A stretch of 64,000 bases of DNA from an uncultured Candidatus Saccharibacteria bacterium. Its GTDB lineage: Bacteria; Patescibacteriota; Minisyncoccia; Phycocordibacterales; Zambryskibacteraceae. Positions 1 to 64,000 of the stretch are shown here, one piece after another; position 1 is the stretch's first letter; each line of letters opens with the position of its first letter. The stretch is taken from assembly GCA_964509605.1 (NCBI GenBank), contig CAZDXF010000001.1, positions 8,276-72,275 on the forward strand, written 5' to 3'. The notes beneath the pieces are model-generated. The model did no database searches. It worked only from the letters and a program-made list of their open reading frames with translations, and was not told the origin of the DNA. The position numbers and the translations under genes were made by a program.

Positions 1-1040
1 AGAGTCTTCAAAAAGAAGAGGAGGAGTTGAGGGAAGTGATGAAGAAATGGCAGTCTTTGATGGTTCAAGTTCCCAATATTCCGGATATCTCTGTTCCGGA
101 AGGTGATACTGATGAGCAAAATGTTGAGATAAAAAAATGGGGCGATATTTCAGAAAATAAAAAAGTTTCAAAAAATCATGTTGAGATAATGTATGACCTC
201 GGAATTTTAGACATTGAAAGAGGAACAAAAGTCGCAGGTTTTAGAGGTTATGTTTTAAAAGGAGATGGGGCTCTTCTTTCTTTTGCGATTTGGCAGTACG
301 GACTGGATTTTTTTTCAAAGAAGGGTTTTACACCAATGATAGTGCCATCGCTTGTAAGAAGAGAAAATTTTTTTGGCACAGGTTATCTTCCTCAAAGTGA
401 AGAAGATTTGTATAAGACTCAAGATGGAGATTTTTTGGCCGGAACGGCAGAGGTCCCCACTATGGGATATTATGCGGAAGAAAATTTTAAGAAAGAAGAT
501 CTCCCGAAAAAAATACTTTCTTTTTCTCCGTGTTTTAGGAGAGAGGCAGGAAGTCACGGAAAAGATGTAAAGGGCATCTTTAGAGTCCACGAATTTTTCA
601 AACTTGAGCAGGTTGTTCTATGCGAAGCCAGCCACGAAGAATCGGTTCGTCACCACGAAGAGATAAACAGAAATACCGAAGAGTTTATAGAATCTCTAGG
701 AATACCTTACAGAACTGTTGTGAATTGTGGGGGAGATTTGGGTCTTGGTCAGGTTAAAAAATATGATATAGAGCTCTGGGTTCCGTCTGAGGGTAAATAT
801 AGAGAAATAAGCTCAGCCTCTTATTTCCACGATTTTCAAACTAGACGATTGAATATTAGATACAAAGATGAAGACGGAAAACTTAAATATACTCACTCTT
901 TAAACTCCACAGCAGTTCCCACTCCAAGACTTTTTATTTCTTTGGTGGAAAACAACCTAGACCAAGACGGTTCTGTGCGTTTGCCAGATGTTTTAGTTCC
1001 TTATATGGGTGGTAAAAAATCTATCTCTAAGAACTCTTAG
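1..1040 (+). CDS. serS: seryl-tRNA synthetase, 5'-truncated by window edge
   Basis: Class II aaRS motifs are present (FRGYVLKG, TPMIVPSLVRRE, FSPCFRREAGSHGKD, GIFRVHEFFKLE, RRLNIRY). The reading frame is open from the window start. Confidence 0.9.
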   Translation, partial: SLQKEEEELREVMKKWQSLMVQVPNIPDISVPEGDTDEQNVEIKKWGDISENKKVSKNHVEIMYDLGILDIERGTKVAGFRGYVLKGDGALLSFAIWQYGLDFFSKKGFTPMIVPSLVRRENFFGTGYLPQSEEDLYKTQDGDFLAGTAEVPTMGYYAEENFKKEDLPKKILSFSPCFRREAGSHGKDVKGIFRVHEFFKLEQVVLCEASHEESVRHHEEINRNTEEFIESLGIPYRTVVNCGGDLGLGQVKKYDIELWVPSEGKYREISSASYFHDFQTRRLNIRYKDEDGKLKYTHSLNSTAVPTPRLFISLVENNLDQDGSVRLPDVLVPYMGGKKSISKNS

Positions 1041-1069
1041 ACAAAGATTTTTGTGGAATTTAAATTTAA

Positions 1070-1873
1070 ATGCCTTCTTCACTTCGTTCGCCAAATTTAA
1101 TACGAAAGAGAAGAAAGAGAAAAATACTCAAGACACTTTTCTTTTTAGCATCTTTTACTGCGATTTTAATCGGGCCTTCTATTATTACTAAAAGTGATTA
1201 CTTGGAGATAAGAGACATCCAAGTGAGTGGAAATTCTGTCGTTAAGTCTGAAGAAATTATTTCAATCGCAAATGAAGAAATAAAAGGCAACTATTTTTAT
1301 CTTTATTCAAAAAAGAATTTTGCTCTATATCCAAAGAAGAAAATAGAAGAAAAAATTCTTTCACAACACAAAAGAATTAAATCGGTAAGTATGGAAGTTT
1401 CTGGTTTTGAAACTATGAATATTTCTGTAGAAGAGAGAAATCCTGAGTTTCTTTGGTGCAGTCATTTAGATGAGTGTTTTTTTGTAGATGATACGGGAAT
1501 TATTTTTGATAAATCTCCAAACTTTTCTTCTGATGTCTATTTTGTCTTTAGAAATGGAATCGAGGGTGATCCTATAGGGCAAAGAGTATTTGATGAAGAT
1601 ACTTTTTTCAAAGTACTCGAATTTATTGATGGTTTAGAAATTTTGTCTTTCACACCTTCCGTTTTGTATATAGATGACAATAATTTAGAAATATTTGTTT
1701 CCAAGGACTCTAGTATCTTGGTAAGGGCGGATGATGATTTAGAGAGATCTTTGTCTAATTTGGAGTCAATATTAAATGATCCCAAGTTAGAACTTGTAAA
1801 TGGTAAAGACTTCAATTTTTCATATTTAGATTTAAGGTTTGGAAATAAGGTTTTTTACAAAAAAAGCGAATAA
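1070..1873 (+). CDS. FtsQ/DivIB-like cell division protein (N-terminal TM + POTRA-like)
   Basis: Basic N-terminus, one TM helix, then IRDIQVSGNSVVKSEEI, which resembles a POTRA domain start. Confidence 0.45.
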   Translation: MPSSLRSPNLIRKRRKRKILKTLFFLASFTAILIGPSIITKSDYLEIRDIQVSGNSVVKSEEIISIANEEIKGNYFYLYSKKNFALYPKKKIEEKILSQHKRIKSVSMEVSGFETMNISVEERNPEFLWCSHLDECFFVDDTGIIFDKSPNFSSDVYFVFRNGIEGDPIGQRVFDEDTFFKVLEFIDGLEILSFTPSVLYIDDNNLEIFVSKDSSILVRADDDLERSLSNLESILNDPKLELVNGKDFNFSYLDLRFGNKVFYKKSE

Positions 1874-1888
1874 TAGCATAATAAAGAT

Positions 1889-2275
1889 ATGCATTTTCTT
1901 CTATTTATCCCTTATTACGCAAAGTGGCATTATGGCCGAGGTATAACAGAGCTTGTTTTTAATCTAAAAAATTTAGTTATTTTTGTATTCAACTTCTTTT
2001 CAATACCGGTCCTGTTAAGAACTCTAGTGAGCCCCTGGGAGAGGATGGGCGAATCTTATAAAAAAGGTTTTGATTTGGAGTCTTGGGCAGAGACTTTTGT
2101 TTTGAATTCCATAATGAGGTTTGTAGGTCTTCTCATAAGAACAATCACCATCTTTCTGGGACTTATTTTGTCTAGCATCTCTTTTTTGCTGGCGATATTG
2201 GTATTTTTGTCTTGGATTTTGATGCCGTTTCTCCTGCTGTTCTTTTTGGGGATCGGGATAGCAAAACTTTTATGA
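1889..2275 (+). CDS. small polytopic membrane protein
   Basis: Four hydrophobic helices. The stop TGA (2273-2275) overlaps the ATG (2272-2274) of the next gene as ATGA. Confidence 0.4.
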   Translation: MHFLLFIPYYAKWHYGRGITELVFNLKNLVIFVFNFFSIPVLLRTLVSPWERMGESYKKGFDLESWAETFVLNSIMRFVGLLIRTITIFLGLILSSISFLLAILVFLSWILMPFLLLFFLGIGIAKLL

Positions 2276-4644
2276 ATTGGGTAGATCTCAACAAAAAAAT
2301 ATCTATTTGGCGACCGGCGGTTTTTTTGGAGAGAACTGTTGGGCACTCTACGAGGAGGGTTTTAAAACAAACCTTTTTGTTGATAGCGGTTCTGTCTTTT
2401 GCATTCGCTTCCGGGATTTTTATTGAGCCAAACAGCGCTCTGACAGGACTTTTCTTTATTTTCTTTTTCGCTTTTCTACTTGCTGTATTGGCAGAAAGCT
2501 TTTTTTATTCTTTTTTCTTCAGGGAATCTGAAAGCAGTTCTTTTGGGTTTGAGACCGCTATTTTTGTTTCATATACAGATAGAGATGATTTAACCAAAGG
2601 TTTTTTCTCTTCAAAATATGCGGAAAGTATTTTGCTTAGGTTGGGCATAGACAAAGATTCTGCTAAACACTTTTTAGATCGTAGACAAAGAAAAATTTCA
2701 CCAGCTCAAGCCGTTTTTCCAGATTCCGCTTCTATTTTAGAATCGTATCTTTTGGGGATTGTCTCTGCAGATAAAGAGTTTGAAGCGTTTTTGTTCTTGC
2801 ACGGAGCAAGTCCAGAAATTTTTGTTAGATGTTCAAAATGGGTTATTGGCTCTCTGCGCAGAAAAATAGACAAGGAAAGGTGGTGGAGCAAGAAAAGACT
2901 TTCTTCAATAAAACCAATAGGCGGAAGTTGGTCTTATGGAAAAACTTATTTTCTAGAGCGTTTTAGCACACCTTTAAGGGTGGCTGTGTCTCCAGAATCT
3001 TCTTATCACAGGGAAGAAGCCATCTCGCTTGAGACCATTCTTTCCAAAGGCAGAGAATCCAACGCTTTGATAGTTGGAGATGAAGGTGTTGGAAAAATGG
3101 AAGTAATAGAAACTTTAGTCCAAAAGATTAGAAATGGTAAAAGCTCTAAATTCTTAGAATCAAAAAACTTTATTGTGTTTGAAGCTGTAAATTTTGTTTC
3201 CGCGATGGGAGAAAAAGAAATTTTTGAAAGAGCTTTTATAAAACTAATGAACGAAGCATCTTCAGCTGGAAATGTTGTCCTCATAATTCCAGATTTTTCC
3301 GGTTTTTTGAAAAATGCGGAATCCATTGGAAGTGATGTCTCAGAGATTATAGATCCATATCTTTCTTCTTCGGGTCTTCAGGTGGTGGCAGTCTCAAATA
3401 CCAGAGCATTTCATTCGGTTTTAGAGGCAAATCAGGCAATAATGCAAAGATTTGATACCGTTTTAGTCAAAGAAGGAGCTGAAGCGGAAATTTTTTCTAC
3501 TTTGGAAGAGGGGATTTCTTTTATGGAAAGACGAGAGGGTGCTTTCTTTACATACCAAGCAATAGCAGAAGCGCTTTCTGGTGCGGAAAGGTACTTTGTT
3601 GGTTCTCCAATTTTGGACACTGCGCTTGATATCCTCTCTCAATCTACGGCCAGAGCATTTTCTCAGGGCAGAAATTTAGTCTTAAAAGAAGATGTTTTGA
3701 GTATCATAAAGTCAGAAACAGGAGTTCCTGTCGGTGAAGTCTCTGAAGCGGAACAGGAAAAGCTTGCGAAATTGGAAGAACACCTGCGACAAAGGATTGT
3801 AGGGCAAGACGAGGCCATTACAACCATAAGTAATGCTTTGCGTCGTTCTCGGGCTGGTATTGGAAATCCAAATAAACCAATAGGTTCTTTTCTTTTCTTG
3901 GGCCCTACTGGTGTGGGGAAGACAGAAACCGCCAAAGCTCTGACAGAAATATTTTTTGGGCAAAAAGGCAAGATGATGCGTCTTGATATGTCGGAATACA
4001 ACTCTCCAGATGCTTTGAACCGACTTATCGGATTTGCTGGAACTGGTGATGGAGGGGTGCTAGGTTCTATGTTGCGAGAAAACCCTTATGCTGTTCTTTT
4101 GCTGGATGAGTTTGAAAAGACAAATGAAAAAGTTTTAGATTTGTTTCTGCAGATTTTGGACGAAGGAATTTTTTCAGATGTTTTGGGTAGGAAGGTCAGT
4201 GCTAGAAATACAATTATCATAGCCACATCAAATGCGGGGAGCGATATTATATTTGAATCTGTAATGGCTGGAGATAACTTGGAGGATAAAAAAGATTTTA
4301 TAATAGAAGAAATTATAAAAAGAGGGGTGTACAAACCAGAGCTTCTAAATCGTTTTGACGGAATAACACTTTTCCATCCATTAAACGAGAATGAATTAAA
4401 AGAAGTCGCTGGTCTTATGCTTGAGCGTCTAGCATTTAGACTTAAAGCTCAAGGTATTACTTTGAATCCGACAGAAGATCTCATACAATTTTTAGTTTCA
4501 AAAGGTGGAGACCCAAAATTTGGAGCCAGAGCTCTCAATCGTGAGATTCAGGAGACAGTTGAAAAGGTCATTGCTGACAAAATTTTGCGAGGTGAACTTC
4601 GGCCCGGTTCGGAACTTTATCTTTCTTCTTCCGATCTTATCTGA
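2272..4644 (+). CDS. Clp/Hsp100-family AAA+ ATPase with N-terminal TM segments and a degenerate D1 Walker A
   Basis: D2 Walker A GPTGVGKTETAKAL, sensor/arginine region and ClpB-D2-small-like C-terminus. D1 is GDEGVGKM (Ser/Thr lost). Clp_N-like repeat AESILLRLGIDKD. Two hydrophobic helices at the N-terminus. Start taken at the ATGA-coupled ATG 2272 rather than the track start 2212. Confidence 0.7.
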   Translation: MNWVDLNKKISIWRPAVFLERTVGHSTRRVLKQTFLLIAVLSFAFASGIFIEPNSALTGLFFIFFFAFLLAVLAESFFYSFFFRESESSSFGFETAIFVSYTDRDDLTKGFFSSKYAESILLRLGIDKDSAKHFLDRRQRKISPAQAVFPDSASILESYLLGIVSADKEFEAFLFLHGASPEIFVRCSKWVIGSLRRKIDKERWWSKKRLSSIKPIGGSWSYGKTYFLERFSTPLRVAVSPESSYHREEAISLETILSKGRESNALIVGDEGVGKMEVIETLVQKIRNGKSSKFLESKNFIVFEAVNFVSAMGEKEIFERAFIKLMNEASSAGNVVLIIPDFSGFLKNAESIGSDVSEIIDPYLSSSGLQVVAVSNTRAFHSVLEANQAIMQRFDTVLVKEGAEAEIFSTLEEGISFMERREGAFFTYQAIAEALSGAERYFVGSPILDTALDILSQSTARAFSQGRNLVLKEDVLSIIKSETGVPVGEVSEAEQEKLAKLEEHLRQRIVGQDEAITTISNALRRSRAGIGNPNKPIGSFLFLGPTGVGKTETAKALTEIFFGQKGKMMRLDMSEYNSPDALNRLIGFAGTGDGGVLGSMLRENPYAVLLLDEFEKTNEKVLDLFLQILDEGIFSDVLGRKVSARNTIIIATSNAGSDIIFESVMAGDNLEDKKDFIIEEIIKRGVYKPELLNRFDGITLFHPLNENELKEVAGLMLERLAFRLKAQGITLNPTEDLIQFLVSKGGDPKFGARALNREIQETVEKVIADKILRGELRPGSELYLSSSDLI

Positions 4645-4679
4645 TTTCTTTTTGAATTTTTTTGGTATAGTCTTTCGTT

Positions 4680-5717
4680 GTGTCTTTTTGGAATAAACTT
4701 AAAAAACCGATAGTCGTTTTAGCCCCTATGGCCGATGTTACCGACTCGGCTTTTCGGCGAATAATTGCGAAATATTCAAGACCGTCTGGCCCCGATGTTT
4801 TTTGGACTGAATTTGTTTCAGCTGACGGGCTAGTTAGGGCGAATACAGAAGGAAAGAAAAAGCTTCTCAAAGATTTGGAATTTAGTGAAGGGGAGCGTCC
4901 TATCGTAGCTCAGCTTTTTTCTGGTAATCCAGAATATATGAAAGAAGCGAGTGCACTTTGCAAAGATCTTGGTTTTGACGGAATAGATATAAATATGGGT
5001 TGTCCGGATAGGGGAATAGAAAAGCAGGGGGCGGGGGCAGCAATGATAAGAAATCCTGAAAATGCTTTAGCTGTTTTAAAATCTGCTCAAGAAGGAGCGG
5101 GAGGGTTGCCAGTTTCTGTGAAAACAAGATTGGGTTATAACAAAGATGAATTGGAAACTTGGCTTCCAAAGCTTTTGTCCTTAAATCCGGCAGTTGTTAC
5201 TATCCATGCTCGTACAAGAAAAGAAATGTCAAAAGTTCCTGCTCGTTGGGAGCGAGTGAAAAGAGCTGTTGAAATAAGAGATTCTCTTGGATTGGAAACT
5301 TTGATTTTTGGAAATGGTGATTTAGAAAGTGTTGAGGACGCTTTAGTAAAAGTGGGTGAGACGGGGGCAGACGGAGCAATGCTTGGCAGGGCAATTTTTG
5401 GAACGCCTTGGTTATTTGCGAATAAAGCTTTAAGTGTAAAAGAAAAACTTTCTATATTGGTTGAACACACAAAATTGTTTGAAGAACTTTTGGGTGGTGT
5501 GAAAAATTTTGCTGTAATGAAAAAACATTTCAAAGCTTACTTGTCCGGCGTAGCTTTACCTCGTCCGTCCGTAACCTTTGGTGAAGGGGGAGCAAAGTCG
5601 GATGTGACAGGTTTTGACGGAGCGGGGGATTTGAGAGCCAAACTAATGGAAACAGAAAATTCTAGCGAGGTTGAGGGGGTTGTTGGTGAGTGGTTGAAAA
5701 CTGTGGAAAACTCTTGA
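4680..5717 (+). CDS. dus: tRNA-dihydrouridine synthase
   Basis: VLAPMADVTDSAFR, the catalytic Cys motif INMGCP, and a TIM-barrel Dus signature. Confidence 0.85.
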   Translation: MSFWNKLKKPIVVLAPMADVTDSAFRRIIAKYSRPSGPDVFWTEFVSADGLVRANTEGKKKLLKDLEFSEGERPIVAQLFSGNPEYMKEASALCKDLGFDGIDINMGCPDRGIEKQGAGAAMIRNPENALAVLKSAQEGAGGLPVSVKTRLGYNKDELETWLPKLLSLNPAVVTIHARTRKEMSKVPARWERVKRAVEIRDSLGLETLIFGNGDLESVEDALVKVGETGADGAMLGRAIFGTPWLFANKALSVKEKLSILVEHTKLFEELLGGVKNFAVMKKHFKAYLSGVALPRPSVTFGEGGAKSDVTGFDGAGDLRAKLMETENSSEVEGVVGEWLKTVENS

Positions 5718-5741
5718 TTTATTTTGCAATAGTTGTATAAT
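5714..5741 (+). promoter_or_regulatory. sigma70-like promoter (TTGATT-16-TATAAT) for the GC-rich gene
   Basis: TTGATT at 5714-5719 and TATAAT at 5736-5741, followed by SD AGGAGG at 5788-5793. Confidence 0.4.
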
Positions 5742-5800
5742 AGCTGATGGAAGTACCTATTGTATTCTCTGTATTCTCACCACAGACTAGGAGGTTTATC

Positions 5801-6343
5801 ATGGCACTGCCCAAACGGGCATTTGAGCAAGACTTCGTACCTCCTCCGTCATTGACGGATGATGTTGGTAGGAAGAGGTCGAAAGGACCAAGGGGCGTTC
5901 TTCCTGTGGACAAAGAGATCGCACGCTCTTTCTCCAGGATGATGCTCATGGGACCAAAGAGCACTCGTGCCCCCTTCGTGCCGACGGCCGAAGTGGTGGA
6001 TCCAGAGCTCTTGGCGGCAGCTCTCGAGCATCCGGAGACCCTCGACGATCTTCCAGACGAGGAGGTGGATATCCACCCATTCTCGCTGGAAAACACCGGA
6101 GAGATCAGGATCTCCGCTCTCAGAGGAGACAGTCGAGAGACGCCCTTCGCCACACAAGATCTGGATGTGGCGGATGAGGATGAGCTTCCTGGTTTTTTCC
6201 CGGAGGCAGGGTTTCAGGTCTTCAATTCCGTTCACGACCTGGAGGAGAGAGACCGAAAGTTTCTCGATTCCGATCGCATGAGAGTCGAGAGGTGTTGCCG
6301 GAGGAACGGCATTCCTCTTTCCGATGGTGACGAGGACAACTAG
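5801..6343 (+). CDS. GC-rich acidic hypothetical protein (181 aa), foreign-looking cassette
   Basis: ATG at 5801, 7 nt after a perfect AGGAGG SD. About 58% GC against about 35% for the genome. Acidic, Pro-rich product MALPKRAFEQDFVPPPS...DEDN. Confidence 0.55.
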   Translation: MALPKRAFEQDFVPPPSLTDDVGRKRSKGPRGVLPVDKEIARSFSRMMLMGPKSTRAPFVPTAEVVDPELLAAALEHPETLDDLPDEEVDIHPFSLENTGEIRISALRGDSRETPFATQDLDVADEDELPGFFPEAGFQVFNSVHDLEERDRKFLDSDRMRVERCCRRNGIPLSDGDEDN

Positions 6344-6346
6344 GCT

Positions 6347-6411
6347 GTTCGAGAGCCAGCTCTCGAACTCCGAAGGGCGAGACGCAGGACGCGTCTCGCC
6401 CTTTCATCTTT
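6347..6411 (+). terminator. two consecutive GC-rich hairpins then T-rich tail (intrinsic terminator)
   Basis: GTTCGAGAG/CTCTCGAAC at 6347-6368, then GGGCGAGACGC-aggac-GCGTCTCGCCC at 6375-6401, then TTTCATCTTT. Confidence 0.6.
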
Positions 6412-6502
6412 CCATCAATATATTTCTGTCTACTGACTATTGTCTACTATTTTCTGTTTTTCTCATAATTCCTGATTTTTACCTTTCTGATATACTGTTC
6501 CC

Positions 6503-7555
6503 ATGAAAGAAAAAGCGGGATATTCCGCTCTGTACAGAAAATATCGACCGCAAGACTTTTCTGAAGTGATCGGGCAAGATCATGTTGTAAAAGTCTTGGA
6601 GTCTTCTGCGAAAGATGGAAATATCGCTCACAGTTATCTTTTCGCCGGTTCTCGAGGGACGGGTAAGACATCTCTAGCCAGAATTTTTTCAAAGAGCATC
6701 GGCTGTTCTCAAAACGATTTGGTGGAAATAGACGCTGCTTCAAATCGTGGAATAGACGATGTTCGTGCCATTCGCGAGGGAGTCGTATCTCTGCCTTTCG
6801 AATCTCCTTACAAAGTTTACATAATAGATGAAGCGCATATGCTTACAAAAGAAGCATGGAATGCATTTCTCAAAACCCTTGAAGAGCCACCTTCTCACGC
6901 TGTTTTTATTTTAGCGACCACAGAAATGGAAAAAATTCCCGAGACCGTTTTATCTCGTTGCCAAATTTTTCAATTTAAAAAACCTGACACAGCGATGCTC
7001 AAAAATCTCGTCTCAAGCATTGCAAAGAAAGAAAAAGTTTCTATAGATTCTTCAGGTGCGGAGCTCATCGCTCTTTTGGGCGACGGCTCTTTTAGGGACA
7101 CTCTCGGAATCTTGCAAAAAGTCATTGGATTTTCAAAAGATGGAAAAATTTCAGCAGATGAAATAGAGACTGTCGCTGGTGCGCCGAGAGGGGAGACGGT
7201 CAACGCTTTTATAAAAGCTATTTCAGAAAAGGAAGCTGGTAGAGCAATAAAAACCATCCGTGATGCCAGAGAGTCCAATTTGGATATGAAAGTGTTTATA
7301 AAGCTTGTTTTACACAAAATGCGACTCGTTCTGCTTTTGAAATTTGCAAAGGAGATGGAAAAAGATATAAAAGCAGAAGTTTCTGAAAATGACCTCATCT
7401 TCTTAAAAGAAATTTCAGAATCAAAAGAAAGCGCGATTTCTTCCTCAACACTTTCCGAATTTTTGTTAGCAAGCGAGCAAGTTGGCAGGTCTTTTATCCC
7501 AGAGCTTCCAATAGAACTTGCGATAATCCGCCTTTTGGGGAACAATACTCCCTAG
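6503..7555 (+). CDS. dnaX: DNA polymerase III gamma/tau subunit (short form)
   Basis: YRKYRPQDFSEVIGQ, Walker A GSRGTGKTS, DEAH-like IIDEAHML, and a sensor motif. Confidence 0.8.
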   Translation: MKEKAGYSALYRKYRPQDFSEVIGQDHVVKVLESSAKDGNIAHSYLFAGSRGTGKTSLARIFSKSIGCSQNDLVEIDAASNRGIDDVRAIREGVVSLPFESPYKVYIIDEAHMLTKEAWNAFLKTLEEPPSHAVFILATTEMEKIPETVLSRCQIFQFKKPDTAMLKNLVSSIAKKEKVSIDSSGAELIALLGDGSFRDTLGILQKVIGFSKDGKISADEIETVAGAPRGETVNAFIKAISEKEAGRAIKTIRDARESNLDMKVFIKLVLHKMRLVLLLKFAKEMEKDIKAEVSENDLIFLKEISESKESAISSSTLSEFLLASEQVGRSFIPELPIELAIIRLLGNNTP

Positions 7556-7604
7556 CTTTTATTTTCTAAAAGCTAAAAGCTATTAACTATAAACTGTTTT
7601 AATT

Positions 7605-7695
7605 TTGCCGGTTCGTCCCTCGGCCGTAGCTCGGAGGCCAAGGCCTACGGGCGGCTCACCCGTAGGGCTATGCCCGAGGGAGGCTAATGGTAGGA
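7605..7695 (+). repeat. duplicated 5' segment of tRNA-Gln (nt 1-23) split by a 67-nt GC-rich stem-loop (7618-7684)
   Basis: TTGCCGGTTCGTC (7605-7617) plus TAATGGTAGGA (7685-7695) equals 7946-7970 of the intact tRNA. The insert is CCTCGG...CCTACGGG-cggctca-CCCGTAGG...CCGAGG. Confidence 0.7.
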
Positions 7696-7944
7696 TATAT
7701 GCATTTTTTTGTTTATGTATTGAAAAGTGAAAAGGATAACAATTTTTATATTGGCTGTACTTCAAATTTGCAAAATAGACTTAAACAGCATTTATCTGGT
7801 AAAGTTCTTTCTACAAAAGCTCGATTACCATTAAAGCTTATATACAAAGAGTTTTTTATTGACAAGTATGAAGCGTATAGAGTTGAAAGATTTTATAAGA
7901 CCGCCGTTGGTAAGCGAGTTTTGAGAAAGAAGATAAACAAATAA
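7687..7944 (+). CDS. GIY-YIG nuclease, YhbQ/UPF0213-like (about 81-85 aa)
   Basis: FFVYVLKSEKDNNFYIGCTSNLQNRLKQHLSGK and YRVERFYKTAVGKR match the YhbQ-type GIY-YIG (URI) domain. An alternative ATG lies at 7699. Confidence 0.7.
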   Translation: MVGYMHFFVYVLKSEKDNNFYIGCTSNLQNRLKQHLSGKVLSTKARLPLKLIYKEFFIDKYEAYRVERFYKTAVGKRVLRKKINK

Positions 7945-7947
7945 AAT

Positions 7948-8018
7948 TGCCGGTTCGTCTAATGGTAGGACACCTCCCTTTGGAGGAGGCTATTGGGGTT
8001 CGAGTCCCTGACCGGCAG
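7948..8018 (+). tRNA. tRNA-Gln (anticodon TTG)
   Basis: Acceptor TGCCGGT/ACCGGCA with a U1:A72 pair and G73. Anticodon arm CCTCC-CTTTGGA-GGAGG. T-loop TTCGAGT. CCA is not encoded. Confidence 0.8.
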
Positions 8019-8194
8019 CAATGCAAAGTTTTGATAGCTTTTGCTATCTAAAACTTGCATACTGCCAGGTAGGAAGTGAATTTCTTCACTTCCGTTAGGA
8101 ACTCGAAAAGCGCAGTTATGTTTTGCTAACAAGCAAAACAGACGAGCTAGGGTCGTGAAATTTTGCGAGCGACGGCGAGCAAAATATTCCTGAC

Positions 8195-8213
8195 CGAGTC
8201 CCTGACCGGCAGC
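8195..8213 (+). repeat. 19-nt direct repeat of the tRNA-Gln 3' end (att-like remnant)
   Basis: CGAGTCCCTGACCGGCAGC at 8195-8213 is identical to 8001-8019. Confidence 0.7.
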
Positions 8214-8311
8214 CAACTCGTGATAGGTTATCGCGCTCGAGACGCATCTAGGAAACACTTCCCAAACTCTGCATAGAGTAGTATTTTGTGCAAAAGCGAT
8301 AGAATAAATAT

Positions 8312-8755
8312 ATGGCAGTTAAGAGGCTAAAAAATGGAGAATCAGGAAAAACTGGTGAACAGGACATAGTAAATCTTGTGCCTTGTCCAAATTGTTCAAA
8401 AAAGTTAATGGTTCTTCCGCCAAATTTTCCTCTCTACGATATTCAGTGTACTGGATGTCAGTTTCGTGCCCAAGTTAAAACAAATCGGTGTAAACCTAAG
8501 TCAATTTTATTTGGTGCGGGATGGCAAATCATGAATAAAGTTTTAAAATCTGGTTACATGACCCCACCGCTTTTTCTGAACTTTAAGTGGATAGAAAAGG
8601 GTCAACAAAAACAAGAGATAAGATTTTATCCATTTGTACCAAAGAAAAATCTATCAAACTACACACTTTCACCAACAGCTCGCAGGGCTAACTATGAAAT
8701 GTTTACTTATGTAGGAATGGATAAATTGCCGTATTTCTTGGTTTATGAAAAATAA
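8312..8755 (+). CDS. Zn-ribbon nuclease-like protein (possible DpnI/DRP-type PD-(D/E)xK core)
   Basis: CPNCSKK...PLYDIQCTGCQFRAQVKT parallels the DpnI catalytic segment CPNCG...VADFYCNHCSEEFELKSK, with D and xK conserved and Q in place of E. Confidence 0.3.
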   Translation: MAVKRLKNGESGKTGEQDIVNLVPCPNCSKKLMVLPPNFPLYDIQCTGCQFRAQVKTNRCKPKSILFGAGWQIMNKVLKSGYMTPPLFLNFKWIEKGQQKQEIRFYPFVPKKNLSNYTLSPTARRANYEMFTYVGMDKLPYFLVYEK

Positions 8756-9467
8756 TAATATTGAAAAAAGAGAATTTCCAGGCGTCTTAGAAGATATTTC
8801 GCCAAGACATTTAATTGATGAAAATAATAAAAATGACATCCAAAGCTTTTTCTTAATTTTAGGGCTTATATTTAACGATCTTAAGGGGTTGATCTTTTTT
8901 CAAAAATTTATCGAAGATAATTATAGAAAACCCGATATTAATGAAGTTTCAGCGCATGCTGGGGAATACGGAGGTTTAATTGCTCAAGCAGACAGGTTGC
9001 TTATAGCAACAGTTGGAGAGTTTTTTAAATTTATTGAAGAAAATACATCTGTTTTAAATAGCATATCTTTTTTACTGCTTCTTAAGAAGGATAATAACCA
9101 AGATTATAAAAATGCATGGAACGATCTTATAAAATTAGGTGATGGATCCACAGTTTTATCAAAGATCGCGAGAGTCAGGTCAAATGTGACATTTCATTAC
9201 GATAATTCTATGGAGGAATTAAGAAGGGGCTTTATAAATAGTTTTTTTACAAAAGAAAAAGATTTAACTCAGCATAGTCGGGCGTACTATTCTTTTGGGG
9301 ATGATATGGAAAAGACACGTATGTATTACTCAGATGCAGCCACGCAGAGTTATATAAATTCTATTCTAGCTATTGAAGATCGAGCTAAAATCAGAGAGGC
9401 CATAAACAGCATGAATCATACAATCCAATGGTTATTGAGAGTATATTTAAAGAATATCAAAAAGTAG
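8745..9467 (+). CDS. hypothetical protein (240 aa); weak Rx5H HEPN-like motifs
   Basis: No recognised domain. RSNVTFH and REAINSMNH motifs are present. Sits in the accessory island next to the RM genes. Confidence 0.3.
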   Translation: MKNNNIEKREFPGVLEDISPRHLIDENNKNDIQSFFLILGLIFNDLKGLIFFQKFIEDNYRKPDINEVSAHAGEYGGLIAQADRLLIATVGEFFKFIEENTSVLNSISFLLLLKKDNNQDYKNAWNDLIKLGDGSTVLSKIARVRSNVTFHYDNSMEELRRGFINSFFTKEKDLTQHSRAYYSFGDDMEKTRMYYSDAATQSYINSILAIEDRAKIREAINSMNHTIQWLLRVYLKNIKK

Positions 9468-9515
9468 CTCGAGATCTGCTGTTTAAGATACTAAAATTTA
9501 GCTAATTTCATTAAT

Positions 9516-9803
9516 ATGAATAACAAAGAGCAAAAGCAATTGCAAATCAGTTGGGTTCTCGTATGTCTTGGGTCTATTCTGGCGTTTTTTGTGAATATTG
9601 CTGCTAATTCTTTTTACGATATGTATTTTGTCGATGGTTTTAGAAAAAAATTTATTGTACCGTTTTTAGCGTTCTCTTTTATAAGTTTGTTCTTTGCCAA
9701 TTTTTTCTCCTATACTTTTGATCGTATAAGTGAGATAAAAAGCAACAATTACAGCTTTAAATCCTTTTTTTGGTCTTATATAAAGAGTTGGTTTAAAAAA
9801 TAA
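9516..9803 (+). CDS. small membrane protein (2 TM)
   Basis: Two hydrophobic helices over 95 aa. Confidence 0.35.
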   Translation: MNNKEQKQLQISWVLVCLGSILAFFVNIAANSFYDMYFVDGFRKKFIVPFLAFSFISLFFANFFSYTFDRISEIKSNNYSFKSFFWSYIKSWFKK

Positions 9804-9867
9804 TTCTAGACAATCATAGTTATCCACAATTCAAAGGTGAACTGTGGTTCACTTTTGAAGAAAAAGG

Positions 9868-11103
9868 GTGTATAATTTTTGTAGCATGAATGCGTTGCAA
9901 AAAAAGAAACAACTCGGCCAGTTTTTTACATCCAATTCAGATTATATTTTAAGTGGTTTAGAGAAATTTGTTTCTGGTAAAAAAGTTCAAGACCCCTTTG
10001 CCGGAGATGGAGACCTCCTTTTTTGGGCCAAGAGAAATGGGGCAAAAAAAATTTCTGGTTTTGATGTAGACAGACAACGCTTGAAATACAGATTTATCAT
10101 AGAAAACGATTCTCTGATAAATCCAGTTGGTTATAATTTTGTTATAACTAATCCTCCATATTTAAATGTAAACAAAAGTTCAAAGGACATAAAAGAAAAA
10201 TATTTTTCTAAATTCAAGGAATTTGAAGATCTTTATCAAATATCTGTTTTCAATATTTTAAATAGCGAAGAAGGAATAATAGTTTTACCAATTAATTTTT
10301 TATCTGCAAACAACGCAAAAAGGATTAGAAGATATTTTTTTTCTAAGTTTGAAATTGTAAAACTGAATTATTTTAAACATCAAGTGTTTGATGATACGAC
10401 ATATAATGTTGTTGCTTTTTACTACAGAAAACTGAAAATGCCCGTAAATAAAATTGAATTTCCAATGTTCATATATCCAGAATCAAAAAAAATAACTATA
10501 AAAATAGAAGAAAAATATGACTGGACTATTGGTGGCGACTTTTTACACAAAATAGAATTAACAAAGAACTCTCTTGGCATAAGAAGGTTGTTAGAAGACG
10601 ATGTGGAGTCTGGAAAAATCTCTTGCAAGACTGCTATCGGGCATTTAAAGAAAACAAAAAACATTAGTGTCTCCGAAGGCTTTATAAATCGAGTAAGAAA
10701 AAACATAATAATTTTAAAAGCTATTGATAGTGGTACAGAAAAAGGAAAGATTGCTTTGGAGGACATAAGATCTCATCAGATTGATGCTTTATTGAGCAAA
10801 GAATCGTCAAGACACATGATTCATCTAGTTTTTCCTGAATCGGTTTCTGTTTTTGATCAGGAATTGCTTATAAAACTTTTTAACAAACATTTTTCTGAGG
10901 CTAGAAAAAAATATTCTTCTCTTTTTCTTACTAACTATAGGGATAATGATAGAAAGAGAGTTCAGTTTGATTTTGTTTACAAGTTTTTGAACATGCTTTA
11001 TCTTGATAATATAAAACAAGTTCAGAATCGCTTGTTTGAGAATGTCTATGAATATCTGGATACAAAAAAGCCTAAAATTAGCCAATCAGTCAAATTATCT
11101 TGA
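9868..11103 (+). CDS. gamma-class N6-adenine DNA methyltransferase (Type II RM)
   Basis: Motif X GQFFT, motif I DPFAGDGDLL, motif IV ITNPPY. Confidence 0.8.
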   Translation: MYNFCSMNALQKKKQLGQFFTSNSDYILSGLEKFVSGKKVQDPFAGDGDLLFWAKRNGAKKISGFDVDRQRLKYRFIIENDSLINPVGYNFVITNPPYLNVNKSSKDIKEKYFSKFKEFEDLYQISVFNILNSEEGIIVLPINFLSANNAKRIRRYFFSKFEIVKLNYFKHQVFDDTTYNVVAFYYRKLKMPVNKIEFPMFIYPESKKITIKIEEKYDWTIGGDFLHKIELTKNSLGIRRLLEDDVESGKISCKTAIGHLKKTKNISVSEGFINRVRKNIIILKAIDSGTEKGKIALEDIRSHQIDALLSKESSRHMIHLVFPESVSVFDQELLIKLFNKHFSEARKKYSSLFLTNYRDNDRKRVQFDFVYKFLNMLYLDNIKQVQNRLFENVYEYLDTKKPKISQSVKLS

Positions 11104-11854
11104 TGCTCTGTCTGATATTTATCCAATTCAAGACAATAAAGAAGAGACTCGGTTAGAAAAAAATAGACTGCAGGAGATTAGAAAGGCCTTTAAAACAAAA
11201 GACCATAATAAATTATTGACTCTTCTTTTGGAAGAAGAAAGGTTTCCCTTTGACGATCCTTATGTAGCTTTTCTTCGGATGGACAAAACCTCTGTTTCTC
11301 GCAATCCGAAGACGGTAAGGAGATTATTGAGCAAGGTTTATTCTATTGGTTTAGATAATGTAATTAGCGGAATAAATAGACCAAAATCTTCTTCTAGGCA
11401 ATTTGGCAGTTATTTTAAAAATTGGATAACTCAAAATTTTCCCGTAGTTTCAGAAAAAGAGATCCTTGTTAAAAACAAAGGAGTTTTTGTACTAAGAGGC
11501 GGAGATGAATCTCTAAAGAAGTTTGTAAATAAAAACTTTGGAATTGGGCAAAGAAAAGGTTTAGATTTTGTTATGAAAATCAATAGTCATTATTTAATAG
11601 GGGAGGCTAAGTTTGTTTCTGCTTCTGGGGGAACGCAAGATAAAAGCATTAGAGAGACAATTACCTTTGTTAAAAAAACTAAAGGCAATGTCATTAGAGT
11701 TGCCGTTGTTGACGGAGTGATTTGGTTAGACAGAAAGAATAAAAGGGAAAAAAATCAGAGTCTGTATCAAGAGGTTATAAATTTAAAAGATGGTAGAAAC
11801 ATTATGAGCGCTCTATTGTTAAAAGATTTCGTAAACAGTTTAAAAAAGATTTAA
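11036..11854 (+). CDS. putative restriction endonuclease partner (PD-(D/E)xK-like)
   Basis: Overlaps the 3' end of the MTase gene. DFVMKINSHYLIGEAKFV is a D...E-A-K type motif. Confidence 0.45.
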   Translation: MRMSMNIWIQKSLKLANQSNYLDALSDIYPIQDNKEETRLEKNRLQEIRKAFKTKDHNKLLTLLLEEERFPFDDPYVAFLRMDKTSVSRNPKTVRRLLSKVYSIGLDNVISGINRPKSSSRQFGSYFKNWITQNFPVVSEKEILVKNKGVFVLRGGDESLKKFVNKNFGIGQRKGLDFVMKINSHYLIGEAKFVSASGGTQDKSIRETITFVKKTKGNVIRVAVVDGVIWLDRKNKREKNQSLYQEVINLKDGRNIMSALLLKDFVNSLKKI

Positions 11855-11864
11855 AATTATTATT

Positions 11865-12173
11865 ATGCAAACACAGCACATACTTTTTATATCAGCGGGT
11901 GTGATAGTGCTTTTAGCGATTTTTTCTTATTTTTTCCAAAAAAGAGCTGGTCTTGAGGTTTCAAAGGACTCAATTTCTAACCCAGTCCACCCTCAGATTA
12001 AATCTGACAACAGTTTATCAAGCCCTTTTTCTTTTGGTTTCAAATTTGGAGCCGGAATCTTTCCTTGGCTAGTGTTTTCTGGTCTAACAATCTTTTGGAT
12101 AATAGATGAATACTTTGACTACAAAATACAAAAATTTACAGAAGAAATGGTTAATATGTTTAATGGTTTATAA
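11865..12173 (+). CDS. small membrane protein
   Basis: Two TM helices. Confidence 0.35.
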   Translation: MQTQHILFISAGVIVLLAIFSYFFQKRAGLEVSKDSISNPVHPQIKSDNSLSSPFSFGFKFGAGIFPWLVFSGLTIFWIIDEYFDYKIQKFTEEMVNMFNGL

Positions 12174-12189
12174 TTAATACAATAATTTT

Positions 12190-12645
12190 ATGTCTAAATT
12201 AATTTTTTCAATCATTATCAATGCGCCGAGGGAAAAGGTTTGGGATGCAATGTTAAGTGACGCAACATATCGGGAGTGGACTGCGCCCTTTAATCCAGGT
12301 TCTCGATACGATGGAAATTGGGAGAAGGGAAGTAAGATAAAGTTTATTGGCGCAGATCCTGAAACTGGAAAGGAGTTTGGTGGTATGTATGCCGAGATAG
12401 CAGAAAACAGACTGCATGAATTTGTTTCTATCAAACATTTGGGGGAAATAGGGGCAGATGGTACTGAAATACCGTGGCCCGGTCCCGAAGAAGCGGGGTT
12501 TGAGAACTATACTTTCACTGACAAAAATGGAAGCACGGAAGTTTTGGTGGAATTGAGTGGTATTCCTGATCAATGGAAACAAATGATGAATGACACATGG
12601 CCTAAAGCCCTTGAAAAGCTTAAAGAAATCGCAGAAAGACAGTAA
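12190..12645 (+). CDS. SRPBCC superfamily protein (AHSA1 / polyketide-cyclase-like)
   Basis: INAPREKVWDAMLSDATYREWT and the overall about 150-aa pattern match the Activator of Hsp90 ATPase homologue family. Confidence 0.55.
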   Translation: MSKLIFSIIINAPREKVWDAMLSDATYREWTAPFNPGSRYDGNWEKGSKIKFIGADPETGKEFGGMYAEIAENRLHEFVSIKHLGEIGADGTEIPWPGPEEAGFENYTFTDKNGSTEVLVELSGIPDQWKQMMNDTWPKALEKLKEIAERQ

Positions 12646-12726
12646 GCTTCTCTCACCACTTTCCGCACCCCCATCTTTTCACTATCGCCTCCACCTCTTC
12701 TTCTCCCACCCCATTAAACTATTCCC

Positions 12727-12750
12727 ATATTCTCAAGAATACCAGAATAG
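12727..12750 (+). repeat. degenerate copy of the ATTCTCAAGAAT palindromic element overlapping the arsR promoter
   Basis: TATTCTCAAGAATACCAGAATAG, followed by TATAAT at 12752-12757. Confidence 0.5.
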
Positions 12751-12764
12751 TTTATAATGAGGGT

Positions 12765-13091
12765 ATGAGAATGGGCAAAATAGAGAAAGCAGATAAAACA
12801 ATTAAAATAAGCCAAGACAAAACAGGTAAAACACCAAAACAATTGGAAAGGTATTTTAAAGGTGTTGCTAACCACCGTAGAATCGCCATACTTTTGCTAG
12901 TACTTAAGGACCCAGGGATTTCGGTGGAGGGTATATCAGAAAACTTAAATTGTAATTTTAAAACAATTTCTGAACACACACGCAGATTAGTCCAAGCCGG
13001 CTTATTAAATAAAAACTACAAAGGAAACACAGTAGAGCATCGAGTGTCGCCCTACGGCAAGATGTTTTGCAATTTTATCGGAAAATTCTAA
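12765..13091 (+). CDS. ArsR/SmtB-family HTH transcriptional regulator
   Basis: HRRIAILLLVLKDPGISVEGISENLNCNFKTISEHTRRLVQAGLL is a winged HTH of ArsR type. Confidence 0.65.
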   Translation: MRMGKIEKADKTIKISQDKTGKTPKQLERYFKGVANHRRIAILLLVLKDPGISVEGISENLNCNFKTISEHTRRLVQAGLLNKNYKGNTVEHRVSPYGKMFCNFIGKF

Positions 13092-13092
13092 A

Positions 13093-13136
13093 CCAAAACT
13101 ACTCTGGTATTCTCAAGAATACCAGAGTAGTTTTGG
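13093..13136 (+). repeat. 44-bp near-perfect palindrome (21-bp arms, core ATTCTCAAGAAT); likely ArsR operator / repeat family member
   Basis: CCAAAACTACTCTGGTATTCT-CA-AGAATACCAGAGTAGTTTTGG. Confidence 0.7.
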
Positions 13137-13188
13137 GTGGGGTTAAGAAAGTTTAAATGTGGAAAGGTGGCAGAGGGCGGGGTGTATA

Positions 13189-13518
13189 ATGAAGTTATTA
13201 CAGTATTTTTGCCCAAAAACTATGAATTGGTTTAAAAAAATAATTGCACACTACAGAAACAATCCCGGAGGATATTGGTTTAAAAGAAATATTTATGGTT
13301 GGGGCTGGGTGCCGGTTATGTGGCAGGGTTGGCTTGTAACTATGATTTCTATAGCTTTTATTTCTGGGGGTATCTATATTGGAGAACGAGACGACGCGCC
13401 CGGAGTGGCACTTATAGGTATTTTACTTGGTGCCATGCTCGTATTTGGCTTTGGTCATTGGAAAGGAGAAAAGATGTGCTGGCAGTGGGGCTTGCCAAAA
13501 GAAGAAAAAGATAATTAA
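13189..13518 (+). CDS. membrane protein
   Basis: Hydrophobic helices. ATG at 13189 directly follows TATAAT at 13183-13188 and could be leaderless. Confidence 0.35.
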   Translation: MKLLQYFCPKTMNWFKKIIAHYRNNPGGYWFKRNIYGWGWVPVMWQGWLVTMISIAFISGGIYIGERDDAPGVALIGILLGAMLVFGFGHWKGEKMCWQWGLPKEEKDN

Positions 13519-13531
13519 GAAAAATGAAGTT

Positions 13532-14002
13532 ATGACATCATACAAACATACACAAATTGGATATTTGATGCTGACAGTCCTGTTTTTCTTGTTAGTATTT
13601 TTTGGATGGATTCAAATTTCGGCTCGAGCCGAACCTCCGTCGGTAGACTCTGGTGCAAATTTTGTCGTTACAGCAGTAATGGTGCTGGTTCTACTTATTC
13701 TTCTGTCATTTGCAACACTAAAAGTGTCTATTGACGAAAAATATTTGAGAATAAAGTTTGGATACGGAATCTTTCATAAAAAATTTGTATTGAATGATAT
13801 TGCTTCAGTAGAAAGAGTCAAAAATCACTGGTATTACGGCTGGGGCATAAGATTGTGGTTGTGGCCAAAGATGTGGATTTACAATGTTTCTGGTTTTGAT
13901 GCGGTTGAAATCAAGACCAAAAACGGAAAAATCTATCGTGTTGGTACGGATGAACCAATTAAGCTTGAGTCCGCAATTAAGTCAGTGATAGTCTTAAAAT
14001 AG
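13532..14002 (+). CDS. membrane protein with bacterial PH-like (YdbT/bPH_2-like) C-terminal domain
   Basis: Two TM helices, then a beta-rich region ending KIYRVGTDEPIKLESAIK. Start chosen at the internal ATG of ORF 13427. Confidence 0.4.
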   Translation: MTSYKHTQIGYLMLTVLFFLLVFFGWIQISARAEPPSVDSGANFVVTAVMVLVLLILLSFATLKVSIDEKYLRIKFGYGIFHKKFVLNDIASVERVKNHWYYGWGIRLWLWPKMWIYNVSGFDAVEIKTKNGKIYRVGTDEPIKLESAIKSVIVLK

Positions 14003-14058
14003 TCATAGTTAATGATTTGTTCAACATTTTCTTAGTAAATTTACCGAAACATTGAGTA

Positions 14059-14418
14059 ATGAAAGACGAGAAAAATCATAAAATTTACACAATGCCATTT
14101 GCCAGAGTGTATCCAATGTATATTGCCAAAGTGGAAAGGAAGGGTCGTACAAAAGAAGAAGTGGATGAAATTATTAATTGGTTGACCGGCTATAGTAGAA
14201 AAGAATTAGAGGCTCAAATCAAAAAAGAAACCGATTTCAAAACTTTCTTCAAAGAAGCGCCGAAAATGAATCCAAAACGAAAGCTCATCACTGGTGTTAT
14301 ATGTGGAGTCCGGATTGAAGATATTAAAGAGAAAACAATGCGTGAAATTCGCTATTTAGATAAATTGATTGATGAGCTTGCTAGAGGTAGGGCGATGGAG
14401 AAAATTTTGAGAAACTAA
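14059..14418 (+). CDS. DUF2200-family protein
   Basis: [38 protein letters not shown] is characteristic of DUF2200. Confidence 0.5.
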
Positions 14419-14469
14419 ACTTTTTTCCTTTTTAGATAATCCACAGGTCTGGTACTTGCAATATACCCT

Positions 14470-14766
14470 ATGGGGGTATATAATGCTTTTATTATGAAAA
14501 CAGATTTAAAAAACAAGCTTGTAAGCCGTCTAAATCGCATAGAGGGTCAGGTGAGAGGTATAAAGAAAATGGTTGATGATGAAAAATATTGTGTGGATAT
14601 CATTACTCAGGCTCAAGCAATCAAAAGTGCCCTAAGTTCATTTGAGACGCTAATGCTCCAAAACCATTTGGAGACTCATGTAATGCACCAGATGAGTCAT
14701 GGTAAAGGGGAAAAAGCAATTAAGGAGATACTCAAAATTTATAATGTGTCTCAAAAGAAAAAATAA
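14470..14766 (+). CDS. csoR: CsoR/RcnR-family metal-sensing repressor
   Basis: LVSRLNRIEGQVRGIKKMVDDEKYCVDIITQ, plus conserved Cys/His positions. Confidence 0.7.
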   Translation: MGVYNAFIMKTDLKNKLVSRLNRIEGQVRGIKKMVDDEKYCVDIITQAQAIKSALSSFETLMLQNHLETHVMHQMSHGKGEKAIKEILKIYNVSQKKK

Positions 14767-14767
14767 A

Positions 14768-16786
14768 ATGGATCATAGTCATTGCCACAGTCATAGTGAC
14801 ATAAAAACACAAAACCACGACAAGCACGAAGGTCATAGTGCTTCAATGTTTCTAAAAAAGTTTTGGTTAAGCTTCGCTTTGACCATACCTGTAGTTTTGT
14901 ATTCAGATATAGTTGAAACAGTTTTTAAATGGTCTCCTCCTCAATTTTTCGGATCTGATTATTTGTCTTTCGTACTGGGAACTATTGTATTTTTTTATGG
15001 CGGTTGGGTATTCATCAAAGGGGCGTGGAAAGAGATAAAAGCAAGGTTGCCAGGTATGATGACTTTGATTGGTGTTGCTATATCAGCTGCCTATCTATGG
15101 AGCATTTACGCTGTTTTTTCAGGTGACGAAACTTTGTTCTGGGAGCTTACCACTCTTATAACCATAATGCTTTTTGGTCATTATTTGGAAATGCGTGCTG
15201 TCTCTAATGTTCAGGGTGCTCTTAAAGAACTGTCAAAGTTATTGCCTGATACAGCAGAAGTTTTTCGCAACAACAAAACAGAAACAGTATCGCTTTCCGT
15301 GCTACAAGAAGGAGATTTGGTTTTAGTAAGACCGGGTGGAAAAATTCCAGCTGATGGGGAAATTGTAGACGGTTTCTCAGATGTTGATGAGTCTATGATT
15401 ACGGGAGAATCTAATCCTATTTCTAAAAATGTTGGTGACTCTGTAATTGCGGGAACAATAAACGGTGATGGTGCTCTTAAAATAAAAGTAGCAAATATAG
15501 GCGAAAAAACTTTTTTAGCTGGAGTTATGCGCTTGGTAGCAGAGGCCCAGTCTTCAAAATCTAGATTACAAATTTTGTCTGACAGGGCGGCTCTTTATCT
15601 CACTATTTTAGCTGTTGGCGGAGGTATTATTACTTTAATGTCGTGGCTCTTGGCTGGCTCAGAAGTTGGTTTTGCTGTTTCCAGACTTGTCGCGGTTCTG
15701 GTTATTGCTTGTCCTCATGCTCTGGGTTTGGCTGTGCCTTTGGTTGCGTCAATCTCAACCACTAAAGCGGCTCAAAATGGTTTTCTTGTAAAACAAAGAA
15801 TTGCATTGGAAGTAGCCAGAAGTATTGATACGGTTCTTTTTGATAAAACAGGAACGCTGACCAAGGGAGAGTTTGGAGTTGTAAACATATGGAGTAGCAA
15901 GAGCTACAAAGAAGAAGATGTTTTAAAACTTGCCGCATCACTCGATTCTCTTTCTGAGCATCCGATTGCTAAAGCGATAGTAAACAAAGCTTTAGAAAAA
16001 AATATAAAGCTTTTAAAGCCAGAAAATTTTGAAGCCATAAAGGGCAGGGGCGTAAAAGCGACTGTAGATTCAAAAGAAGTTTATGTCGGAGGACCGTCTT
16101 TAATTGAAAGTTTCAATATAAATTTGTCAGATGAAATTGAAAATCAAGTAGCTCTTGCTGGCAAGAAGGGACAAACAGTTGTTTTTGTCATTGAAAAAGG
16201 CGCACTTGTTGGAGCTATTGCACTGGCTGATATCATTCGCGAAGAATCAAAAGATGCTTTGAAAAAACTCAGATCAATGGGTATTGAAACCGCCATGATA
16301 ACGGGGGATTCGGAAGATGTGGCTAGGTGGGTGAGTGAAGAACTGGGAATTGATATGTATTTTGCCAGAGTTTTACCTGGAGAAAAATCTGAAAAAGTAA
16401 AAGAATTGCAAAAACAAAATAAAAAAGTAGCTATGGTTGGTGACGGTATCAATGACGCCCCGGCTCTTACTCAAGCGGATCTTGGAATCGCCGTTGGAGC
16501 AGGAACAAATGTTGCAATTGAATCGGCGGGAATTATCCTGGTTCGCAATGACCCGAAAGATATTGTGAAAATATTACAGCTCTCTCAGATGACATACAGT
16601 AAAATGATTCAAAATTTGTTCTGGGCCACTGGCTACAATGTGGTGGCGATGCCTTTGGCGGCCGGTGCCATGGCATTTAAAGGCGTTATTCTCGAACCAG
16701 CTGTTGCTGCTGTGCTCATGTCTTTAAGCACGATTATTGTTGCTTTTAATGCAGTCCTTTTAAAAAGGAAACGGTTGGGGCAATAA
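14768..16786 (+). CDS. copB: P1B-type heavy-metal (copper) translocating ATPase, CopB-like (CPH motif, His-rich N-terminus)
   Basis: MDHSHCHSHSD, TGES, CPH in TM6, DKTGTLT, GDGINDAP. Start reassigned to ATG 14768 after the csoR stop. Confidence 0.85.
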   Translation: MDHSHCHSHSDIKTQNHDKHEGHSASMFLKKFWLSFALTIPVVLYSDIVETVFKWSPPQFFGSDYLSFVLGTIVFFYGGWVFIKGAWKEIKARLPGMMTLIGVAISAAYLWSIYAVFSGDETLFWELTTLITIMLFGHYLEMRAVSNVQGALKELSKLLPDTAEVFRNNKTETVSLSVLQEGDLVLVRPGGKIPADGEIVDGFSDVDESMITGESNPISKNVGDSVIAGTINGDGALKIKVANIGEKTFLAGVMRLVAEAQSSKSRLQILSDRAALYLTILAVGGGIITLMSWLLAGSEVGFAVSRLVAVLVIACPHALGLAVPLVASISTTKAAQNGFLVKQRIALEVARSIDTVLFDKTGTLTKGEFGVVNIWSSKSYKEEDVLKLAASLDSLSEHPIAKAIVNKALEKNIKLLKPENFEAIKGRGVKATVDSKEVYVGGPSLIESFNINLSDEIENQVALAGKKGQTVVFVIEKGALVGAIALADIIREESKDALKKLRSMGIETAMITGDSEDVARWVSEELGIDMYFARVLPGEKSEKVKELQKQNKKVAMVGDGINDAPALTQADLGIAVGAGTNVAIESAGIILVRNDPKDIVKILQLSQMTYSKMIQNLFWATGYNVVAMPLAAGAMAFKGVILEPAVAAVLMSLSTIIVAFNAVLLKRKRLGQ

Positions 16787-16811
16787 ATTATTAAAAAATT
16801 AGATTAAAAAT

Positions 16812-17423
16812 ATGAATAAAGAAAAAATTATTATAGGAATTCTCGGTTTAATTTTAGGCATTCTCATTGCGCCTGTATTTCTGCCTGCGATGCCGTGGGG
16901 CAGGCAAATGATGTATAGCGGTGGTTCAATGATGAACCAAAATATGAGTCAAAATATCGACAGGCACTTTATAGAGGAAATGATTCCCCATCATGAAGGA
17001 GCTATAGCAATGGCGGAGCTTGCTCTTGAGAGATCTAAGCGCCCTGAAATTCTTTCTTTGGCCAATGGAATAATTGACGCTCAAAAAAGAGAAAATGAGG
17101 AGATGAGAAACTGGTTTAGAGAATGGTTTGGTGGTGAACCAAGCAATTCTTCAAGCATGGGTGGAATGATGGGGCACGGCGCCATGGGAATGCATATGGT
17201 TGGAATGGAGGGCGACCTAGAAGAACTGAAGTCTGCAGAAGATTTTGATCTCGAGTTTATATCTCAGATGATTCCTCACCATGAAATGGCAATTATGATG
17301 GCCAGAATGCTTTCGGCCAGTACTGAAAGACAAGAGATGAAGACTTTGGCTCAAAATATTATTACTTCACAATCGAGAGAGATTCAAATGATGAATAGTT
17401 GGTATGAAGCTTGGTCAAAATAA
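16812..17423 (+). CDS. DUF305 family protein (copper-resistance associated)
   Basis: Duplicated FIEEMIPHHEGAI and FISQMIPHHEMAI DUF305 repeats. Confidence 0.6.
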   Translation: MNKEKIIIGILGLILGILIAPVFLPAMPWGRQMMYSGGSMMNQNMSQNIDRHFIEEMIPHHEGAIAMAELALERSKRPEILSLANGIIDAQKRENEEMRNWFREWFGGEPSNSSSMGGMMGHGAMGMHMVGMEGDLEELKSAEDFDLEFISQMIPHHEMAIMMARMLSASTERQEMKTLAQNIITSQSREIQMMNSWYEAWSK

Positions 17424-17904
17424 AAATATGAAAAAAGATTATAGTAAAAAAATTTTTTACGCCCTCACTTTTATTTTAGTTGTTGCTGTTTCTTTGATGA
17501 TTTTTATCCCGGAAAAAGAAGTTAATACAGAAAATCAGCTGTCGGCAATGATGTACAAGACTCCCACTTGTGGCTGTTGCAAAGTATACGGGCAGTATTT
17601 AGAGCGTGAAAATGTAAAATTGACAGTGGTGGATATGGATGATATTTCGCCAATCAAAGAACAACACGGGATTCCAAGAAATCTAGAAAGTTGTCATACA
17701 ACAATGATTGAGGGTTATGTAGTTGAGGGGCATATACCACTAGCCGTGATAGAAAAACTCCTTGCAGAAAAACCAGATATAAGAGGTATTGCTTTGCCAG
17801 GGATGCCATCTGGTTCTCCAGGTATGCCAGGACCGAAAACTGAGGATTGGACGATATATGCTTTGGGTAAAGACGGTACAATAACAGAATTTATGAAATA
17901 CTAG
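17404..17904 (+). CDS. DUF411 family metal-binding protein
   Basis: CGCC...ESCHTT...MPSGSPGMPG. Adjacent to copB. Confidence 0.6.
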   Translation: MKLGQNKNMKKDYSKKIFYALTFILVVAVSLMIFIPEKEVNTENQLSAMMYKTPTCGCCKVYGQYLERENVKLTVVDMDDISPIKEQHGIPRNLESCHTTMIEGYVVEGHIPLAVIEKLLAEKPDIRGIALPGMPSGSPGMPGPKTEDWTIYALGKDGTITEFMKY

Positions 17905-18417
17905 ATGAAAAGATTAATTCCGGTATCGATAATTGTTTTTTTGCCAAAGCTAGCATTGGCTCACTGTCCTCTTTGCACGGTTGGAGCAGGAGCACTAGCT
18001 GTTTTCGCTGCTTCAATAGGGATTTCTTCAATGGTTGTGGGAGTGATGATAGGCGGGTTCGCTCTTGCTTTATCTACGTGGTTAGCAAGATTACCTAAGA
18101 AAAATTACATACCATACCAGCGCTTTGTTCTTGCTCTAGTTGTGTTTATTGGAACCATTGTTCCTATAATGCCACTTGCAAAAGAATATGGCCCTCTTTA
18201 TGTGCGAGTGTTTGGTGAGTATGGAGGGGTCTTCCACAATACATACACGGTAAATCTATTTTTGGCCGGATCAATCATTGGTGCTTTACTTATGTTGGTT
18301 GGTCCGTATTTGAGTAAGCAACTTACAAAAATCCGAGGAAGTACACTTCCATTTCAAGGTATCAGCATATCGCTACTTCTTCTTATTGTTGCTTCTCTAA
18401 TAATTGAAATGGTCTAA
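17905..18417 (+). CDS. membrane protein with HCPLC motif
   Basis: Four TM helices; Cys pair in the first helix. Confidence 0.35.
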   Translation: MKRLIPVSIIVFLPKLALAHCPLCTVGAGALAVFAASIGISSMVVGVMIGGFALALSTWLARLPKKNYIPYQRFVLALVVFIGTIVPIMPLAKEYGPLYVRVFGEYGGVFHNTYTVNLFLAGSIIGALLMLVGPYLSKQLTKIRGSTLPFQGISISLLLLIVASLIIEMV

Positions 18418-18842
18418 TGAACCCAACACTATTGTTTCTAATCATATTTTTTGTTGGTGCCATAATTTTTCAAAAAATTTTTAAGAAAAATTTTTGCGCC
18501 ATGTGTGTATCAGTTACGCTAACTTGGCTAACACTGTTGGTTTTTTATTTTCCTGCCAAGATAGACGCTTTGATTTTAGGAATTCTTATGGGGGGTAGCG
18601 CCGTCGGTCTTGTATATTATCTTTTTAGATCTAACGGTAGTTTTCAAATTTTTAAATTTCCGTTTCTCATATCACTATTCTGGTTGATTTATATTTTTCT
18701 TGGAGATAGTCAGGGTTGGATTAAGGATTTTGTCATTGTGGCTGGCGTATGGATTTTATTCATAACGATATTTGTGTTTAATAAGAATGAGTATCTAAGA
18801 GATTGGGGACAGAAAATTATAGAATGCTGTAAAAATTGGTAG
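18417..18842 (+). CDS. membrane protein
   Basis: Four TM helices; start overlaps the upstream stop. Confidence 0.35.
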   Translation: MNPTLLFLIIFFVGAIIFQKIFKKNFCAMCVSVTLTWLTLLVFYFPAKIDALILGILMGGSAVGLVYYLFRSNGSFQIFKFPFLISLFWLIYIFLGDSQGWIKDFVIVAGVWILFITIFVFNKNEYLRDWGQKIIECCKNW

Positions 18843-18887
18843 TATTTCAACTACTGCTTATTTTTAATCTGGTTTTTACGGTAAATT

Positions 18888-19178
18888 GTGTATAATTTCT
18901 TTAATATGCAAATTAAAAATGTTAAAAAAATTGCTCTAGGCACATTAGCTTTATTTTTGATTCCTCTCATTGCTATGCAGTTTGTAGATGGAATGGTCTG
19001 GACTCTTTCTGATTTTGTAATAATGGGTTTGCTTATCTTTATGGTCGGCCTTTTACTTGATTGGGCGATGAGAAAAGAAGGTCGAGCTAGAGTTTTTACT
19101 GTGGCGGTGATAATTCTACTTTTCCTTTGGCTGTGGGCAGAGCTTGCTGTGGGTATTTTTACAAATTGGGGTAGTTAA
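18888..19178 (+). CDS. small membrane protein
   Basis: Three hydrophobic helices. Confidence 0.3.
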   Translation: MYNFFNMQIKNVKKIALGTLALFLIPLIAMQFVDGMVWTLSDFVIMGLLIFMVGLLLDWAMRKEGRARVFTVAVIILLFLWLWAELAVGIFTNWGS

Positions 19179-19197
19179 TTTCTAAAGTTTTTTTAAA

Positions 19198-19419
19198 GTG
19201 CATAAATTACCAGAAGATTTTAAAAAAGTTCTTGAATCAAAAAAACAAGCATATCTGACTTGGAGTGATATTACTCCTTTGGCTCGAAATGAGTGGATTT
19301 GCTGGATTATTTCTGCCAAATTGTTAGAAACGAGAAGGCGTAGAATTGAAAGAGCTAAAGAAGATCTTTCAAAAGGTAAACGCAGGCCTTGCTGTTGGGC
19401 GGGATGTCCGCACAGGTAA
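19198..19419 (+). CDS. YdeI/OmpD-associated (OmdA-like) domain protein
   Basis: WICWIISAKLLETRRRRIERAKEDL resembles the YdeI_OmpD C-terminal motif. Confidence 0.45.
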   Translation: MHKLPEDFKKVLESKKQAYLTWSDITPLARNEWICWIISAKLLETRRRRIERAKEDLSKGKRRPCCWAGCPHR

Positions 19420-19495
19420 GAGGTAAGATCGAATTCAGAGGTGGTTTTATTTTGGAATCGTGATTTAATGGGAATATTAGAATAATTTTAAAAAT

Positions 19496-20302
19496 ATGAA
19501 AAAAGTAATCTCTTTGGCTTTGTTATTTATGCTTTTGGCAACAGCAAACGCTGGCGCCGCGGTTTATCTGGAAATAGAAGATATAGAAGGAGAGTCTACA
19601 AATTCGTCTAGTGCAGAAACCACAAACACTCGAACTTCTTCAGAACAAAAAGCCCAGTTTGAACTTCAAAAATCAAATGACAGTTCAGCTGAAACAGAAA
19701 CAGGTACACATTCTGGCGGTGGGGGCGGTGGAGCTGGTAAAGTTCAAATGTCTACAGAAGAAGAAAAGAAAGGAAATGTTGAATATGGTTGGAAAGTGGA
19801 AGAAGGAGAGAAGTTGGAAGGAACAGGCATTGAACCGGATGAAATAGATTTTATGGGTGATAATAGAGGTGGAGAGAAGGGTGGAACTGAAGATATAAAT
19901 ATTGGGGTTGGAGAGCTGTTGAGAACAAATTTGGCAATTCTTTTGAGCGGTGGAAGTGATGATGAAGCAGAAGCGGAAGAAAACAGATCGGAAGTGGCAA
20001 AAATTATTCTAGCCGGTCTTCAGGAAGGTGATAGGCCGATAGAAACACTTTCTTTGAATTTTGAAAAAATTTCTGTGCAATCCAGAGAAAGAGTGAGACT
20101 TTTTGGAATAATTCCGACAAGCGCCAAAGCGACAATTGAAATTGATTCTGAAGCAGAAGTGAAAGTGAAGTTTCCTTGGTGGGCAGTGTTTGCGAGCGGT
20201 AAAAACAGCGAAGAGCTCGGACAAAGCACTCTTGATGCAATTGTAGATGTCTTAAAAGCCCGTCATGATACTGTAAAAAACGCGATAAGTAACGTGAGGT
20301 AG
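19496..20302 (+). CDS. secreted acidic Gly-rich protein
   Basis: Signal peptide, poly-Gly tract, and high Glu content. Confidence 0.4.
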   Translation: MKKVISLALLFMLLATANAGAAVYLEIEDIEGESTNSSSAETTNTRTSSEQKAQFELQKSNDSSAETETGTHSGGGGGGAGKVQMSTEEEKKGNVEYGWKVEEGEKLEGTGIEPDEIDFMGDNRGGEKGGTEDINIGVGELLRTNLAILLSGGSDDEAEAEENRSEVAKIILAGLQEGDRPIETLSLNFEKISVQSRERVRLFGIIPTSAKATIEIDSEAEVKVKFPWWAVFASGKNSEELGQSTLDAIVDVLKARHDTVKNAISNVR

Positions 20303-20316
20303 AAGATACACAAAAA

Positions 20317-20343
20317 AAGAACGGCGACCACCGTTCTTTTTTT
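20317..20343 (+). terminator. rho-independent terminator
   Basis: AAGAACGG-cgacca-CCGTTCTT followed by TTTTT. Confidence 0.75.
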
Positions 20344-20360
20344 GTGTATATAATGTATTT

Positions 20361-20855
20361 ATGCCTAAAAATAAATTAGTTTTTATAATTCTCTTGCTTT
20401 TTGTGGGCGCTGGGGCTTTTGTGATTTTTCCGAAAGACAAAGCGTCAAAAACAAATCTGACACAGGTTGATCTTTACTATTACGATCCTCAAAAAGATAT
20501 TGATGAAAATGGAAATATAAAATGTAGCGCTGATGGTCTAGTGGCGGTGCAGAGAAGTGTTTTGTCAACGGGAGACATAATTTCGGAGACGATAAATTTA
20601 TTGATTTCAGGAGATTTGAGAGAAAGTGAAATGGAAGACGGTATCACAACAGAATTTCCATTAGATGGTTTTTTTCTAACGAAACACCTCATAGAAAATG
20701 GGGTATTAACCTTGGAGTTTTCTGACAATCAAAATAAAACGACTGGTGGCGCTTGCCGAGTGGGGGTGCTTTGGGCACAGATAGAAAAAACTGCCAAGCA
20801 ATTTGCCGAAGTGCGAGAAGTCCGCTTTCTTCCCGAATATCTTTTCCAACCATAA
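20361..20855 (+). CDS. lipoprotein-like protein, possible GerMN-domain
   Basis: Signal/TM N-terminus and a beta-rich body; weak resemblance to GerMN. Confidence 0.3.
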   Translation: MPKNKLVFIILLLFVGAGAFVIFPKDKASKTNLTQVDLYYYDPQKDIDENGNIKCSADGLVAVQRSVLSTGDIISETINLLISGDLRESEMEDGITTEFPLDGFFLTKHLIENGVLTLEFSDNQNKTTGGACRVGVLWAQIEKTAKQFAEVREVRFLPEYLFQP

Positions 20856-20866
20856 CATTCTCATAA

Positions 20867-20896
20867 CATTCCAACATTCTTGAGAATGTTGGAATG
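20867..20896 (+). repeat. palindromic element CATTCCAACATTCT-TG-AGAATGTTGGAATG (repeat family with 46630-46669)
   Basis: Perfect 14-bp arms; lies in a convergent intergenic region. Confidence 0.7.
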
Positions 20897-20931
20897 TCGT
20901 GAGTGAGAGAGATCGTGTGTGGGTTTTTATT

Positions 20932-21486
20932 TTAAAATAAAGTTTTCCCCAGAATTGCTGTAAGGGTGGCGATGCTCAAACTTCCCAATAGAATAGGGAT
21001 AAATATTTTTCTATAACGCACTTTTGCCAAAGCAAGCCCAATCATTAAGATGTCGTTTGGTAACGGTGAAAGACCAACATAAAGAAATACAAAAATACCC
21101 AAAAACCAAGATGGTACTTTTTCTATCGTTCCAAACAGCTTCCACCTAAACGAACCCTCTTCATCTTTCAATATTTTTGCTCCTTGATTTGCGAGAAAGA
21201 AAAAAACACTATCGCTTATAAATATTCCCAGGCCCCCAACGAGACCTAGAAGCAGGGGGTCCGCTCCTCCATTTGCGAAAGTCGCAGTTGTTGCAAAGAA
21301 AGATGTGCCGGTGACGGTGGAGAGTCCGCCTATAACAGCTAGAAGAAAGACAATAATGTATGCGTTTTCCGGACCAATCTTATTTATAATTTCTTGAGGA
21401 GATATGAAAACAAGGGCGGTTGCCCATAGTGCGATAAATGCCAGCGCCCCGACTAGGAGATAGTGTTTTTTCAAAGCATTTAACAT
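20932..21486 (-). CDS. DedA/TVP38 (VTT-domain) family membrane protein
   Basis: Glycine-rich re-entrant loop pattern GGLSTVTG...GLVGGLGIF typical of the VTT domain. Confidence 0.5.
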   Translation of the reverse strand: MLNALKKHYLLVGALAFIALWATALVFISPQEIINKIGPENAYIIVFLLAVIGGLSTVTGTSFFATTATFANGGADPLLLGLVGGLGIFISDSVFFFLANQGAKILKDEEGSFRWKLFGTIEKVPSWFLGIFVFLYVGLSPLPNDILMIGLALAKVRYRKIFIPILLGSLSIATLTAILGKTLF

Positions 21487-21713
21487 TTTTTAATTTTCCC
21501 ACATTACTTATCTTTTGTCCTGATATTAGTAAATCGTTGGGCCGAGATTTCTATAGAATGTCAGGAGAGTTTTTTATTTGACAACAATTGTATTTGTTGC
21601 TATTGTGATAGTAAGAGTAATCTCAATTGTTTTCGTTTTAGAATAAAATTTTATCAATCTTGAAACGGAAAGGGATTTTGTCCCAAGCAGATTAGAGAAT
21701 CTCTAATTTCCGT

Positions 21714-23006
21714 ATGCATAAATCATCAAATTCAAGAGGCCGTTCAAACGGTCCTCGCAAGTCTTTTTCTAGTAGCCGACGACCTTCGTCTCGGTTTGGT
21801 TCTGGCGGTCGAAGTTCACACTCACTGTCTCGTGGTGGCCGTTCTCAGGGCTCACGACGCTTTGGTGGAAATACTCGTGGAGGTGGGCGCCGATTTGGTC
21901 AAACACTAGATGTCAGTATGTTTATAAATAAAGCTGTTGTCGTGGAAGAAACAGAGCAGAGATTTTTGCCAGAGCATTCTTTTTCAGATTTTGATATATC
22001 TGAAAATTTGAAAAAAAATATTATAAAAAAAGGGTATATTGCGCCCACTCCGATTCAAGATAGAGCGATACCTCACATCCTTCACGGTAAAGATATTGTT
22101 GGAATTGCGAACACTGGGACGGGTAAAACTGCGGCTTTTCTTATTCCGCTTATAGATAAAATATTAAAGAAACCAAAAGAGAAAATAATCGTCGTTGTTC
22201 CTACCAGAGAATTGGCTTTGCAGATTGATCAGGAACTTAAGGGGTTTGTTGTAGGTATGGGAATATTTTCTGTTGTCTGTGTCGGTGGGACAAGTATCGT
22301 TCCTCAACTAAGAGACCTTCGTAAATTTAATCAATTTGTAATTGGAACTCCTGGAAGATTGAAAGACTTGATAGAAAGGAAGGCCCTGTCTCTCTCAGAT
22401 GTTGGTACCGTTGTCTTGGATGAGGCAGACAGAATGCTTGATATGGGTTTCATAGGAGATATGAAGTATCTTATGAGTAAGATGCCCCCCTTGAGACACA
22501 CTTTGTTTTTTTCAGCAACAATGTCTAAAGAAATAGAAAGGCTCATAGGGGAATTTTTGAGAGAGCCGGTATCTATTTCTGTAAAAACTAGAGATACATC
22601 AAAAAATGTAGATCAAGATATAGTAAGAATGAAGCCCGGCCAGGATAAGATTGCTGCTTTGCAAGAGTTAATTGTTCAGGAAGGGTTTCAAAAAGTTTTG
22701 ATTTTTGGAAGGACGAAACATGGAGTCTCTAGATTGGCCAAGGAGCTTTTTAAAAGAGGGTTTAAGGTTGAATCTATTCATGGTAATAAAACTCATGTGC
22801 AAAGACAGAGGGCTCTAAGCGCTTTTAAGACAGGTCAAGTTCAGATTTTGGTTGCAACCGATGTTGCTGCTAGAGGGCTGGATATTCCAAATGTGAGTCA
22901 TGTTATAAACTTTGATGTGCCAGCGACTTACGAAGATTATATTCATCGTATTGGAAGAACAGGAAGGGCAGAAGCGACTGGCAAAGCTCTGACTTTTGTT
23001 GGATAA
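21714..23006 (+). CDS. DEAD-box ATP-dependent RNA helicase with RGS-rich N-terminus
   Basis: PTPIQ, AxTGTGKT, DEAD, SAT, HRIGRTGR. Confidence 0.9.
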   Translation: MHKSSNSRGRSNGPRKSFSSSRRPSSRFGSGGRSSHSLSRGGRSQGSRRFGGNTRGGGRRFGQTLDVSMFINKAVVVEETEQRFLPEHSFSDFDISENLKKNIIKKGYIAPTPIQDRAIPHILHGKDIVGIANTGTGKTAAFLIPLIDKILKKPKEKIIVVVPTRELALQIDQELKGFVVGMGIFSVVCVGGTSIVPQLRDLRKFNQFVIGTPGRLKDLIERKALSLSDVGTVVLDEADRMLDMGFIGDMKYLMSKMPPLRHTLFFSATMSKEIERLIGEFLREPVSISVKTRDTSKNVDQDIVRMKPGQDKIAALQELIVQEGFQKVLIFGRTKHGVSRLAKELFKRGFKVESIHGNKTHVQRQRALSAFKTGQVQILVATDVAARGLDIPNVSHVINFDVPATYEDYIHRIGRTGRAEATGKALTFVG

Positions 23007-23056
23007 ATCTACTGATCCGTTTTTTATTTATGATTTTTAATATATAGTTATTTAAT

Positions 23057-23167
23057 ATGGCAAAAAGAATGGCAGTGAATACGAAAAATAAAACTTCGCG
23101 TTCACGAAAAACAAAAAAGAGACTCGCTATAAAAAAAGAGAGACTCGCGAAAAAGAAAAAGAGGTAG
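23057..23167 (+). CDS. small highly basic 36-aa ORF (ribosomal-protein-like?)
   Basis: MAKRMAVNTKNKTSRSRKTKKRLAIKKERLAKKKKR. Not in the ORF track because it is under 60 aa. Confidence 0.25.
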   Translation: MAKRMAVNTKNKTSRSRKTKKRLAIKKERLAKKKKR

Positions 23168-23198
23168 ACTAAACCTCAAATCCTGATAAAATCAGCTC

Positions 23199-23657
23199 AT
23201 GGATAGGAAACTATTGTGGGCTTTTTTGGTTTTGATTTCGGTGGTGGCCGGCTTTTTTCTGCTGAACAGCTATATATACAATGAAAAACAAGCAGATGGC
23301 GCGGAGACATTACAAGAAAGACTCATTTCAAAAAAGTGGATTTGGCAGAAAACTCTTTTAAATGACGGAAGCGAAATAGTTCCGCGCAGGGAAGGTGACT
23401 TTACTTTGATATTTCACGCACTAGACGGACTTTTTTCTGGTAGCACGGATTGTAATAGTTTTAGCGGGGAATTCGTTTTAAGTGAAGACGGAAGAGCAAA
23501 CTTTGGATCTATGATTTCAACTCTTATGTATTGTGAGGGTTCTCAAGAGCAGGAATTTCTTTCTTTTTTGAGCAATACAGACAGTCTTTTTATCACTTCG
23601 GACGGGCAACTCATTTTGAGTTTAAAGTTTGATAGCGGTTCTGTGATTTTTAGGTAA
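23199..23657 (+). CDS. META/HslJ-domain protein
   Basis: CNSFSGEF...MISTLMYC pattern of META domains. Confidence 0.5.
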   Translation: MDRKLLWAFLVLISVVAGFFLLNSYIYNEKQADGAETLQERLISKKWIWQKTLLNDGSEIVPRREGDFTLIFHALDGLFSGSTDCNSFSGEFVLSEDGRANFGSMISTLMYCEGSQEQEFLSFLSNTDSLFITSDGQLILSLKFDSGSVIFR

Positions 23658-23674
23658 TAAATAAAATAAATTTT

Positions 23675-23911
23675 ATGAAAACAAAAAGATTGTATAGAAG
23701 TGAAGAAAATAAAGTTTTTGCTGGGATATTTGGTGGACTGGGGGAGTATTTTGCAGTTGATCCTGTGCTTTTGAGGTTTTTCTGGGTTTTGATAGTTGTT
23801 TTTACTGGTTTTGCGCCCGGTGTTTTGGCTTATATTCTTCTAATTTTCATAATTCCCAAGAAAAGAGATATCCATATAGAAAGGGTAGAAAAAGGCTCAA
23901 CAGAGGGTTAA
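23675..23911 (+). CDS. PspC-domain protein
   Basis: LYRSEENKVFAGIFGGLGEYFAVDPVLLRFFWVL. Confidence 0.65.
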   Translation: MKTKRLYRSEENKVFAGIFGGLGEYFAVDPVLLRFFWVLIVVFTGFAPGVLAYILLIFIIPKKRDIHIERVEKGSTEG

Positions 23912-23930
23912 AAATACGACACAATAATAC

Positions 23931-23960
23931 TTGACAAAATGCCAAGTATTATGATATAAT
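23931..23960 (+). promoter_or_regulatory. near-consensus sigma70 promoter TTGACA-18-TATAAT
   Basis: TTGACA at 23931-23936 and TATAAT at 23955-23960, upstream of the GC-rich mini-ORF. Confidence 0.5.
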
Positions 23961-24025
23961 ATACACAGTACAGTTAAGCACACTCCGGTGTTTAACTGAG
24001 TTCCAACTCAAGGGGGAGGTGTACC

Positions 24026-24130
24026 ATGACCGCAGTCACGGTGAACGGCCAGCTGGTCCTGGTGTCGAGTGGCGCCTCGGTGGTCCAGGCCATGCTCCAG
24101 GCGGCCGAGGAGCGGGAGGCGGGGCGCTGA
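24026..24130 (+). CDS. GC-rich 34-aa ORF resembling the N-terminal half of ThiS/MoaD (possibly a gene fragment)
   Basis: SD GGGGGAGG 6 nt upstream. MTAVTVNGQLVLVSSGASVVQAML resembles the ThiS start (M-x-I-T-V-N-G-E). About 70% GC. Confidence 0.35.
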   Translation: MTAVTVNGQLVLVSSGASVVQAMLQAAEEREAGR

Positions 24131-24152
24131 CTCTCTAGCGCTCCACCTCAAA

Positions 24153-24195
24153 GGGCGAGTCAATCCGGAAGGAAAGACTCGCCCTTTATCATTTA
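24153..24195 (+). terminator. GC hairpin terminator
   Basis: GGGCGAGTC...GACTCGCCC followed by TTTATCATTTAT. Confidence 0.55.
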
Positions 24196-24267
24196 TGGGG
24201 ATTTACAAAAAGCTATGTATTTGATATAAAATACCGGTATAGCCAAGTATTAGAAATATAAAAAACA

Positions 24268-24522
24268 ATGCCAAAATCAAATTCAGCATTTATGAAGCCG
24301 CTCAATGTGAGCGCAGAGCTCTCAGCTGTAGTAGGATCGGGCCCAATGCCTCGTTCCGAAGTGGTTAAAAAGCTTTGGGATTATATAAAAAAGAATAATC
24401 TTCAGGATTCTTCAAATAAGAGAAACATCAATGCAGATGAAAATCTTAAGAAGGTATTCGGAGGAAAAAGTCAGGTGAATATGTTTGAAATGACAAAACT
24501 CGTTTCAAAACACCTCTCCTAA
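24268..24522 (+). CDS. SWIB/MDM2-domain protein
   Basis: RSEVVKKLWDYIKKNNLQD...KKVFGGKSQVNMFEMTKLVSKHL. Confidence 0.8.
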   Translation: MPKSNSAFMKPLNVSAELSAVVGSGPMPRSEVVKKLWDYIKKNNLQDSSNKRNINADENLKKVFGGKSQVNMFEMTKLVSKHLS

Positions 24523-24533
24523 TTCCAACAAAG

Positions 24534-24570
24534 AAAACACTCCTCGTCTAAACGGGGAGTGTTTTCTTAT
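24534..24570 (+). terminator. rho-independent terminator
   Basis: AAAACACTCC-loop-GGAGTGTTTT followed by CTTAT. Confidence 0.7.
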
Positions 24571-24584
24571 AGTAAAATTATTAA

Positions 24585-25094
24585 ATGCGAAAAAGGAAAA
24601 TCACGGTTAATGACAAAATGCAGGAAGATTATGTATACGAACTCTCTGCTCCAATGGGCAAAAATTTCCATAGAGACTTTAAACCAGAACTGACTCCTAA
24701 AGAAATGCTTTCTCTGGGAGTTTTTGGTGGAAAGTATATGACAGATTGTCAGAATGAATTTCCGAAAGACTGGTTTGAAAAAGCTAAACTTTCACCAGAA
24801 AAAAAAGATAGAAACCTCAACTTTTTTAAAGTAAATGCCAGTCAACCTCTCTCTGTTTGGAAAAAGAATGGCTGGATTCATAAAGACGATCCCAGAGGAT
24901 GGTTCCAGTGGTATTGCAGGTATTATTTTGGTAGAAGAACCCCCGTTGAAGATGAACGACAGATTAGTAGGTGGATTGCTATGAGGCGCCATATTTCCCA
25001 GCTTATGAAAAACTGCAGAAAGGGGGATTTTTCTTGTCAGCCAAGAAGGCGACAGGCGCTCCTTCATTGGGCGTACGACAGCAGAAAGATGTGA
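24585..25094 (+). CDS. conserved hypothetical protein (Trp-rich)
   Basis: GVFGGKYMTD...GWFQWYCRYYFGRR. No confident family assignment. Confidence 0.3.
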   Translation: MRKRKITVNDKMQEDYVYELSAPMGKNFHRDFKPELTPKEMLSLGVFGGKYMTDCQNEFPKDWFEKAKLSPEKKDRNLNFFKVNASQPLSVWKKNGWIHKDDPRGWFQWYCRYYFGRRTPVEDERQISRWIAMRRHISQLMKNCRKGDFSCQPRRRQALLHWAYDSRKM

Positions 25095-25130
25095 TACAAT
25101 TTTATCTAATTAGAAATTTAAATTAAAAAC

Positions 25131-25490
25131 ATGAACCCACAAGAACAAAATAATACTGGTGCGGGAAGTCAGGCAAATGGCTCCAAAGAACAAAACACAA
25201 CAATGGCTGTCATTGCCTATATAATTTTCTTTGTGCCTCTTTTTACAGACGCAAAAAATGATTCCTTTGTTAAGTACCATGTGCATCAGGGATTTGTCCT
25301 TTTCTTGAGCTTTTTAGCAGTATCTATACTAAGTCGTCTTCTTATGATGACCTTTATGATATGGCCAATAATCTCTCTATTGAACATTGGATTATTTATT
25401 CTTTTAGTTATAGGTATTCTCAATGCCGTTGGTGGAAAGCAAAAACCTCTTCCTCTGATTGGACAATTTGCAAGCAAGTTCAAGTTTTAA
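25131..25490 (+). CDS. DUF4870-like membrane protein
   Basis: AYIIFFVPLF...KYHVHQGFVLFL. Confidence 0.4.
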   Translation: MNPQEQNNTGAGSQANGSKEQNTTMAVIAYIIFFVPLFTDAKNDSFVKYHVHQGFVLFLSFLAVSILSRLLMMTFMIWPIISLLNIGLFILLVIGILNAVGGKQKPLPLIGQFASKFKF

Positions 25491-25586
25491 ATTATTGAAA
25501 GCGCTCTCTATGAACAAGAGCTTTATGAACACAAGCTTTCTTTTTTTCGTGTTAAAATTTAATAGTAAAAGTAATCTATTAAAAAC

Positions 25587-26003
25587 ATGAAAAAAGTCAT
25601 TTTAGTTTTGCGTTTGGCAATGGGTTGGATATTTTTTTATGCTGGGATATCAAAAATATTAAACCCAGATTGGTCGGCGGCTGGTTATTTGGGTAATGCA
25701 AAATCTTTTCCCGAATTGTTTTCATGGTTTGCTAGTCCAGAAAATATAGGATGGGTAAACTTGCTAAATGAATGGGGACTTACTCTTGTTGGAGTAGCTC
25801 TAATACTTGGAATATTCGTGAAATGGGCATCAATTGCTGGAATCGCTCTTATGGTTCTGTATTATTTGCCAATTTTGGATTTTCCAAAGGCTGGAGCAAA
25901 TGCGTATCTAATTGACGATCATATCGTATATATTTTGGTCTTCTTATTGTTTATAAAAACCGAAGCGGGTAAATATATGGGTCTTGATGCGAGAAGAAGA
26001 TAA
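25587..26003 (+). CDS. DoxX-family membrane protein
   Basis: LRLAMGWIFFYAGISKI, about 4 TM. Confidence 0.55.
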   Translation: MKKVILVLRLAMGWIFFYAGISKILNPDWSAAGYLGNAKSFPELFSWFASPENIGWVNLLNEWGLTLVGVALILGIFVKWASIAGIALMVLYYLPILDFPKAGANAYLIDDHIVYILVFLLFIKTEAGKYMGLDARRR

Positions 26004-26398
26004 TGGAAGCTGGAGAAGCAAAACTAAATGTTTCTGTTGGTGCAAAAGAAATTGTACATATTGAAATTGGAGGCACACTTACAGCTCCAAATTTGTCCAA
26101 ACTGACCGAGTGGACTACAAAGGTACAAGAAACAATTCAAGATCTTTTTCACAAAAATAATAAAAAAGTTTTGTGCCTGGTTGATATTAGCTCGGTAGAA
26201 AAATATGATCCAGAAGTTATCACTAGGTTGGCGCAACTTACTAAAGAAAACGAACCGTATGTGAAAAAGACAGCCACTTTTGGCGGAGGATCTTATTTGG
26301 TAATGGCAGAAGATGTAATCATTGCTTTATCTGGAAGAAAAAATTTGAAAGCTTTTAAAACAAAAGATGAAGCGCTCGATTGGCTTCTTGAAGATTAG
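26003..26398 (+). CDS. STAS-like domain protein
   Basis: About 130 aa with SpoIIAA-like alternation; weak. Confidence 0.3.
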   Translation: MEAGEAKLNVSVGAKEIVHIEIGGTLTAPNLSKLTEWTTKVQETIQDLFHKNNKKVLCLVDISSVEKYDPEVITRLAQLTKENEPYVKKTATFGGGSYLVMAEDVIIALSGRKNLKAFKTKDEALDWLLED

Positions 26399-26407
26399 TA
26401 TTTAAAG

Positions 26408-27784
26408 ATGAAAATTCGTTCCCCGTGGATTGAACAGCTTAATCATGAGCGACATATAACGCGACTTGGCGGAGATCTGGTCACCAATGTTGCTGTGGTT
26501 GGTGCCGGTATTGCCGGTATCGCTACGGCTTTCTTTGTGCTCAAATATACAGACAAGAAAGTTTCTATTTTTGAGGGAGGAAAGCTGGCTCATGGCGCTA
26601 CGGGTCATAATGCCGGACAAATAACAAGCTATTTTGAAAGACCATTTTACGAACTTGTTTCTCAATTTGGTTTGGAAAAAGCAATTCACGCACAAAAATC
26701 AGTAGAGTCTGGTTGGGCTCTTCTGGACGAAATTTGGAATGATGCCGGAATAGACATTCCCATTTCAAGATTTGAGGGTTTTGCTGGAATGGCCAAATTT
26801 TCTAGAGTTCTTTCTCATTTAAAAAACGATTATTATCGTCGTATAGGAGGAATAAAAACGAGTAATACCTTGATATCAGACTCGGTTGATTTTCTTTCTC
26901 TTATTCCAAAAGAATATGAAGATCTTTACGACATCGTTCCACAGAGAGAGATATTGGAAAAGTTAGAAACCCAAGACACTCGCTTTATTGCTTGCTCTAG
27001 ATTACAAAAGGGTGTGATGAACTCGGCTCTTTTTTGCCAAGAAATTGCTGAATTTCTTTTTGAAGAATATGGAGATAGATTTTCTCTTTTTGAACACACT
27101 CATATATCCAAAGTTGTGTTAAAAGACGACCACGCCCTTCTTGACGCTGGAGCTCACACTATTTTTGCTGATAAGGTGGTTCTTTGTACAAACGGATTTG
27201 AAAATATAAAAATATTTAACGATTTTGGGTTGGATATAGATACAAAATTTCACGATCATATTTATGGGTTGGTTGGTTTTATGTCGGGATATGTGGACCC
27301 TTTAAACAAGCTCCCAACCGCTCTTAGTTATATTACAGGAGATACAGGAGAGCTTTTGGATGCAGATTCATATTTTTATCTTACTAGGAGACTTTATGAG
27401 TCTGGTGAAAATAAAAATCAGAACCTCATTTCTGTTGGAGGTCCCGTCTTTAAAATGGATGAAAGCGATATCTATAGTATGGACATAGATTTTCCGGAAG
27501 AAGCGCACAATCAGATAGACGAATTTGTGAAAAAAGTTTATGAAGGCAATCCTTATAAAAAAGTTGATTATCTTTTTCGTTGGCACGGTCTTATGGGGTA
27601 TACAAAGACCGGCCTTCGGCTTATAGGGGAAGAGCCCAAGAATCGAAATCTTTTATACAATCTGGGATGTAACGGAGTTGGGATATTACCATCTCTCTAT
27701 GCTGGAAAAAGAATTAGTCGTATTTTGGCGGGGGAGAGTGTAGAAGAGTCTATATTTGATCCTCGTGAAGATATTGACATGTAA
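26408..27784 (+). CDS. FAD-dependent oxidoreductase (DAO-like)
   Basis: Rossmann motif VAVVGAGIAGIATA and a C-terminal GCNGVGI. Confidence 0.65.
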   Translation: MKIRSPWIEQLNHERHITRLGGDLVTNVAVVGAGIAGIATAFFVLKYTDKKVSIFEGGKLAHGATGHNAGQITSYFERPFYELVSQFGLEKAIHAQKSVESGWALLDEIWNDAGIDIPISRFEGFAGMAKFSRVLSHLKNDYYRRIGGIKTSNTLISDSVDFLSLIPKEYEDLYDIVPQREILEKLETQDTRFIACSRLQKGVMNSALFCQEIAEFLFEEYGDRFSLFEHTHISKVVLKDDHALLDAGAHTIFADKVVLCTNGFENIKIFNDFGLDIDTKFHDHIYGLVGFMSGYVDPLNKLPTALSYITGDTGELLDADSYFYLTRRLYESGENKNQNLISVGGPVFKMDESDIYSMDIDFPEEAHNQIDEFVKKVYEGNPYKKVDYLFRWHGLMGYTKTGLRLIGEEPKNRNLLYNLGCNGVGILPSLYAGKRISRILAGESVEESIFDPREDIDM

Positions 27785-27810
27785 AAATATGGGAGTATTG
27801 TGTTCATAGA

Positions 27811-27929
27811 TTAGCAAATGGCGTGTGCCGTTGGTCAAACTTGTGCATTCACTCCCCCTAGAGTACTGCCAAGAATTTCTCTCGGCCACGCCACCACTTG
27901 GGGTCCGGCTTGTCCGGACCCTGTTTTTT
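27811..27929 (+). promoter_or_regulatory. GC-rich leader ending in a terminator hairpin immediately before the TfoX-like start codon
   Basis: GGGTCCGG-cttgt-CCGGACCC at 27901-27921, then TGTTTTTT, then ATG at 27930. Confidence 0.35.
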
Positions 27930-28235
27930 ATGAAAGACGAATTTTTTATAGATTTTGTGTGCGACCAGCTAAGCGAGATAAAGAACTTGCAGACAAGAAA
28001 AATGTTTGGAGGGTGGGGTATATACTCTGGAGAGAAATTTTTTGCAATAGTTAGTGATGGTTCTGTTTTTTTCAAAACAGATGCAAAAACTTCTGAAAGA
28101 TATAAAAAGATGGGAATGAAACCTTTCGCTCCAAGCAAAAAACAAATTTTAAAAAACTACTATGAGGTTCCGACAGATATTTTGGAAGATAGAGAGAAAC
28201 TTTTTATTTGGGCAGACGAGAGTATAGAAACTTGA
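27930..28235 (+). CDS. TfoX N-terminal-domain protein
   Basis: MFGGWGIYSGEKFFAIVSDGSVFFK. Confidence 0.6.
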   Translation: MKDEFFIDFVCDQLSEIKNLQTRKMFGGWGIYSGEKFFAIVSDGSVFFKTDAKTSERYKKMGMKPFAPSKKQILKNYYEVPTDILEDREKLFIWADESIET

Positions 28236-28246
28236 CAATACATAAC

Positions 28247-28275
28247 TTGACTAGTTTTATATTTTTATGTAATAT
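28247..28275 (+). promoter_or_regulatory. putative promoter TTGACT-17-TAATAT
   Basis: Lies upstream of SD AAAGGTGGA and the GTG start at 28323. Confidence 0.35.
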
Positions 28276-28322
28276 GTTTTGTGTTGTTCATTTATTTTCC
28301 TTAACTTGAAAGGTGGAAAAGC

Positions 28323-28910
28323 GTGCGATTTTGTACTCTGTTGGGTGATGGAAGCACCGAAGTCGGTGTGGAGTGCCAAGGCAATGCCATTGTCCTTGGC
28401 GAGCGACATGCCTCTGGTATCCAGAGGTACAGACGGATTGGTTTCTGTGAAAACGATAGCCCTCTTGTCTCTGATGAGCGCATCATTTCCGGATTCTTTT
28501 CCGTCAACGGCAGTGTGTGCGTGAGGGGGACTCCGGATCCAAAAACTCCGGAACTTCTTCGCCTCATTCAGATGGAGGACATGTCGATGATTCTGCGAAT
28601 CATCACGCGTCCACCCGAAGTGAATAGCAGTTTCCGGAGAAACGGATTTCTCAAGCTTATCTCCGGCAGAGCGATGGAAATCGCTCGTGCGAATCCGCAG
28701 GACAGGAAGACCTCTCTGTCTTGGATGGATGTCATTCTCGCCATTTCCCCTGGAGCCGTGATCAAGGTTTCGCCTCTGGGGGTAAATGAGGAGAAGGCCT
28801 TCGTCGCTGATTTCAGGACTGGACGTCTTTTCATTCGGCGAGGAAGCACTCTCGTCGAATCAGAGTATGGCCTCGGAAGCCACATCGGCCATATGACCTC
28901 GGTTTCGTAA
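28323..28910 (+). CDS. GC-rich hypothetical protein (195 aa), foreign-looking cassette
   Basis: GTG start with a strong SD. About 55% GC. No recognisable domain. Confidence 0.45.
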   Translation: MRFCTLLGDGSTEVGVECQGNAIVLGERHASGIQRYRRIGFCENDSPLVSDERIISGFFSVNGSVCVRGTPDPKTPELLRLIQMEDMSMILRIITRPPEVNSSFRRNGFLKLISGRAMEIARANPQDRKTSLSWMDVILAISPGAVIKVSPLGVNEEKAFVADFRTGRLFIRRGSTLVESEYGLGSHIGHMTSVS

Positions 28911-28927
28911 GCTGCAGAGTAGGGAAA

Positions 28928-28980
28928 AAGACCCCGTTCGGCTCCATTTCATCGGAGCAGGACGGGGTTTTATATTTTTA
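28928..28980. terminator. bidirectional GC hairpin terminator between convergent genes
   Basis: ACCCCGT...ACGGGGT with T-tracts on both strands. Confidence 0.55.
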
Positions 28981-29308
28981 TTAGATCTATTTTTGAGGCA
29001 AGAATAAAATCATTTTCGGAAAGTCCTCCGATTGCGTGCGTGGAGACTGAAAGTTTTACTTTGTTGTATCCAAACAAAAAAATATCTGGATGATGGCCCT
29101 CGGCTTCTGCAATTTCAGCAACTTTGTTTATAAAATCAATTGCTTGGCGAAAATCTTTGAAAAGAATTATTTTTTCTATAGCTTTATCCTCTACCAACTG
29201 CCATTCATTTACTCTTTGAAGAAAATCTAGATTTTGGGTTTTTGAAAAAGCGGGCACATCTCCTTCGCACGGAACACAATGCTTGTTGTGAAGCTCTTTA
29301 CTCATCAA
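28970..29308 (-). CDS. pterin-4a-carbinolamine dehydratase
   Basis: EGHHPDIFLFGYNKVKLSVSTHAIGGLSENDF. Confidence 0.8.
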   Translation of the reverse strand: MMSKELHNKHCVPCEGDVPAFSKTQNLDFLQRVNEWQLVEDKAIEKIILFKDFRQAIDFINKVAEIAEAEGHHPDIFLFGYNKVKLSVSTHAIGGLSENDFILASKIDLIKI

Positions 29309-30062
29309 TCGGGTTTACTTTGAGACCATTATAGGGGAGAGCGGTTCTTATTGGAGCATTTTTTATCATATCTATGACTTTATTTTCATCATCTGTAATG
29401 GTGTAAAGAGCGACATCTTCCTCGTCTATCATTCCTCTGGACAAGATTTCATCTTTTAACATGCCGTCAATTTTATTCCAATATTCTGAACCGAAAAGCA
29501 CCACAGGTATATTAGGGATCTTTCTTGTTTGAAGAAGCGTGACCACTTCAAAAAATTCATCCAATGTTCCATATCCACCCGGACAGAATATGAAAGCTTC
29601 TGCAGAGAATGTTAGACAAACTTTTCTGCTAAAGAAATAATAAAAATCAACATGCTCTGTTAGGTAGTTGTTCATCACCTGTTCTTTTGGGAGTCTTATT
29701 GTGAGCCCGATAGAATTTCCGCCAACTTCTTTGGCCCCACGGTTTGCTGCTTCCATAATTCCCGGACCACCTCCTGTGATAATCGAAAAACCCGTTTCGT
29801 TTACGATCCTCTTTGCAAGTTCTCTGGTTTTGTCATACCACTCTTCTCCTTCTGCTACTCTGGTGGAGCCGAAGAAAGTGACTGATTTTGGGAATTTTTC
29901 CAAAAATTTGAAACCTTGGGTAAACTCTCTAGATATTTCATATATTCTCTCTTGGGTCGCTTGTTGCATTTCCAAGAGAGTGAGTGTGTGGGCGGGCAAA
30001 TCCTTTTCTATCGGATGTTCCCTTTTTCTTTTTATTTCGTCCATATATCTCAAATTTATCAT
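29298..30062 (-). CDS. LOG-family protein (cytokinin riboside 5'-monophosphate phosphoribohydrolase-like)
   Basis: VTFFGSTR...GGGPGIMEA...PGGYGTLDE. Confidence 0.8.
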   Translation of the reverse strand: MINLRYMDEIKRKREHPIEKDLPAHTLTLLEMQQATQERIYEISREFTQGFKFLEKFPKSVTFFGSTRVAEGEEWYDKTRELAKRIVNETGFSIITGGGPGIMEAANRGAKEVGGNSIGLTIRLPKEQVMNNYLTEHVDFYYFFSRKVCLTFSAEAFIFCPGGYGTLDEFFEVVTLLQTRKIPNIPVVLFGSEYWNKIDGMLKDEILSRGMIDEEDVALYTITDDENKVIDMIKNAPIRTALPYNGLKVNPIDE

Positions 30063-30145
30063 AAAAGCCGACTTTTCAAAACGTACTAAATTTGAGTTTT
30101 CCTTTCAAATTTTGATTTTAGGTTTATAATTGTATATACAAAAAT

Positions 30146-30631
30146 ATGAAAACAATGAATAAAAATCACTGGATAGCTGTTGTTGTCGCTATTCTAGTAG
30201 TTGGCTTCTTCGCTTTTGGCGGAAGTCTTTTTAATGTTTATAAGAATATAGAGCCTCAAGGAACCACTTTTAATAGCCAAGGAGGCACAGCAATAAATAT
30301 GCCAGAACCAGGTTTTATAGTTCAAGATTTAGTAGAAGGTAGTGGGGAAGAAGCAAAAATAGGAGACAGGGTTCTTGTGCATTACATAGGTGCTCTTCCT
30401 TCTGGAGAGGTTTTTGACAGTTCTCTTTATAGAGAGGAGCCGTTTGAATTTATTATCGGAGCGGGCATGGTTATTGAAGGTTGGGAAAAGGGTATTGCTG
30501 GAATGAAGGTGGGTAGTAGAAGAAGATTGGTTATCCCGCCAAATCTTGGGTATGGTGAGCAAGCAATAGGCCCTATTCCTGCAAACTCAACTCTTATTTT
30601 TGAGGTAGAACTTCTCCAAATCGTAAGATAG
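30146..30631 (+). CDS. FKBP-type peptidyl-prolyl cis-trans isomerase
   Basis: VHYIGALPSGEVFDSS...IIGAGMVIEGWEKGIAGMKVG. Confidence 0.85.
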   Translation: MKTMNKNHWIAVVVAILVVGFFAFGGSLFNVYKNIEPQGTTFNSQGGTAINMPEPGFIVQDLVEGSGEEAKIGDRVLVHYIGALPSGEVFDSSLYREEPFEFIIGAGMVIEGWEKGIAGMKVGSRRRLVIPPNLGYGEQAIGPIPANSTLIFEVELLQIVR

Positions 30632-30669
30632 ATTTTAAAAACGCTTTTAATTTGCTAGGGTAGTATCCT

Positions 30670-31887
30670 ATGCAACCGATTTCTTTTTCTATTAAGAAGA
30701 AGCTCGCTTCAAGTTTGGGCAGAGCCGGAGTTTTAGGTACACCTCACGGAGATATTCTTACTCCGGCCTTTGTTCCTGTGGGAACAAAAGCAACAGTAAA
30801 GTCTATTACTCCAGAACAAATAAAAGATTTGGGTGCTCAAGTCGTTTTAGCAAATACATACCATCTCTATCTCCAGCCGGGAGATGAATTGGTGAGTGAT
30901 GCTGGGGGACTGCACAAATTTATGAATTGGGATGGCCCCACAATCACAGACTCAGGGGGTTTCCAAGTTTTTTCACTAGGTGCTGCATATGGAAAAGAGC
31001 TTTCAAAAGTGGTTGCTATTTCAGATCCATCTCTCTTAATTCCGGAAAGAGCGGATGAAACCACCTTGCCAAAATTGGCCAAAATTGGTGCAGACGGTGT
31101 ATCTTTCAAGTCCCACTTAGATGGTTCAATCCACTACATCACTCCGGAGCGCTCAATAGAGATACAGCACAATTTAGGAGCGGATATAATTTTTGCATTT
31201 GATGAATGCATATCTCCCGCAGAAGATTTGAGATATCAAAGAGAGGCACTGGAAAGAACTCACAGATGGGCAGAAAGATGTTTGGATTTTCACAGAACAA
31301 AAGAAAACAAAGATAGGCAAGCGCTTTTTGGAATAGTGCAGGGTGGTAGAAATGAAGATTTAAGAAAAAAGAGCGCAACGATAATTGGTGGAATGGGTTT
31401 TGATGGTTTTGGAATTGGCGGATCTTTTGCAAAAGAAGATATGGGAAGTGCTGTAAAATGGGTAAATGAAGTTTTGCCAGAAGAAAAGCCAAGACATTTA
31501 CTAGGAATTGGGGAGCCGGAAGATTTGTTTATGGGAGTAGAAAATGGTGTAGATCTTTTTGACTGCGTTGCTCCAACCAGAAATGCGCGAAATGGATCTT
31601 TGTATACAAAAGAGGGGAAGATAAATATCACTAATGCAAAATACACAAAAGATTTTTCTCCTATTGAAAAAGATTGTGAATGTTATACATGCAAAAATTA
31701 TTCTAGGAGCTATTTATGCCACTTGTTTAAATCAAAAGAAATGCTCGGGGCGACTCTTGCAACGATTCATAATCTTTATTTCATAGTAAATTTGGTTTCT
31801 AAAATGAGAGAGTCAATTATAGATGGGAGTTTTCTTGAGTTTAAAGAAAGTTTCTTGTTACTGTATTCCAAAAATGAGAGTAAATAA
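30670..31887 (+). CDS. tgt: queuine tRNA-ribosyltransferase
   Basis: TPAFVPVGT, LANTYHL, DSGGFQV, and Zn-site Cys residues CxCxxC. Confidence 0.9.
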   Translation: MQPISFSIKKKLASSLGRAGVLGTPHGDILTPAFVPVGTKATVKSITPEQIKDLGAQVVLANTYHLYLQPGDELVSDAGGLHKFMNWDGPTITDSGGFQVFSLGAAYGKELSKVVAISDPSLLIPERADETTLPKLAKIGADGVSFKSHLDGSIHYITPERSIEIQHNLGADIIFAFDECISPAEDLRYQREALERTHRWAERCLDFHRTKENKDRQALFGIVQGGRNEDLRKKSATIIGGMGFDGFGIGGSFAKEDMGSAVKWVNEVLPEEKPRHLLGIGEPEDLFMGVENGVDLFDCVAPTRNARNGSLYTKEGKINITNAKYTKDFSPIEKDCECYTCKNYSRSYLCHLFKSKEMLGATLATIHNLYFIVNLVSKMRESIIDGSFLEFKESFLLLYSKNESK

Positions 31888-33901
31888 GTTCAAAATTAAA
31901 TCAGAGTTTAAGCCAGCGGGTGATCAGCCGAAAGCCATAAAAGAGCTGGCAGAAGGAATAAAAAAAGGTCTGGGGCACCAGACTCTTTTGGGTGTGACTG
32001 GATCTGGAAAGACATTTACTATTGCCAATGTAATTGAAAAAGTTCAAAAACCCACGCTTGTCATCGCCCACAACAAGACTTTGGCAGCTCAACTTGCTCA
32101 AGAATACAAAGAATTTTTTCCCGAAAACGCAGTGCATTATTTTGTTTCTTATTATGATTATTATCAGCCGGAAGCATACATGCCGGTAACAGATACTTAT
32201 ATTGAAAAAGAAGCTCAAATAAACGAAGAGATTGAAAGACTACGCCATGCTTCTACCCAAGCGCTTCTAACAAGGGGTGATGTAATCGTGGTGGCTTCTG
32301 TTTCTTGTATATATGGATTGGGTAGCCCGATTGAGTATGAAAAGGTAAATTTGAAAATTGCTAAAGGAGACAAAATTTCTCGTCAGGATTTTATAAGGAA
32401 ATTGATAGATATACATTTTGAAAGAACTAATGCTGATTTAACTCCTGGAACTTTTCGTGCACTTGGAAATGCAGTGGAAATAATGCCGGTTTCTGAAAAA
32501 GTGGTTTTCAGAATAGAAATAGAAAATGAAAAGATAAGTAGTATTCAAAAAATAGATTCTGTTTCAAGAATCGTGCTAAAAGATGTTGATGTTTTCTTTC
32601 TCTTTCCTGCAAAACATTTCATAACAGAAAAAAGCGAAGTTGAAAGAGCTTTAAAAAATATTGAAAAAGAACTCAAAGAAAGACTAAAGGTTTTAGAAAA
32701 AGATGGAAAGATTTTAGAAGCCGAAAGACTCAAAAGACGAACCAAATACGATATGGCTCTGATTAGAGAAGTGGGTTATTGCAATGGCATAGAAAACTAT
32801 TCTAGGCATTTTGCCGGCAAGAGCGCTGGAGAACCGCCAGATACGCTTCTCTCATATTTTCCTCATAAAGAAGACGGTAGCCCAGATTTCCTCACGATCA
32901 TAGATGAGTCTCATGTCACAGTTCCTCAAATAGGTGGTATGTACAATGGAGATCAGGCAAGAAAACAGACGCTTGTAGAGCACGGTTTTCGTTTACCCTC
33001 AGCAAAGGACAACAGACCTCTAAAATTTGAAGAGTTTGAGAAAAGAGTGGGGCAAGTTATTTTTACTTCTGCTACTCCAAGTAAGTATGAAGCAGAGAAA
33101 AGTGAAAAAATTGTAGAGCAGGTTATACGACCAACGGGGCTTTTGGATCCGGAAATTTTAGTGAGACCAATTTCAGAAGGTAAAAACTATGGTGGGCAGA
33201 TTTTTGACTTTATTTCAGAAGCTGAAAAAATTATAAAAAAAGGTGGGCGCGCCATTGCCACCACTCTTACAAAGAAAATGGCGGAGGATCTGAGTGATTT
33301 TCTGAAAGAGAAGGGTGTTAAGGCTCAATATCTGCATAGCGATATAAAAACAATAGAGAGAATAGAAATTCTAACCAGTTTTAGAAAAGGAGAATTTGAT
33401 TGTCTGGTTGGTGTAAATCTATTGAGAGAAGGTCTCGATTTACCAGAAGTTTCTTTTATTGGTATTTTAGATGCTGATAAAGAAGGTTTTCTTCGATCAG
33501 AAACTTCTCTTATTCAAATAATTGGCAGAGCCGCTAGAAATGTTGATGGCAAGGTCGCTCTTTATGCCGACAATGTTACCGGTTCAATGGAGAGGGCAAT
33601 AAATGAAACAAACAGGAGAAGAGCTTTACAGATTGCTTACAACAAAAAACACGGTATTACTCCAAGAACAATTATTAAGAAGATTAAAGATATAACAGAA
33701 GAGCTCAACAGAGATCACAAAAAAGCCGTTGAAGCCGAACTTGCTCTTGAAGAGGCGCTTTTCAAAAAGAATCCAAAAAGACTTATTAGACAAAAAGAAT
33801 TGCAGATGAATGCGGCTGTAAAAATTTTAGATTTCGAGTCTGCAGCTATACTACGTGACGAAATTTTAATCTTAAAAGGAAAAATGAAAAGGCACAGGTA
33901 A
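31874..33901 (+). CDS. uvrB: excinuclease ABC subunit B
   Basis: GVTGSGKT, DESH, helicase motifs, and a C-terminal UVR motif. Start reassigned to ATG 31874. Confidence 0.95.
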   Translation: MRVNKFKIKSEFKPAGDQPKAIKELAEGIKKGLGHQTLLGVTGSGKTFTIANVIEKVQKPTLVIAHNKTLAAQLAQEYKEFFPENAVHYFVSYYDYYQPEAYMPVTDTYIEKEAQINEEIERLRHASTQALLTRGDVIVVASVSCIYGLGSPIEYEKVNLKIAKGDKISRQDFIRKLIDIHFERTNADLTPGTFRALGNAVEIMPVSEKVVFRIEIENEKISSIQKIDSVSRIVLKDVDVFFLFPAKHFITEKSEVERALKNIEKELKERLKVLEKDGKILEAERLKRRTKYDMALIREVGYCNGIENYSRHFAGKSAGEPPDTLLSYFPHKEDGSPDFLTIIDESHVTVPQIGGMYNGDQARKQTLVEHGFRLPSAKDNRPLKFEEFEKRVGQVIFTSATPSKYEAEKSEKIVEQVIRPTGLLDPEILVRPISEGKNYGGQIFDFISEAEKIIKKGGRAIATTLTKKMAEDLSDFLKEKGVKAQYLHSDIKTIERIEILTSFRKGEFDCLVGVNLLREGLDLPEVSFIGILDADKEGFLRSETSLIQIIGRAARNVDGKVALYADNVTGSMERAINETNRRRALQIAYNKKHGITPRTIIKKIKDITEELNRDHKKAVEAELALEEALFKKNPKRLIRQKELQMNAAVKILDFESAAILRDEILILKGKMKRHR

Positions 33902-34192
33902 AGTAAAGTAAAAGAAAGACGAAGTCCCGTACACCCCGTGTCTGAGGGGTTGTTCTGGGATGAAACAGCAGCGATTTTGAGAGACGAACTTCTCACTCTT
34001 AAAGAAAGATTGAAAGAAAGAGAGTCTGGTAGTTAGAGATCAGTTTTTGTGTTATCATATCGCTCTATACAACCCCTAAGAGCAATCTGTGGGGCGGTTT
34101 GGCTTTATGAAACAAGACAAAAAAACAGACGACCCTGAACGAAATAACGGTTGCAAGCAACCTATTTCATACGGGGCGAGAATTATTTCAAT

Positions 34193-36796
34193 ATGAGTAA
34201 AGATAACAATAAAAAGCAGGAGGAGAAGATTGTTGTACGGGGAGCGCGTACTCACAATCTGAAAAATATTACGGTTGAAATGCCTAGAAATAAAATGGTT
34301 GTTTTTACTGGTCTTTCGGGTAGCGGAAAGTCTTCCTTGGCGTTTGACACCATTTTCGCCGAAGGACAAAGGAGATATGTAGAATCTCTTTCTTCTTATG
34401 CGCGCCAGTTTTTGCGACAAATGCAAAAGCCTGATGTAGACGAAATAGTCGGTCTTTCACCAGCGATTTCTATAGATCAAAAATCCCGTTCAAACAATCC
34501 TCGTTCTACGGTAGCTACAATTACAGAAATTTATGATTACTTGAGGGTTCTTTTTGCAAGAATTGGCAAACCGCACTGTCTTGTTTGTGGAGAGGAAATA
34601 AAACGCCTTTCAAACGAAGAGATAAAAAATTTTGTGTTGGAAAAAATAAAAGCCGAGAGAAAATTGTTATCAAAAGGAACAAACAAAATTCCTTTTCCTC
34701 ACTTTGTGCAGATTTTTGCTCCTGTCGTGAGAGGAAGAAAAGGCGAATATTACCAACTTCTTTATGATTTGCTTGGCAAGGGGTATTCCGATGTTGTGGT
34801 GGATGGAAATAGAAAAAAACTTCGCGATCAGATAATACTTACAAAAACTAAAAAGCACGATATAGATGTTTTGGTGGACGAAATCGGTCTTGATGAGTTT
34901 ACAAAAGACCCAAAGAACTCTGAAGAAAGACTTTCGGAATCTTTAGAAAGAGCTATACAAGAAGCTGATGGTTTGGTCAGGATTGCTTTTTTTGATTCTA
35001 AAAAAAGAGAAGAAAGAGATTCATTCATAATGTCTTCAAAATTCGCCTGTCCAAATGATGGCTTTTCTTTTCCTGAAGTTGAACCGAGGATGTTTTCTTT
35101 CAACTCTCCGTATGGAGCGTGTCCAGAGTGTAATGGTTTGGGCACAAGACACTTTTTTGGAGATGAGCCTTGTCCTGTTTGCAATGGCGCGCGTCTGCGA
35201 AAAGAAGCTCTTAATGTACTTATAGGAGAAAAGAACATTGTCCAAGTTGTGGCGATGTCCATAAAAGATGCTGATGAATTTTTCAAAAAAGCAAAACTTT
35301 CTGCACGAGATAGAGATATTGCAAAAGTTGTTTTGAAAGAAATAGAATCGCGTCTCAAGTTTATGTTAGATGTCGGAATAGAGTATCTTTCGCTTGATCG
35401 CAGAGCTCACACTCTTTCTGGCGGAGAGGCACAGCGCATAAGACTGGCAAGCCAGCTTGGCTCGGGCCTAGTTGGCGCACTTTATGTTTTGGATGAGCCG
35501 ACAATCGGACTTCATTCCAGAGACAATGACCGTCTTATAAAAACACTGCTTAATTTGCGTGATCTAGGAAACACTATAATTGTGGTAGAACATGATGAGG
35601 ATACAATTTTTTCCTCAGATTATATTGTTGATATTGGTCCGGGAGCAGGTGTCCATGGGGGAGAAATAGTTGTTGCGGACTATCTAGAAGATCTTTTGAC
35701 GGCAAAGAAAAATGTTTCAGGTTCAAGCACTCTTGCGTATCTAAGAGGAGAGGAAAAAATAGAAATTCCAGAGGAAAGGAGGGATACAGACAAAGGGAAA
35801 ATTATCGTAAAAGGCGGAAATATATTCAACATAAAAAATTTAAATGCGGAAATTCCTCTCGGAAAACTTGTCGGAATAACAGGAGTTTCTGGTTCTGGAA
35901 AATCTTCTTTTATGTATGAGATAGTCCACAAAAATCTTCAAGCTCGTTTTGATAGAAGATATCGTTCCGCGGAAGTGTACAATTGCATATCCTTTTCTGG
36001 CACAGAATATTTGGGCCGTTCAATTTTAATAGATCAGTCTCCTATAGGCAGAACACCTCGTTCAAATCCGGCGACATATACGGGTGCTTGGACTTTTATA
36101 AGAGAGCTTTTTGCTGAAACATCGGAAGCTAGAGCTCGCGGGTGGAAGGCAAACAGATTTTCTTTCAATGTGAAAGGCGGGAGATGTGAAGCGTGCCAAG
36201 GGAATGGAGAAATCGCTGTTGAGATGCATTTTTTGCCAACCGTTTATGTGCCTTGCGATATCTGCCAAGGCAAGCGTTTTATGAAAGAAACTTTGGAAGT
36301 CAAATATAAGAAAAAGAGTATTCACGATGTTTTGAAAATGACCGTTGAAGAAGCCCTCAATTTTTTTGAAGATATTCCAGCAATTTATGACAGATTGAAA
36401 ACAATGGATGATGTGGGACTTGGATATCTTGAGCTTGGCCAATCTGCCACAACACTTTCTGGAGGAGAAGCGCAAAGAGTAAAAGTTTCTTCAGAGCTGT
36501 ATAGACCGCATCTACAAAAAACAATTTATCTTTTGGATGAACCAACAATCGGTCTTCATTATGATGATGTTAAGAAACTTATAGAAATACTTCAAAAATT
36601 GGTAGATAAGGGAAATACCGTTGTTGTTATAGAGCACAATATGGATTTTATAAAATCTTGCGATTATATTTTAGATTTTGGTCCAGAAGGCGGGTCGGGT
36701 GGTGGGCAACTTATTGCAAAAGGAAGTCCTGAACAGATTGTAAAAATAGAAAAATCTCATACCGGGAAATATCTGAAAAAAGCTCTGAAAAACTAA
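34193..36796 (+). CDS. uvrA: excinuclease ABC subunit A
   Basis: Two ABC modules (GLSGSGKSS, GVSGSGKSS), LSGGE signatures and zinc fingers. Confidence 0.95.
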   Translation: MSKDNNKKQEEKIVVRGARTHNLKNITVEMPRNKMVVFTGLSGSGKSSLAFDTIFAEGQRRYVESLSSYARQFLRQMQKPDVDEIVGLSPAISIDQKSRSNNPRSTVATITEIYDYLRVLFARIGKPHCLVCGEEIKRLSNEEIKNFVLEKIKAERKLLSKGTNKIPFPHFVQIFAPVVRGRKGEYYQLLYDLLGKGYSDVVVDGNRKKLRDQIILTKTKKHDIDVLVDEIGLDEFTKDPKNSEERLSESLERAIQEADGLVRIAFFDSKKREERDSFIMSSKFACPNDGFSFPEVEPRMFSFNSPYGACPECNGLGTRHFFGDEPCPVCNGARLRKEALNVLIGEKNIVQVVAMSIKDADEFFKKAKLSARDRDIAKVVLKEIESRLKFMLDVGIEYLSLDRRAHTLSGGEAQRIRLASQLGSGLVGALYVLDEPTIGLHSRDNDRLIKTLLNLRDLGNTIIVVEHDEDTIFSSDYIVDIGPGAGVHGGEIVVADYLEDLLTAKKNVSGSSTLAYLRGEEKIEIPEERRDTDKGKIIVKGGNIFNIKNLNAEIPLGKLVGITGVSGSGKSSFMYEIVHKNLQARFDRRYRSAEVYNCISFSGTEYLGRSILIDQSPIGRTPRSNPATYTGAWTFIRELFAETSEARARGWKANRFSFNVKGGRCEACQGNGEIAVEMHFLPTVYVPCDICQGKRFMKETLEVKYKKKSIHDVLKMTVEEALNFFEDIPAIYDRLKTMDDVGLGYLELGQSATTLSGGEAQRVKVSSELYRPHLQKTIYLLDEPTIGLHYDDVKKLIEILQKLVDKGNTVVVIEHNMDFIKSCDYILDFGPEGGSGGGQLIAKGSPEQIVKIEKSHTGKYLKKALKN

Positions 36797-36797
36797 T

Positions 36798-38081
36798 ATG
36801 GATTTAAAAAGATTAAACAAGTTTATCAACACAATCCCTGATTCTCCTGGAGTTTACAAGTTTAAATCTGGGAAAGGCATTCTCTATGTTGGAAAAGCAA
36901 GTTCTTTGAGAGATCGAGTCAGGAGCTATTTCGGGAAAGATTTAATGGGGGCTAGGGGACCGCTTATAGTGCGCATGGTTGAAGAAGCCAAAAGCGTTTA
37001 TTTTGAAAAAACAGACTCTGTTTTAGAAGCTCTTATTCTTGAAGCTTATTTAATAAAGAAACATAAACCCCTATACAACTCCAAGGAAAAAGATGATAAA
37101 AGCTACAATTATGTGGTGATTACAGACGAGGAATTCCCGAGAGTTCTCATAGTTCGAAAAAAGGAATTAGATAATGGCTTGCCCGTCCAAACCGCCTTGC
37201 GATTTGTGGCGGGTCCATTTCCTCATGGAAGTCAGCTTAAAGAAGCTTTAAAAATTATTAGAAAAATATTTCCTTTCCGAGACAAATGTACCCCTCTTCT
37301 AACAACTAAAAACTATAGGCTACAAGGCAAGATAAAGCCTTGTTTTAATCGTCAGATTGGTCTTTGCCCGGGAGTTTGTACTGGAGAAATAGATAAAAAG
37401 GAGTATGAGAGACAGATAAAGAATATAGAATTATTTTTCCAAGGAAAAAAGGATAAGATTTTGAATAATTTGGAAAAAGGAATGAAACTTTTTGCAAAAA
37501 AGAAAGAGTTTGAAAAAGCTGGAGAAATAAAAAAGAAAATTTTTGCCATAAATCATATTCAAGATGTCGCGCTTTTGAAAGATTCTCTAAAAGCTAACAA
37601 CTATAAACCAAAAACTAATTTCAGAATTGAAGCGTATGACATAGCGCATACTGGAGGCAAAGAAACTGTTGGAGTAATGGTGGTTATGGAAAATGGAGAG
37701 TTGAATAATGGTGAATATAGAAAATTTAAGATTCGCGGAGATGGAAAAGACAAAATTGATGATACAAAAAATTTGAAAGAAATTCTTGTAAGACGCCTCG
37801 GTCATGCAGAATGGAATTTACCAAACTTGATTGTGATAGATGGCGGTATTGCTCAAATGAATATTGCTAAAGAAACTTTAAGAGAAAGGAATTTTGATAT
37901 TGAAATTGTTTCTGTTGTAAAAGATGAGAAGCATAAGCCCAGAGAAATTTTAGGGAACAAAGGCAAGGTGAATAGATATGCAAATGATATTCTTTTGATA
38001 AACAATGAAGCACACAGGTTTGCCATTTCTTTTCACAAAAAGAGGAGAGGAGAACAATTTTTGACAAATTTCAAGAAGTGA
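36798..38081 (+). CDS. uvrC: excinuclease ABC subunit C (short form lacking C-terminal HhH)
   Basis: N-terminal GIY-YIG (GVYKFKSGKGILYVGKA), UvrBC-interaction region and an endonuclease domain. 427 aa. Confidence 0.8.
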   Translation: MDLKRLNKFINTIPDSPGVYKFKSGKGILYVGKASSLRDRVRSYFGKDLMGARGPLIVRMVEEAKSVYFEKTDSVLEALILEAYLIKKHKPLYNSKEKDDKSYNYVVITDEEFPRVLIVRKKELDNGLPVQTALRFVAGPFPHGSQLKEALKIIRKIFPFRDKCTPLLTTKNYRLQGKIKPCFNRQIGLCPGVCTGEIDKKEYERQIKNIELFFQGKKDKILNNLEKGMKLFAKKKEFEKAGEIKKKIFAINHIQDVALLKDSLKANNYKPKTNFRIEAYDIAHTGGKETVGVMVVMENGELNNGEYRKFKIRGDGKDKIDDTKNLKEILVRRLGHAEWNLPNLIVIDGGIAQMNIAKETLRERNFDIEIVSVVKDEKHKPREILGNKGKVNRYANDILLINNEAHRFAISFHKKRRGEQFLTNFKK

Positions 38082-38136
38082 TTTTCTTTTTTATAAACAG
38101 TTGACTTTTTAAGTTTAACTCTGATAGAGTGTAGTC

Positions 38137-38434
38137 TGGCGTGAGGGCCTGCTCTCTCGCCAACCGTCAGCGCAAGCTGGCAAGGGAAGTACACCTCGCG
38201 GTACACGCTCGAAAGAGCCTACGCGACCGCGAGCGGGGAAGGTCAAAAGTTGGTTTGCTCCCGCGAACCTGTGAATGCAAGGCGACTTCGGTTGCCAAAG
38301 CTATCCAGCTTCAAAGGAACGGTCTCCGGACCAAACAAACACAACACCTGCCTTTCCCCATCGGGACCGTCATCCATCGTGGTGGCGGCTCTTCTCTTTT
38401 ATGCAAGTTTCCCCGAAATTACGGGGATTTTTTG
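38137..38434 (+). ncRNA. GC-rich ~300-nt structured RNA candidate (unclassified) with own promoter and terminator
   Basis: TTGACT at 38101, then an extended -10. Hairpins with GAAA and UUCG tetraloops (GCUC-gaaa-GAGC, GGCGAC-uucg-GUUGCC) and long-range complementarity. Terminator CCCCG-aaatta-CGGGG plus T6 at 38411-38434. RNase P, tmRNA and SRP motifs are absent. Confidence 0.35.
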
Positions 38435-38457
38435 CTCACATTGTATATAATGCTTGT

Positions 38458-39441
38458 ATGACAACCAATATTCTCGGAATGGGCAAGATTCGTGTTGGCG
38501 TCCTTCGAGGCGGACCTTCGAATGAATATGATATTTCTCTAAAGACCGGTCAGTCTGTTTTAAGGCATTTGCCGGAAAAATATATTTCTCAAGACATTTT
38601 TATTTCTAAAGACGGAGAGTGGCATTTGGGCGGAACTCCGAAAACTCCCGAAAAAGTTTTTAGAAATGTGGATTTAATTTTTAATGCTTTACACGGAAAA
38701 TACGGAGAAGATGGCAGAGTCCAGAGCTTGATGGAGCAGTTCAGGGTGCCTTATACAGGTTCAACATCTCTTCCTTCGTCTATGGCTTTTAATAAAGCAC
38801 TTTCAAAAAAAAGATTTAAAGAAGTTGGGATAAAAACCCCTGTCTCAATAATATTCCAACCCCGTGATCATGTTAAAAAAAAGATTTTGGAACTTTTTAA
38901 ATTTTTTCCACAGCCATCGGTGATTAAACCAGTTTCTGGTGGTTCTTCGGTGGGTGTTTCTTTTGCACACGATTTTGAGTCTTTTGAAAAGGGGATTGAG
39001 CACGCTTTGAGGCATGGTGGAGTGGCTCTGGTCGAAGAGTATATAGATGGACAAGAAGCAGTAGTAAGTGTTTTGGAAAGCGCTTCTGGAAGAGAAGCTT
39101 ATTCGCTTTTCCCGGTTGAAATAAGAAAACCTCAAGAAAAAAAACTATTTGATTATGAGCTCAAGTATATTCAGCCGACAGAAAAAATTTGTCCCGGAGA
39201 ATTTCCTTCAGATGTAAAAGAAGAAATGCAAAGAATTGCTTTAAAGGCGTATAGATCATTGGGACTTAGGCACTATGCAAATATAGATTTGATTTTCCAT
39301 CCCAAAAGAGGAATTTATGTCCTAGAAGCAAATTCACATCCGGGTATGACAGCGACTTCTATATTTCCGAGATCGCTTCATACTGCTGGAATTTTGATGA
39401 GAGATTTTTTGGATCACCTTGTTATATCAGCTCAAAAATAA
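38458..39441 (+). CDS. ddl: D-alanine--D-alanine ligase
   Basis: ATP-grasp motifs. TATAAT sits 6 nt before the ATG, suggesting a leaderless transcript. The track ORF extends upstream only because the GC-rich region is poor in stops. Confidence 0.85.
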   Translation: MTTNILGMGKIRVGVLRGGPSNEYDISLKTGQSVLRHLPEKYISQDIFISKDGEWHLGGTPKTPEKVFRNVDLIFNALHGKYGEDGRVQSLMEQFRVPYTGSTSLPSSMAFNKALSKKRFKEVGIKTPVSIIFQPRDHVKKKILELFKFFPQPSVIKPVSGGSSVGVSFAHDFESFEKGIEHALRHGGVALVEEYIDGQEAVVSVLESASGREAYSLFPVEIRKPQEKKLFDYELKYIQPTEKICPGEFPSDVKEEMQRIALKAYRSLGLRHYANIDLIFHPKRGIYVLEANSHPGMTATSIFPRSLHTAGILMRDFLDHLVISAQK

Positions 39442-40437
39442 ATGAAATATCCGATAGTAATAAAACAAAGTCCGCTTGTTCTCATAAGGAGAATTATAGA
39501 GATGGAAATACTCATCTCAATATTTTTGTTCTTGGCTTCTTTTTTGACTAATTATGAGCAATTGTACAGATCTTTTACTTTTGGAAGAGTTTTGAGATAT
39601 GACATATTTCTTTTTGTAGCCGCCTCTATAATTCAACTCCTCATTACTGTTTTGGTGTTTTTTTACTGGCATTCCGAAGAATATAGAGTGAAAGAAAAAG
39701 AAGTGATGTACAGAAGGGGTTTTCTTGTAAGCAGAGAAAACTCAGTACTTTTGAAGAATGTTTCTTCTGTGGAATATAAGAGAAGTCCTTTGGAGTTCTT
39801 TTTGGGATACGGAACTATTATTTTAAAAACTAACAATGGCAATGAAACTTTTGCAATCAGAAGTGTAGATCAGGCAGAAATATATACCAACATTATAAAA
39901 GAGACTTTGCACTCCGCTTTAGATATGCCAGTGGAATCTCGCAAAAAGCTTTCCGTTTTAGATTTGATATTGGAGGGGGAGCACAAAAGATTGGAATTTA
40001 AACAAACTTTTAGGTGGGATTTGAAGAAAAAAATAATAAATAAAGACTTGGAAAGGTCTTCAATGAAGACAATAGCAGCTTTTTTAAACTCAGGAGGCGG
40101 AAATTTGCTTATTGGCATTGCTGACAACGGCACGGTTTATGGTTTGGAAGACGATATCGCCACTTTGGTGAGGAAAGATAAAGATGGTTTTGAAAATCAT
40201 TTTAATCAAGTTTTTAAAACGACCATTGGAGCTGAATTTAGGGAGTTTGTGGAATTGTCTTTTCAAAATATAGAGGAAAAAGAAGTTTGTTTGGTGGAGG
40301 TCAGGGGAGCTAAGAAGCCAGCTTTTCTGAGAGCAAATGGCGACGAAGAATTTTTTATAAGAACAGGAAACACCACAACTCCTCTAAAAATAAGCGAGGT
40401 TAATTCTTATATAGAGTCGCATTGGAACGGTGGCTAG
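39442..40437 (+). CDS. membrane-anchored protein: TM + bacterial PH-like + AlbA_2 (Schlafen-like) domain
   Basis: Two TM helices and a bPH_2-like middle region. The C-terminus RLEFKQTF...IAAFLNSGGGNLLIGIADNGTVYGLEDD matches the AlbA_2 / divergent-AAA core. Confidence 0.5.
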   Translation: MKYPIVIKQSPLVLIRRIIEMEILISIFLFLASFLTNYEQLYRSFTFGRVLRYDIFLFVAASIIQLLITVLVFFYWHSEEYRVKEKEVMYRRGFLVSRENSVLLKNVSSVEYKRSPLEFFLGYGTIILKTNNGNETFAIRSVDQAEIYTNIIKETLHSALDMPVESRKKLSVLDLILEGEHKRLEFKQTFRWDLKKKIINKDLERSSMKTIAAFLNSGGGNLLIGIADNGTVYGLEDDIATLVRKDKDGFENHFNQVFKTTIGAEFREFVELSFQNIEEKEVCLVEVRGAKKPAFLRANGDEEFFIRTGNTTTPLKISEVNSYIESHWNGG

Positions 40438-40440
40438 TTA

Positions 40441-40540
40441 ATAGTAATTAGTAGACAGTAAATAGTGAACAGTAAGCAGGAATTAGTAGAAAGAAATTAG
40501 AAAGCGCTGTCTACTGATTACTGACTACTTTCTACTAACC
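40441..40540. repeat. 100-nt imperfect palindrome built from AGTAG(A)/(T)CTACT units between convergent genes
   Basis: AGTAGACAG...CTGTCTACT. Shares the motif CTGTCTACTGA with 6426-6456. Confidence 0.5.
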
Positions 40541-40542
40541 AC

Positions 40543-41178
40543 TTATTTGTATCTAAAACAATCTGTCGTGTGATCGTTTACCATTCCCACTGCTTGCATA
40601 TGTGCATAGCAAATTGTTGGACCTAGAAATTTGAAACCTCTTTTCTTTAAATCTTTTGATAAAGCTTCAGATTCCGGTGTCTGAGAGGGGAGATCCTTGA
40701 TGCTTTTCCATTTATTTTGGATTGGCTTATTCCCAACAAAAGACCAGATGTATTTTGAAAATGTTCCAAACTCTTTTTGAATAAGTAAAAATTGCTTAGC
40801 GTTGTTTATCGTCGCTTCTATTTTGAGTTTGTTTCGTATGATGCCTTCATTTTTTAAAAGATTTTTTATTTCTTTTCTACCAAATTTAGCAACTTTTTTT
40901 GGATTAAAATTTGCAAAAGCTTTTCTGTAATTTTCTCTTTTTTTTAAAACTGTTAGCCAACTTAGTCCAGCCTGTGCGCTTTCTAAAACTAAAAATTCAA
41001 ACATTATTTTGTCATCATAGACAGGCATACCCCATTCTGTATCGTGATATTTTTCATAAAGAGCATTGTCTTTAGCAACCCAAGCACATCTTTTGAGTTT
41101 TTTCATCCCGTTAGAAACAGGAAACGATCGAGTCGTTTCTACTTTTGATTTTAGTACTATTAATATTTTGTTGACCAT
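40543..41178 (-). CDS. tag: DNA-3-methyladenine glycosylase I
   Basis: CAWV..D.LY..YHD.EWG motif and the HhH-GPD fold pattern. Confidence 0.85.
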   Translation of the reverse strand: MVNKILIVLKSKVETTRSFPVSNGMKKLKRCAWVAKDNALYEKYHDTEWGMPVYDDKIMFEFLVLESAQAGLSWLTVLKKRENYRKAFANFNPKKVAKFGRKEIKNLLKNEGIIRNKLKIEATINNAKQFLLIQKEFGTFSKYIWSFVGNKPIQNKWKSIKDLPSQTPESEALSKDLKKRGFKFLGPTICYAHMQAVGMVNDHTTDCFRYK

Positions 41179-41239
41179 TAATCATTTTATTACATTGTTT
41201 TTCCGTGGTTTCTAACGAGATTCATTGTTTGAATATAAC

Positions 41240-41278
41240 AAAAAAGCAATAGACCGCCATCTCGTAAGGCGGCGGTCT
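41240..41278 (-). terminator. GC hairpin terminator for the minus-strand GC-rich operon
   Basis: AGACCGCC...GGCGGTCT with a T-tract on the minus strand. Confidence 0.5.
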
Positions 41279-41394
41279 TATTTTACCCTTGCTTATGAGG
41301 CTTTTGGCGGATCGGGTTGGTTTAATGAAGACAAGCAACCCTCGCAGTTAGCGACTTCGTGCTGGGACATGGGAACCCAAAGATTGCCTTCGGG

Positions 41395-41490
41395 CTAGTC
41401 CCTTGGCAACTTTGGGGTAAAAGCGCACAGTACTTGGCCATAGACCAAGATGTGAACAGTCGTCTGACCGTTCAATTTGCCGTTGCTCAT
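41395..41490 (-). CDS. GC-rich 31-aa ORF, translationally coupled (ATGA) to upstream 74-aa ORF
   Basis: SD AAGGAGGG 6 nt upstream. MSNGKLNGQTTVHILVYGQVLCAFTPKLPRD shares the NGQ-plus-hydrophobic pattern with the 24026 peptide. Confidence 0.35.
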   Translation of the reverse strand: MSNGKLNGQTTVHILVYGQVLCAFTPKLPRD

Positions 41491-41711
41491 TTCGCACCCT
41501 CCTTTTTTGTTCCCATCAAATCCTCTTTTTGAGCCATGAGATCCAGAACAGCTAGGCAGTTCCTGCAGGTGATGAGTTCTTCCTGAACAAGAGCTCCAGC
41601 ATACTTGTCCAGAGAAGGCCAGCTCTTGTCGTCCTTCGGGTTGAGACCGCAAAGCGTGATGCCGTCTTCAAGTCCATGAATCTTGCCGACACTTAGGTAT
41701 TCAATCGACAT
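41487..41711 (-). CDS. GC-rich 74-aa Cys-containing hypothetical protein
   Basis: SD GGGAGAG upstream; C22, C49xxC52. About 55% GC. Confidence 0.45.
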   Translation of the reverse strand: MSIEYLSVGKIHGLEDGITLCGLNPKDDKSWPSLDKYAGALVQEELITCRNCLAVLDLMAQKEDLMGTKKEGAK

Positions 41712-41809
41712 TGTACTCTCCCGTTTGGGTTTTTATCCACGAGATAGGATACCAAAAAGAAAGAATAAAATAAAATATTTAAAAATTATTCTGCCGGACA
41801 AGTTTGATT

Positions 41810-42403
41810 TTATAGGGACTCTCTTTCTTCTGGAGAAAGAACAATTGCCCACCGCATTGTGTCTAGATTGAGCTTAAGATACGCGCTTTTACCGATTGAA
41901 GGTTTTGCTGTCATTGGTTCACCAAGGGCTCTGTCTGCGTAGTTGAATACAACAACATATTTATGTCTTGTATCCGTACTTATGTTTGTTGATTGTGGCG
42001 CTATGCGGTCGCCAAGTAAAAATCCATCTGATCCAATGAAGCCCTCAGGAGTGTTTAGAGCAGAGACTGCATAGTAAAAAGTTCCGGATCCACCTGTGTC
42101 CTGTGTCAAAACAAAAGCAATATCCTCACGGCCATCACCATTTAGGTCAGTTTTGAGCTCATTTCCAAAATATCTGGTAGTTATAACAGAATCAGATTCT
42201 GGAGCAATTGGTGTTTCAGCTACACCATTTGTCAATTTAATTTGTCTTCCTTCTATTGTGTATGTGGCATTTTTGTAATCAGTTGGGAAGAGGTTGCTGT
42301 CTCGAATTTCGTCTTTTGATACAAGTGAAGGAGAATTGAAAACGAACCAAATTAGCAGAGCTATAATCAAGACAGCAACAATTCCTAAAAGTATTTTTTT
42401 CAT
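41810..42403 (-). CDS. secreted hypothetical protein
   Basis: Signal/TM N-terminus; Gly/Asp-rich. Confidence 0.4.
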   Translation of the reverse strand: MKKILLGIVAVLIIALLIWFVFNSPSLVSKDEIRDSNLFPTDYKNATYTIEGRQIKLTNGVAETPIAPESDSVITTRYFGNELKTDLNGDGREDIAFVLTQDTGGSGTFYYAVSALNTPEGFIGSDGFLLGDRIAPQSTNISTDTRHKYVVVFNYADRALGEPMTAKPSIGKSAYLKLNLDTMRWAIVLSPEERESL

Positions 42404-42615
42404 GCTGTATGGTGGACATAGTATATAAAAGTTGGAATCAGATAGAAAGTTGGGTTTTTGAAAGTTCTAGATTAGTTTCAGAACTTGAAATGGTATGAAA
42501 AGATTGGATTTTGTTTGATTTTGATACACATTTGATACACAAGAGGGTTAGTGGAGTCTGTCCAAAAGAAAGGCCACGAGAAGCGTTGAGACATGCGTCT
42601 CGCGACCCCTCGTGG

Positions 42616-42879
42616 CTAATCAGATATCTGGAGATGCCCCAGTTGGTGCGTTGCTCCGAAGAAAGCCTTGCAGAGCTGATTGTAGGAAACCTCATAGCTC
42701 TGCTCTTCTTCGAATTCATGTGTCAGTTGCATTACCTTGGAACGAATATCGTCGGGCAAAGCATCAACCCCTTTCTTAAACTGCGATGTTGATAGGGTGA
42801 GGGGTGCGATTGTCTCCAGAAATGGTACGAATCGTTCCTTGAGCAACTGAATGATTTGCTCATAACGTTCGCTGGGCAT
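42616..42879 (-). CDS. 87-aa hypothetical protein with strong SD and GC hairpin terminator
   Basis: SD AAGGAG. Terminator GGCCACGAG...CTCGTGGCC at about 42560-42610 followed by T-rich sequence. About 47% GC. Confidence 0.45.
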   Translation of the reverse strand: MPSERYEQIIQLLKERFVPFLETIAPLTLSTSQFKKGVDALPDDIRSKVMQLTHEFEEEQSYEVSYNQLCKAFFGATHQLGHLQISD

Positions 42880-42948
42880 ACTTAGCTCCTTAGTTAAGGG
42901 TCAGTTTCTGACTCGGGACTGTATCACAAATAGAATACTATGTCAATT

Positions 42949-43024
42949 TGGTGGACCCTACCGGATTCGAACCGGTGACCTCCTCATTGCAAATGAGGCG
43001 CTCTACCAACTAAGCTAAGGGCCC
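42949..43024 (-). tRNA. tRNA-Ala (anticodon TGC), CCA encoded
   Basis: GGGCCCT acceptor with G3:U70, anticodon loop TTTGCAA, T-loop TTCGAAT, 3' ACCA. Confidence 0.85.
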
Positions 43025-43094
43025 GTTTTTTTAAAGTTAAAATTTTAACTAACTAGCAACATGTCGCTCGGACCCTGTCCGCCCATCTGGCGGA

Positions 43095-43114
43095 AACTAA
43101 GCTAAGGGCCCGTT
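43095..43114 (-). repeat. 20-nt duplicate of the tRNA-Ala(TGC) 5' end
   Basis: AACTAAGCTAAGGGCCCGTT is identical to 43008-43027. It is followed by the hairpin CCGCC-agatg-GGCGG. Confidence 0.65.
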
Positions 43115-43234
43115 AAAAAAAAGTTTTTAGCTAATAGCTTATAGCTGTCAGTTAAAAACAACAGAGGAAAGAATACATTAAATGTTTGGCAAATTCAAAT
43201 TGTTTTGTGATATATTTTCTTTCTATACACAACA

Positions 43235-43307
43235 GGGGATGTAGCTCAATTGGTAGAGCGCGCCCATGGCATGGGCGAGGTAAGGGGTTCGAAACCCCTC
43301 ATCTCCA
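43235..43307 (+). tRNA. tRNA-Ala (anticodon GGC)
   Basis: GGGGATG acceptor with G3:U70, anticodon loop ATGGCAT, T-loop TTCGAAA, discriminator A. Confidence 0.85.
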
Positions 43308-43316
43308 CAAAACAGA

Positions 43317-43346
43317 GCCCCCGCTCCGATACTTCGGAGCGGGGGC
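43317..43346 (-). terminator. 12-bp GC hairpin terminator (serves minus-strand gene; also 3' of tRNA-Ala)
   Basis: GCCCCCGCTCCG-atactt-CGGAGCGGGGGC. Confidence 0.6.
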
Positions 43347-43351
43347 GAATT

Positions 43352-43726
43352 TCATTCATCTTCCAAGACAAGGTTATCGTATGCGATGCGATAACCGGGG
43401 AACGCTTCTTCCAGCAGATAGAGAAGGTGGGGAAGAGAGCTCTTGCTGAGTGGGCCCAACTTCTCACTTTCTCCGTTTAGGATGATGATCTTGCGCTTGT
43501 CGTCCTTCTTGATAAATCCACCACCAAGAATTTGGCAACGAATTCCATCTATCACTTTTCTTTCTACAGCAGACAACAACAGAGCTGAAATCTTGGTGTG
43601 GCTCAGCCCTTTGTCTGCTCTCAAAATGAAACGGCTCTCATCTCCGACAGAGAATCGGAAAAGAACAAACTTTCCGACACTGGAAAATGAGATTTCTGGG
43701 ACAGAAGCAAATTCAGCGAGTAGCAC
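43352..43726 (-). CDS. 124-aa hypothetical protein (GTG start, strong SD)
   Basis: SD AAGGGGG 4 nt before the GTG. Elevated GC. Confidence 0.45.
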   Translation of the reverse strand: MLLAEFASVPEISFSSVGKFVLFRFSVGDESRFILRADKGLSHTKISALLLSAVERKVIDGIRCQILGGGFIKKDDKRKIIILNGESEKLGPLSKSSLPHLLYLLEEAFPGYRIAYDNLVLEDE

Positions 43727-43852
43727 AACGCCCCCTTAGTTGAGAGTGTACGATAGTCTTTTGCAATTATGACAATTAAACTGAATTAAGTCAATAGTTG
43801 ATTAAAGCAAAAATAAATACAAGAGACAAAAAACATTTGATATAATAAATTT

Positions 43853-44281
43853 ATGGCAACAGATTATACACATGCGCGTTCAGCACCAGTCTTGGTGATT
43901 TTTGTAAAACATAGAGATAAATTTTTGATTGTAAAAAGAAGCAATAAAATGCTTACTTATAAAGGGCTTTGGTCGTGTCTTGCTGGTTTTGTGGATGATG
44001 AAAAGACAATGGAGGAGAAAGTAATTTTTGAAATAGAGGAAGAACTGGGTTTGAAGAAAACAGATATAAAAGAAATAAAAACAGGCGAAACCTATTTGTT
44101 TGTAGATAAAGAGCTAGACAGAGAGTGGATCCGGCATGTTTATTTGGTGGAAATTACCAATCCGAATATAAAACTTTCTTGGGAGCATTCTGGATATGCT
44201 TGGATTACCACCTCTGATCTCAATAATTATGAAACCACTCCAGGGTTTGAAACTGATCTGGAAAAGGTAATGAAGCTATAG
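43853..44281 (+). CDS. NUDIX hydrolase
   Basis: Nudix box GFVDDEKTMEEKVIFEIEEELGL. Confidence 0.75.
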   Translation: MATDYTHARSAPVLVIFVKHRDKFLIVKRSNKMLTYKGLWSCLAGFVDDEKTMEEKVIFEIEEELGLKKTDIKEIKTGETYLFVDKELDREWIRHVYLVEITNPNIKLSWEHSGYAWITTSDLNNYETTPGFETDLEKVMKL

Positions 44282-44297
44282 AGCTTTATTTGAAAAT

Positions 44298-45572
44298 ATG
44301 AATATAAATTTTATAGACTCCTTGCAAAAGGAAGTTTCTGCGGAAATTAAAAATAGGACGAATTTTAAAGCAGAGGATTTGAAAAGGTTTTTGTCTGATT
44401 CAAATTATTCTTCTGCTGAATCTTTTTTATTTTCTCCTGCTGACAAAGAAACTTTGAAAAAAGTATACGAACTAAGAGATCGTAAAAAAAACCCGGAAAT
44501 CAAGAAAATTTTTATTATTGGAATTGGTGGCGCGAACCTTTCATCCCAAGCTCTTTGGAGTGCTGTTCAAGAAAGAGAGCAAGTAGAGTTTGTATTTTTG
44601 GATTCAGCCATATCTCTTGGCGTTGAAGAAGCGGAAAAAGAAGCTCAAAACTTTAAAGATAAAAACGATTTTTTGATTTTGATTATAAGCAAATCGGGCA
44701 CCACCCTTGAAATGATTACGAATGCTCAAGTTCTCATTTCTCCTTTAGAAAAAAAATTTGGCAATCTTTCTGACAGAATTTTGGCAATAACAGAAACAGA
44801 TTCTCCTCTTTCAAGAATAGCGCAGGAAAAAGGAATAGAAGTTTTTATTGTTCCTCACACCATTCCAGATAGATTTTCTGCTTTTTCCGCAACAGCTTTA
44901 GTGCCTTTGTCGTTTATGAATTTTGATATAGAAAAATATTTAGAAGGAGCTGTTAAAACAAGAGATTTAAACCTAGAAGAAAGTGAAGAAAATTTGGCAA
45001 TAAAATCGGCTTTGACGATAAACTCCCATTACGAAGAAGGGTTAGGCATTTTAGACCTCTTTTTATTTGAGCCAAAGTTTGAGCTTTTAGGTAAATGGGC
45101 GCGCCAACTTACAGCAGAAAGCTTGGGTAAAGAAAAGACGATAAATGACAAGAAATCAAATCTTGGTATTACTCCAACAGTTTCAATTGGCACCACAGAC
45201 TTGCATTCTGTGCTCCAGCTTTATCTTGCCGGACCTAAAGAGCGATTTACGCAATTTGTTTTTGTAAAAAATATGTCAGAAATTCCTTTGGGCGATACGG
45301 ACTCTCTTGGAAATCTCGACGATCAGTTTGCTGGAAAAAACAAAAATGAAATAGTGTCTGCGGTTTTTGAATCAGTAAAAGAATCTTACAGAGGAAACAA
45401 GCTTCCTTTTATGGAAATAGAATTGCCGTTAATTGAAGAAAGGGAATTGGGTTCTTTTATGATGTTTAAAATGCTCGAGACTCTGTATTTAGGAAATATT
45501 TGGGGCATAAATGTTTTCAATCAGCCAAATGTGGAGCAGTACAAGGCCAGAGCAAGGCAGATGCTACAATAA
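44298..45572 (+). CDS. pgi: glucose-6-phosphate isomerase (bifunctional PGI/PMI-like SIS type)
   Basis: IGIGGANL, SKSGTTLE and SIS-domain architecture. Confidence 0.8.
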   Translation: MNINFIDSLQKEVSAEIKNRTNFKAEDLKRFLSDSNYSSAESFLFSPADKETLKKVYELRDRKKNPEIKKIFIIGIGGANLSSQALWSAVQEREQVEFVFLDSAISLGVEEAEKEAQNFKDKNDFLILIISKSGTTLEMITNAQVLISPLEKKFGNLSDRILAITETDSPLSRIAQEKGIEVFIVPHTIPDRFSAFSATALVPLSFMNFDIEKYLEGAVKTRDLNLEESEENLAIKSALTINSHYEEGLGILDLFLFEPKFELLGKWARQLTAESLGKEKTINDKKSNLGITPTVSIGTTDLHSVLQLYLAGPKERFTQFVFVKNMSEIPLGDTDSLGNLDDQFAGKNKNEIVSAVFESVKESYRGNKLPFMEIELPLIEERELGSFMMFKMLETLYLGNIWGINVFNQPNVEQYKARARQMLQ

Positions 45573-45576
45573 GGTT

Positions 45577-46401
45577 ATGAATATTTTATTTGATATAGGC
45601 GGAACAAAGACAAGAATTGTGGGTACTGAAAGAAACGATTCATTCGGAGAACCTTTTGTGTTTGAAACTCCAAAAACCTACTCTGAGGGCATACAAAATT
45701 TAAAAGAAAAGATAAAAGAAATTGCGGGTGGAGAAAGTATCAGCAAAATAGTCGGAGGAATAGCTGGTCCTTTTAATGAAAAAAAAGAAACTCTTGTCGC
45801 AAGCCCAAATTTATCTGATTGGGTTGGAAAACCATTAATTTCTGATCTTAAGAATGAATTTAATGCCGATGTCCATATTGAAAATGATTCTGCTATGGTG
45901 GGGCTTGGAGAGGCAAATTATGGAGCGGGTAAAGGATTTGAGATAGTGGCTTATATAACTGTAAGTACTGGGGTTGGGGGTGCGAGAATTGTAAATGGAA
46001 AAATTGATGAAAGATCTGTCGGTTTTGAACCGGGTCATCAAACTGTAGATTTTGACAAAACAGTTATTCCAGATGCAGACGGAATATATTTGGGGGATTA
46101 TATTTCCGGAAAGGGGATAGAAAAAAGAACTGGAAAAAAACCAGAAGAGATAGATGATAAGAAATTTTGGGAGAATTCAGCAAAAATGTTAGCATATGGT
46201 CTCAACAACACCATTGTGCACTGGTCTCCTGATGTTGTGGTAGTTGGTGGTTCAATGATAAATGAAAGAGGAATTTCTTTAGAAAAAACAAAAAAATTTT
46301 TACTAGAGATAATGAAAATATATCCTGAAGTTCCTGAAATAAAAAAAGCGGAGCTCGGAGATTTGGGAGGTTTGTATGGGGCGCTAACATATTTAAAATA
46401 A
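45577..46401 (+). CDS. ROK/BadF-type sugar kinase (putative glucokinase)
   Basis: FDIGGTKTR N-terminal ATPase motif; actin-fold. Confidence 0.55.
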   Translation: MNILFDIGGTKTRIVGTERNDSFGEPFVFETPKTYSEGIQNLKEKIKEIAGGESISKIVGGIAGPFNEKKETLVASPNLSDWVGKPLISDLKNEFNADVHIENDSAMVGLGEANYGAGKGFEIVAYITVSTGVGGARIVNGKIDERSVGFEPGHQTVDFDKTVIPDADGIYLGDYISGKGIEKRTGKKPEEIDDKKFWENSAKMLAYGLNNTIVHWSPDVVVVGGSMINERGISLEKTKKFLLEIMKIYPEVPEIKKAELGDLGGLYGALTYLK

Positions 46402-46619
46402 TGAATTTTTTGATGCGAAAATTGATGGAGTCTAAAATGAAAGATGTTCCCAAAGAGCAGAGGGACGCGATTATTTCAATGATTGAAAAAGATCCGGAAC
46501 TTTTTAAAAAAATTGCGGAGGAGATAAAGCAAAAAATGGATGCCGGTAAAGACCAGATGTCTGCTTCTATGGAAGTAATGCAGAAATACGAAACAGAACT
46601 TAAAAAATTAAATCATTAA
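46401..46619 (+). CDS. small helical hypothetical protein
   Basis: Lys/Glu-rich 72-aa ORF; no domain recognised. Confidence 0.3.
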   Translation: MNFLMRKLMESKMKDVPKEQRDAIISMIEKDPELFKKIAEEIKQKMDAGKDQMSASMEVMQKYETELKKLNH

Positions 46620-46629
46620 TCTCCACCAT

Positions 46630-46669
46630 CACGACATTCTAACATTCTCAAGAATGTTAGAATGTCGTG
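46630..46669 (+). repeat. 40-bp perfect palindrome CACGACATTCTAACATTCT-CA-AGAATGTTAGAATGTCGTG
   Basis: Same family as 20867-20896 and 13093-13136. Confidence 0.7.
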
Positions 46670-46694
46670 AAATGTAAAAGGAGAGAAAAATAAA

Positions 46695-47276
46695 ATGAAA
46701 AAGAAGAAAATATTTATATTGCTGGGGCACCCAGATTCAGACAGTTTTAATGGTACTTTGGTGAGTGAATATGAAAAAGGCGCTCTTGAAGCGGGACATG
46801 AAGTGAGAAGGATGAATCTTCAAGATATGAATTTTGATCCCGTACTTCATAAAGGATACAAGGAGATTCAGGAGCTTGAGCCAGACCTCGTATCTTTTCA
46901 AGATAATTTAAAGTGGTGTGATCATTTCGCTGTGTTTTATCCCACTTGGTTTTCTACAATGCCCGCAAAACTAAAAGGTGTTTTTGATAGAGCTTGGCTT
47001 CCGGGATTTGCATATCATTTCAGAGAAAATGGGTTGGGTTGGGAAAGAAGACTGAAGGGTAGATCTGCTTCAATGTTTGTAACATCTGACACAGTTCCTA
47101 TAATTTTGAGACTAGTGTTTGGAGACACTACAAATGAAATGAGAAAAGGAATTCTCTGGTTTGCTGGGTTTTCTCCGATTTATCTTCACAAATTTGGCTA
47201 TTTGAAACATTTTGGCGTCTGGAGAAGACAAAGAATTCAGAGAAAGGTTTTTAGACTCGGAAAGAGGGCAAAATAA
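46695..47276 (+). CDS. flavodoxin-like fold NAD(P)H-dependent oxidoreductase
   Basis: KKIFILLGHPDSDSFNGTL N-terminal motif of the Flavodoxin_2/NQO1-like family. Confidence 0.6.
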   Translation: MKKKKIFILLGHPDSDSFNGTLVSEYEKGALEAGHEVRRMNLQDMNFDPVLHKGYKEIQELEPDLVSFQDNLKWCDHFAVFYPTWFSTMPAKLKGVFDRAWLPGFAYHFRENGLGWERRLKGRSASMFVTSDTVPIILRLVFGDTTNEMRKGILWFAGFSPIYLHKFGYLKHFGVWRRQRIQRKVFRLGKRAK

Positions 47277-47317
47277 CTTTGCTTTACGAAAAAATTTAAA
47301 CTGATAGCATCTATTCC

Positions 47318-47461
47318 ATGAAATTATCTATTGGAATAGTGGGTTTACCGAATGTTGGCCCCAAACAAAACAGTGGAATCAAGCACTTCGTGCCATAGTG
47401 AGTTCCTGTTTTGTTCGGGGCGAGTAGTGGTGATATAGTTTTTGTTCACATCGCATTTAAT
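47318..47461 (+). repeat. 42-nt duplication of the ychF 5' end plus 102-nt hairpin insert
   Basis: 47318-47359 equals 47462-47503 with one mismatch. The insert carries the inverted repeat CCCAAACAAAACAG...CTGTTTTGTTCGGGG. Confidence 0.7.
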
Positions 47462-48463
47462 ATGAAATTATCTATCGGAATAGTGGGTTTACCGAATGTT
47501 GGCAAATCAACGCTTTTTAATACATTAACTAAAAAATCTGTACCCGCAGAAAACTATCCGTTTTGTACGATTGATCCATCTGTAGGCATTGTTCCTGTAC
47601 CTGATGAGAGACTTAATAAACTTTCAGAATTTAGTAAATCAGAGGAAACAATACCCGCTGTGGTTGAGTTTGTTGATATTGCAGGTCTTGTAAAAGGTGC
47701 TTCTCTTGGAGAAGGTTTGGGAAATAAATTTTTGAGCAATATTCGTGAAGTAGACGCAATTGCACAAATGGTCAGAACTTTCAAAGATGATGATGTTGTG
47801 CATGTCCATGGAAAAGTTGATCCAATTTCTGATATTGAAGTAATAAATTTGGAGTTGATTTTGGCGGATACAGAGACGGTCTCAAAAAGACTCGGAAGTT
47901 TGGTAAGAGATGTTAAAAGTGGAAATAAAGAAGCAATGGCCGAAGAGATGGCTCTCAAAAAAGTGGAGATTACTTTAAAAAACGGAAATTTAGCAAATAA
48001 AACCGAGCTAAATGAGGAAGAAAAAAAGATTGTGAAAGGTTTGCACTTGCTCACGATGAAACCAATTCTTTACATTTTGAATGTTTCAGAGGCGAGTGAA
48101 AATGTGGCAGATGAAATTGCTTCAAAAATCCCCGGTAAATCTGTAAAAGTAGATCCTGTTTTTGGAAATGGTTTGGATGATCTAATAAAAGCGAGTTATG
48201 AATTGCTTGGTTTAGAAACTTTTTTTACAACAGGAGAAAAAGAAACACGAGCTTGGACAATAGAAAAAGGTTCTACAGCTCCAATTGCTGGCACCGCCAT
48301 TCACACAGATTTTAGAGATAAGTTTATAAGGGCAGATGTTATAGCTTGGGATAAGCTTTTAGAAGCCGGATCTTATGCAAATGCTAGAGAAAAAGGGTGG
48401 GTGAGAACTGAAGGCAAGGAATATATTGTCAAAGATGGCGATGTCGTAGAGTTTAAAATTTAA
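47462..48463 (+). CDS. ychF: ribosome-binding ATPase YchF
   Basis: GIVGLPNVGKSTLFN, a TGS domain, and C-terminal GDVVEFKI. Confidence 0.9.
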   Translation: MKLSIGIVGLPNVGKSTLFNTLTKKSVPAENYPFCTIDPSVGIVPVPDERLNKLSEFSKSEETIPAVVEFVDIAGLVKGASLGEGLGNKFLSNIREVDAIAQMVRTFKDDDVVHVHGKVDPISDIEVINLELILADTETVSKRLGSLVRDVKSGNKEAMAEEMALKKVEITLKNGNLANKTELNEEEKKIVKGLHLLTMKPILYILNVSEASENVADEIASKIPGKSVKVDPVFGNGLDDLIKASYELLGLETFFTTGEKETRAWTIEKGSTAPIAGTAIHTDFRDKFIRADVIAWDKLLEAGSYANAREKGWVRTEGKEYIVKDGDVVEFKI

Positions 48464-48500
48464 ATTGAAACCGCCGAGCGTTATGCGCTCGGCGATATAT

Positions 48501-48881
48501 TCACACATCTTTCGTTCCTCTTGCACCCAGAGGACTTTTGATCAACCACCTTCCTATGAGAAGAGAGGTGGCAAATGACAACAGAACTATGTATGTTGAC
48601 AGAGGTTTTTGTCCTCCTACAAGTATTGAAATAAACAACAACAGAGAACCAATAGCAAGACCTGTAAAAGCGTCTCTCATCGCTGGCCAATTTGTTTTTT
48701 CACTAGGCAAAATAGACGAGTGGTAACTTAAGAGTGCCGTGAAAGAAAAGAGAGCCAGACACAGAAATGTCGATAAATATCTAGAAAACTCTCCTATATA
48801 TGTATCGGTCAAGCCCATTAGAATACCAGCCAGAAATCCCAACCAAAACTGTACTGGATTTTTACCAGACTCTTTTTTCAT
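48501..48881 (-). CDS. membrane protein
   Basis: Four TM helices. Confidence 0.35.
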   Translation of the reverse strand: MKKESGKNPVQFWLGFLAGILMGLTDTYIGEFSRYLSTFLCLALFSFTALLSYHSSILPSEKTNWPAMRDAFTGLAIGSLLLFISILVGGQKPLSTYIVLLSFATSLLIGRWLIKSPLGARGTKDV

Positions 48882-48987
48882 AACGAGCCTCCAAATGATG
48901 AAAGTTTATTTGCGAGCAACTGCCTTGATAGTACAACGAAATAATCGATGCTACAATAGAACTTAATATAATGTATAATCAATAAAT

Positions 48988-49914
48988 ATGAATACAAAAA
49001 CAAAAGATTTTTTCCTTCATTTAGGGGCGATGGTGGCCTTGTATGCTGGAGTCATAGCACTCTTGAATTTACTGTTTAAAATTATAAATGTTGCGTTTCC
49101 TAAAATAGATGAATATAGATATGGTTTTTTTGGCTCAAGCTCAATCAGCTTGCAGGTCGCCATTTTACTTGTGGTTTTTCCTTTGTTTCTATTTCTAATG
49201 AATTTAATTCGCAGAGGATATCAAGAAAATCCTGAACGAAAAGAATACGCTGTTCGTAAGTGGCTAATTTGGATCACTCTTTTTGTCGCAGGAATAGCGA
49301 TTACCGCTGACTTGGTAACACTTCTTTACTACTTTTTAGATGGTAGGGAACTAACTGCTGGTTTTTCTTTGAAAGTCCTCTCTGTTCTTGTGGTTTCAGG
49401 CGGAGTATTCGGTTATTTTATAGATGATTTGAAAGATAGGTTAAATGGTTCGAGAAGAAATTTTTGGAGAATTTTGTCTGCTATTCTTGTCATTGGTTCA
49501 ATCGTTTTAGGTTTTATGGTTACTGGTTCTCCTAGAACACAGAGACTTGCCAACTACGATCAGTTGAAAATCAATGATTTGCAAAATATACAAAGCCAAG
49601 TTATTCAGTATTGGCAGATGAAGGGAGAAATTCCGGAAAATTTAGATGTTTTAAGGGACCCTCTCTCAAGCTACAACTTTATACCTCTAGATCCTCAGAC
49701 GGGGCAGTCTTATGAATATCAAAAAACAGGAGAAATGAGCTTCTCTATTTGTGCGGAATTTAATCTGGATTCAGTTTCTAGTAGAGCAAATCCAAGAATA
49801 AGCAATGTGATGAAATACGGTCTAGAAAATGAAAACTGGAATCACGCAGAAGGAGTTAATTGTTTTGAAAGAACTGTAGACCCAGAAAGATACCCAATAT
49901 TCAACAAAAATTAA
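48988..49914 (+). CDS. polytopic membrane protein with soluble C-terminal domain
   Basis: About 6 TM helices, then a hydrophilic tail. Confidence 0.35.
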   Translation: MNTKTKDFFLHLGAMVALYAGVIALLNLLFKIINVAFPKIDEYRYGFFGSSSISLQVAILLVVFPLFLFLMNLIRRGYQENPERKEYAVRKWLIWITLFVAGIAITADLVTLLYYFLDGRELTAGFSLKVLSVLVVSGGVFGYFIDDLKDRLNGSRRNFWRILSAILVIGSIVLGFMVTGSPRTQRLANYDQLKINDLQNIQSQVIQYWQMKGEIPENLDVLRDPLSSYNFIPLDPQTGQSYEYQKTGEMSFSICAEFNLDSVSSRANPRISNVMKYGLENENWNHAEGVNCFERTVDPERYPIFNKN

Positions 49915-49924
49915 AATAAGTGCA

Positions 49925-49953
49925 AAAAACGGCTTTACTGGAGCCGTTTTTTC
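49925..49953 (+). terminator. rho-independent terminator
   Basis: AAAAACGGCT-ttactgg-AGCCGTTTTTT. Confidence 0.75.
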
Positions 49954-49976
49954 TTGTATGATGCTTAAAATTTTCT

Positions 49977-52280
49977 ATGAATAAATACGACCACAAAAAA
50001 ATTGAAAATAAGTGGCAAAAAGAATGGGAGAGTAAAAAACTTTATCAGACAAAAAGTTCTTCAAAAAAGAATAACTTTTACGCTTTGATGGAATTTCCAT
50101 ATCCATCTGGAGACGGTCTTCATGTGGGGCATGTTAGAGGTTTTACAGCAATGGATGTTGTTGCTAGAAAAAAAAGGATGGAGGGCAAAAATGTTCTTTA
50201 TCCTATAGGTTGGGATGCTTTTGGATTACCTACAGAAAACTACGCTATTAAAACAGGCAAGGATCCGGCGGTTATTACAAAAACAAACACAGACAATTTT
50301 CGCAAACAATTTAAATCACTAGGTATTTCTTTTGATTGGTCTAGAGAGATAAACACGACTGATCCAAAATATTACAAATGGACACAGTGGCTTTTTTTGA
50401 GGTTTTTGGAAAAAGGGCTTGCGTATAAAACAAAGATGCCTATAAATTGGTGTCCCAAAGATAAAATTGGTCTTGCAAACGAAGAAGTTGTGGATGGAAA
50501 ATGCGAAAGATGCGGTACTCCTGTAGAAAAAAGAGAAAAAGAACAGTGGATGCTTGCAATAACTAAATATGCAGAAAGACTTCATAAAGATTTGGACGAT
50601 GTTGACTATCTGGAAAAAATTAAAATTCAGCAGAGAAATTGGATAGGAAAATCTGAGGGGGCAGAAATAGAATTTCAAATTTTAAATTCCAAACTTAAGA
50701 TAAAAGTTTTTACAACAAGACCAGATACGATTCGTGGAGCAACATACCTCGTGGTTTCTCCAGAGCATAGCATTGTTTCAGAGATTAAATCTCAAATCTC
50801 AAATTTTAATGAAGTGGCTTCTTACATAAAGAAAGCCAAAACAAAAACAGAAATTGAAAGAACTTCCGAAAGTAGGGAAAAGACCGGAGTAGAATTAAAG
50901 GGTGTTAAGGCGTTTAATCCCGCCACAAAAAAGGAGGTCCCAATTTGGACAGCTGATTATGTTCTGGCCCACTATGGTACTGGGGCGATTATGGCAGTCC
51001 CTTCAGATGATAAAAGGGATAAAGAGTTTGCCGAAAAATTTGATTTACCAGTCGTAGATGAATATCAAAAAGCTGGTTTTGAAGATTTTGGTAAAAAAAT
51101 AACTCGCTACAAGCTTAGAGATTGGGTTTTTTCAAGACAGAGATATTGGGGAGAACCAATCCCTGTAATACATTGTGAGAAATGTGGGGCTGTCCCTGTA
51201 CCAGAAAAAGATTTGCCGGTAAAACTTCCAAAAGTAAAAAAATATGAACCTACCGATACGGGAGAATCTCCTCTATCCTCTGTTTTTTCTTGGGTAAATA
51301 CCAAATGTCCCAAATGCAAATCTCCTGCCAAAAGAGAAACGGATACAATGCCACAATGGGCCGGATCCTCTTGGTACTTCTTTAGATATATTGATCCTAA
51401 AAATAATAAAAATTTTGCAGATAATAAAAGATTAGAAGAATGGATGCCTGTTGATTGGTATAACGGTGGGATGGAGCATACAACCCTTCATCTTTTATAT
51501 TCCAGATTTTGGAACAAATTTTTATTTGACTTAAAACTTGTCACCACATCAGAGCCATATCAGAAAAGAACATCTCACGGATTGATTTTGGCTCAAAATG
51601 GAGAAAAAATGAGTAAATCTAGAGGAAATGTGGTTAATCCGGATGAGATTGTGAAAAAATACGGAGCTGATACTTTGAGAATTTATGAAATGTTTATAGG
51701 ACCTTTTGATCAGTCTGTCTCCTGGTCAACTGATGGAATAGTCGGGCCAAGAAGATTTCTTGAAAAAATTTGGAGAATTTCAAAAACTGTTTCAGCTAAA
51801 AATAAAATTGATAAAAACTTAGAGATTTTAATTCAAAAGACAATAAAAAAAATATCTGAGGATATTGAATCAATGTCATTTAACACAGCGATTTCTTCTC
51901 TCATGGTGCTTTCAAATGAAATGGAGAGAATTGACTCTACAAATAAAAAACAATTTGAAATTTTCTTGAAACTTCTTGCTCCTTTTGCTCCACATATCTC
52001 TGAAGAGGTTTGGCATAACATTGGAAATAAAAAATCTATTCATATTGAAAAATGGCCAGAATTTGAACTTGATAAAATAAAAGATGAAACAATCAAATTG
52101 GTAGTTCAAGTAAATGGCAAAGTAAGAGCCGTGTTTGAAGAGAAGAAGGGAATAAAAGAAGAAGAAGCATTAAAAAAAGCTCTTGTTTTACCTGAAGTCA
52201 AAAAATGGACTGATGGCAAAAGCTTTAAAAAGAGCTTTTTTGTGCCAGATAAGCTTATAAACATCATTGTTTCTGAGTAG
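49977..52280 (+). CDS. leuS: leucyl-tRNA synthetase
   Basis: HVGHVRGF (HIGH), KMSKS and a CP1 editing region. Confidence 0.95.
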   Translation: MNKYDHKKIENKWQKEWESKKLYQTKSSSKKNNFYALMEFPYPSGDGLHVGHVRGFTAMDVVARKKRMEGKNVLYPIGWDAFGLPTENYAIKTGKDPAVITKTNTDNFRKQFKSLGISFDWSREINTTDPKYYKWTQWLFLRFLEKGLAYKTKMPINWCPKDKIGLANEEVVDGKCERCGTPVEKREKEQWMLAITKYAERLHKDLDDVDYLEKIKIQQRNWIGKSEGAEIEFQILNSKLKIKVFTTRPDTIRGATYLVVSPEHSIVSEIKSQISNFNEVASYIKKAKTKTEIERTSESREKTGVELKGVKAFNPATKKEVPIWTADYVLAHYGTGAIMAVPSDDKRDKEFAEKFDLPVVDEYQKAGFEDFGKKITRYKLRDWVFSRQRYWGEPIPVIHCEKCGAVPVPEKDLPVKLPKVKKYEPTDTGESPLSSVFSWVNTKCPKCKSPAKRETDTMPQWAGSSWYFFRYIDPKNNKNFADNKRLEEWMPVDWYNGGMEHTTLHLLYSRFWNKFLFDLKLVTTSEPYQKRTSHGLILAQNGEKMSKSRGNVVNPDEIVKKYGADTLRIYEMFIGPFDQSVSWSTDGIVGPRRFLEKIWRISKTVSAKNKIDKNLEILIQKTIKKISEDIESMSFNTAISSLMVLSNEMERIDSTNKKQFEIFLKLLAPFAPHISEEVWHNIGNKKSIHIEKWPEFELDKIKDETIKLVVQVNGKVRAVFEEKKGIKEEEALKKALVLPEVKKWTDGKSFKKSFFVPDKLINIIVSE

Positions 52281-52370
52281 AAATAACCTTACTTTAGAGA
52301 CATTTGACTTTAATAAGCAGTCGTGATAAAAATAAACGACAAATTAGTGATTTAGTAAATAAACCATTAT

Positions 52371-53414
52371 ATGAGCCAAACAATAACCATAAAATTTAAA
52401 CCAAAACAGGTCACAAAAAACCTGCTTTCTGTGCTTTCTGAGAGGGGAAAAGACGTTATTGTTAAGCGCTATGGTCTTGGTGAAAAACCAAACAAAATGA
52501 CTCTTGAGGCCATCGGTAAAAAGTATGGAATCACTCGTGAAAGAGTGAGGCAGATTGAAAACCATTCTTTGGCTCAAATAAGAAAATCTAAAGAATATCA
52601 GAAAGAGAAACCTGCTTTCGACCAACTTAAAGCTTATGTGCATTCTTTGGGAGCAATAATTTCTGAAGAAGATCTTTTGGAACATGTTAGTAAAGAAGAG
52701 GATGTTAGAAATCATGTTCATTTCATGCTTGTTATAGGTGAAGAGTTTGAAAAAATGAAAGAAGATGAACATTTCAAACACAGATGGCATGTAGACAAAG
52801 CTTTGTCAGAAAAAATTCATAATTCTCTCAAGAAACTTTACGCAAGTCTCGGTGATGATGAACTTGTTATTGAAAGCGATATTGTTAAATCTTTTCTTGA
52901 GTATGTAAAAGATGTTTCTGATCATCACAAAAACGAAGAAATTGTAAAAAGATGGCTAAAACTTTCAAAAAGAATTGATAGGAATCCTTTGGGTGAATGG
53001 GGTAAGTCCGAATCTGCCAATGTGAAAGCTAGAGGAATGAGAGATTACGCATTTTTGGTCATAAGAAGACACGGTTCGCCAATTCACTTCAGAGAAGTGG
53101 CTAAAGCTATAAATACCTATTTTAAAAAAGAAGCTCATGTGGCCACGACGCACAATGAACTCATAAAAGATCCTAGGTTTGTTTTGGTTGGAAGGGGTCT
53201 CTATGCCTTGTCAGAATGGGGTTATATTTCAGGTGTTGTAAAAGATGTTATTAGAAAGATAATAGAAAAGAACGGACCACTTCCAAAAGAAAAAATTATA
53301 GAAAAGGTCTTGAAAGAAAGATATGTGAAAGAAAACACTATTTTGGTCAATCTCCAAAACCCAAAGTTTTTCTCTAGAGATAAGGAAGGTAAATATCATA
53401 TCGCAGGAAAATAA
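52371..53414 (+). CDS. sigma-70 region-4-like HTH protein with C-terminal HARE-HTH-like domain
   Basis: MTLEAIGKKYGITRERVRQIENHSL is sigma region-4-like. GRGLYALSEWGY is HARE-HTH-like, similar to the RNAP delta N-terminus. Confidence 0.45.
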   Translation: MSQTITIKFKPKQVTKNLLSVLSERGKDVIVKRYGLGEKPNKMTLEAIGKKYGITRERVRQIENHSLAQIRKSKEYQKEKPAFDQLKAYVHSLGAIISEEDLLEHVSKEEDVRNHVHFMLVIGEEFEKMKEDEHFKHRWHVDKALSEKIHNSLKKLYASLGDDELVIESDIVKSFLEYVKDVSDHHKNEEIVKRWLKLSKRIDRNPLGEWGKSESANVKARGMRDYAFLVIRRHGSPIHFREVAKAINTYFKKEAHVATTHNELIKDPRFVLVGRGLYALSEWGYISGVVKDVIRKIIEKNGPLPKEKIIEKVLKERYVKENTILVNLQNPKFFSRDKEGKYHIAGK

Positions 53415-53417
53415 ACA

Positions 53418-53448
53418 AAAACCCTCCCAATAAACCGGGAGGGTTTTT
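53418..53448 (+). terminator. rho-independent terminator
   Basis: AAAACCCTCCC-aataaacc-GGGAGGGTTTTT. Confidence 0.75.
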
Positions 53449-53486
53449 GGTAGAAAATAAGAGGAACCTGATATAGAATATTATCT

Positions 53487-54728
53487 ATGTTAGACAATCT
53501 AATCTATCTTCTAACCAACGAAACATTTGTCTCAGCTCTTAGGACCATTTGGAATCTGCTACCTTTGTGGATGCCTGTTCTTTTGTTTAGTCTGTTTTTG
53601 CAAACATGGCTCAGATACAAGAGAACAAAATGGATAAAGGAACAAGACTATATTCTTCTTGAAATAAGAATTCCTAAAGAGATTACAAAATCTCCGAGTG
53701 CAATGGAAATTATCATAAGCTCTCTTTCCGCTCCCACAACAGGGACCTTTATAGATGTTTTTCTAAAAGGAAGATTGAGGACATGGTTTTCTTTAGAGAT
53801 AGTTTCTATTGAAGGACAAGTTAAGTTTTTTGTTTGGACGCCCAAGAAATTAAAAAATAATATTGAGTCTCAAATTTACGCTCAGTATCCAACTGTAGAA
53901 ATATATGAAGTTCCAGACTACTCTCTTTCTGTTCATTACAATACTTCCGAGTGGTCTTTTTTCGGTGCTCAAATGGAACTTACAAAACCAGATCCCTATC
54001 CAATAAAAACTTATATTGATTATGGTTTGGAAAAAGACCCTAAAGAAGAATATAAAATTGATCCTATAACCACCGTTCTTGAATATTTGGGCTCCTTAAG
54101 AGCTGGAGAGCAAGCTTGGATACAAATCTTGATAAGAGCACACAGAGAAGAAACATTGAAAAAAGACGCTAGTTTATTTAAAAAGCCGGATTGGAAAAAT
54201 AGAGCGAAAGAGGAAATAAAAAAAATAATAGAAAAAGATTCTTTTGTTAAACAGGCCGAAGACAAACCCCAAACACTTCAGCATTTAACAGAAATTCAAA
54301 AAGAAACAATAAATGCTATTGAGAGAAGTCTTTCAAAGACAGCTTTTGATTCAATGATTAGGGTTATGTATATTGCAAAGAAAGACAATTTCAACCCAGC
54401 AAATATTGGCGGACTTTTGGGGAGTTTCAAGCAGTTTAGCTCGAACCACTTAAACGGTTTTAAACCCGGATGGACAACGGGCTTTGATTATCCATGGGAG
54501 GATTTTAGGGGCATTAGAACCAGAATAGGAGAAAAAAAAGTGCTAGATGCATACAAAAGGAGATCTTTTTTCTATCTGCCTTACAAATTTTTCCAAGGTA
54601 AACCTTTTGTCTTAACATCAGAAGAGCTCGCTACTCTGTATCACTTCCCAGGCCAAGTCGCCTCTACTCCAACATTTTCAAGAATTGTGTCTAAAAAAGC
54701 GGAACCACCATCCAATTTGCCACTATAG
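53487..54728 (+). CDS. membrane-anchored hypothetical protein (413 aa)
   Basis: N-terminal TM helix; no confident domain. Confidence 0.35.
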   Translation: MLDNLIYLLTNETFVSALRTIWNLLPLWMPVLLFSLFLQTWLRYKRTKWIKEQDYILLEIRIPKEITKSPSAMEIIISSLSAPTTGTFIDVFLKGRLRTWFSLEIVSIEGQVKFFVWTPKKLKNNIESQIYAQYPTVEIYEVPDYSLSVHYNTSEWSFFGAQMELTKPDPYPIKTYIDYGLEKDPKEEYKIDPITTVLEYLGSLRAGEQAWIQILIRAHREETLKKDASLFKKPDWKNRAKEEIKKIIEKDSFVKQAEDKPQTLQHLTEIQKETINAIERSLSKTAFDSMIRVMYIAKKDNFNPANIGGLLGSFKQFSSNHLNGFKPGWTTGFDYPWEDFRGIRTRIGEKKVLDAYKRRSFFYLPYKFFQGKPFVLTSEELATLYHFPGQVASTPTFSRIVSKKAEPPSNLPL

Positions 54729-55702
54729 TGTATATGCAGAGTTTCCTTAACTTTTGGAAAAAAACAAATTGGACAGAACGCTTGGTTGTGATTTTTTTTG
54801 TTGGATTAATAATTTTTGATTTGGTTTTCTGGGAAGCTCCAACAAAATTTCAAGAAAATCATCTGGTAAAAATAGAGGAGGGTAAAACCCTTTCTCAAAT
54901 TTCTGAACTTTTAAAAGAGGACAATGTTATACGCTCGAAATTTTGGTTTAAAGTCGGTGTTTATTTGTTCGATAAAAATCATGGAGTAAAAGCCGGTGAT
55001 TACTATTTTGAAAACAAAATTCCTGTTTTCAGTGTTTCAAAAAGACTAGCAAATGGTGAATATTCTTTGGAGCCGGTGAGAATCACACTTCCGGAAGGTT
55101 TAAACTCATTTCAAATGGCAGATCTCTTTTCAGAAAAATTTGAATTTTTTAATAGAGAAGAATTTTTAAAAAATTCAAAAGAAGGATATCTTTTTCCAGA
55201 CACATATTTTTTCCTACCCAATGTTTCTTCTGAGGAAGTGATAAAAAGAATGACTTCAAATTTTGATTTAAAAATCAATGATCTTACAGAAAAAATAGAG
55301 TTATCTGGAAAAACTCTTGAAGATGTTATAAAGATGGCCTCAATCGTAGAAGAAGAAACAATAAAATTTGAAGATAAAAAAATTGTAGCTGGCATCCTTT
55401 GGAAAAGACTTTCAATCGGCATGGCATTGCAAGTAGATTCAACATTTTCTTACGTTAATGGAAAAAACACTTATGAACTCACTTTGGATGATTTAGAAAT
55501 TGAATCTCCTTACAATTCCTATAGAAACAATGGTTTACCACCAACCCCCATATCTAATCCCGGAATGGAGTCAATTTTGGCATCAATAGAACCAGCAGAA
55601 ACCAACTACCTCTATTTCTTGTCTGATTTAGCTGGAAATATGTATTATGCAGAAGATTTTGAGGGCCATCAGGTAAATAGACAAAGATACTTGCGAAGAT
55701 AG
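54728..55702 (+). CDS. mltG: endolytic murein transglycosylase MltG/YceG
   Basis: N-terminal TM helix and the YceG-like C-terminal pattern ...PPTPISNPG...YLYF... Confidence 0.75.
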   Translation: MYMQSFLNFWKKTNWTERLVVIFFVGLIIFDLVFWEAPTKFQENHLVKIEEGKTLSQISELLKEDNVIRSKFWFKVGVYLFDKNHGVKAGDYYFENKIPVFSVSKRLANGEYSLEPVRITLPEGLNSFQMADLFSEKFEFFNREEFLKNSKEGYLFPDTYFFLPNVSSEEVIKRMTSNFDLKINDLTEKIELSGKTLEDVIKMASIVEEETIKFEDKKIVAGILWKRLSIGMALQVDSTFSYVNGKNTYELTLDDLEIESPYNSYRNNGLPPTPISNPGMESILASIEPAETNYLYFLSDLAGNMYYAEDFEGHQVNRQRYLRR

Positions 55703-55761
55703 TTTTGTTGTGTTATAAACAGCATAGAAAACGATTTCCAACCTTGACCAAGGGGATTAGG

Positions 55762-55962
55762 ATGACAGATTTAAGCCAGCTGAGCCTCTTGGCTCAGATT
55801 ATCAGTTGGCGGATTGATGAGGGCAAGTCGTGCGTTCACTGTGGCAGTCCTGCTTACGTGAACCCAGAACACGAAGACATTTGGGGTTGTCCGGAGTGTC
55901 TTTTTGTCACGGCATCCCACAATGTCTTTTTCAGGAATTCTGTCGTATCAACCACCCAGTAG
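55762..55962 (+). CDS. 66-aa Zn-ribbon protein (CxxC...CxxC), GC-elevated with SD
   Basis: SD AAGGGGA 5 nt upstream; CVHCGSPAYVNPEHEDIWGCPEC. Confidence 0.45.
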   Translation: MTDLSQLSLLAQIISWRIDEGKSCVHCGSPAYVNPEHEDIWGCPECLFVTASHNVFFRNSVVSTTQ

Positions 55963-55982
55963 TTTGGGTGGTTGTTGTTTTA
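55951..55982 (+). terminator. hairpin terminator
   Basis: ACCACCCA-gtagtt-TGGGTGGT followed by TGTTGTTTT. Confidence 0.6.
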
Positions 55983-56004
55983 TATTTTTGCTAAAGTGCT
56001 TAGG

Positions 56005-57096
56005 ATGAAAAAAATCAAAGTCTTTGTAGGAATGTCAGGCGGAGTAGATAGTTCCGTTTCTGCCTTGCTATTGAAAAATAAAGGTTTTGATGTAACAGGA
56101 GTTTTTATAAAAGGATGGTATCCGGATTTTTTACCTTGTGACTGGAGGGAAGATAGGAGGGACGCCATGAGAGTTTGCGCCAAACTGGATATTCCTTTTT
56201 TAACACTTGATGCCGAAAAAGAATATAAGAAACAGGTTATTGACTACATGATTAGAGAATACAAAAATGGCAGAACTCCAAATCCCGACATTATGTGCAA
56301 TAAAGAAATAAAGTTCGGGGTTTTTTTAAGATTTGCTAAAAAATATGGCGCTGATTTTGTTGCGACCGGACATTATGCGCAAAAGGATGAATATCGAATG
56401 AAGAATAATGAATATCAATATAAACTTCTAGAAGCACGAGATAAGAACAAGGACCAGTCGTATTTTTTGTGGACACTAACACAAAAACAGCTTAAGCACA
56501 TTCTTTTTCCAATTGGTCATATGCAAAAGTCTGAAGTGAGAAAAATTGCAAAAAAACACAATCTCAATACTGCTGAAAAAAAAGATAGCCAAGGTATCTG
56601 CTTTTTGGGGAAAGTTGATCTTAAAGATTTTTTAAAGCATTACATTCCGGAAAAAGAAGGATCTGTTTTGAACTTGAGGGGAGAAAAAATAGGCAAACAC
56701 AAAGGCGTTCAATTTCTAACTATCGGTCAAAGGCATGGCTTTGAAATAAGAAACAAAGAGATAGATTCAAACAAAATGTATATAGTTTCAAAAAATATTA
56801 AAGAGAATACCCTAACCGTTGCTCCGGTGGGGGAAAAACAAAAAGAATCTTCGGGTTTAATAATTTTAGATAATGTAAATTGGATTGATAAAAAACCTGA
56901 CCCTGACAAAAACTACAAAATAAGGATAAGGTATAGACAAATTCCTATAAAATCCAAAATAAAGAAAAGAAATGGTGTTTGGGAAGTCCAATTGGTTAAA
57001 AAGGAAGAATTTATTTCTCCGGGGCAATCTTTGGTCGTGTATGGAGAAAAAGGCGAATGTTTAGGCGGAGGAATTATTTCATCTGTTAAAAACTAA
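56005..57096 (+). CDS. mnmA: tRNA-specific 2-thiouridylase
   Basis: PP-loop VGMSGGVDSSV, catalytic Cys and a C-terminal beta-barrel. Confidence 0.9.
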   Translation: MKKIKVFVGMSGGVDSSVSALLLKNKGFDVTGVFIKGWYPDFLPCDWREDRRDAMRVCAKLDIPFLTLDAEKEYKKQVIDYMIREYKNGRTPNPDIMCNKEIKFGVFLRFAKKYGADFVATGHYAQKDEYRMKNNEYQYKLLEARDKNKDQSYFLWTLTQKQLKHILFPIGHMQKSEVRKIAKKHNLNTAEKKDSQGICFLGKVDLKDFLKHYIPEKEGSVLNLRGEKIGKHKGVQFLTIGQRHGFEIRNKEIDSNKMYIVSKNIKENTLTVAPVGEKQKESSGLIILDNVNWIDKKPDPDKNYKIRIRYRQIPIKSKIKKRNGVWEVQLVKKEEFISPGQSLVVYGEKGECLGGGIISSVKN

Positions 57097-57135
57097 TAAT
57101 CTGATAAACAAATTAAATTTGATATACTACTCTTT

Positions 57136-57963
57136 ATGGCTACAGAAACTCTAATTGTAAAAGCAAGTGGTAAAAAAGAGCCGTTTCAGGGAGAAAAACT
57201 CCAAAGTTCTCTTTTGAGGGCCGGTGCTCAAGACAAGGTTGCTGAAAATATAGTTAAACACATAGAAAACGAGATAAAAGATGGAATGTCTACATCCCAG
57301 ATCTACAAACACGCTTTTTTCCTGCTTGAAAAAGAGCTGAAGCCGGTTGCTCTTAGATATTCATTGCGCAGGGCAATTATGGACTTGGGGCCCTCGGGTT
57401 TTCCTTTTGAAGATTTTATAGCTTTTATCCTTGAAGAAAAAGGTTATGCCGTAAAGACCGGAGAAATTGTATTTGGCGGGTGTGTAGAGCATGAAGTTGA
57501 TGTTGTGGCTTGGAACGAAAATAAGCTCATTATGGCAGAAGCTAAATTTCACAATGAAATTGGTATTAAATCTGACTTAAAAGTGGCTCTCTACATAAAA
57601 GCTCGTTTTGATGATTTAAAAGAAGTTAAGCATCTCTATGGAAAGGAAAGGTATGTTGACGAATCTTGGCTTGTGACAAACACAAAATTTACAAACACCG
57701 CAATTCACTACGCAGAATGCAAAGGCCTCCAGCTTATTGGTTGGAACTATCCAAAAAAAGGAAACTTGCAAGACCTCATAGAGGATAGTGGTCTTCACCC
57801 AATCACATCTCTAACCTCTCTTACTGGCAGTCAAAAGAAACTTCTCTTATCTAAAGGAACTGTGTTGTGTAAACACATAAAAGACGATCCTGCGCTTTTG
57901 AAAGCTTTAGGAATGAATGATTTAAAAATAAAGACCGTCTTAGACGAAATAAACATACTTTAA
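57136..57963 (+). CDS. ATP-cone domain fused to Mrr-like PD-(D/E)xK nuclease domain
   Basis: N-terminus VKASGKKEPFQGEKL...YSLRRA is an ATP-cone. The middle region GYAV...EVDVVAWNENKLIMAEAKFH has the D...E-A-K catalytic pattern. Confidence 0.55.
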   Translation: MATETLIVKASGKKEPFQGEKLQSSLLRAGAQDKVAENIVKHIENEIKDGMSTSQIYKHAFFLLEKELKPVALRYSLRRAIMDLGPSGFPFEDFIAFILEEKGYAVKTGEIVFGGCVEHEVDVVAWNENKLIMAEAKFHNEIGIKSDLKVALYIKARFDDLKEVKHLYGKERYVDESWLVTNTKFTNTAIHYAECKGLQLIGWNYPKKGNLQDLIEDSGLHPITSLTSLTGSQKKLLLSKGTVLCKHIKDDPALLKALGMNDLKIKTVLDEINIL

Positions 57964-57970
57964 GAAGATA

Positions 57971-58768
57971 ATGAGTAAATATTACAATCCAAAAAGAAGT
58001 GAAAATTGGAATTATGGTGGAAAAAACTGGAGATTGTCTCGTTCTAAAATAGATTTATTTTTAGAGTGTAAGAGATGTTTTTATATTGATAATAAGCTAG
58101 GAACCGCAAGGCCGAAAGGATTTCCTTTCACATTAAATAGTGCGGTAGACAAGCTTTTAAAAAAGGAATTTGATATTCACAGGGCTCAAGAAACCACTCA
58201 TCCAATGATGGAAAGTTATGGTCTGGAAGCCGTTCCTTTTCAACATCCTAAAATGGATGAGTGGAGGGATGCTTTAAAAGGTGGGGCTCAATATGTTCAT
58301 CCGGAAACGGGGCTTTTAGTGACGGGGGCAGTTGATGATATTTGGATAGATAAAAATGGGGAATTGCTCATCGTTGATTATAAGGCCACTTCGAAAGAGG
58401 AAGAGGTGAATTTGGATGCGGAATGGCAAGACGGGTACAAAAAACAGATGGAAGTTTACCAGTGGCTTTTCAGAAATAATGGGTTCAAGGTTTCTGATAC
58501 AGGATATTTTGTGTATGTAAACGGTTTGACCGATAAAGAGTCATTTGATGGAAAATTGGAATTTGATGTAAAAATTATTCCTTATACAGGAAAAACAGAT
58601 TGGATAGAAAAAATTCTTATAGAAATTAAAAAAACTTTAGAGAGCGATACAATTCCGGAGCAATCTTTAGAGTGCGATTACTGTACTTACACAAATGCGG
58701 TTGGAAATCTTGATAAGAAAAAAGTTGAAAGACCAGACAAGGGAAACTTAAAAGGAACGCTTTTTTGA
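57971..58768 (+). CDS. Cas4/RecB-like PD-(D/E)xK nuclease with Cys clusters (standalone)
   Basis: N-terminal LECKRCFY, core DDIWIDKNGELLIVDYKAT, C-terminal ECDYCTY. Confidence 0.55.
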   Translation: MSKYYNPKRSENWNYGGKNWRLSRSKIDLFLECKRCFYIDNKLGTARPKGFPFTLNSAVDKLLKKEFDIHRAQETTHPMMESYGLEAVPFQHPKMDEWRDALKGGAQYVHPETGLLVTGAVDDIWIDKNGELLIVDYKATSKEEEVNLDAEWQDGYKKQMEVYQWLFRNNGFKVSDTGYFVYVNGLTDKESFDGKLEFDVKIIPYTGKTDWIEKILIEIKKTLESDTIPEQSLECDYCTYTNAVGNLDKKKVERPDKGNLKGTLF

Positions 58769-59361
58769 TGACAAAATTTGAAGAAATGAAAAAGATTCGG
58801 GACGAGCTCCTTGTTGGAGAAAATCTGCCTCTTTTTAAGTTTAGAAAAGAAAATGGTTATTTACCTGTAGTTGGAGAGGGAAGTCATGATGCCAAAATAC
58901 TTTTTGTTGGAGAAGCCCCTGGAGAGAATGAAGCGAAAACAGGAAAGCCTTTTTGTGGAAGAGCGGGTAAAATTTTAGATGTTTTGCTTAATCACATAGG
59001 TTTAAAAAGAGAAGAAGTTTACATAACTAATATTGTGAAAGACCGACCTCCAAAAAACAGAGATCCGATGCCTGACGAAATTTATGCCTACGCCCCATTT
59101 TTAAAAAAGCAAATAGAAATTATTCAGCCTAAAGTGGTCGCTACGCTTGGAAGACACTCTATGACTCACATTCTCAAGTTTTTTGCTTTAAAAGACAAAA
59201 TAGAGCCGATAAGCAAAATGCACGGAAGACTCCTTGAAGCCGATTCAGAGTTTTGTAAAGTCAAAATAGCAACACTTTACCATCCGGCTGTAGCCGTATA
59301 TGATCAAAGTAAACTGAGTGAACTTAAGAAGGATTTTGAAGTCATAAAAGCTTTTATTTAA
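58765..59361 (+). CDS. uracil-DNA glycosylase family 4
   Basis: GEGSHDAKILFVGEAPGENEAKTGKPFCGRAGKILD. Confidence 0.85.
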   Translation: MMTKFEEMKKIRDELLVGENLPLFKFRKENGYLPVVGEGSHDAKILFVGEAPGENEAKTGKPFCGRAGKILDVLLNHIGLKREEVYITNIVKDRPPKNRDPMPDEIYAYAPFLKKQIEIIQPKVVATLGRHSMTHILKFFALKDKIEPISKMHGRLLEADSEFCKVKIATLYHPAVAVYDQSKLSELKKDFEVIKAFI

Positions 59362-59372
59362 TATGGATTTTA
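59299..59372 (+). repeat. left copy of ~74-nt direct repeat (UDG 3' end + ATGGATTTTAAT) flanking the inserted peptidase gene
   Basis: 59299-59340 equals 60644-60685 with 1 mismatch, and AATGGATTTTAAT is shared. Confidence 0.7.
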
Positions 59373-59382
59373 ATTATTTATT

Positions 59383-60621
59383 ATGAAAAAAGACTATACC
59401 CCTAAAAAAAGAATACTTGAAAATTATGCAAAAGTGCTGGTAAATTTTGCTTTGGGTGGAGGATCTAGAATTGGAGGGAAAGGTATAAAAAGAGGGGATG
59501 TTGTACTGGTTTCAGCTCCAGAAGTTGCAAGACCCCTTTACGCAGAAATTCTTAGAGCAATTTGGAAATCCGGTGGACATGTTATTGGGCGTTATGCTCC
59601 AAGCAACGATGCTAGTTTTAAGATGGATAGAGAATTTTATATTCTAGCATCGAAGGAACAACTTAATTATTTTCCAGAAAAATTAATGCGCGGACAAATT
59701 GATGAAATTGACCACTCAATCTTTATTATTGCGGAAACAGATAAAGAATCCATGAAAGGTATCGATCCGAAAAAACTAATGACCAAAGGTGAAGCATGGA
59801 AACCATATATGAACTGGAGAAATGAAAAAGAAAGCAGAGGAAATTTTACTTGGACACTTGGGTTGTATGGAACAAAAGCAATGGCAAAAGAAGCAAGAAT
59901 GACAGAAAAAGAATATTGGGAACAGATCATCAAGGCTTGCTTTTTGGACAAAAAAAATCCTATCAAAGAATGGAGAAAAATTTCAGAACAAATAGAAATA
60001 TACAGAAAAAAACTTAACGCACTAAAAATTGAAAAGATTCATGTTGTTGGCCCCGATGCAGATTTGTGGTTAAAAATTGGAGAAAAAAGAGCGTGGAACG
60101 GAGGTACGGGACGAAACATACCAAGTTTTGAATTATTCACTTCACCAGATTGGCGTGGAACAAATGGTTGGATACGTTTCAATCAACCGTTGTATCGTTA
60201 CGGCAATCTCATAGAAGGGATTCAGTTGTGGTTTAAGAATGGAAGAGTTATAAAAAGCAAAGCGAGAAAAAATGAAAAAGTTTTAAAAGCAATGATATCA
60301 ACTAAAAATGCTGACAAAGTTGGAGAGTATTCACTCACAGACAAAAGATTCTCTAGAATTACAAAATTTATGGCAGAAACCCTATATGATGAAAATGTGG
60401 GAGGACCACATGGAAATACTCACATAGCTTTGGGAAGCTCTTATCATGACTGTTTCTCTGGAAATCCCAGCAAGATATCGAAAAAAGAATGGGAAAGATT
60501 AGGATACAACGATTCTTCTGTGCACACAGACATTATATCGACAACCCCCAGGACTGTTACGGCTTATTTACCTAAAGGAAAAATAAAAGTGATTTACAAG
60601 AATGGTCAGTTTACATTATAG
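59383..60621 (+). CDS. aminopeptidase, M29 (AmpS/PepS-like) family
   Basis: 412 aa; the N-terminal and central patterns fit the thermophilic metalloprotease M29 family. Confidence 0.7.
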   Translation: MKKDYTPKKRILENYAKVLVNFALGGGSRIGGKGIKRGDVVLVSAPEVARPLYAEILRAIWKSGGHVIGRYAPSNDASFKMDREFYILASKEQLNYFPEKLMRGQIDEIDHSIFIIAETDKESMKGIDPKKLMTKGEAWKPYMNWRNEKESRGNFTWTLGLYGTKAMAKEARMTEKEYWEQIIKACFLDKKNPIKEWRKISEQIEIYRKKLNALKIEKIHVVGPDADLWLKIGEKRAWNGGTGRNIPSFELFTSPDWRGTNGWIRFNQPLYRYGNLIEGIQLWFKNGRVIKSKARKNEKVLKAMISTKNADKVGEYSLTDKRFSRITKFMAETLYDENVGGPHGNTHIALGSSYHDCFSGNPSKISKKEWERLGYNDSSVHTDIISTTPRTVTAYLPKGKIKVIYKNGQFTL

Positions 60622-60643
60622 AAACACCGTTTTGCACATTAAT

Positions 60644-60719
60644 TATGATCAAAGTAAACTGAGTGAACTTAAGAATGATTTTGAAACTCTAAAAAATATT
60701 ACCTAAAATGGATTTTAAT
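60644..60719 (+). repeat. right copy of the ~74-nt direct repeat
   Basis: Duplicates the UDG 3' end and the mazG-like start. Confidence 0.7.
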
Positions 60720-61034
60720 CAATATCAAAAAGAAGCCTTTTCTACCAGGATTATAAAATATGATCCCTCTTTTATATATTCAGCTCTAGGGTTAGCTGGA
60801 GAAAGTGGAGAAGTTGCAGAAAAAATAAAAAAAATTTTAAGAGATGATGGAGGGGTTGTAACGGAAGAAAAGAGAGAGGAAATAAAAAAAGAATTGGGAG
60901 ATGTTTTGTGGTACCTGTCTCAACTGTCAGCTGATTTGAATATAGAATTTAATGATGTGGCAATCTCTAATATAGAAAAAATAAAATCCAGAAAGGAGAG
61001 GGGGCAAACAAAAGGATCTGGTGATAATAGATAA
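60708..61034 (+). CDS. MazG-like nucleotide pyrophosphohydrolase
   Basis: GLAGESGEVAEKIKK...ELGDVLWYLSQLS. Confidence 0.75.
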   Translation: MDFNQYQKEAFSTRIIKYDPSFIYSALGLAGESGEVAEKIKKILRDDGGVVTEEKREEIKKELGDVLWYLSQLSADLNIEFNDVAISNIEKIKSRKERGQTKGSGDNR

Positions 61035-61035
61035 A

Positions 61036-62703
61036 ATGGAATCTTCAGAAATCAGAAAAAAATTTTGGGATTTTTTTGAAAAAAGAGGACACAAAATAGT
61101 GCCGTCGGCGTCTTTGGTACCACTAAACGATCCTTCCGTACTTTTCACTACAGCAGGAATGCAACAATTCAAACCTTATTACACAGGGTTGGGCGATCCG
61201 ATGAAAGATTTTGGTTCTTTAAACACGGTTTCAATCCAAAAATGTGTTAGAACTTCAGACATAGAGGAAGTAGGTGATGAAAGGCATCTGACTTTTTTTG
61301 AAATGTTGGGAAATTTTAGCTTTGGAGGATACTTCAAAAAAGAAGCGATTCAGTACGGTTACGATTTTATTGTTAAAGAGATGGGATTGAAAATTGATTA
61401 TGTGTCCGTGTTTGAGGGCGACAACAATATCCCCGAAGACAAAGAGTCAGAAGAAATCTGGAAATCAATTGATCCGAGTCTTGAAATAAAGAAATTTGGC
61501 AGAGAAGATAATTTTTGGGGACCGACTGGAGATGAGGGGCCGTGTGGGCCAACGACAGAGATTTATGTGGATGGAATTGAAGTTTGGAATATTGTTTTCA
61601 ATCAATATTTTCAAAATAAAGACAAAACCTTAAAAAATCTTGAAAGATTTGGGGTGGATACCGGTATGGGCCTTGAGAGACTCGCTCTAGTAAGTCAGTT
61701 TCCTGGAAAAGCAGGTGAAAAAACAGTTTTTGAAACCGATTTGTTTTCAAAAATATTAGAAATTCTTCCGCAAGAAATACCAGAAAGAAAAAAAAGGATT
61801 TTGGCAGATCACTCAAGAGCAATTGCCTTTATGATAAGCGACGGAGTCAGGCCTTCTAACAGAGGAGCCGGATACATACTTAGAAGAATCTTGCGAAGAT
61901 TGCTCGCTCAATTTGAATTTGAGCACATTAAATTAGCATTAGATTGGGTGATTCCAAAATATAATCAAATTTACAAAGAACTAGACAGAAATTTGATCTG
62001 GGAAGTTTTAGACAGAGAATGGAGTCAATTTATAGTAGCTCTTAATACCGGAGTAAAAGAATTGAATAAGTTAGATTCTCTTGATTCTAAAAAAGCTTTT
62101 GAACTCTACAGCACTTATGGTCTTCCGTTTGATGTAATGAAAGACAGGTTTCCCAATCTTGATATCAAAGAATTTGAAAAAGAATTTAATAGACACCAAG
62201 AAATTTCTAGAACAGGTTTGGAGCAAAAATTTAAAGGTGGATTGGCAAATACGGAAGAAAAAACAGTTCGTCTGCACACAGCACACCACCTTCTTTTGTC
62301 CGCTCTTCAAGAGGTTTTAGGGAAGAATGTAAAACAAAAAGGTAGTAATATAAATGAGGAGAGACTAAGAATTGATTTTTCTTTTGATAGAAAAATGACA
62401 TCCGAAGAAATTCAAAAAGTAGAGGAAATAGTAAATAAAAACATCACTTCTGGTCTTGAAGTTGTGAGAAAAGAAATGAAGAGGGAGGAGGCAGAGAAAA
62501 TTGGAGCCGAAATGGAGTTCGGTGCCAAATATCCAGAAACAGTTTCTGTGTATTTTATAACTGATAAGGACGGCAATGTAATATCAAAAGAGTTTTGTGG
62601 GGGTCCGCATGTAGAAAACACTTCTGAATTAGGAATTTTCAAAGTAAAAAAAGAAGAAGCTGTCGCTTCTGGAATAAGAAGAATAAAAGCTGTTCTTGAA
62701 TAA
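61036..62703 (+). CDS. alaS: alanyl-tRNA synthetase (short form, catalytic + tRNA-recognition region)
   Basis: HKIVPSASLVP.NDPSVLFTTAGMQQFK, FEMLGNFSFGGYFK. Confidence 0.85.
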   Translation: MESSEIRKKFWDFFEKRGHKIVPSASLVPLNDPSVLFTTAGMQQFKPYYTGLGDPMKDFGSLNTVSIQKCVRTSDIEEVGDERHLTFFEMLGNFSFGGYFKKEAIQYGYDFIVKEMGLKIDYVSVFEGDNNIPEDKESEEIWKSIDPSLEIKKFGREDNFWGPTGDEGPCGPTTEIYVDGIEVWNIVFNQYFQNKDKTLKNLERFGVDTGMGLERLALVSQFPGKAGEKTVFETDLFSKILEILPQEIPERKKRILADHSRAIAFMISDGVRPSNRGAGYILRRILRRLLAQFEFEHIKLALDWVIPKYNQIYKELDRNLIWEVLDREWSQFIVALNTGVKELNKLDSLDSKKAFELYSTYGLPFDVMKDRFPNLDIKEFEKEFNRHQEISRTGLEQKFKGGLANTEEKTVRLHTAHHLLLSALQEVLGKNVKQKGSNINEERLRIDFSFDRKMTSEEIQKVEEIVNKNITSGLEVVRKEMKREEAEKIGAEMEFGAKYPETVSVYFITDKDGNVISKEFCGGPHVENTSELGIFKVKKEEAVASGIRRIKAVLE

Positions 62704-62708
62704 TACTC

Positions 62709-63890
62709 TTGTATAATCCATATATGCTTTTTTTTAAGAAAAAGGAAAAAATAAATCTAATTTGCGATCTGGGACTCAGAAGTGTGGGAATCGCCATAGT
62801 CAAAGAAAGTCCGAAAGCAGAAGTGCTTTATTCAAAGAGGATTTATATACCTAGGGAAGAAATAAAAAATCATTCAGAGAATTTGGAATTTTCTACCAAA
62901 ATGATTTTTGAAGATTTGATGAACAATGGACTCAAATCACTAAAGACAAGAGGATTAAATTTTTCTGTAGAAAAAATGTACTGTGCTTTAAATTCGCCTT
63001 GGTATATGGCCGAAACCAGAAAAATAGTCATTCAAAAGAAAGACGATTTTGTTGTTTCTCAAAAAATCGTCAACGAAGAGATTGGTAAAAAGGAGGTGAA
63101 GTTTAAAGAGAAAATAGCTAAGCATTTTTCAAAAAAAATTTTTCACGAAGGAGTTCAATTGCTCGAAAGAACAATTACCAACTTTTTATTAAATGGTTAT
63201 GAATCTCAAAATCCATTTCAAAAAAAAGCACGATCTTTGGAGTTGACGGCTTATATGAGCGCTATGCCACACAGTGTGTTTGAATCTGTAAAGAAAAAGG
63301 CAGAAAAATATTTTCATTTAGATGAAGTTGTATTTACAACTTTTCCTCTAGTGGTTTTGCAAGCTACTCAAGTTTTATTTCAAAAAGAACATGATTTTAT
63401 AGTCGTACATGTTGGTGCAGAATCTACAGATATTTCTATGGTAAATAAGGGTAGTATAGACGAAACAGCTACTATTCCTATCGGATATAGCAAAATGGTT
63501 GATCTTGTAGAAGAAAAATTTGGTGCCTCTTCAGATATAACATTCTCACTATTTTCTATCCTTTCTTCCAGTCTAGCCAACGAAACCACTGAGAACACAA
63601 TTTCACTTACCATCTCTCAAGAGATGGAGAATTGGAAAAAAGAAATAACGGCCTTATTAAAAAATTGGCCCCATTTTTCAAAAAGAAAAATTTTTCTTAT
63701 TTCTGAAAAAGAAGTCGAACCATTATTTAAGAAACCTTCCAAGGAGGCTTTCATTGAAACAGCCGGAGAAGTTTTTTCAATCAAACAAGCTAACACAAAA
63801 GATGCGATTACTGTCGGTTCAAGAGCGGTATTTGATCACAATCTTTTTGTCGCAATAATTGGGTTTTTGAATTTCCACAAAAAAAGCTAA
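62709..63890 (+). CDS. actin-like ATPase, PilM/FtsA-like
   Basis: LICDLGLRSVGIAIV and HVGAESTDISMVNKGSI...IPIGY resemble the PilM/FtsA phosphate motifs. Confidence 0.4.
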   Translation: MYNPYMLFFKKKEKINLICDLGLRSVGIAIVKESPKAEVLYSKRIYIPREEIKNHSENLEFSTKMIFEDLMNNGLKSLKTRGLNFSVEKMYCALNSPWYMAETRKIVIQKKDDFVVSQKIVNEEIGKKEVKFKEKIAKHFSKKIFHEGVQLLERTITNFLLNGYESQNPFQKKARSLELTAYMSAMPHSVFESVKKKAEKYFHLDEVVFTTFPLVVLQATQVLFQKEHDFIVVHVGAESTDISMVNKGSIDETATIPIGYSKMVDLVEEKFGASSDITFSLFSILSSSLANETTENTISLTISQEMENWKKEITALLKNWPHFSKRKIFLISEKEVEPLFKKPSKEAFIETAGEVFSIKQANTKDAITVGSRAVFDHNLFVAIIGFLNFHKKS

Positions 63891-63937
63891 TCGTTTACAA
63901 TTTTATTTTTGTGATTTAAAATTATTTCAAACTTAAA

Positions 63938-64000
63938 ATGGCTAGGAATATTTTACAAGACATAGTACCACCAGAGAAAAGGTCTATAAGAAATGTTACT
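63938..64000 (+). CDS. 5' end of a gene truncated by window edge
   Basis: ATG at 63938 with an open frame to the window end. Confidence 0.25.
   Translation, partial: MARNILQDIVPPEKRSIRNVT

Follow-up and report, generated by a model that had tools for sequence, protein, structure and literature searches.

A probable selfish cassette with a minimal GIY-YIG nuclease gene and nested palindromes in a remodelled tRNA-Gln locus of an uncultured Saccharibacteria bacterium

Described systems closest to the locus

Selfish nuclease genes normally spare the host gene through self-splicing introns or inteins. Small palindromic mobile elements include the Rickettsia palindromic elements (RPEs), the GC clusters of yeast mitochondria and REP sequences with their RAYT transposase, and both RPEs and the yeast var1 GC cluster insert in frame into protein genes. 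Although a tRNA gene is a classical att site, its 5′ end is seldom the part used by integrase islands. Slx1 and HIGLE cut branched DNA (flaps and Holliday junctions), and GIY-YIG ORFs reportedly reside in rRNA insertions of CPR bacteria (Brown et al. 2015). In CPR rRNA genes, all such GIY-YIG proteins are encoded in non-intron insertion sequences (Tsurumaki et al. 2024, PMC11270868).

The locus described here lies in a 64,000-nt stretch of DNA (the window; all coordinates are window positions) of contig CAZDXF010000001.1, assembly GCA_964509605.1, from an uncultured Candidatus Saccharibacteria bacterium. It shares with the CPR rRNA elements (PMC11270868) the protein family, the host phylum and a homologous ORF outside any intron, but differs in its position at the tRNA-Gln 5′ end, in the duplication of ~25 nt and in the palindromes carried by the displaced copy. 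Distant relatives of the nuclease that we located in 16S and 23S rRNA genes (L083, L087 and L088) are small, stand-alone and outside group I/II introns; they are bounded by 10–14-nt GC-rich inverted repeats and show no target duplication. A GIY-YIG gene beside tRNA genes is also known from the free-standing homing endonucleases of phage T4 (SegB, located in a tRNA cluster, PMC2330249; I-TevI), and their mode of spread, in which an allele lacking the nuclease gene is cut and then repaired from an occupied allele, is the one proposed here. Seg proteins and I-TevI, however, comprise 200–250 aa with DNA-binding domains, whereas the window protein has 81 aa and a fold nearer Slx1/UPF0213; the T4 systems have neither target duplication nor palindromes, and the window cassette has both. 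The window ORF is free-standing and not housed in a group I intron or intein. Genomic islands and prophages that tyrosine integrases insert into tRNA or tmRNA genes (Islander, PMC4383910) likewise split the target, restore an intact copy of it and leave a displaced fragment at the boundary, but no integrase was found in the ORFs scanned from 8312 to 18842, the 5′ rather than the 3′ end is duplicated, the insert contains one 246-bp ORF and the fragment is interrupted.

The palindromes of the displaced copy (family A) resemble RPEs, GC clusters and REP sequences in being short, GC-rich, palindromic, dispersed, nested and arranged in tandem, and the family inserts in frame as do RPEs and the var1 GC cluster. 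They differ from such elements in their preferred site at tRNA nt 12|13 beside one GIY-YIG subtype, and no Y1/RAYT-type transposase is present. The best sequence and fold matches of the window protein are Slx1, HIGLE and UPF0213 (YhbQ-like) proteins, which, unlike the window cassette, are housekeeping repair enzymes; Slx1 also needs Slx4 and a RING domain. Our literature search found nothing on mobility or tRNA-gene association of UPF0213 proteins, and no reported link between a GIY-YIG nuclease and such palindromes; nor did GIY-YIG cassettes associated with tRNA or tmRNA genes, or Patescibacteria palindromic elements, turn up in the open-access literature. The cassette layout appears to be undescribed.

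Anatomy of the tRNA-Gln locus

The locus comprises the following features.
7606–7617, plus strand: first piece of the displaced 5′ tRNA-Gln fragment (tRNA nt 1–12), an exact 12-mer
7618–7684, plus strand: 67-nt GC-rich block made of an outer family-A element and a nested inner element, from arm matches
7618–7652 and 7680–7684, canonical orientation: outer family-A palindromic element, 40 nt, interrupted at GGGC|GAGGC
7653–7679, minus strand: inner palindromic element, 27 nt, inverted; the minus strand reads CCTCGGGCATAGCCCTACGGGTGAGCC
7685–7695, plus strand: second piece of the displaced 5′ tRNA fragment (nt 13–23, TAATGGTAGGA), a repeat of the tRNA
7699–7944, plus strand: GIY-YIG nuclease ORF, 81 aa, 246 bp, a Slx1/UPF0213-like minimal catalytic domain (PF01541)
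7948–8019, plus strand: intact, presumably functional tRNA-Gln(UUG), starting 3 nt past the ORF stop codon
8020–8195, plus strand: four hairpins (~8021–8060, 8072–8093, 8119–8140 and 8157–8189) with tRNA-like debris, from folding
8195–8213, plus strand: displaced 3′ tRNA-Gln fragment, T-loop to 3′ end, an 18–19-nt repeat

The tRNA-Gln(UUG) gene at 7948–8019 was called intact by ARAGORN and Rfam (55.5 bits against a gathering score of 29), in line with a preliminary description of the locus made from its sequence. That description had also noted an upstream duplication of the first 23 nt of the tRNA, and we recovered both pieces. The 12-mer TGCCGGTTCGTC (nt 1–12) has exactly two copies in 64 kb, at 7606 and 7948 (0.05 expected); the 11-mer of the second piece recurs at 7685 and 7960, a match that is weak alone (~1 expected) but colinear with the 12-mer. 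The T at 7605 corresponds to tRNA nt −1, so the upstream copy includes 1 nt 5′ of the tRNA. With the ARAGORN start, the copy is split after nt 12 and not, as first read, after nt 11. The proposed recurrence of the last 19 nt of the tRNA at 8195–8213 was also found: the 18-mer GAGTCCCTGACCGGCAGC occurs in 64 kb solely at 8002 and 8196 (0.01 expected), and BLAST extends the repeat to 19 nt. Segments of the regenerated tRNA are therefore present as direct repeats, of 12 + 11 nt on the 5′ side and 18–19 nt on the 3′ side. This combination is expected under both an att-island model and a cassette model and does not discriminate between them. An assembly artefact was ruled out, as the Logan assembly of SRR15237813 (another assembler, maybe the same reads) is base-for-base identical over the fragment, hairpin, ORF and tRNA start, and the same layout occurs at dozens of other loci. 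The preliminary observation is confirmed.

The insert at 7618–7684 has 73% GC in a window of 37% GC and folds as a three-way stem-loop, in keeping with the structured GC-rich hairpin first noted there. Its MFE z-score is only −2.0, so the significance of the insert lies in its conservation elsewhere and not in folding energy. The earlier suggestion that the hairpin is a small mobile element is borne out by its composition of two nested copies of a dispersed palindrome family. The outer element has the arms CCTCGGCCGTAGC... and ...CTACGGGC|GAGGC; with the inner element removed, its length and termini are those of the 40-nt element at the same tRNA position in L002, L012, L023 and other related loci. 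The inner element, with minus-strand arm matches at 7667–7679 and 7653–7665, is near-identical to one (CCTCGGGCATAGCCCTATGGGCGAGCC) that L002 carries within the T-loop of a decayed tRNA copy, and the nested layout is the same in L035. No second family-A palindrome was found within the 64-kb window beyond this block. Folding of the two palindrome strands showed no clear bias, with a weak trend towards the element's own strand, so a DNA-level role and an RNA-level role are indistinguishable on this basis.

An Rfam scan of 7400–8400 at E ≤ 10 returned, besides the tRNA, only far-sub-threshold hits to mir-3012 and mascRNA-menRNA, which rules out a known RNA family (hammerhead, other ribozyme or intron) for the hairpin. 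A bulge–helix–bulge intron or split tRNA was likewise rejected, as the host copy stops at nt 23 and the full-length palindrome carriers are decayed, with damaged acceptor stems.

ATG 7699 gives 81 aa, in agreement with the homologues and with the gene called in Logan, and is more likely to be the true start of the ORF than an upstream ATG at 7687, which gives an 85-aa reading. Exact look-up of the 85-aa reading returned no record, because gene callers use the 81-aa start. With the likelier start, the ORF abuts the displaced fragment and does not overlap its end as initially described; the second 5′ piece (7685–7695) supplies an AGGA Shine-Dalgarno-like motif immediately 5′ of the ORF. The protein matched PF01541 with E = 9e-16 over residues 7–76 of the 85-aa reading, and the catalytic residues Y6, Y17, R27, H31 and E63 are invariant in 14 homologues. 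The UPF0213 proteins 1zg2 and 1ywl led the PDB sequence matches, followed by SLX1. An AlphaFold model (pLDDT 95.3) gave its best fold matches to UPF0213, Slx1 and HIGLE; Foldseek retrieved UPF0213 1zg2 and Slx1 7cq2, 6seh and 4xm5 at query-normalised TM-scores of 0.59–0.71, with E-values of 5e-5 for Slx1 and 7.5e-4 for UPF0213 compared to 0.4 for I-TevI. The Slx1–Slx4 matches include complexes with branched DNA. Motifs, catalytic residues and the predicted alpha/beta fold place the protein in the GIY-YIG superfamily; its 81 aa comprise the catalytic domain only, with no separate DNA-binding domain. The ORF has a median dN/dS of 0.22 (<0.5 in all 144 pairs) and, judged from this value, the invariant catalytic residues and the confident model with nuclease fold matches, the nuclease looks active.

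Downstream of the tRNA, where three hairpins had been counted, four were found in 8020–8195; the region folds with z = −7.7 and contains tRNA-like debris (...GTAGGA... and ...AGGAACTCGAA). The native downstream flank CAACTCGTGATAGG follows the 3′ fragment. The first ~90 nt of 8020–8195 are conserved in L089 and L090, which are without the 5′ cassette. A cassette-free relative shares both the downstream hairpins and the 3′ fragment, so the 3′ fragment is an event separate from the 5′ cassette. A displaced 3′ copy was found in 7 of 39 related loci, its start always at the same T-loop position. L094 contains an intact type-2 GIY-YIG cassette that has 14-nt terminal inverted repeats and is flanked by the same 18 nt. 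The stretch 8020–8213 is a separate scar, possibly an ORF-less remnant of another, T-loop-targeting type of GIY-YIG cassette. A block GAGnnnGGGTCGYGA within 8020–8195 is shared with L004 and with the DNA just past type-2 GIY-YIG ORFs in L092; this shared block is the weakest link in the type-2 remnant reading.

Recurrence of the cassette and dispersal of the palindromes

At 33 loci, the GIY-YIG has ~55% or higher identity to that of the window. In all 33, the ORF lies on the same strand as, and beside, an intact tRNA-Gln (UUG or CUG) or tRNA-Glu, while the neighbouring genes differ. The tRNA is located 0–43 nt past the ORF in 30 of the 33, the exceptions being L020 (247 nt), L029 (121 nt) and L040 (intact tRNA upstream of the ORF). 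The tRNA copy beside the ORF carries family-A palindromes at every locus (33/33), as a 5′ fragment upstream of the ORF in 32 and as a decayed full copy downstream in L040. Among related loci, the palindrome splits the copy after nt 12 in 34 of 47, the fragment ends at nt 20–29, a few nucleotides before the ATG, and it usually agrees with the local tRNA at lineage-specific positions. The layout of ORF, fragment and palindrome recurs in more than 60 independent loci; the GIY-YIG gene is therefore no bystander but either the agent of the rearrangement or its cargo. The same nuclease family was found at Gln, Glu, Asn, Pro, Asp, Trp, Tyr and Ser tRNAs, and more distant relatives abut or sit inside tmRNA, RNase P RNA and 16S and 23S rRNA genes; the GIY-YIG elements already known from rRNA insertions thus have a wider range, with tRNA, tmRNA and RNase P RNA genes as further hosts. 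A phage origin was rejected, as 2.9 million viral contigs contained only one distant relative of the nuclease.

Close relatives differ in their content at this site. L089 and L090 (DnaX 84% identical, the closest by this measure) have a tRNA identical at 72/72 positions and are without ORF, fragment or palindrome, and the 5′ side is also empty in L092 (DnaX 75%) and L094 (71%). L091 (DnaX 80%) has a 44%-identical GIY-YIG and an unrelated palindrome family at the same place; the hosts of the window and L091 are thus closely related, yet share neither the nuclease subtype nor the palindrome family. Within the genome set, the cassette most like that of the window is the one in L012 (81% aa), although the host DnaX is only 52.5% identical; as MAG taxonomic labels are loose, claims of cross-lineage transfer are based on DnaX divergence alone. 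In five syntenic pairs, the ORF dS was 0.38–0.91 against 1.1 to saturated for the flanking genes, a noisy estimate from about 84 codons. From an ORF dS far below that of the flanks and a patchy presence among relatives, we conclude that the cassette is mobile and that the ORF is younger than its flanking genes. Occupied and empty alleles of a conserved target are found together with a cassette younger than the host divergence, a trait of classical homing endonucleases. Empty sites could also come from precise loss through the direct repeats rather than from absence of gain.

Family-A elements are 26–54 nt long, GC-rich in AT-rich genomes and palindromic, with conserved termini and a variable centre. 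Judged from 386 kb of flanks, the palindrome appeared confined to the GIY/tRNA locus; a metagenome scan overturned this view, with at least 120 stretches matching the 24-base arm pattern. Among the matches listed (80 loci), 33 of 90 were in a tRNA D-loop context and ~34 of 90, although their flanks were long enough, lacked a GIY-YIG ORF within 600 nt. The position nt 12|13 in displaced tRNA-Gln/Glu fragments beside one GIY-YIG subtype accounts for about a third of the copies sampled. In related loci, the palindromes also occur nested, in tandem (up to five copies), inverted and at other positions, and L099 and L129 carry ORF-less footprints. Copies of 30, 39 and 54 nt were found in frame inside Dus-, LepA-, EF-Ts- and ClpB-like ORFs (assigned by eye, except for Dus), where they read xLGRSP(A/T)TGEA; compared with the Dus of the window itself, one of them adds 10 aa. 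In-frame insertion is a trait of the family and not of the window copy; the locus led in this way to a GC-rich palindromic family with in-frame insertions in conserved proteins of these reduced genomes. The nested, tandem, inverted and dispersed arrangements argue that the palindromes are themselves mobile. Family-A arms lie 5′ of the ORF in 30 of the 30 type-A loci scored and in none of ~45 loci with distant GIY-YIGs. No HUH/Y1 transposase (TnpA or RAYT) was found near the hairpins at about 60 loci, the sole neighbour gene being the GIY-YIG ORF.

Candidate mechanism and alternative explanations

With moderate confidence, we explain 7605–7947 as a small, selfish cassette that occupies the 5′ portion of tRNA-Gln, with a nuclease as cargo, regeneration of the tRNA and homing-like spread. 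Its only gene encodes the 81-aa nuclease, of the Slx1/UPF0213 (structure-specific) type. The tRNA gene survives the insertion because its first ~23 nt (and 1 nt upstream) are present twice, the downstream copy completing the intact tRNA and the upstream copy being dead. The ORF probably uses the tRNA promoter, with the D-arm GGTAGGA as a putative ribosome-binding site, and the tRNA would be cut out of the same transcript. This co-transcription is a conjecture, because no sigma-70-like promoter was found 5′ of the fragment with a sigma-70 consensus that is uninformative for this phylum. We infer that the nuclease breaks the DNA of tRNA-Gln/Glu genes, perhaps at a cruciform or cloverleaf, and that the occupied allele would then template repair. 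The palindrome in the ~25-bp direct repeat may protect the cassette from deletion by repeat recombination, in which case only interrupted copies would survive. A minimal nuclease gene would in this way seem to spare its host gene by means other than an intron or intein, with the tRNA 5′ end duplicated and expression signals probably borrowed.

An 81-aa protein with no DNA-binding domain to account for sequence-specific targeting speaks against homing. Simple double-strand-break homing also misfits the observation that nt 1–12 and 13–25 follow the local tRNA while the palindrome follows the cassette type, and L014, L020, L028 and L040 fit movement of the ORF with a whole tRNA better. The moving unit would then be the nuclease gene plus an entire tRNA-Gln, which recombines with a resident tRNA gene, through either break-induced replacement or Campbell-type insertion of a circular molecule, to give tRNA–GIY–tRNA; one copy would have to remain intact, while the other decays, takes up palindromes and shrinks to the 5′ fragment. 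L040 has the order intact tRNA, ORF and full-length decayed tRNA with palindromes in the D- and T-loops; near-full decayed copies lie beside the intact one in L020, L028 and L002; and at L014 neither the upstream fragment nor the downstream decayed copy (TGCGGG...) shares the acceptor stem of the intact tRNA (CTGCCGGA...). Fragment end points from nt 20 to 29 are also what erosion predicts, but the palindrome position at nt 12 and the tight spacing from fragment to ATG are too uniform for independent erosion. The window tRNA looks resident rather than imported, because it matches that of L089, which lacks the cassette, at 72/72 positions and because conservation extends to the downstream DNA, and we regard the transfer of a whole tRNA as an unlikely origin of the window locus. 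Less probable still is that the GIY-YIG is a vertically inherited host gene, co-transcribed with tRNA-Gln and lost in some lineages, whose conserved 5′ leader or regulatory element is the fragment with its hairpin; the nuclease might then serve repair of a highly transcribed tRNA locus. Strong purifying selection on the ORF, its strict co-orientation and spacing with the tRNA and an ancient DnaX–tRNA-Gln neighbourhood are in its favor, and precise loss via the direct repeats could leave clean empty sites. A host gene would, however, hardly be patchy among the closest relatives, one of which has another subtype instead, or have a dS far below that of its flanks. Nor does this account fit one nuclease family at many tRNAs, tmRNA and RNase P RNA and inside rRNAs, the ORF-less footprints at L099 and L129, or palindromes whose number, orientation and position vary in a manner unlike a regulatory leader.

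The preliminary description had attributed the repeats to successive integrations and excisions at a tRNA att site. While remodelling of the locus by mobile DNA stands, we consider it very improbable that the repeats are attL/attR scars of integrase islands or phages in tRNA-Gln, with the GIY-YIG gene and hairpins as left-over cargo. Such scars would suit a tRNA gene as a classical att site, a 3′ fragment that begins in the T-loop, a known integrase sublocation, and a restriction-modification island that lies just downstream and that L089 lacks. The ORFs scanned from 8312 to 18842 yielded no integrase or recombinase domain; three of them of at least 110 aa (13159–13518, 17905–18417 and 18417–18842) had no Pfam match, one further ORF of this size, 10422–10766 on the minus strand, lay outside the scan, and no further copy of the 3′ att-like repeat occurs in 64 kb with up to three mismatches allowed. 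The 5′ duplication, at the tRNA end seldom used by integrase islands, flanks a single 246-bp ORF, and this architecture is kept across dozens of genomes (more than 60 loci), never without the ORF. Relatives have, flanked by the 3′ duplication, a GIY-YIG cassette with terminal inverted repeats instead of an island.

Beyond the selfish cassette itself, nuclease and cognate palindrome may form a two-component, structure-guided mobile system in which the nuclease gene inserts itself with regeneration of the target gene and palindromes are mobilised in trans, as REP sequences are by RAYT. This extension is doubtful. If true, the nuclease would recognise hairpin or cruciform DNA, whether in the palindrome or in the cloverleaf-prone DNA of tRNA, tmRNA, RNase P RNA and rRNA genes, and GIY-YIG transposition or homing would be guided by DNA structure instead of sequence; the in-frame palindromes in Patescibacteria proteins would also be accounted for. 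A structure-guided nuclease of this kind would be a very small candidate tool and a new case of mobile DNA picking safe harbours. The layout is common in Patescibacteria and explains tRNA fragments and contig breaks at tRNA-Gln, as well as spurious N-terminal extensions in gene calls such as 'PSAVAR'.

Anatomy of the tRNA-Gln locus

The window is bacterial and AT-rich (37% GC). Downstream of ClpB-like, Dus and DnaX genes, an ORF encoding a GIY-YIG domain protein is placed between a displaced, split 5' fragment of tRNA-Gln and the intact tRNA gene; ORF and fragment together are referred to here as the cassette.

Features of the tRNA-Gln locus
7606–7617: 5' repeat, first piece, the first 12 nt of the tRNA, TGCCGGTTCGTC (sole other copy; 0.05 expected by chance)
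7618–7652 and 7680–7684: outer palindrome, 40 nt, canonical orientation
7653–7679: inner palindrome, 27 nt, inverted orientation, inserted between GGGC and GAGGC
7685–7695: 5' repeat, second piece, tRNA nt 13–23
7699–7944: GIY-YIG ORF
7948–8019: intact tRNA-Gln(UUG), called by both ARAGORN and Rfam
8195–8213: 3' repeat, the last 18–19 nt of the tRNA (sole other copy; 0.01 expected)

The preliminary description of this remodelled locus, including the intactness of the tRNA, was borne out apart from three small corrections: the fragment is split after tRNA nt 12 instead of nt 11, the ORF likely starts at ATG 7699 (81 aa) instead of overlapping the fragment, and four strong hairpins, not three, follow the tRNA (8020–8195, fold z = −7.7). 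The 67 nt separating the two 5' pieces are 73% GC, with a three-way stem-loop as the predicted fold. The upstream fragment is also present in the Logan assembly of public reads, which is identical over the whole structure and has its contig end inside the tRNA. Gene callers sometimes begin the ORF within the tRNA fragment and palindrome (homologous proteins P0005 and P0012; window ORF 7605–7730), giving spurious N-terminal extensions such as ...PSAVAR....

The protein consists of the catalytic domain only, with Y6, Y17, R27, H31 and E63 invariant. UPF0213 proteins and Slx1 are its nearest solved structures, and a confident structure model (pLDDT 95) matched UPF0213, HIGLE and Slx1–Slx4 (some of the latter in complex with branched DNA) far better than I-TevI. 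The model points to DNA recognition that would be structure-specific rather than sequence-specific, which is suggestive in a nuclease found among palindromes and genes whose RNAs are highly structured.

The 3' side of the tRNA is an event separate from the 5' cassette. Conservation with L089 and L090, two related loci without the 5' cassette, covers the ~90 nt immediately 3' of the tRNA as well as the displaced 3' fragment with its native flank. In another relative, L094, two copies of the 18-nt stretch repeated in the window (T-loop to 3' end) bracket an intact GIY-YIG gene of a second type. That gene lies at the tRNA-Gln T-loop (5701–6150), and its 14-nt terminal inverted repeats, ACTTCGGCAAGCTC / GAGCTTGCCGAAGT, are perfect. 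The arrangement is transposon-like, with a target duplication of unusual length. A similarly arranged second-type gene, 37% identical to the window's, is found at the tRNA-Gln T-loop of L092 (7047–7510). The block GAGnnnGGGTCGYGA occurs just ahead of the window's 3' fragment, directly after the second-type ORF in L092, and in L004. A 3' tRNA copy was present in 7 of 39 loci, always starting at one T-loop position. Least secure in this anatomy is the reading of positions 8020–8213, possibly what is left of a 3'-side cassette that has lost its ORF.

Recurrence and mobility of the cassette

The architecture is recurrent, not a single occurrence. Among contigs carrying homologues of the ORF, three unrelated ones have it 3–7 nt before an intact tRNA-Gln. 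Ahead of it come, in order, nt 1–12 of that same tRNA, a GC palindrome that starts CCTCGGCCGTAGC and ends CTACGGGCGAGGC, and the tRNA sequence from nt 13 onwards. Homologues were then scanned using one genome per species, giving 77 loci, nearly all labelled as Patescibacteria MAGs. All 33 loci whose protein shares ~55% identity or more with that of the window carried a same-strand ORF beside an intact tRNA-Gln(UUG or CUG) or, in two cases, tRNA-Glu, amid varying neighbouring genes. The tRNA follows the ORF after 0–43 nt in 30 of the 33 (exceptions: L020, 247 nt; L029, 121 nt; L040, intact tRNA upstream). Palindromes of one GC-rich family, termed family A, were found in the tRNA copy adjoining the ORF at 33/33 loci; in 32 of them the copy lies upstream and consists of a displaced 5' fragment, and in L040 it lies downstream as a full, decayed copy.

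Fragments were measurable at 47 loci, metagenome loci included. In 34 of them nt 12 is the last base of the left piece, the commonest insert length is 40 nt, and the fragment ends at nt 20–29, with an additional 0–8 nt upstream of the tRNA duplicated. Fragment and local tRNA usually agree at lineage-specific acceptor-stem and D-loop positions. The D-arm GGTAGGA sits 3–10 nt ahead of the ATG, and at several loci the ORF runs into the tRNA, the D-loop TAA serving as stop codon (C-terminus ...CGIV).

Relatives were collected by a DnaX homologue search and reading of the contigs, with identities confirmed by tblastn.

The tRNA-Gln 5' side in relatives, by DnaX identity to the window
L089, L090 (84%): tRNA 72/72 identical; no ORF, fragment or palindrome
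L091 (80%): a different GIY-YIG subtype, 44% identical; unrelated palindrome family; fragment split after about nt 10
L092 (75%), L094 (71%): empty
L013 (59%): cassette 72% identical
L012 (52.5%): cassette 81% identical

ORF dS in five syntenic pairs was 0.38–0.91, far lower than in flanking genes (1.1 to saturated). Of 32 loci, 31 have an intact ORF, and a median dN/dS of 0.22 indicates purifying selection. Taken together with the patchy distribution among relatives, these sequence comparisons argue for an active gene that was gained horizontally, and also lost, rather than inherited vertically; some empty sites could be the product of precise loss via the direct repeats. GIY-YIG proteins have been listed among genes exchanged by Patescibacteria (PMC12455944).

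More distant family members adjoin or lie within other structured-RNA genes. Relatives 46–58% identical occupy the smpB–tmRNA (ssrA) interval at the tmRNA 5' end (L039–L050, L053, L055, L058, L059, L061, L062 and L068), where they are accompanied, as at tRNA, by repeated 5' fragments and hairpins; the repeated units (for example, L046 2501–3225) read TTTTAGGGG/CTAAA, palindrome, TCGCCCGAAC, palindrome. These loci are the tmRNA counterpart of the tRNA architecture. One relative adjoins the 5' end of RNase P RNA (L070 2498–3127) and others adjoin several further tRNAs. Relatives also lie inside 16S and 23S rRNA (L083; L087/L088), the only one of these contexts already published (PMC11270868), or interrupt an ORF resembling the four-helix-bundle '23S rRNA IVS protein' (L052/L054/L063); the rRNA and protein-gene insertions are flanked by 10–14-nt GC-rich inverted repeats. 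At L006 (3880–4475), a 48%-identical GIY-YIG gene lies among tRNA-Ser fragments full of small, unrelated GC hairpins, on a contig unlike Patescibacteria (LacI and sugar ABC transporter neighbours), so the phenomenon may extend beyond that group.

The family-A palindromes

Arm searches on both strands and comparison with other loci resolved the 67-nt block, which had been proposed as a small mobile element or the footprint of one, into two nested elements. A near-identical counterpart of the inner one sits in a decayed tRNA copy of L002, within its T-loop, and the same nesting recurs in L035. Other loci carry tandem arrays, different nestings, inverted copies or copies at other positions (after nt 4–7 or nt 21). 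Arrays of 3–5 palindromes (26- or 40-nt units) occupy the displaced fragment in L016 (2349–2476; five 26-nt units), L100 (4244–4403) and L144 (1114–1233). Between L023 and L025, whose ORFs are identical and whose flanks are ~98.5% identical, the number of palindromes differs by one, so copy number is quick to change. The element (CCTCGG...GGGCGAGGC) is invariably preceded by C, mostly TC, and has no target duplication.

Across the genome loci (386 kb), arm sequences occurred solely in the cassette and in decayed tRNA copies next to it. That confinement was overturned by a metagenome scan, in which at least 120 stretches matched and arms also occurred outside the cassette. Among the 90 matches listed, within 80 metagenome loci, 33 were in a tRNA D-loop context (27 with a GIY-YIG ORF within 600 nt), four were ORF-less footprints (L099, L129) and about 34 had no GIY-YIG gene nearby despite adequate flanks. 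Many of the last lie within long ORFs, measure 30, 39 or 54 nt and translate as xLGRSP(A/T)TGEA. The window hairpin therefore belongs to a dispersed family of palindromic elements, whose in-frame insertion resembles that of Rickettsia palindromic elements and has apparently not been reported in Patescibacteria. Aligned with the window's own Dus protein, one in-frame copy stands out as a clean insertion of 10 aa. Conserved genes hosting such copies (L131, L116/L121, L122, L113, L148/L172, L128 and L133) include Dus-, LepA-, EF-Ts- and ClpB-like genes, the last three identified by eye.

Family A folds equally well on either strand, with few G–U pairs, which fits a DNA palindrome and is compatible also with an RNA role. 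It co-varies with nuclease subtype, being present at 30/30 scored loci with a nuclease close to the window's versus 0 of about 45 distant loci, and the palindrome family differs between two closely related hosts. Both palindrome flanks track the local tRNA, whereas the palindrome tracks the cassette.

Candidate mechanism and other sites in the window

The nuclease cassette sits at the tRNA 5' end, the tRNA is regenerated through duplication, and cassette and palindrome are both mobile. We propose that the nuclease would cut tRNA-Gln/Glu gene DNA, the break being repaired from an occupied allele, and that the tRNA promoter would drive ORF expression. The palindrome may stabilise the cassette by interrupting a direct repeat of ~25 bp through which it would otherwise be deleted; if so, palindromes would occupy all 33 loci because only interrupted copies survive. 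At loci such as L014, L020, L028 and L040 the moving unit may include a whole tRNA, and the nuclease might also mobilise the palindromes. Selfish GIY-YIG elements of the free-standing kind are already known, as are insertions into tRNA genes in which the target is regenerated; we consider a new, structure-guided mechanism of GIY-YIG mobility unlikely. Searches of open-access literature turned up no account of GIY-YIG cassettes beside tRNA or tmRNA genes, nor any of palindromic elements from Patescibacteria.

Other sites in the window
8312–11854: restriction–modification cluster, starting about 100 nt past the tRNA-Gln debris
24027–24190: 105-nt mini-ORF, about 70% GC
42949–43024, minus strand: tRNA-Ala(UGC)
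43095–43111, minus strand: duplicate of the first 17 nt of tRNA-Ala plus upstream AAC

The tRNA-Ala duplicate lies 87 nt upstream of the gene in tRNA orientation, with no ORF between the two; after it comes a GC palindrome, TCCGCCAGATGGGCGGA, like those of tmRNA-type cassettes. The site (42949–43111) looks like an ORF-less footprint of a similar event. The restriction–modification cluster encodes a DpnI-like protein, two unknown ORFs, an Eco57I-like methylase and a Tsp45I-type restriction enzyme, and no integrase was detected in this island. At its position L089 has a metal-sensing repressor gene and a P-type ATPase, the latter located at 14699–16786 in the window. The mini-ORF (MTAVTVNGQLVLVSSGASVVQAMLQAAEEREAGR), with a strong ribosome-binding site (GGGGGAGG) and a terminator-like hairpin (AAAGGGCGAGTC...GACTCGCCCTTT), looks foreign in this AT-rich genome.

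Follow-up and report, generated by a model that had tools for sequence, protein, structure and literature searches.

Within the window, the whole 64,000-nucleotide stretch of DNA analyzed here, which comes from a genome of the Patescibacteria (candidate phyla radiation), a run of short genes follows a tRNA-Gln gene. The features of this region are:

7948-8019, plus strand: tRNA-Gln, anticodon TTG (ARAGORN; Rfam tRNA model, 55.5 bits), which anchors the variable flank upstream
8020-8213, plus strand: non-coding spacer with a strong fold, whose 3' end is an exact 18-19-bp copy of the 3' end of tRNA-Gln
8312-8755, plus strand: gene A, 147 aa, homolog of the DpnI catalytic domain with a Zn-ribbon PD-(D/E)XK core
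8745-9467, plus strand: gene B, 240 aa, member of an uncharacterized all-alpha family and candidate HEPN-like defense-island gene
9516-9803, plus strand: ORF C, 95 aa, predicted two-transmembrane (2-TM) peptide
9848-9876, plus strand: sigma-70-like promoter match (TTCACT-17-TATAAT, 10/12), the best of the region, just 5' of the start of M
9886-11103, plus strand: gene M, 405 aa in the public call, gamma-class N6-adenine DNA methyltransferase
11042-11854, plus strand: gene R, 270 aa in the public call, Tsp45I-family type II restriction endonuclease
11865-12173, plus strand: ORF D, 102 aa, predicted 2-TM product of low GC content

The five reading frames described in an earlier note on this DNA (A, B, C, M, and R) were recovered where it had placed them, all on the plus strand, and the motifs that it had read in their translations (GQFFT, DPFAGDGD, NPPY, CPNC, D-x-C-x2-C, and QVK) are all legible. 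On an identical public contig, M and R start at ATG codons (positions 9886 and 11042, respectively); alternative starts are a GTG at 9868 (411 aa) for M and a TTG at 11036 (272 aa) for R. The reading frames of A and B share 11 nt, an arrangement that may reflect translational coupling, and a local functional link between the two in this genome is possible. The total number of sigma-70-like matches in the region is no higher than expected from shuffled sequence, and the promoter match before M is weak evidence.

Gene content downstream of tRNA-Gln varies among relatives. In one relative (locus L037), B follows tRNA-Gln(ttg) after only 60 nt, whereas two others (L003 and L014) carry different genes between tRNA-Gln and B. 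Composition is also deviant, with GC content reduced to 0.29-0.33 from position 8745 to ~12170 (0.29-0.32 for B to R), compared to 0.379 +/- 0.044 for long ORFs; gene A, with a GC content of 0.354, falls in the normal range of the genome. These observations agree with the earlier description of an accessory stretch 3' of tRNA-Gln. The repeat of the tRNA-Gln 3' end in the spacer (8195/8196-8213, extended to 19 bp by blastn) brings the number of copies in the window to 2 as compared to a chance expectation of 0.01, and the spacer folds with a minimum free energy of -84.8 kcal/mol as compared to -47.3 +/- 3.8 kcal/mol for shuffled sequences (z = -9.8). The spacer had no Rfam match and no further copy in the window or in the other loci. 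A classical tRNA-integrated island was considered and rejected, since the sole repeat of the tRNA 3' end (8196-8213) precedes the genes and has no distal copy. Pfam yielded no match to an integrase family for the ORFs between 7.6 and 12.6 kb.

Genes M and R are, as judged from their sequences, an ordinary and self-contained type II restriction-modification (RM) pair, as had been proposed. M contains the Pfam domains Eco57I (E 3.8e-8) and N6_Mtase (E 3.7e-5), also matches PADLOC MTase_II models, and presents its motifs in the order GQFFT, DPFAGDGD (motif I), and NPPY (motif IV). R, as read from 11036, matches Tsp45I in Pfam over its full length (PF06300, E 1.1e-62, positions 1-260 of the 260-position profile) and REase_II in PADLOC (E 6.5e-48). 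M is predicted to act as a gamma-class m6A methyltransferase that would protect host sites, and R as a Tsp45I-family endonuclease that would cut sites left unmodified. The pair resembles Tsp45I-type systems in that R covers the entire PF06300 profile while M carries gamma-class m6A motifs and overlaps R, by 62 nt, on the same strand. It differs from the system of an R homolog (33% identity) on a Campylobacter plasmid, where the homolog is annotated as a type II endonuclease and adjoins a methyltransferase that is unrelated to M. The methyltransferase partner is therefore interchangeable in the Tsp45I family. GTSAC sites, as would be recognized by a Tsp45I-type enzyme, are only mildly depleted (26 observed versus 36.7 expected under a Markov model or 79 under a zero-order model); GTWAC sites are equally or more depleted.

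Gene B belongs to a family of 977 representatives, i.e., about 1,000 clusters at 50% identity, that derive mostly from Patescibacteria. Family checks on the product of the frame at 8745 yielded no match in Pfam or PADLOC, and likewise none in NCBIfam, PHROGs, a PDB sequence search, Foldseek against the PDB, or BFVD (viral). The AF2 model of B (pLDDT 88.1, pTM 0.83) consists of helices only. Of the Rx5H motifs (plural) attributed to this protein, one is conserved, R145-S-N-V-T-F-H151, and the others are not. Across 141 diverse members with 21-45% identity, R145 and H151 show 100% conservation; they account for two of the three invariant columns of the family alignment (A4) and are the sole fully invariant polar residues of B. 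The model places Arg145 at the C-terminus of a helix and His151 in a loop, which is an atypical placement for a HEPN motif.

Because the only universally invariant polar residues are this R-x5-H pair, B may be a HEPN-like ribonuclease that would function as a stand-alone effector of the abortive-infection or toxin type, an assignment from sequence that we hold tentatively and at somewhat below even odds. HEPN ribonucleases, such as AbiV, DUF4145 proteins of type I RM operons, and PrrC/RloC, reportedly occur either as stand-alone proteins or embedded in RM systems. B resembles them in being all-alpha with an invariant R-x5-H and in residing in defense islands beside RM systems, helicase-nucleases, and defense reverse transcriptases (RTs). 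It differs from them in that no profile or fold similarity to HEPN families was detected with Pfam, the PDB sequence search, or Foldseek, in the placement of the motif in the model, and in its additional conserved residues (N44, D45, and K47 of an N-D-x-K motif, E92, W125, R192, and D197), which are near-invariant and are not HEPN hallmarks.

The lack of sequence or fold likeness to HEPN proteins, or to anything else, together with these many further conserved polar residues, is also what would be expected if B were not a HEPN protein but rather a helical protein with a regulatory, immunity, or anti-toxin function, or else an effector of novel fold, and we regard such an identity as a serious contender that nonetheless falls short of probable. 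It must contend with the all-alpha fold and with R145 and H151 being the sole fully invariant polar residues at an Rx4-6H-type spacing. Moreover, a single type of partner is expected for an immunity protein, whereas B has many. A further point against a non-HEPN identity comes from UG19 RTs, which are reported to have a co-located gene ('cluster 1465') that encodes an unknown domain, very distantly homologous to HEPN (Mestre et al., 2022; PMC9226505). B is a candidate match to this partner of small UG19 RTs, in that a B homolog in one locus (L083) overlaps the stop codon of an RT_UG19 gene (PADLOC E 1.7e-171); however, B is without an RT partner in most loci, that of the window included.

Gene A is, by profile match and predicted fold, a true homolog of the catalytic domain of DpnI. 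The likeness of this 147-aa protein to the catalytic segment of DpnI had been noted from its letters, and nuclease-fold similarity of the product at 8312 was recovered by both profile and fold searches. A scores 29.9 bits with the Pfam DpnI family (PF06044), above the cut-off of 26.7 (E 5.3e-7, profile positions 31-151 of 183), matches the PADLOC model mREase_II (E 4.5e-4), and aligns with residues 34-141 of the 257-residue DpnI chain. With the AF2 model of A (pLDDT 81) as query, the top three Foldseek matches in the PDB were 4kyw_A, 4esj_B, and 4esj_A (E 3.9e-7 to 2e-4, TMq 0.63-0.75, probability 1.0), with 4kyw being the best (TM 0.75). A thus shares the catalytic-domain fold of the R.DpnI/Dam-replacing family of type IIM, m6A-dependent enzymes (PF06044; 4ESJ, 4KYW), as well as two CxxC zinc pairs, a helix Glu, the active-site Asp and Lys, and residues equivalent to the Leu/Arg/aromatic methyl pocket. 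Invariant positions in an alignment of 20 members of the A family are C25, C28, C46, C49, E16, D43, Q54, K56, L119, R125, and Y128.

A also departs from R.DpnI in several respects. The protein stops at residue 147 and is missing the C-terminal winged-helix domain, the m6A reader of DpnI, which recognizes Gm6ATC independently. The catalytic residues of DpnI, E25, D53, E64, and K66 (PMC3424567), map to E16, D43, Q54, and K56 of A, leaving the catalytic set incomplete, with Gln in place of Glu64 in 20 of 20 members. The methyl-adenine pocket of DpnI, L129/R135/W138 (PMC4117772), maps to L119/R125/Y128, with Tyr in place of Trp138; Tyr or His occurs naturally at this position in several DpnI homologs, and such variants retain partial activity (PMC4117772). 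Collectively, these features suggest that A would most likely bind adenine-methylated DNA and that it would also cut such DNA if Gln54 is tolerated, although this substitution may abolish cleavage.

The A family comprises at least 1,239 clusters with 70-90% identity and a typical length of about 143-148 aa, and nearly all listed members are 138-157 aa in length (one is 191 aa). They are stand-alone proteins of the Patescibacteria, occurring in many of the Paceibacteria type, and their context differs each time; the five other contexts that were compared are unrelated to one another and include parAB/topA, rluD, ftsEX, dnaJ/rpoB, and a type I RM neighbor. The usual restriction enzymes are patchy in distribution, whereas A forms a very tightly conserved clade across the Patescibacteria. 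Such high conservation suits a housekeeping function better than a defense function, and A may not be a defense gene. If so, A could be a DNA-binding or repair factor of the Paceibacteria that is of DpnI-like origin, that lost or weakened its cleavage through the change from Glu to Gln, and that has no role in defense. The uniform length of family members, the housekeeping neighbors, the typical GC content of A, and an invariant Q54 where DpnI has the catalytic E64 are all consistent with this, yet we consider it rather unlikely. A retains its Zn ribbon, E16, D43, K56, and the methyl-pocket residues, one of its contexts adjoins a type I RM system, and PD-(D/E)XK enzymes of the Cfr10I/NgoMIV type are active despite missing the canonical second acid.

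The genes of the flank do not travel together. When B was compared across 58 other non-redundant loci (59 including that of the window), homologs of A, C, M, R, and D were detected by tblastn in 0 of the 58, and B was likewise identified in 0 of the five other A-family contexts. Homology to relatives at the DNA level (blastn) stops at gene borders, comprising either A (8338-8755) or B (8745-9496) only. Collectively, these observations suggest, with a probability of roughly 0.75, that the stretch from tRNA-Gln to ~12.2 kb is a mosaic flank of independent, separately inherited genes that are chance neighbors rather than one system. The biochemical activities given here for the individual genes are predictions, and B is the sole component of the islet that merits follow-up.

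B itself lodges, as a single gene, next to tRNA or tmRNA genes and 3' of many different defense genes. In five loci (L006, L012, L023, L037, and L072), a solitary B lies directly 3' of a tRNA or tmRNA gene, and B is also found 3' of housekeeping genes encoding SHMT, SmpB/tmRNA, pterin dehydratase, and LysE. Its other upstream neighbors include AlwI, HsdR, MmeI, Mrr-helicase of type IIG/ISP, C5 methylase, HNH, DUF2726, NucS-like, and T5orf172 genes as well as Nhi/AbiO-like helicases, RT_UG13b, RT_UG19, and PDC-S18. Defense- or nuclease-type neighbors comprised 18 of 32 annotated upstream genes as compared to 4 of 22 downstream genes (Fisher p = 0.010), with the upstream count being biased by the choice of larger neighbors for the third Pfam batch. 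Genomes that encode B have a strong strand bias and tight gene spacing, such that same-strand adjacency alone is weak evidence for an operon.

This enrichment of RM and nuclease defense genes upstream but not downstream of B could also arise if B were a generic add-on that cooperates with the gene that happens to precede it, be it a nuclease, helicase, or RT gene, in which case A and B would form a two-gene system in the window. In one model of this kind, B would be a latent toxin that is freed upon inhibition of its partner, by analogy to PrrC with EcoprrI. The same types of partner do recur across deep divergences of B (Schlafen/Nhi-like helicases accompany B proteins that are 72-76% and 34% identical to that of the window, and UG13b and UG19 RTs accompany B proteins at 29-38% identity), and B shares a start-stop overlap with its upstream gene in the window, L018, and L083. 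We nevertheless consider an add-on role improbable. The closest orthologs of B (72-83% identity) are preceded by an AlwI RM system or by a Schlafen-type helicase, or lack a preceding partner altogether, which indicates that partners switch freely; B also follows housekeeping genes or stands solitary after tRNA genes; and the A family normally occurs without B. A more elaborate proposal, which also relies on the analogy of PrrC guarding EcoprrI and to which we give still less credence, is that B represents a new family of defense effectors (either a very divergent HEPN ribonuclease or a novel fold whose active site is built from R and H) that would serve as a portable backup toxin for nuclease, helicase, and RT immune genes and would move, as a cassette of one gene, into tRNA- and tmRNA-proximal islets.

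The earlier note had also suggested that A (a nuclease), B, and C (a membrane peptide) constitute one uncharacterized multi-gene defense system beside a classical RM pair, with co-conservation of the three genes set beforehand as the test; despite their tight packing on one strand with the A/B overlap, the nuclease-like nature of A, the defense-associated family of B, and a best promoter-like site that divides A-B-C from M-R, such a module is highly improbable given that the genes did not co-occur in the 58 other B loci or the five other A contexts, that homology breaks at gene borders, that C is an orphan, and that B is found solitary beside tRNA and tmRNA genes. The orphan status of C reflects a search of 5.8 billion proteins that returned only its self-match, with no match to Pfam, PADLOC, or other families, and C is a putative gene only. 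Its 95-aa product is indeed hydrophobic in two places, at residues 8-34 and 45-66, in line with its description as a 2-TM peptide. ORF D (GC content 0.333), for which no Pfam or PADLOC family match and no homolog in the fetched loci were identified, likewise encodes two hydrophobic segments (residues 1-26 and 61-81) and probably closes the variable segment as its final gene.

Genes A (DpnI-like), B (encoding a helical protein), C (a two-TM ORF), M (m6A methyltransferase), R (Tsp45I-family endonuclease), and D follow a tRNA gene in the window, and each of the open reading frames reported in the earlier note was present on the plus strand:

Genes of the locus, in window coordinates.
7948-8019, tRNA-Gln(TTG)
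8312-8755, plus strand, gene A, 147 aa
8745-9467, plus strand, gene B, 240 aa, its ATG falling within A, 11 nt from the end
9516-9803, plus strand, gene C, 95 aa
9868/9886-11103, plus strand, gene M, 405 aa from the ATG on a public contig
11036/11042-11854, plus strand, gene R, 270 aa from the ATG on a public contig
11865-12173, gene D, 102 aa

The public Logan/NCBI contig, from a Paceibacteria-type Patescibacteria MAG, is identical to the window sequence, and M and R are called there from ATG codons. The GC content of genes B to D is 0.29-0.33, compared to 0.379 +/- 0.044 for the long ORFs of the window, against which that of A (0.354) is unremarkable.

The earlier note proposed that A, B, and C comprise an uncharacterised multi-gene defence module beside a classical RM system. 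To evaluate this, loci encoding B homologues were compiled from genomes (24), metagenomes (51), and exact-protein look-ups of close B homologues (7; L030-L036), and these, together with the window, collapsed to 59 groups at 95% identity of B. When the window proteins were searched against these loci by tblastn, B alone was found, and A, C, M, R, and D were absent from all 58 other groups. Nucleotide homology between the window and its relatives was confined to the coding region of A or that of B, and no homologue of C was detected. These observations indicate that an A-B-C module is conserved in none of the loci examined, and the proposal is not supported; the genes here form a mosaic, each independent of the others. 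Joint travel of A, B, C, M, and R as one system is rejected on the same tblastn result. A conserved partner for B was also sought through all-against-all blastp of its neighbours, which returned only small recurrent groups (a Schlafen-type helicase, UG reverse transcriptases, and a few unknowns). Likewise, the gene cluster is not a classical tRNA-integrated island, as no integrase is present and the sole repeat of the tRNA 3' end, 177 bp downstream of tRNA-Gln, precedes A. The flank of tRNA-Gln varies within this lineage: in one other locus (L037), tRNA-Gln(ttg) is followed 60 nt on by a B homologue that is 80% identical to that of the window. The position of A between the tRNA and B in the window is happenstance.

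The B family, and to a lesser extent the truncated, Gln-variant DpnI family of A, are the only parts of the locus beyond routine interest. B had no match in Pfam, including when all 22 aligned members were searched at E up to 10, or among PADLOC, NCBIfam, PHROGs, and PDB sequence profiles, and no homologues were found in viral, phage, and plasmid collections (IMG/VR, INPHARED, and PLSDB). Its AlphaFold model (pLDDT 88, pTM 0.83) is helical throughout and had no Foldseek match in PDB or BFVD. A word-seeded search recovered 45 clusters of B homologues, and a full profile search recovered 977 representatives at E <= 1e-3, nearly all of 230-270 aa. R145 and H151 are present in every one of 141 members that share 21-45% identity with the window protein, and N44, D45, K47, E92, W125, R192, and D197 are nearly invariant among them. 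B represents a sizeable family that domain, defence, and structure libraries do not recognise. Its recurrent place next to restriction enzymes, Nhi-like helicases, and defence reverse transcriptases, with its HEPN-style R-x5-H signature, makes it a cheap and well-defined candidate for a defence screen.

The gene immediately upstream of B on the same strand is frequently a defence gene:

Genes upstream of B homologues.
AlwI endonuclease, methyltransferase, and serine recombinase (upstream of a B that is 83% identical)
Schlafen-group-3 helicases fused to GIY-YIG, sometimes with an S24 peptidase (Nhi/AbiO-like in PADLOC)
HsdR, MmeI, Mrr-helicase type IIG/ISP enzyme, and C5 methylase
HNH, DUF2726, NucS-like, T5orf172, and Cas4-like nuclease
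PDC-S18
Defence reverse transcriptases RT_UG13b (E 4e-127) and RT_UG19 (E 2e-171)

Among annotated neighbours, defence-type genes were more common upstream (18/32) than downstream (4/22) of B (Fisher p = 0.010), a count that is biased by the choice of larger neighbours in one batch. Elsewhere, B follows housekeeping genes (SHMT, LysE, and pterin dehydratase), and in five loci, including L037, it directly follows a tRNA or tmRNA gene without a same-strand partner. B lies no more than 150 nt from the 3' end of a tmRNA in L006 (4872-5976), tRNA-Ile in L012 (7909-8756), tRNA-Ala in L023 (5607-6523), and tRNA-Ala/Ser in L072 (1128-2208), suggesting that it lodges as a single gene at tRNA- and tmRNA-proximal sites. 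Within defence islets, B constitutes a self-contained cassette of one gene.

UG19 reverse transcriptases carry an unknown domain with very distant homology to HEPN, either fused or encoded by a co-located gene termed 'cluster 1465' (Mestre et al., 2022; PMC9226505). In L083, the gene that overlaps the stop codon of RT_UG19 is a B homologue, and B is probably the unnamed partner of these enzymes, for which it offers a candidate identity. B is also all-helical, occurs in defence islands, and carries an invariant R-x5-H, a combination that is the signature of HEPN ribonucleases. Together, the motif, the fold, the defence islands, and the link to UG19 point tentatively (probability of roughly 0.4) to B as a HEPN-like RNase effector. 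Two features temper this reading: B matched no profile or fold, and its motif lies at an unusual place in the AlphaFold model.

Several arrangements were noted around B homologues. A recurrent protein of 530-680 aa, in which an N-terminal GIY-YIG domain is joined to a Schlafen-group-3 (DUF2075) helicase and sometimes also to an S24 (LexA-like) peptidase at the C-terminus, is encoded in L002 (5931-7970), L035 (3925-5979), L043 (869-2458), and L080 (982-2583); PADLOC classifies it as Nhi/AbiO-like, a B homologue is always next, and a MazG-like gene precedes it in two loci. L083 (2410-6414) encodes RT_UG19, the B homologue (4-nt overlap), and a PDC-S02 PD-(D/E)XK protein. L019 (6518-9560) comprises tRNA-Asn, RT_UG13b, a B homologue, and a 257-aa unknown protein that recurs in L074, also downstream of B.

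The assignment of A to a DpnI-type nuclease core, as put forward from the sequence in the earlier note, was borne out by profile and fold searches, and the case named there as refuting it, a lack of nuclease-fold similarity, did not arise. A scored 29.9 bits against Pfam DpnI (curated cut-off 26.7), its residues 22-128 aligned by phmmer to residues 34-141 of the DpnI chain, and the three best PDB matches of its AlphaFold model (pLDDT 81) were DpnI structures (4kyw_A: E 3.9e-7, TM 0.75). The active site of DpnI comprises E25, D53, E64, and K66 (PMC3424567) and its methyl pocket L129, R135, and W138 (PMC4117772); these correspond in A to E16, D43, Q54, and K56 and to L119, R125, and Y128, respectively, all invariant in 20 relatives. 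Unlike DpnI, A has a Gln in place of the second catalytic acid and lacks the entire winged-helix domain.

The A family comprises at least 1,239 clusters, and the best 120 of these share 70-90% identity and are nearly all 138-157 aa; some members are named 'DpnI domain-containing protein' by NCBI. In five other contexts, all different, A homologues adjoin a type I RM system, occupy a gap between dnaJ and a Cas4-like nuclease, or follow parAB, a pseudouridine synthase, or ftsEX. These differing contexts mark A as a stand-alone gene, possibly near to a core gene of the lineage. CRISPR is largely absent from Patescibacteria, which live on other cells. A one-domain, Glu-to-Gln relative of DpnI is kept at 70-90% identity in very many Patescibacteria and, if it still recognises adenine-methylated DNA, could provide lineage-wide discrimination of foreign or host-cell DNA from self. 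In the loci around A homologues (L026-L028 and L088-L091), the gene just downstream often encodes a small nuclease (PDDEXK_1 in L028, HNH in L091), and in L088 a GIY-YIG gene comes one gene further downstream. The 3' flank of A may be an insertion hotspot.

M and R form a Type II RM pair, as previously proposed. R matched Pfam Tsp45I along the whole profile (E 1.1e-62) as well as a PADLOC Type II REase model (6.5e-48); M matched Pfam Eco57I and N6_Mtase, had no match in PDB, and carries its motifs in gamma-class order (GQFFT, DPFAGDGD, NPPY); the two genes overlap by 62 nt. The pair is an ordinary Type II system and a matter of routine annotation. An endonuclease 33% identical to R, annotated as type II, adjoins a methyltransferase on a Campylobacter plasmid, and the latter bears no relation to M. 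Promoter and terminator counts in a scan for transcription units did not exceed those of shuffles; the region's strongest sigma-70-like match lies directly upstream of M, in a scan that was overall no better than chance. Site avoidance gave no clear specificity, as the depletion of GTSAC (26 sites; 36.7 expected) is mild and not distinctive. Across the 64 kb, ACGT is very strongly depleted (11 observed, 72.7 expected under a Markov model). GCNGC (35; about 88 expected) and TCGA (74; 134 expected) are depleted too, a hint that this genome, or those of its ancestors, has been subject to further restriction systems.

The 194 nt from tRNA-Gln to an exact 18-19-bp copy of the tRNA 3' end (8020-8213) contain several near-perfect hairpins, with an MFE of -84.8 kcal/mol compared to -47.3 +/- 3.8 for shuffles (z = -9.8). 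In the outermost helix, which resembles an acceptor stem, CUGCC near the 5' end pairs with GGCAG within the repeated tRNA 3' end. The segment had no match in Rfam and no second copy in the window or the fetched loci, and may represent either the decayed remains of an integration or a structured RNA of unknown type. On the other side of the tRNA, its first 13 nt (TTGCCGGTTCGTC) are repeated at 7605 and followed by a GC-rich insert of 67 nt (7618-7684) and then by the following tRNA bases (TAATGGTAGGA). This 5' fragment and the intact tRNA are separated by a gene for a small GIY-YIG nuclease (7687-7944; Pfam E 9e-16), and 7605-7947 looks like a nuclease cassette inserted in the tRNA gene that restored the tRNA. 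Directly downstream of the locus, 12765-19000 (4559-10972 of L001) encodes an HTH_5 regulator, DUF2200, a CsoR-type repressor (Trns_repr_metal), a P-type ATPase, DUF305, and DUF411. This cluster looks like one for metal (copper) homeostasis and may be a further accessory segment.

Follow-up and report, generated by a model that had tools for sequence, protein, structure and literature searches.

The 64,000-nucleotide stretch of DNA analyzed here as a whole (the window) has a GC content of 37%, and it contains a short island, flanked by the genes of a PspC-domain protein (23675-23911) and a SWIB/MDM2-domain protein (24268-24522), in which 80-nt windows between 23976 and 24196 reach up to 76% GC. 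The question raised by this locus is whether the island is a gene and, if so, whether its product is a protein, an RNA or the remnant of something foreign. A preliminary description had read the 34-codon ORF within it as the first half of a ThiS/MoaD β-grasp protein, and had left open whether it was a decayed fragment of a foreign gene with intact expression signals or a functional micro-protein. We favor an autonomous gene, complete with promoter and terminator, that encodes a protein of 34 residues, and assign this reading a probability of roughly 0.6. This micro-gene is most likely a previously unannotated and lineage-restricted one that is conserved in a second, related uncultured bacterium. 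The elements of the locus are as follows:

23924..23952, unstranded: operator-like palindrome ATAATACTTGACA-aaa-TGCCAAGTATTAT, over the -35 element and spacer of promoter P1
23931..23960, plus strand: promoter P1, with TTGACA (23931-23936), an 18-nt spacer, TATAAT (23955-23960) and a TG extended -10
23971..23998, plus strand: 5'-UTR hairpin with an 11-bp stem and a 6-nt loop
24012..24021, plus strand: Shine-Dalgarno (SD) sequence GGGGGAGGTG, with 6 nt from the end of GGAGG to the ATG
24026..24130, plus strand: micro-ORF MTAVTVNGQLVLVSSGASVVQAMLQAAEEREAGR, 34 codons and a TGA (24128-24130)
24116..24149, plus strand: stop-codon hairpin of the minimum-free-energy fold, the stem and loop of which include the final codons and the stop
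24150..24197, plus strand: intrinsic terminator, a hairpin (24150-24187) followed by the T-rich tail TTTATCATTTAT
24202..24230, plus strand: candidate promoter P2 for the SWIB gene, a diverged P1 copy with TTTACA, 17 nt and TATAAA
24242..24267, plus strand: third partial copy of P1, GCCAAGTATTAGAAATATAAAAAACA, in the SWIB 5' UTR up to the start codon
24268..24522, plus strand: SWIB/MDM2-domain gene (Pfam PF02201, E=1e-32), the conserved downstream neighbor

The four expression elements named in the preliminary description are all present. P1 agrees with the TTGACA-18-TATAAT consensus at 12/12 positions and is the sole perfect match in the 64 kb, against 0.07 expected from shuffled sequences; transcription from it would start near 23967. 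The SD core (GGGGGAGG at 24012-24019) precedes an ATG at 24026, and the micro-ORF, previously put at about 70% GC, has 73%. The terminator hairpin comprises 12 bp, an AA/AA internal loop, 3 bp and a GGAA loop, and it was missed by a simple terminator scan solely because of the internal loop. The GC-rich stretch extends just 65 nt beyond the stop codon of the micro-ORF, a distance taken up by the two hairpins. The palindrome is an inverted repeat with 13-nt arms that are 92% complementary, and its half-site GCCAAGTATTA is found again at 24242-24252, just before the SWIB gene. This palindrome, the 5'-UTR hairpin, the stop-codon hairpin and the downstream promoter copy are additions to what had been described earlier. 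The genes around the micro-gene encode META, PspC and SWIB proteins, a 169-residue protein and DoxX, nearly all genes of the window lie on the plus strand, and the micro-gene occurs once in the window. At this locus 421 bases are identical in the independent Logan assembly of SRR15237813; hence, the sequence is natural and neither planted nor the artefact of one assembler. The peptide fragment TAVTVNGQLVLVSSGASVVQAMLQAAEER would be a part of the micro-ORF product.

A syntenic relative is available in the Logan assembly SRR22452317, in which a locus (L165) on contig SRR22452317_598327 shares with the window the genes for VTT, DEAD, PspC and SWIB proteins, the 169-residue protein and DoxX. The micro-gene unit lies there directly 5' of the SWIB gene, in 611 nt that hold no called gene; indeed, the micro-ORF is uncalled by every gene caller in both the window and L165. 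Comparison of the two units showed that: 1) P1 of L165 (19215-19244) again has 12/12 consensus positions with the TG, is 28/30 identical to that of the window with the spacer included, and retains the palindrome over the -35 element. 2) The SD GGGGGAGGTG is identical at 10/10 nt, with the UTR around it 68% identical. 3) The ORF begins with an ATG 6 nt past the SD and runs for exactly 34 codons to a TGA; its peptide, MTAVTVNGRLVLVSSRLSVVAAMLAAAEDRQAGR, is equal in length to the window peptide, identical to it at 27/34 residues, and likewise ends in AGR. 4) On the 3' side the order is stop-codon hairpin, terminator hairpin with the tail TTTTCATTT, TTTACA-17-TATAAA and the SWIB gene. The upstream neighbors differ, being a 41-residue basic sORF in L165 and PspC in the window, where the copy of the basic sORF (23057-23167) is split from the micro-gene by META and PspC. 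Thus, the micro-gene stayed joined to the SWIB gene through at least one rearrangement. The two organisms are considerably diverged: protein identity is 86% for DEAD, 87% for SWIB and 73% for the 169-residue protein, and synonymous divergence of the neighboring genes ranges from 0.86 to saturated. A recent insertion with target duplication is ruled out by the conservation of P1, insert and P2 in L165; and recent foreign debris is ruled out by the retention of the full architecture in a relative with 86-87% identical DEAD and SWIB proteins and synonymous sites near saturation.

All evolutionary tests reported here come from one pairwise comparison of two orthologs, that of the window with L165. 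The 27 nucleotide differences within the micro-ORF are distributed 6/5/16 over the codon positions (binomial p=0.005 for at least 16 in one given phase), Nei-Gojobori estimates give dN=0.213 and dS=0.713 with a ratio of ~0.30 (Fisher p=0.0055), and one serine is kept despite a codon-family switch from AGT to TCT. No indel occurs in the 102-nt ORF, versus 1 gap column in the 5' UTR and 5 in the 3' UTR; a 12-nt gap lies 3' of the terminator. In a six-frame comparison amino-acid identity is highest in the sense frame; the antisense -1 frame, which is also open, comes second with 24/34. The GC content of the micro-ORF at the three codon positions is 0.76/0.47/0.94, and that of a host reference made from six long host genes is 0.49/0.36/0.29. 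This GC1>GC2<GC3 periodicity in the frame of the micro-ORF, the phase signal of which ends at the TGA, is indicative of a coding sequence, unlike a purely structural RNA. The pair of sequences hence displays conservation of frame, start and stop along with an excess of synonymous changes, as is demanded of small coding ORFs. Read from this single pairwise comparison, the substitution pattern is that of purifying selection on a translated protein. The functional micro-protein that had been offered as one of two options thereby gains support, given that length, start, stop and SD are kept in L165 at a dN/dS of ~0.3.

These observations suggest a simple course of expression. P1, a sigma-70-type promoter with extended -10 and palindrome, would start a GC-rich folded transcript of ~230 nt, on which the conserved SD would be followed 6 nt on by the 34-codon ORF, then by the stop-codon hairpin and finally by the intrinsic terminator. 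The palindrome is a putative operator for a dimeric repressor, and if it acts as such, expression of the micro-gene is likely to be switched rather than constitutive.

A folded transcript of this kind might also be the actual product, i.e. a structured small RNA or dual-function RNA of ~230 nt in which the ORF is incidental or secondary. We consider this unlikely and place it first among the rival explanations, before a type I toxin, a leader peptide or attenuator, and a dead fragment, in that order. Structured RNAs typically stand out as GC-rich islands where the genome is AT-rich, and the window has at 38100-38440 a further GC-rich promoter-to-terminator unit that is devoid of any ORF. An RNAalifold consensus of the window and L165 has 56 pairs, of which 11 are changed on both sides, and the compensatory pairs are located in the 5' hairpin, an intra-ORF hairpin, the stop-codon hairpin and the terminator. 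In L165 the 5'-UTR stem differs by a double change that replaces one A-U with G-C and by a change of one G-U to G-C; the stop-codon hairpin is at the corresponding position, but its stem (GTCGCTGACTAG/CTAGTCAGCGAC) is different and longer and includes compensatory pairs; and the terminator stem covaries from GG/CC to AU/AU and from UC/GA to CU/AG. The maintenance of pairing through compensatory changes implies that the GC-rich mRNA is itself constrained. The dS of the micro-ORF (0.71), which is below that of the neighboring genes, points in the same direction. The folding z-scores against shuffled sequences (-5.35 in the window and -4.28 in L165) appear to favor an RNA as well, but the minus strand of the micro-gene folds as well as the plus strand, and the scores are therefore mainly an effect of composition and palindromes. 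Further, the codon-phase GC pattern and the 6/5/16 distribution of differences are unexpected for a pure RNA gene, as are the exact maintenance of ORF length next to UTRs that take indels and the conservation of the SD with its spacing. Searches with Rfam 15 yielded no match at gathering score in the whole window, and at the locus even E<=10 recovered only partial, terminator-like matches.

Two known RNA or DNA elements were considered in this context and rejected. The terminator loop CCGGAAGGAA is similar to the helix 8 tetraloop region of SRP RNA, but it is inverted in L165 and has no Rfam match; the 5' hairpin has words like the GTTRRRY and RYYYAAC of an integron attC site, but they are in the wrong order and the element is far too short. 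The terminator loop of L165 is the reverse complement of that in the window, which indicates that the hairpin alone matters and not the loop sequence, as fits a plain terminator. Indeed, this element combines a GC-rich hairpin with a U-rich tract, and its stem covaries between the two genomes.

The conserved RNA structure could explain part of the constraint seen in the micro-ORF. GC3 is 0.68 in L165 as against 0.94 in the window, and this lower value, together with the low dS, would fit silent-site selection on mRNA structure. Under the reading as a protein-coding gene, the high GC at silent sites would be kept by selection on mRNA structure, which would both stabilize the transcript and occlude the SD. 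In both RNAs most of the SD is predicted to pair, with an upstream UUCC in the window and with a 3' CCCCU in L165; as these partners differ, SD occlusion is plausible, not established.

With ThiS/MoaD the peptide has in common an N-terminal M-x-x-V-T-V-N-G motif and a predicted β-β-α unit like the first half of a β-grasp. However, the peptide is only half the length of a full β-grasp domain (~65-100 residues with a Gly-Gly end), and its ortholog is equally short. Alignment to ThiS/MoaD profiles, which had been put forward as a check, gave no match of either peptide to PF02597 in Pfam at E<=10 and none to ThiS/MoaD or any other family in NCBIfam; a sequence search of the PDB was also empty. A Gly-Gly end is absent, both peptides stopping at AGR, and no thiF, thiG, thiH, moaE or moeB lies beside the micro-gene. 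An out-of-frame continuation encoding such an end downstream had likewise been envisaged; none exists in any frame, given the stops in the other frames of L165 and the codon-phase GC signal that ends at the TGA. The ThiS interpretation found no support in any of the tests applied and is dismissed. The preliminary description had paired two signs that would speak against it, namely no similarity to ThiS/MoaD profiles and no conservation of the ORF in related genomes: the first is what we observe, whereas the ORF is conserved in L165. The sole Pfam match of the window peptide is to Fer2_4 (PF13510) with E=0.035 and 14.6 bits against a cutoff of 22.8, and as the L165 peptide has no Pfam match whatever, Fer2_4 included, this match is due to chance. 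A 2Fe-2S domain was accordingly discarded: the match is below gathering score and in one ortholog only, and the peptide has no cysteine.

With this the decayed fragment, i.e. a functionless N-terminal piece of a foreign β-grasp gene of the ThiS/MoaD or Fer2_4 type from a high-GC donor, becomes the least probable of the explanations considered, and we regard it as already largely refuted. Several properties had pointed toward it: a GC3 of 0.94 and GC1>GC2 are like those of high-GC bacterial genes, an SD in a genome whose genes lack it looks foreign, and the β-β-α prediction corresponds to the first half of a β-grasp, to which the weak Fer2_4 match could be added. But a dead fragment would gain frame-breaking changes and lose GC, and what we find is an intact ORF of equal length that is conserved as a unit in L165 and evolves under purifying selection across a dS of ~0.7-1.5. 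No similar DNA or peptide is found in plasmids or phages, and no similar protein in the two large protein sets searched. Specifically, neither the peptide nor the 84-residue SWIB protein was on record in exact look-ups; a word-indexed search with a 44-residue extension of the peptide returned no candidates from a clustered set of 5.8 billion sequences; a HMMER scan of 1.84 billion representatives, in which a 34-residue query detects only near-identical called proteins, returned none; and plasmid and phage DNA and tblastn searches gave nothing or chance GC-rich matches. Judged by these sequence searches, the peptide is without similarity to any described family and forms a new small-protein family.

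The window peptide was predicted by AlphaFold2 without an alignment to form strands at residues 2-6 and 9-13, connected by an NG turn and followed by a helix at 15-32, and the mean pLDDT is 92.2; the antisense ORF, used as a control, gave a lone helix at 76.7. The product of the micro-gene is thus predicted to fold as an NG-turn β-hairpin packed on one helix, and since both faces of the hairpin are hydrophobic, it probably forms an oligomer or docks onto a partner protein. A Foldseek search of the PDB with the predicted fold returned only noise.

Another class of small ORFs with folded mRNAs is that of the type I toxin-antitoxin systems (hok, tisB, aapA1), and the micro-gene might by analogy encode a membrane-active toxin whose folded mRNA hides the SD until it is processed. 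It shares with these a short ORF, a strong promoter, a stable folded mRNA with a possibly occluded SD, a narrow distribution and an unannotated intergenic site. The SD is predicted to be paired in both orthologs, in L165 with a stretch rich in C close to the 3' end, as this reading would have it; the pairing partner, however, is not conserved. The Kyte-Doolittle maxima over 19 residues, 1.31 for the window peptide and 1.71 for that of L165, are borderline for a membrane helix. The L165 value speaks for a toxin, but measured against the 1.65-2.5 of three toxins the window peptide is insufficiently hydrophobic, and the prediction of a β-hairpin and helix includes no transmembrane helix. Unlike the known systems, the locus has no detectable antitoxin RNA gene; no conserved antisense or divergent promoter is present, and of the two minus-strand candidates, both weak, neither is shared by the orthologs. 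Nor is the peptide clearly membrane-spanning, and the locus has a single copy in the window and is not part of a multicopy family. Taken together, we hold a toxin to be improbable.

A role of the locus must also be considered in relation to the SWIB gene, which it directly precedes in both genomes. The segment 24202-24234 is 82% identical to 23931-23964, and in L165 both hexamers of P2 are identical while 7/17 of its spacer positions differ. Hexamers that are kept with a spacer that is free to change are the pattern expected of a working promoter, and P2 accordingly seems to be a plain promoter of SWIB. In contrast, P1 is conserved together with its spacer, which would point to extra information in the latter, most simply an operator formed by the palindrome. 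Part of the third P1 copy, AGTATTAGAAAT, is conserved in L165 as well. The separate, conserved P2 would thus serve the SWIB gene, and this bears on the idea that the micro-ORF is a leader peptide, the translation of which decides on termination before SWIB in the manner of an attenuator. The position of the unit directly 5' of SWIB in both genomes would suit such a device, as would the placement of the stop codon within a hairpin, which a ribosome would open on terminating. Yet SWIB has P2 as a promoter of its own, inspection of the sequence revealed no antiterminator pairing for the 5' arm of the terminator, and conservation extends along the entire peptide instead of a few regulatory codons. 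Further, among 80 SWIB loci in metagenome contigs, 75-87% identical to that of the window, none has the micro-gene or the same neighbors; this includes L135, in which DEAD is followed by SWIB as in the window, yet SWIB is preceded by an ordinary promoter and a 90-nt leader. An attenuator is hence very improbable, marginally ahead only of the dead fragment in our ranking. GC-rich islands near SWIB in two other loci (L101 and L109) are the coding tails of other genes. Comparable results were obtained with other neighbors: 80 loci of the 169-residue protein in the genome collection, ~70% identical and from MAGs of many phyla, have neither synteny nor the micro-gene, and the META homologs P0002, P0010, P0012 and P0006 are not syntenic with the window.

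Returning to the micro-gene as the source of a small protein, its retention beside SWIB while the upstream neighbors were rearranged leads us to propose, from position only, that the peptide acts as a small partner of the SWIB-domain protein or modulates it, or that the two are co-regulated. Our best guess at this link rests on adjacency in two genomes and has to be set beside the 80 other SWIB loci that are free of the micro-gene. In its fixed place before SWIB the micro-gene offers a testable lead to the role that SWIB proteins have in such bacteria.

Small proteins of comparable type are known. The genes of the MciZ, SgrT and MgtS type are similarly sORFs of less than 50 codons that have a promoter and a terminator to themselves, and such genes likewise encode peptides of 30-40 residues that are missed by gene callers, restricted to a lineage and recognizable only by comparative signals. 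MciZ is in addition a β-hairpin and helix that docks onto a partner protein. The micro-gene differs from these in its extreme GC content for its genome and in having an SD where other genes have none. Small proteins are systematically missed in annotation and essentially unexplored in the Candidate Phyla Radiation, and the signals of the micro-gene, namely promoter and putative operator, SD, terminator and selection, are unusually clean, so that it is well suited to tests of expression and function.

The SD of the micro-gene is exceptional in the window, where an SD-like motif precedes only 1-2 of 42 ordinary genes. Judging by how related contigs are labeled, the organism probably belongs to the Patescibacteria (CPR). 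A subgroup of Parcubacteria has been reported to be without the anti-SD motif in 16S rRNA (PMC9297842); if the present lineage were of this kind, the SD of the micro-gene could not act as an SD, and the 64-kb window contains no rRNA gene. A strong SD among ordinary genes without one might otherwise signify a special initiation regime for the micro-gene. The micro-gene is one of three GC-rich cassettes in the window that each have a consensus-like promoter, a strong SD and a terminator, the other two being orphans:

5714-6410: GC-rich orphan cassette encoding 180 residues (ORF 5801-6343), SD AGGAGG
28240-28975: GC-rich orphan cassette encoding 195 residues, SD AAGGTGG

Neither orphan has a match in Pfam or PHROG, or among viral contigs. 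Phage morons are independent promoter-gene-terminator modules with a composition unlike that of their surroundings, and the three SD-bearing cassettes resemble them in being self-contained modules of odd composition; the micro-gene, however, is situated in a bacterial chromosome among housekeeping-type genes with no phage genes nearby. We would speculate that the GC-rich, SD-bearing cassettes are a separately controlled class in which the peptide would be dedicated to the neighboring SWIB/MDM2-fold protein as a ligand or modulator, much as MDM2 binds a short p53 peptide, a combination for which we would not claim more than a slim chance. The contrast between ordinary genes without an SD and GC-rich cassettes with one nevertheless bears on translation initiation in lineages reported to be losing the anti-SD, and this contrast and the link to SWIB are the parts most worth following. 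The 180-residue orphan, for its part, has a homolog about 62-64% identical beside a META homolog on contig SRR22452317_598327, which is syntenic with the window (locus L164: ClpB-like, Dus, the orphan, DnaX and GIY-YIG).

Ordinary genes of the window essentially lack a Shine-Dalgarno (SD) sequence, which is present at only 1-2 of 42 gene starts, and their leaders are A/T-rich. Strong SDs occur in the window only at the three GC-rich cassettes, namely the micro-gene and two cassettes encoding orphans of 180 and 195 residues, and at the minus-strand ORFs 42879-42616 and 48881-48501. The features considered here are:

Window 5714-6410: 180-residue orphan gene cassette, GC-rich (56%; GC3 0.61)
Window 7948-8019 (region 7583-8260): tRNA-Gln, with copies of the tRNA's own ends on both sides
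Window 23057-23167; 19014-19139 on L165, the relative's locus with the micro-gene orthologue: very basic, unannotated small ORF of 36 residues (MAKRMAVNTKNKTSRSRKTKKR...)
Window 24585-25094: 169-residue protein, belonging to no Pfam family
Window 28240-28975: second GC-rich orphan cassette (53% GC), with a 195-residue ORF starting at GTG
Window 38100-38440: promoter-to-terminator unit of about 300 nt, up to 66% GC, with no convincing ORF
L075 (separate contig of a metagenome-assembled genome, MAG) 2100-2420, minus strand: GC-rich mini-cassette with TATAAT, SD GGAGG, a 65-residue ORF and a terminator

The 180-residue orphan is preceded by a TTGATT-16-TATAAT promoter and an SD (AGGAGG) and followed by a terminator, whose stem (AAGGGCGAGAC) nearly matches that of the micro-gene terminator. 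Searches of Pfam and PHROG with this protein returned no match; homologues were found at 62% and 57% identity, and the copy at L164, on the syntenic contig of the relative, still has a high GC3 (0.64) and retains the SD and terminator. The 195-residue orphan, with a TTGACA-type promoter, SD AAGGTGG and a terminator, has no match in Pfam, PHROG or viral contigs. The L075 mini-cassette, whose low-complexity product has Gly-Gly at its end, is an unrelated one on a contig of another Patescibacteria-type MAG; therefore, small GC-rich, SD-bearing cassettes may be a wider habit of such AT-rich genomes.

The basic small ORF, which on L165 lies directly 5' of the micro-gene, is identical between the window and L165 at 28 of 36 residues (dN/dS about 0.16), and had no match in Pfam or NCBIfam. 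In the terminator hairpin of the micro-gene the loop and upper stem are reverse-complemented between the window (24162-24175) and L165 (19450-19465), a hairpin flip, and the lower stem covaries. The 169-residue protein is unusually conserved and broadly scattered: it is approximately 70% identical in more than 400 MAG contigs, the source MAGs are labelled with many phyla, and its gene neighborhood differs in every case.

The unit at 38100-38440, upstream of a 388-codon ORF (38275-39441), had no match in Rfam even with hits of E<=1 included, and is a candidate for an unknown structured RNA. At the tRNA-Gln, the 5' part is repeated at 7606, interrupted by a GC-rich insert of 66 nt and followed by a GIY-YIG gene of 85 residues (7687-7944), and the 3' end (GAGTCCCTGACCGGCAGC) is repeated at 8196-8213, beyond another GC-rich stretch. 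This region (7583-8260) looks like the remnants of an invasion of the tRNA-Gln gene by a mobile element or intron.
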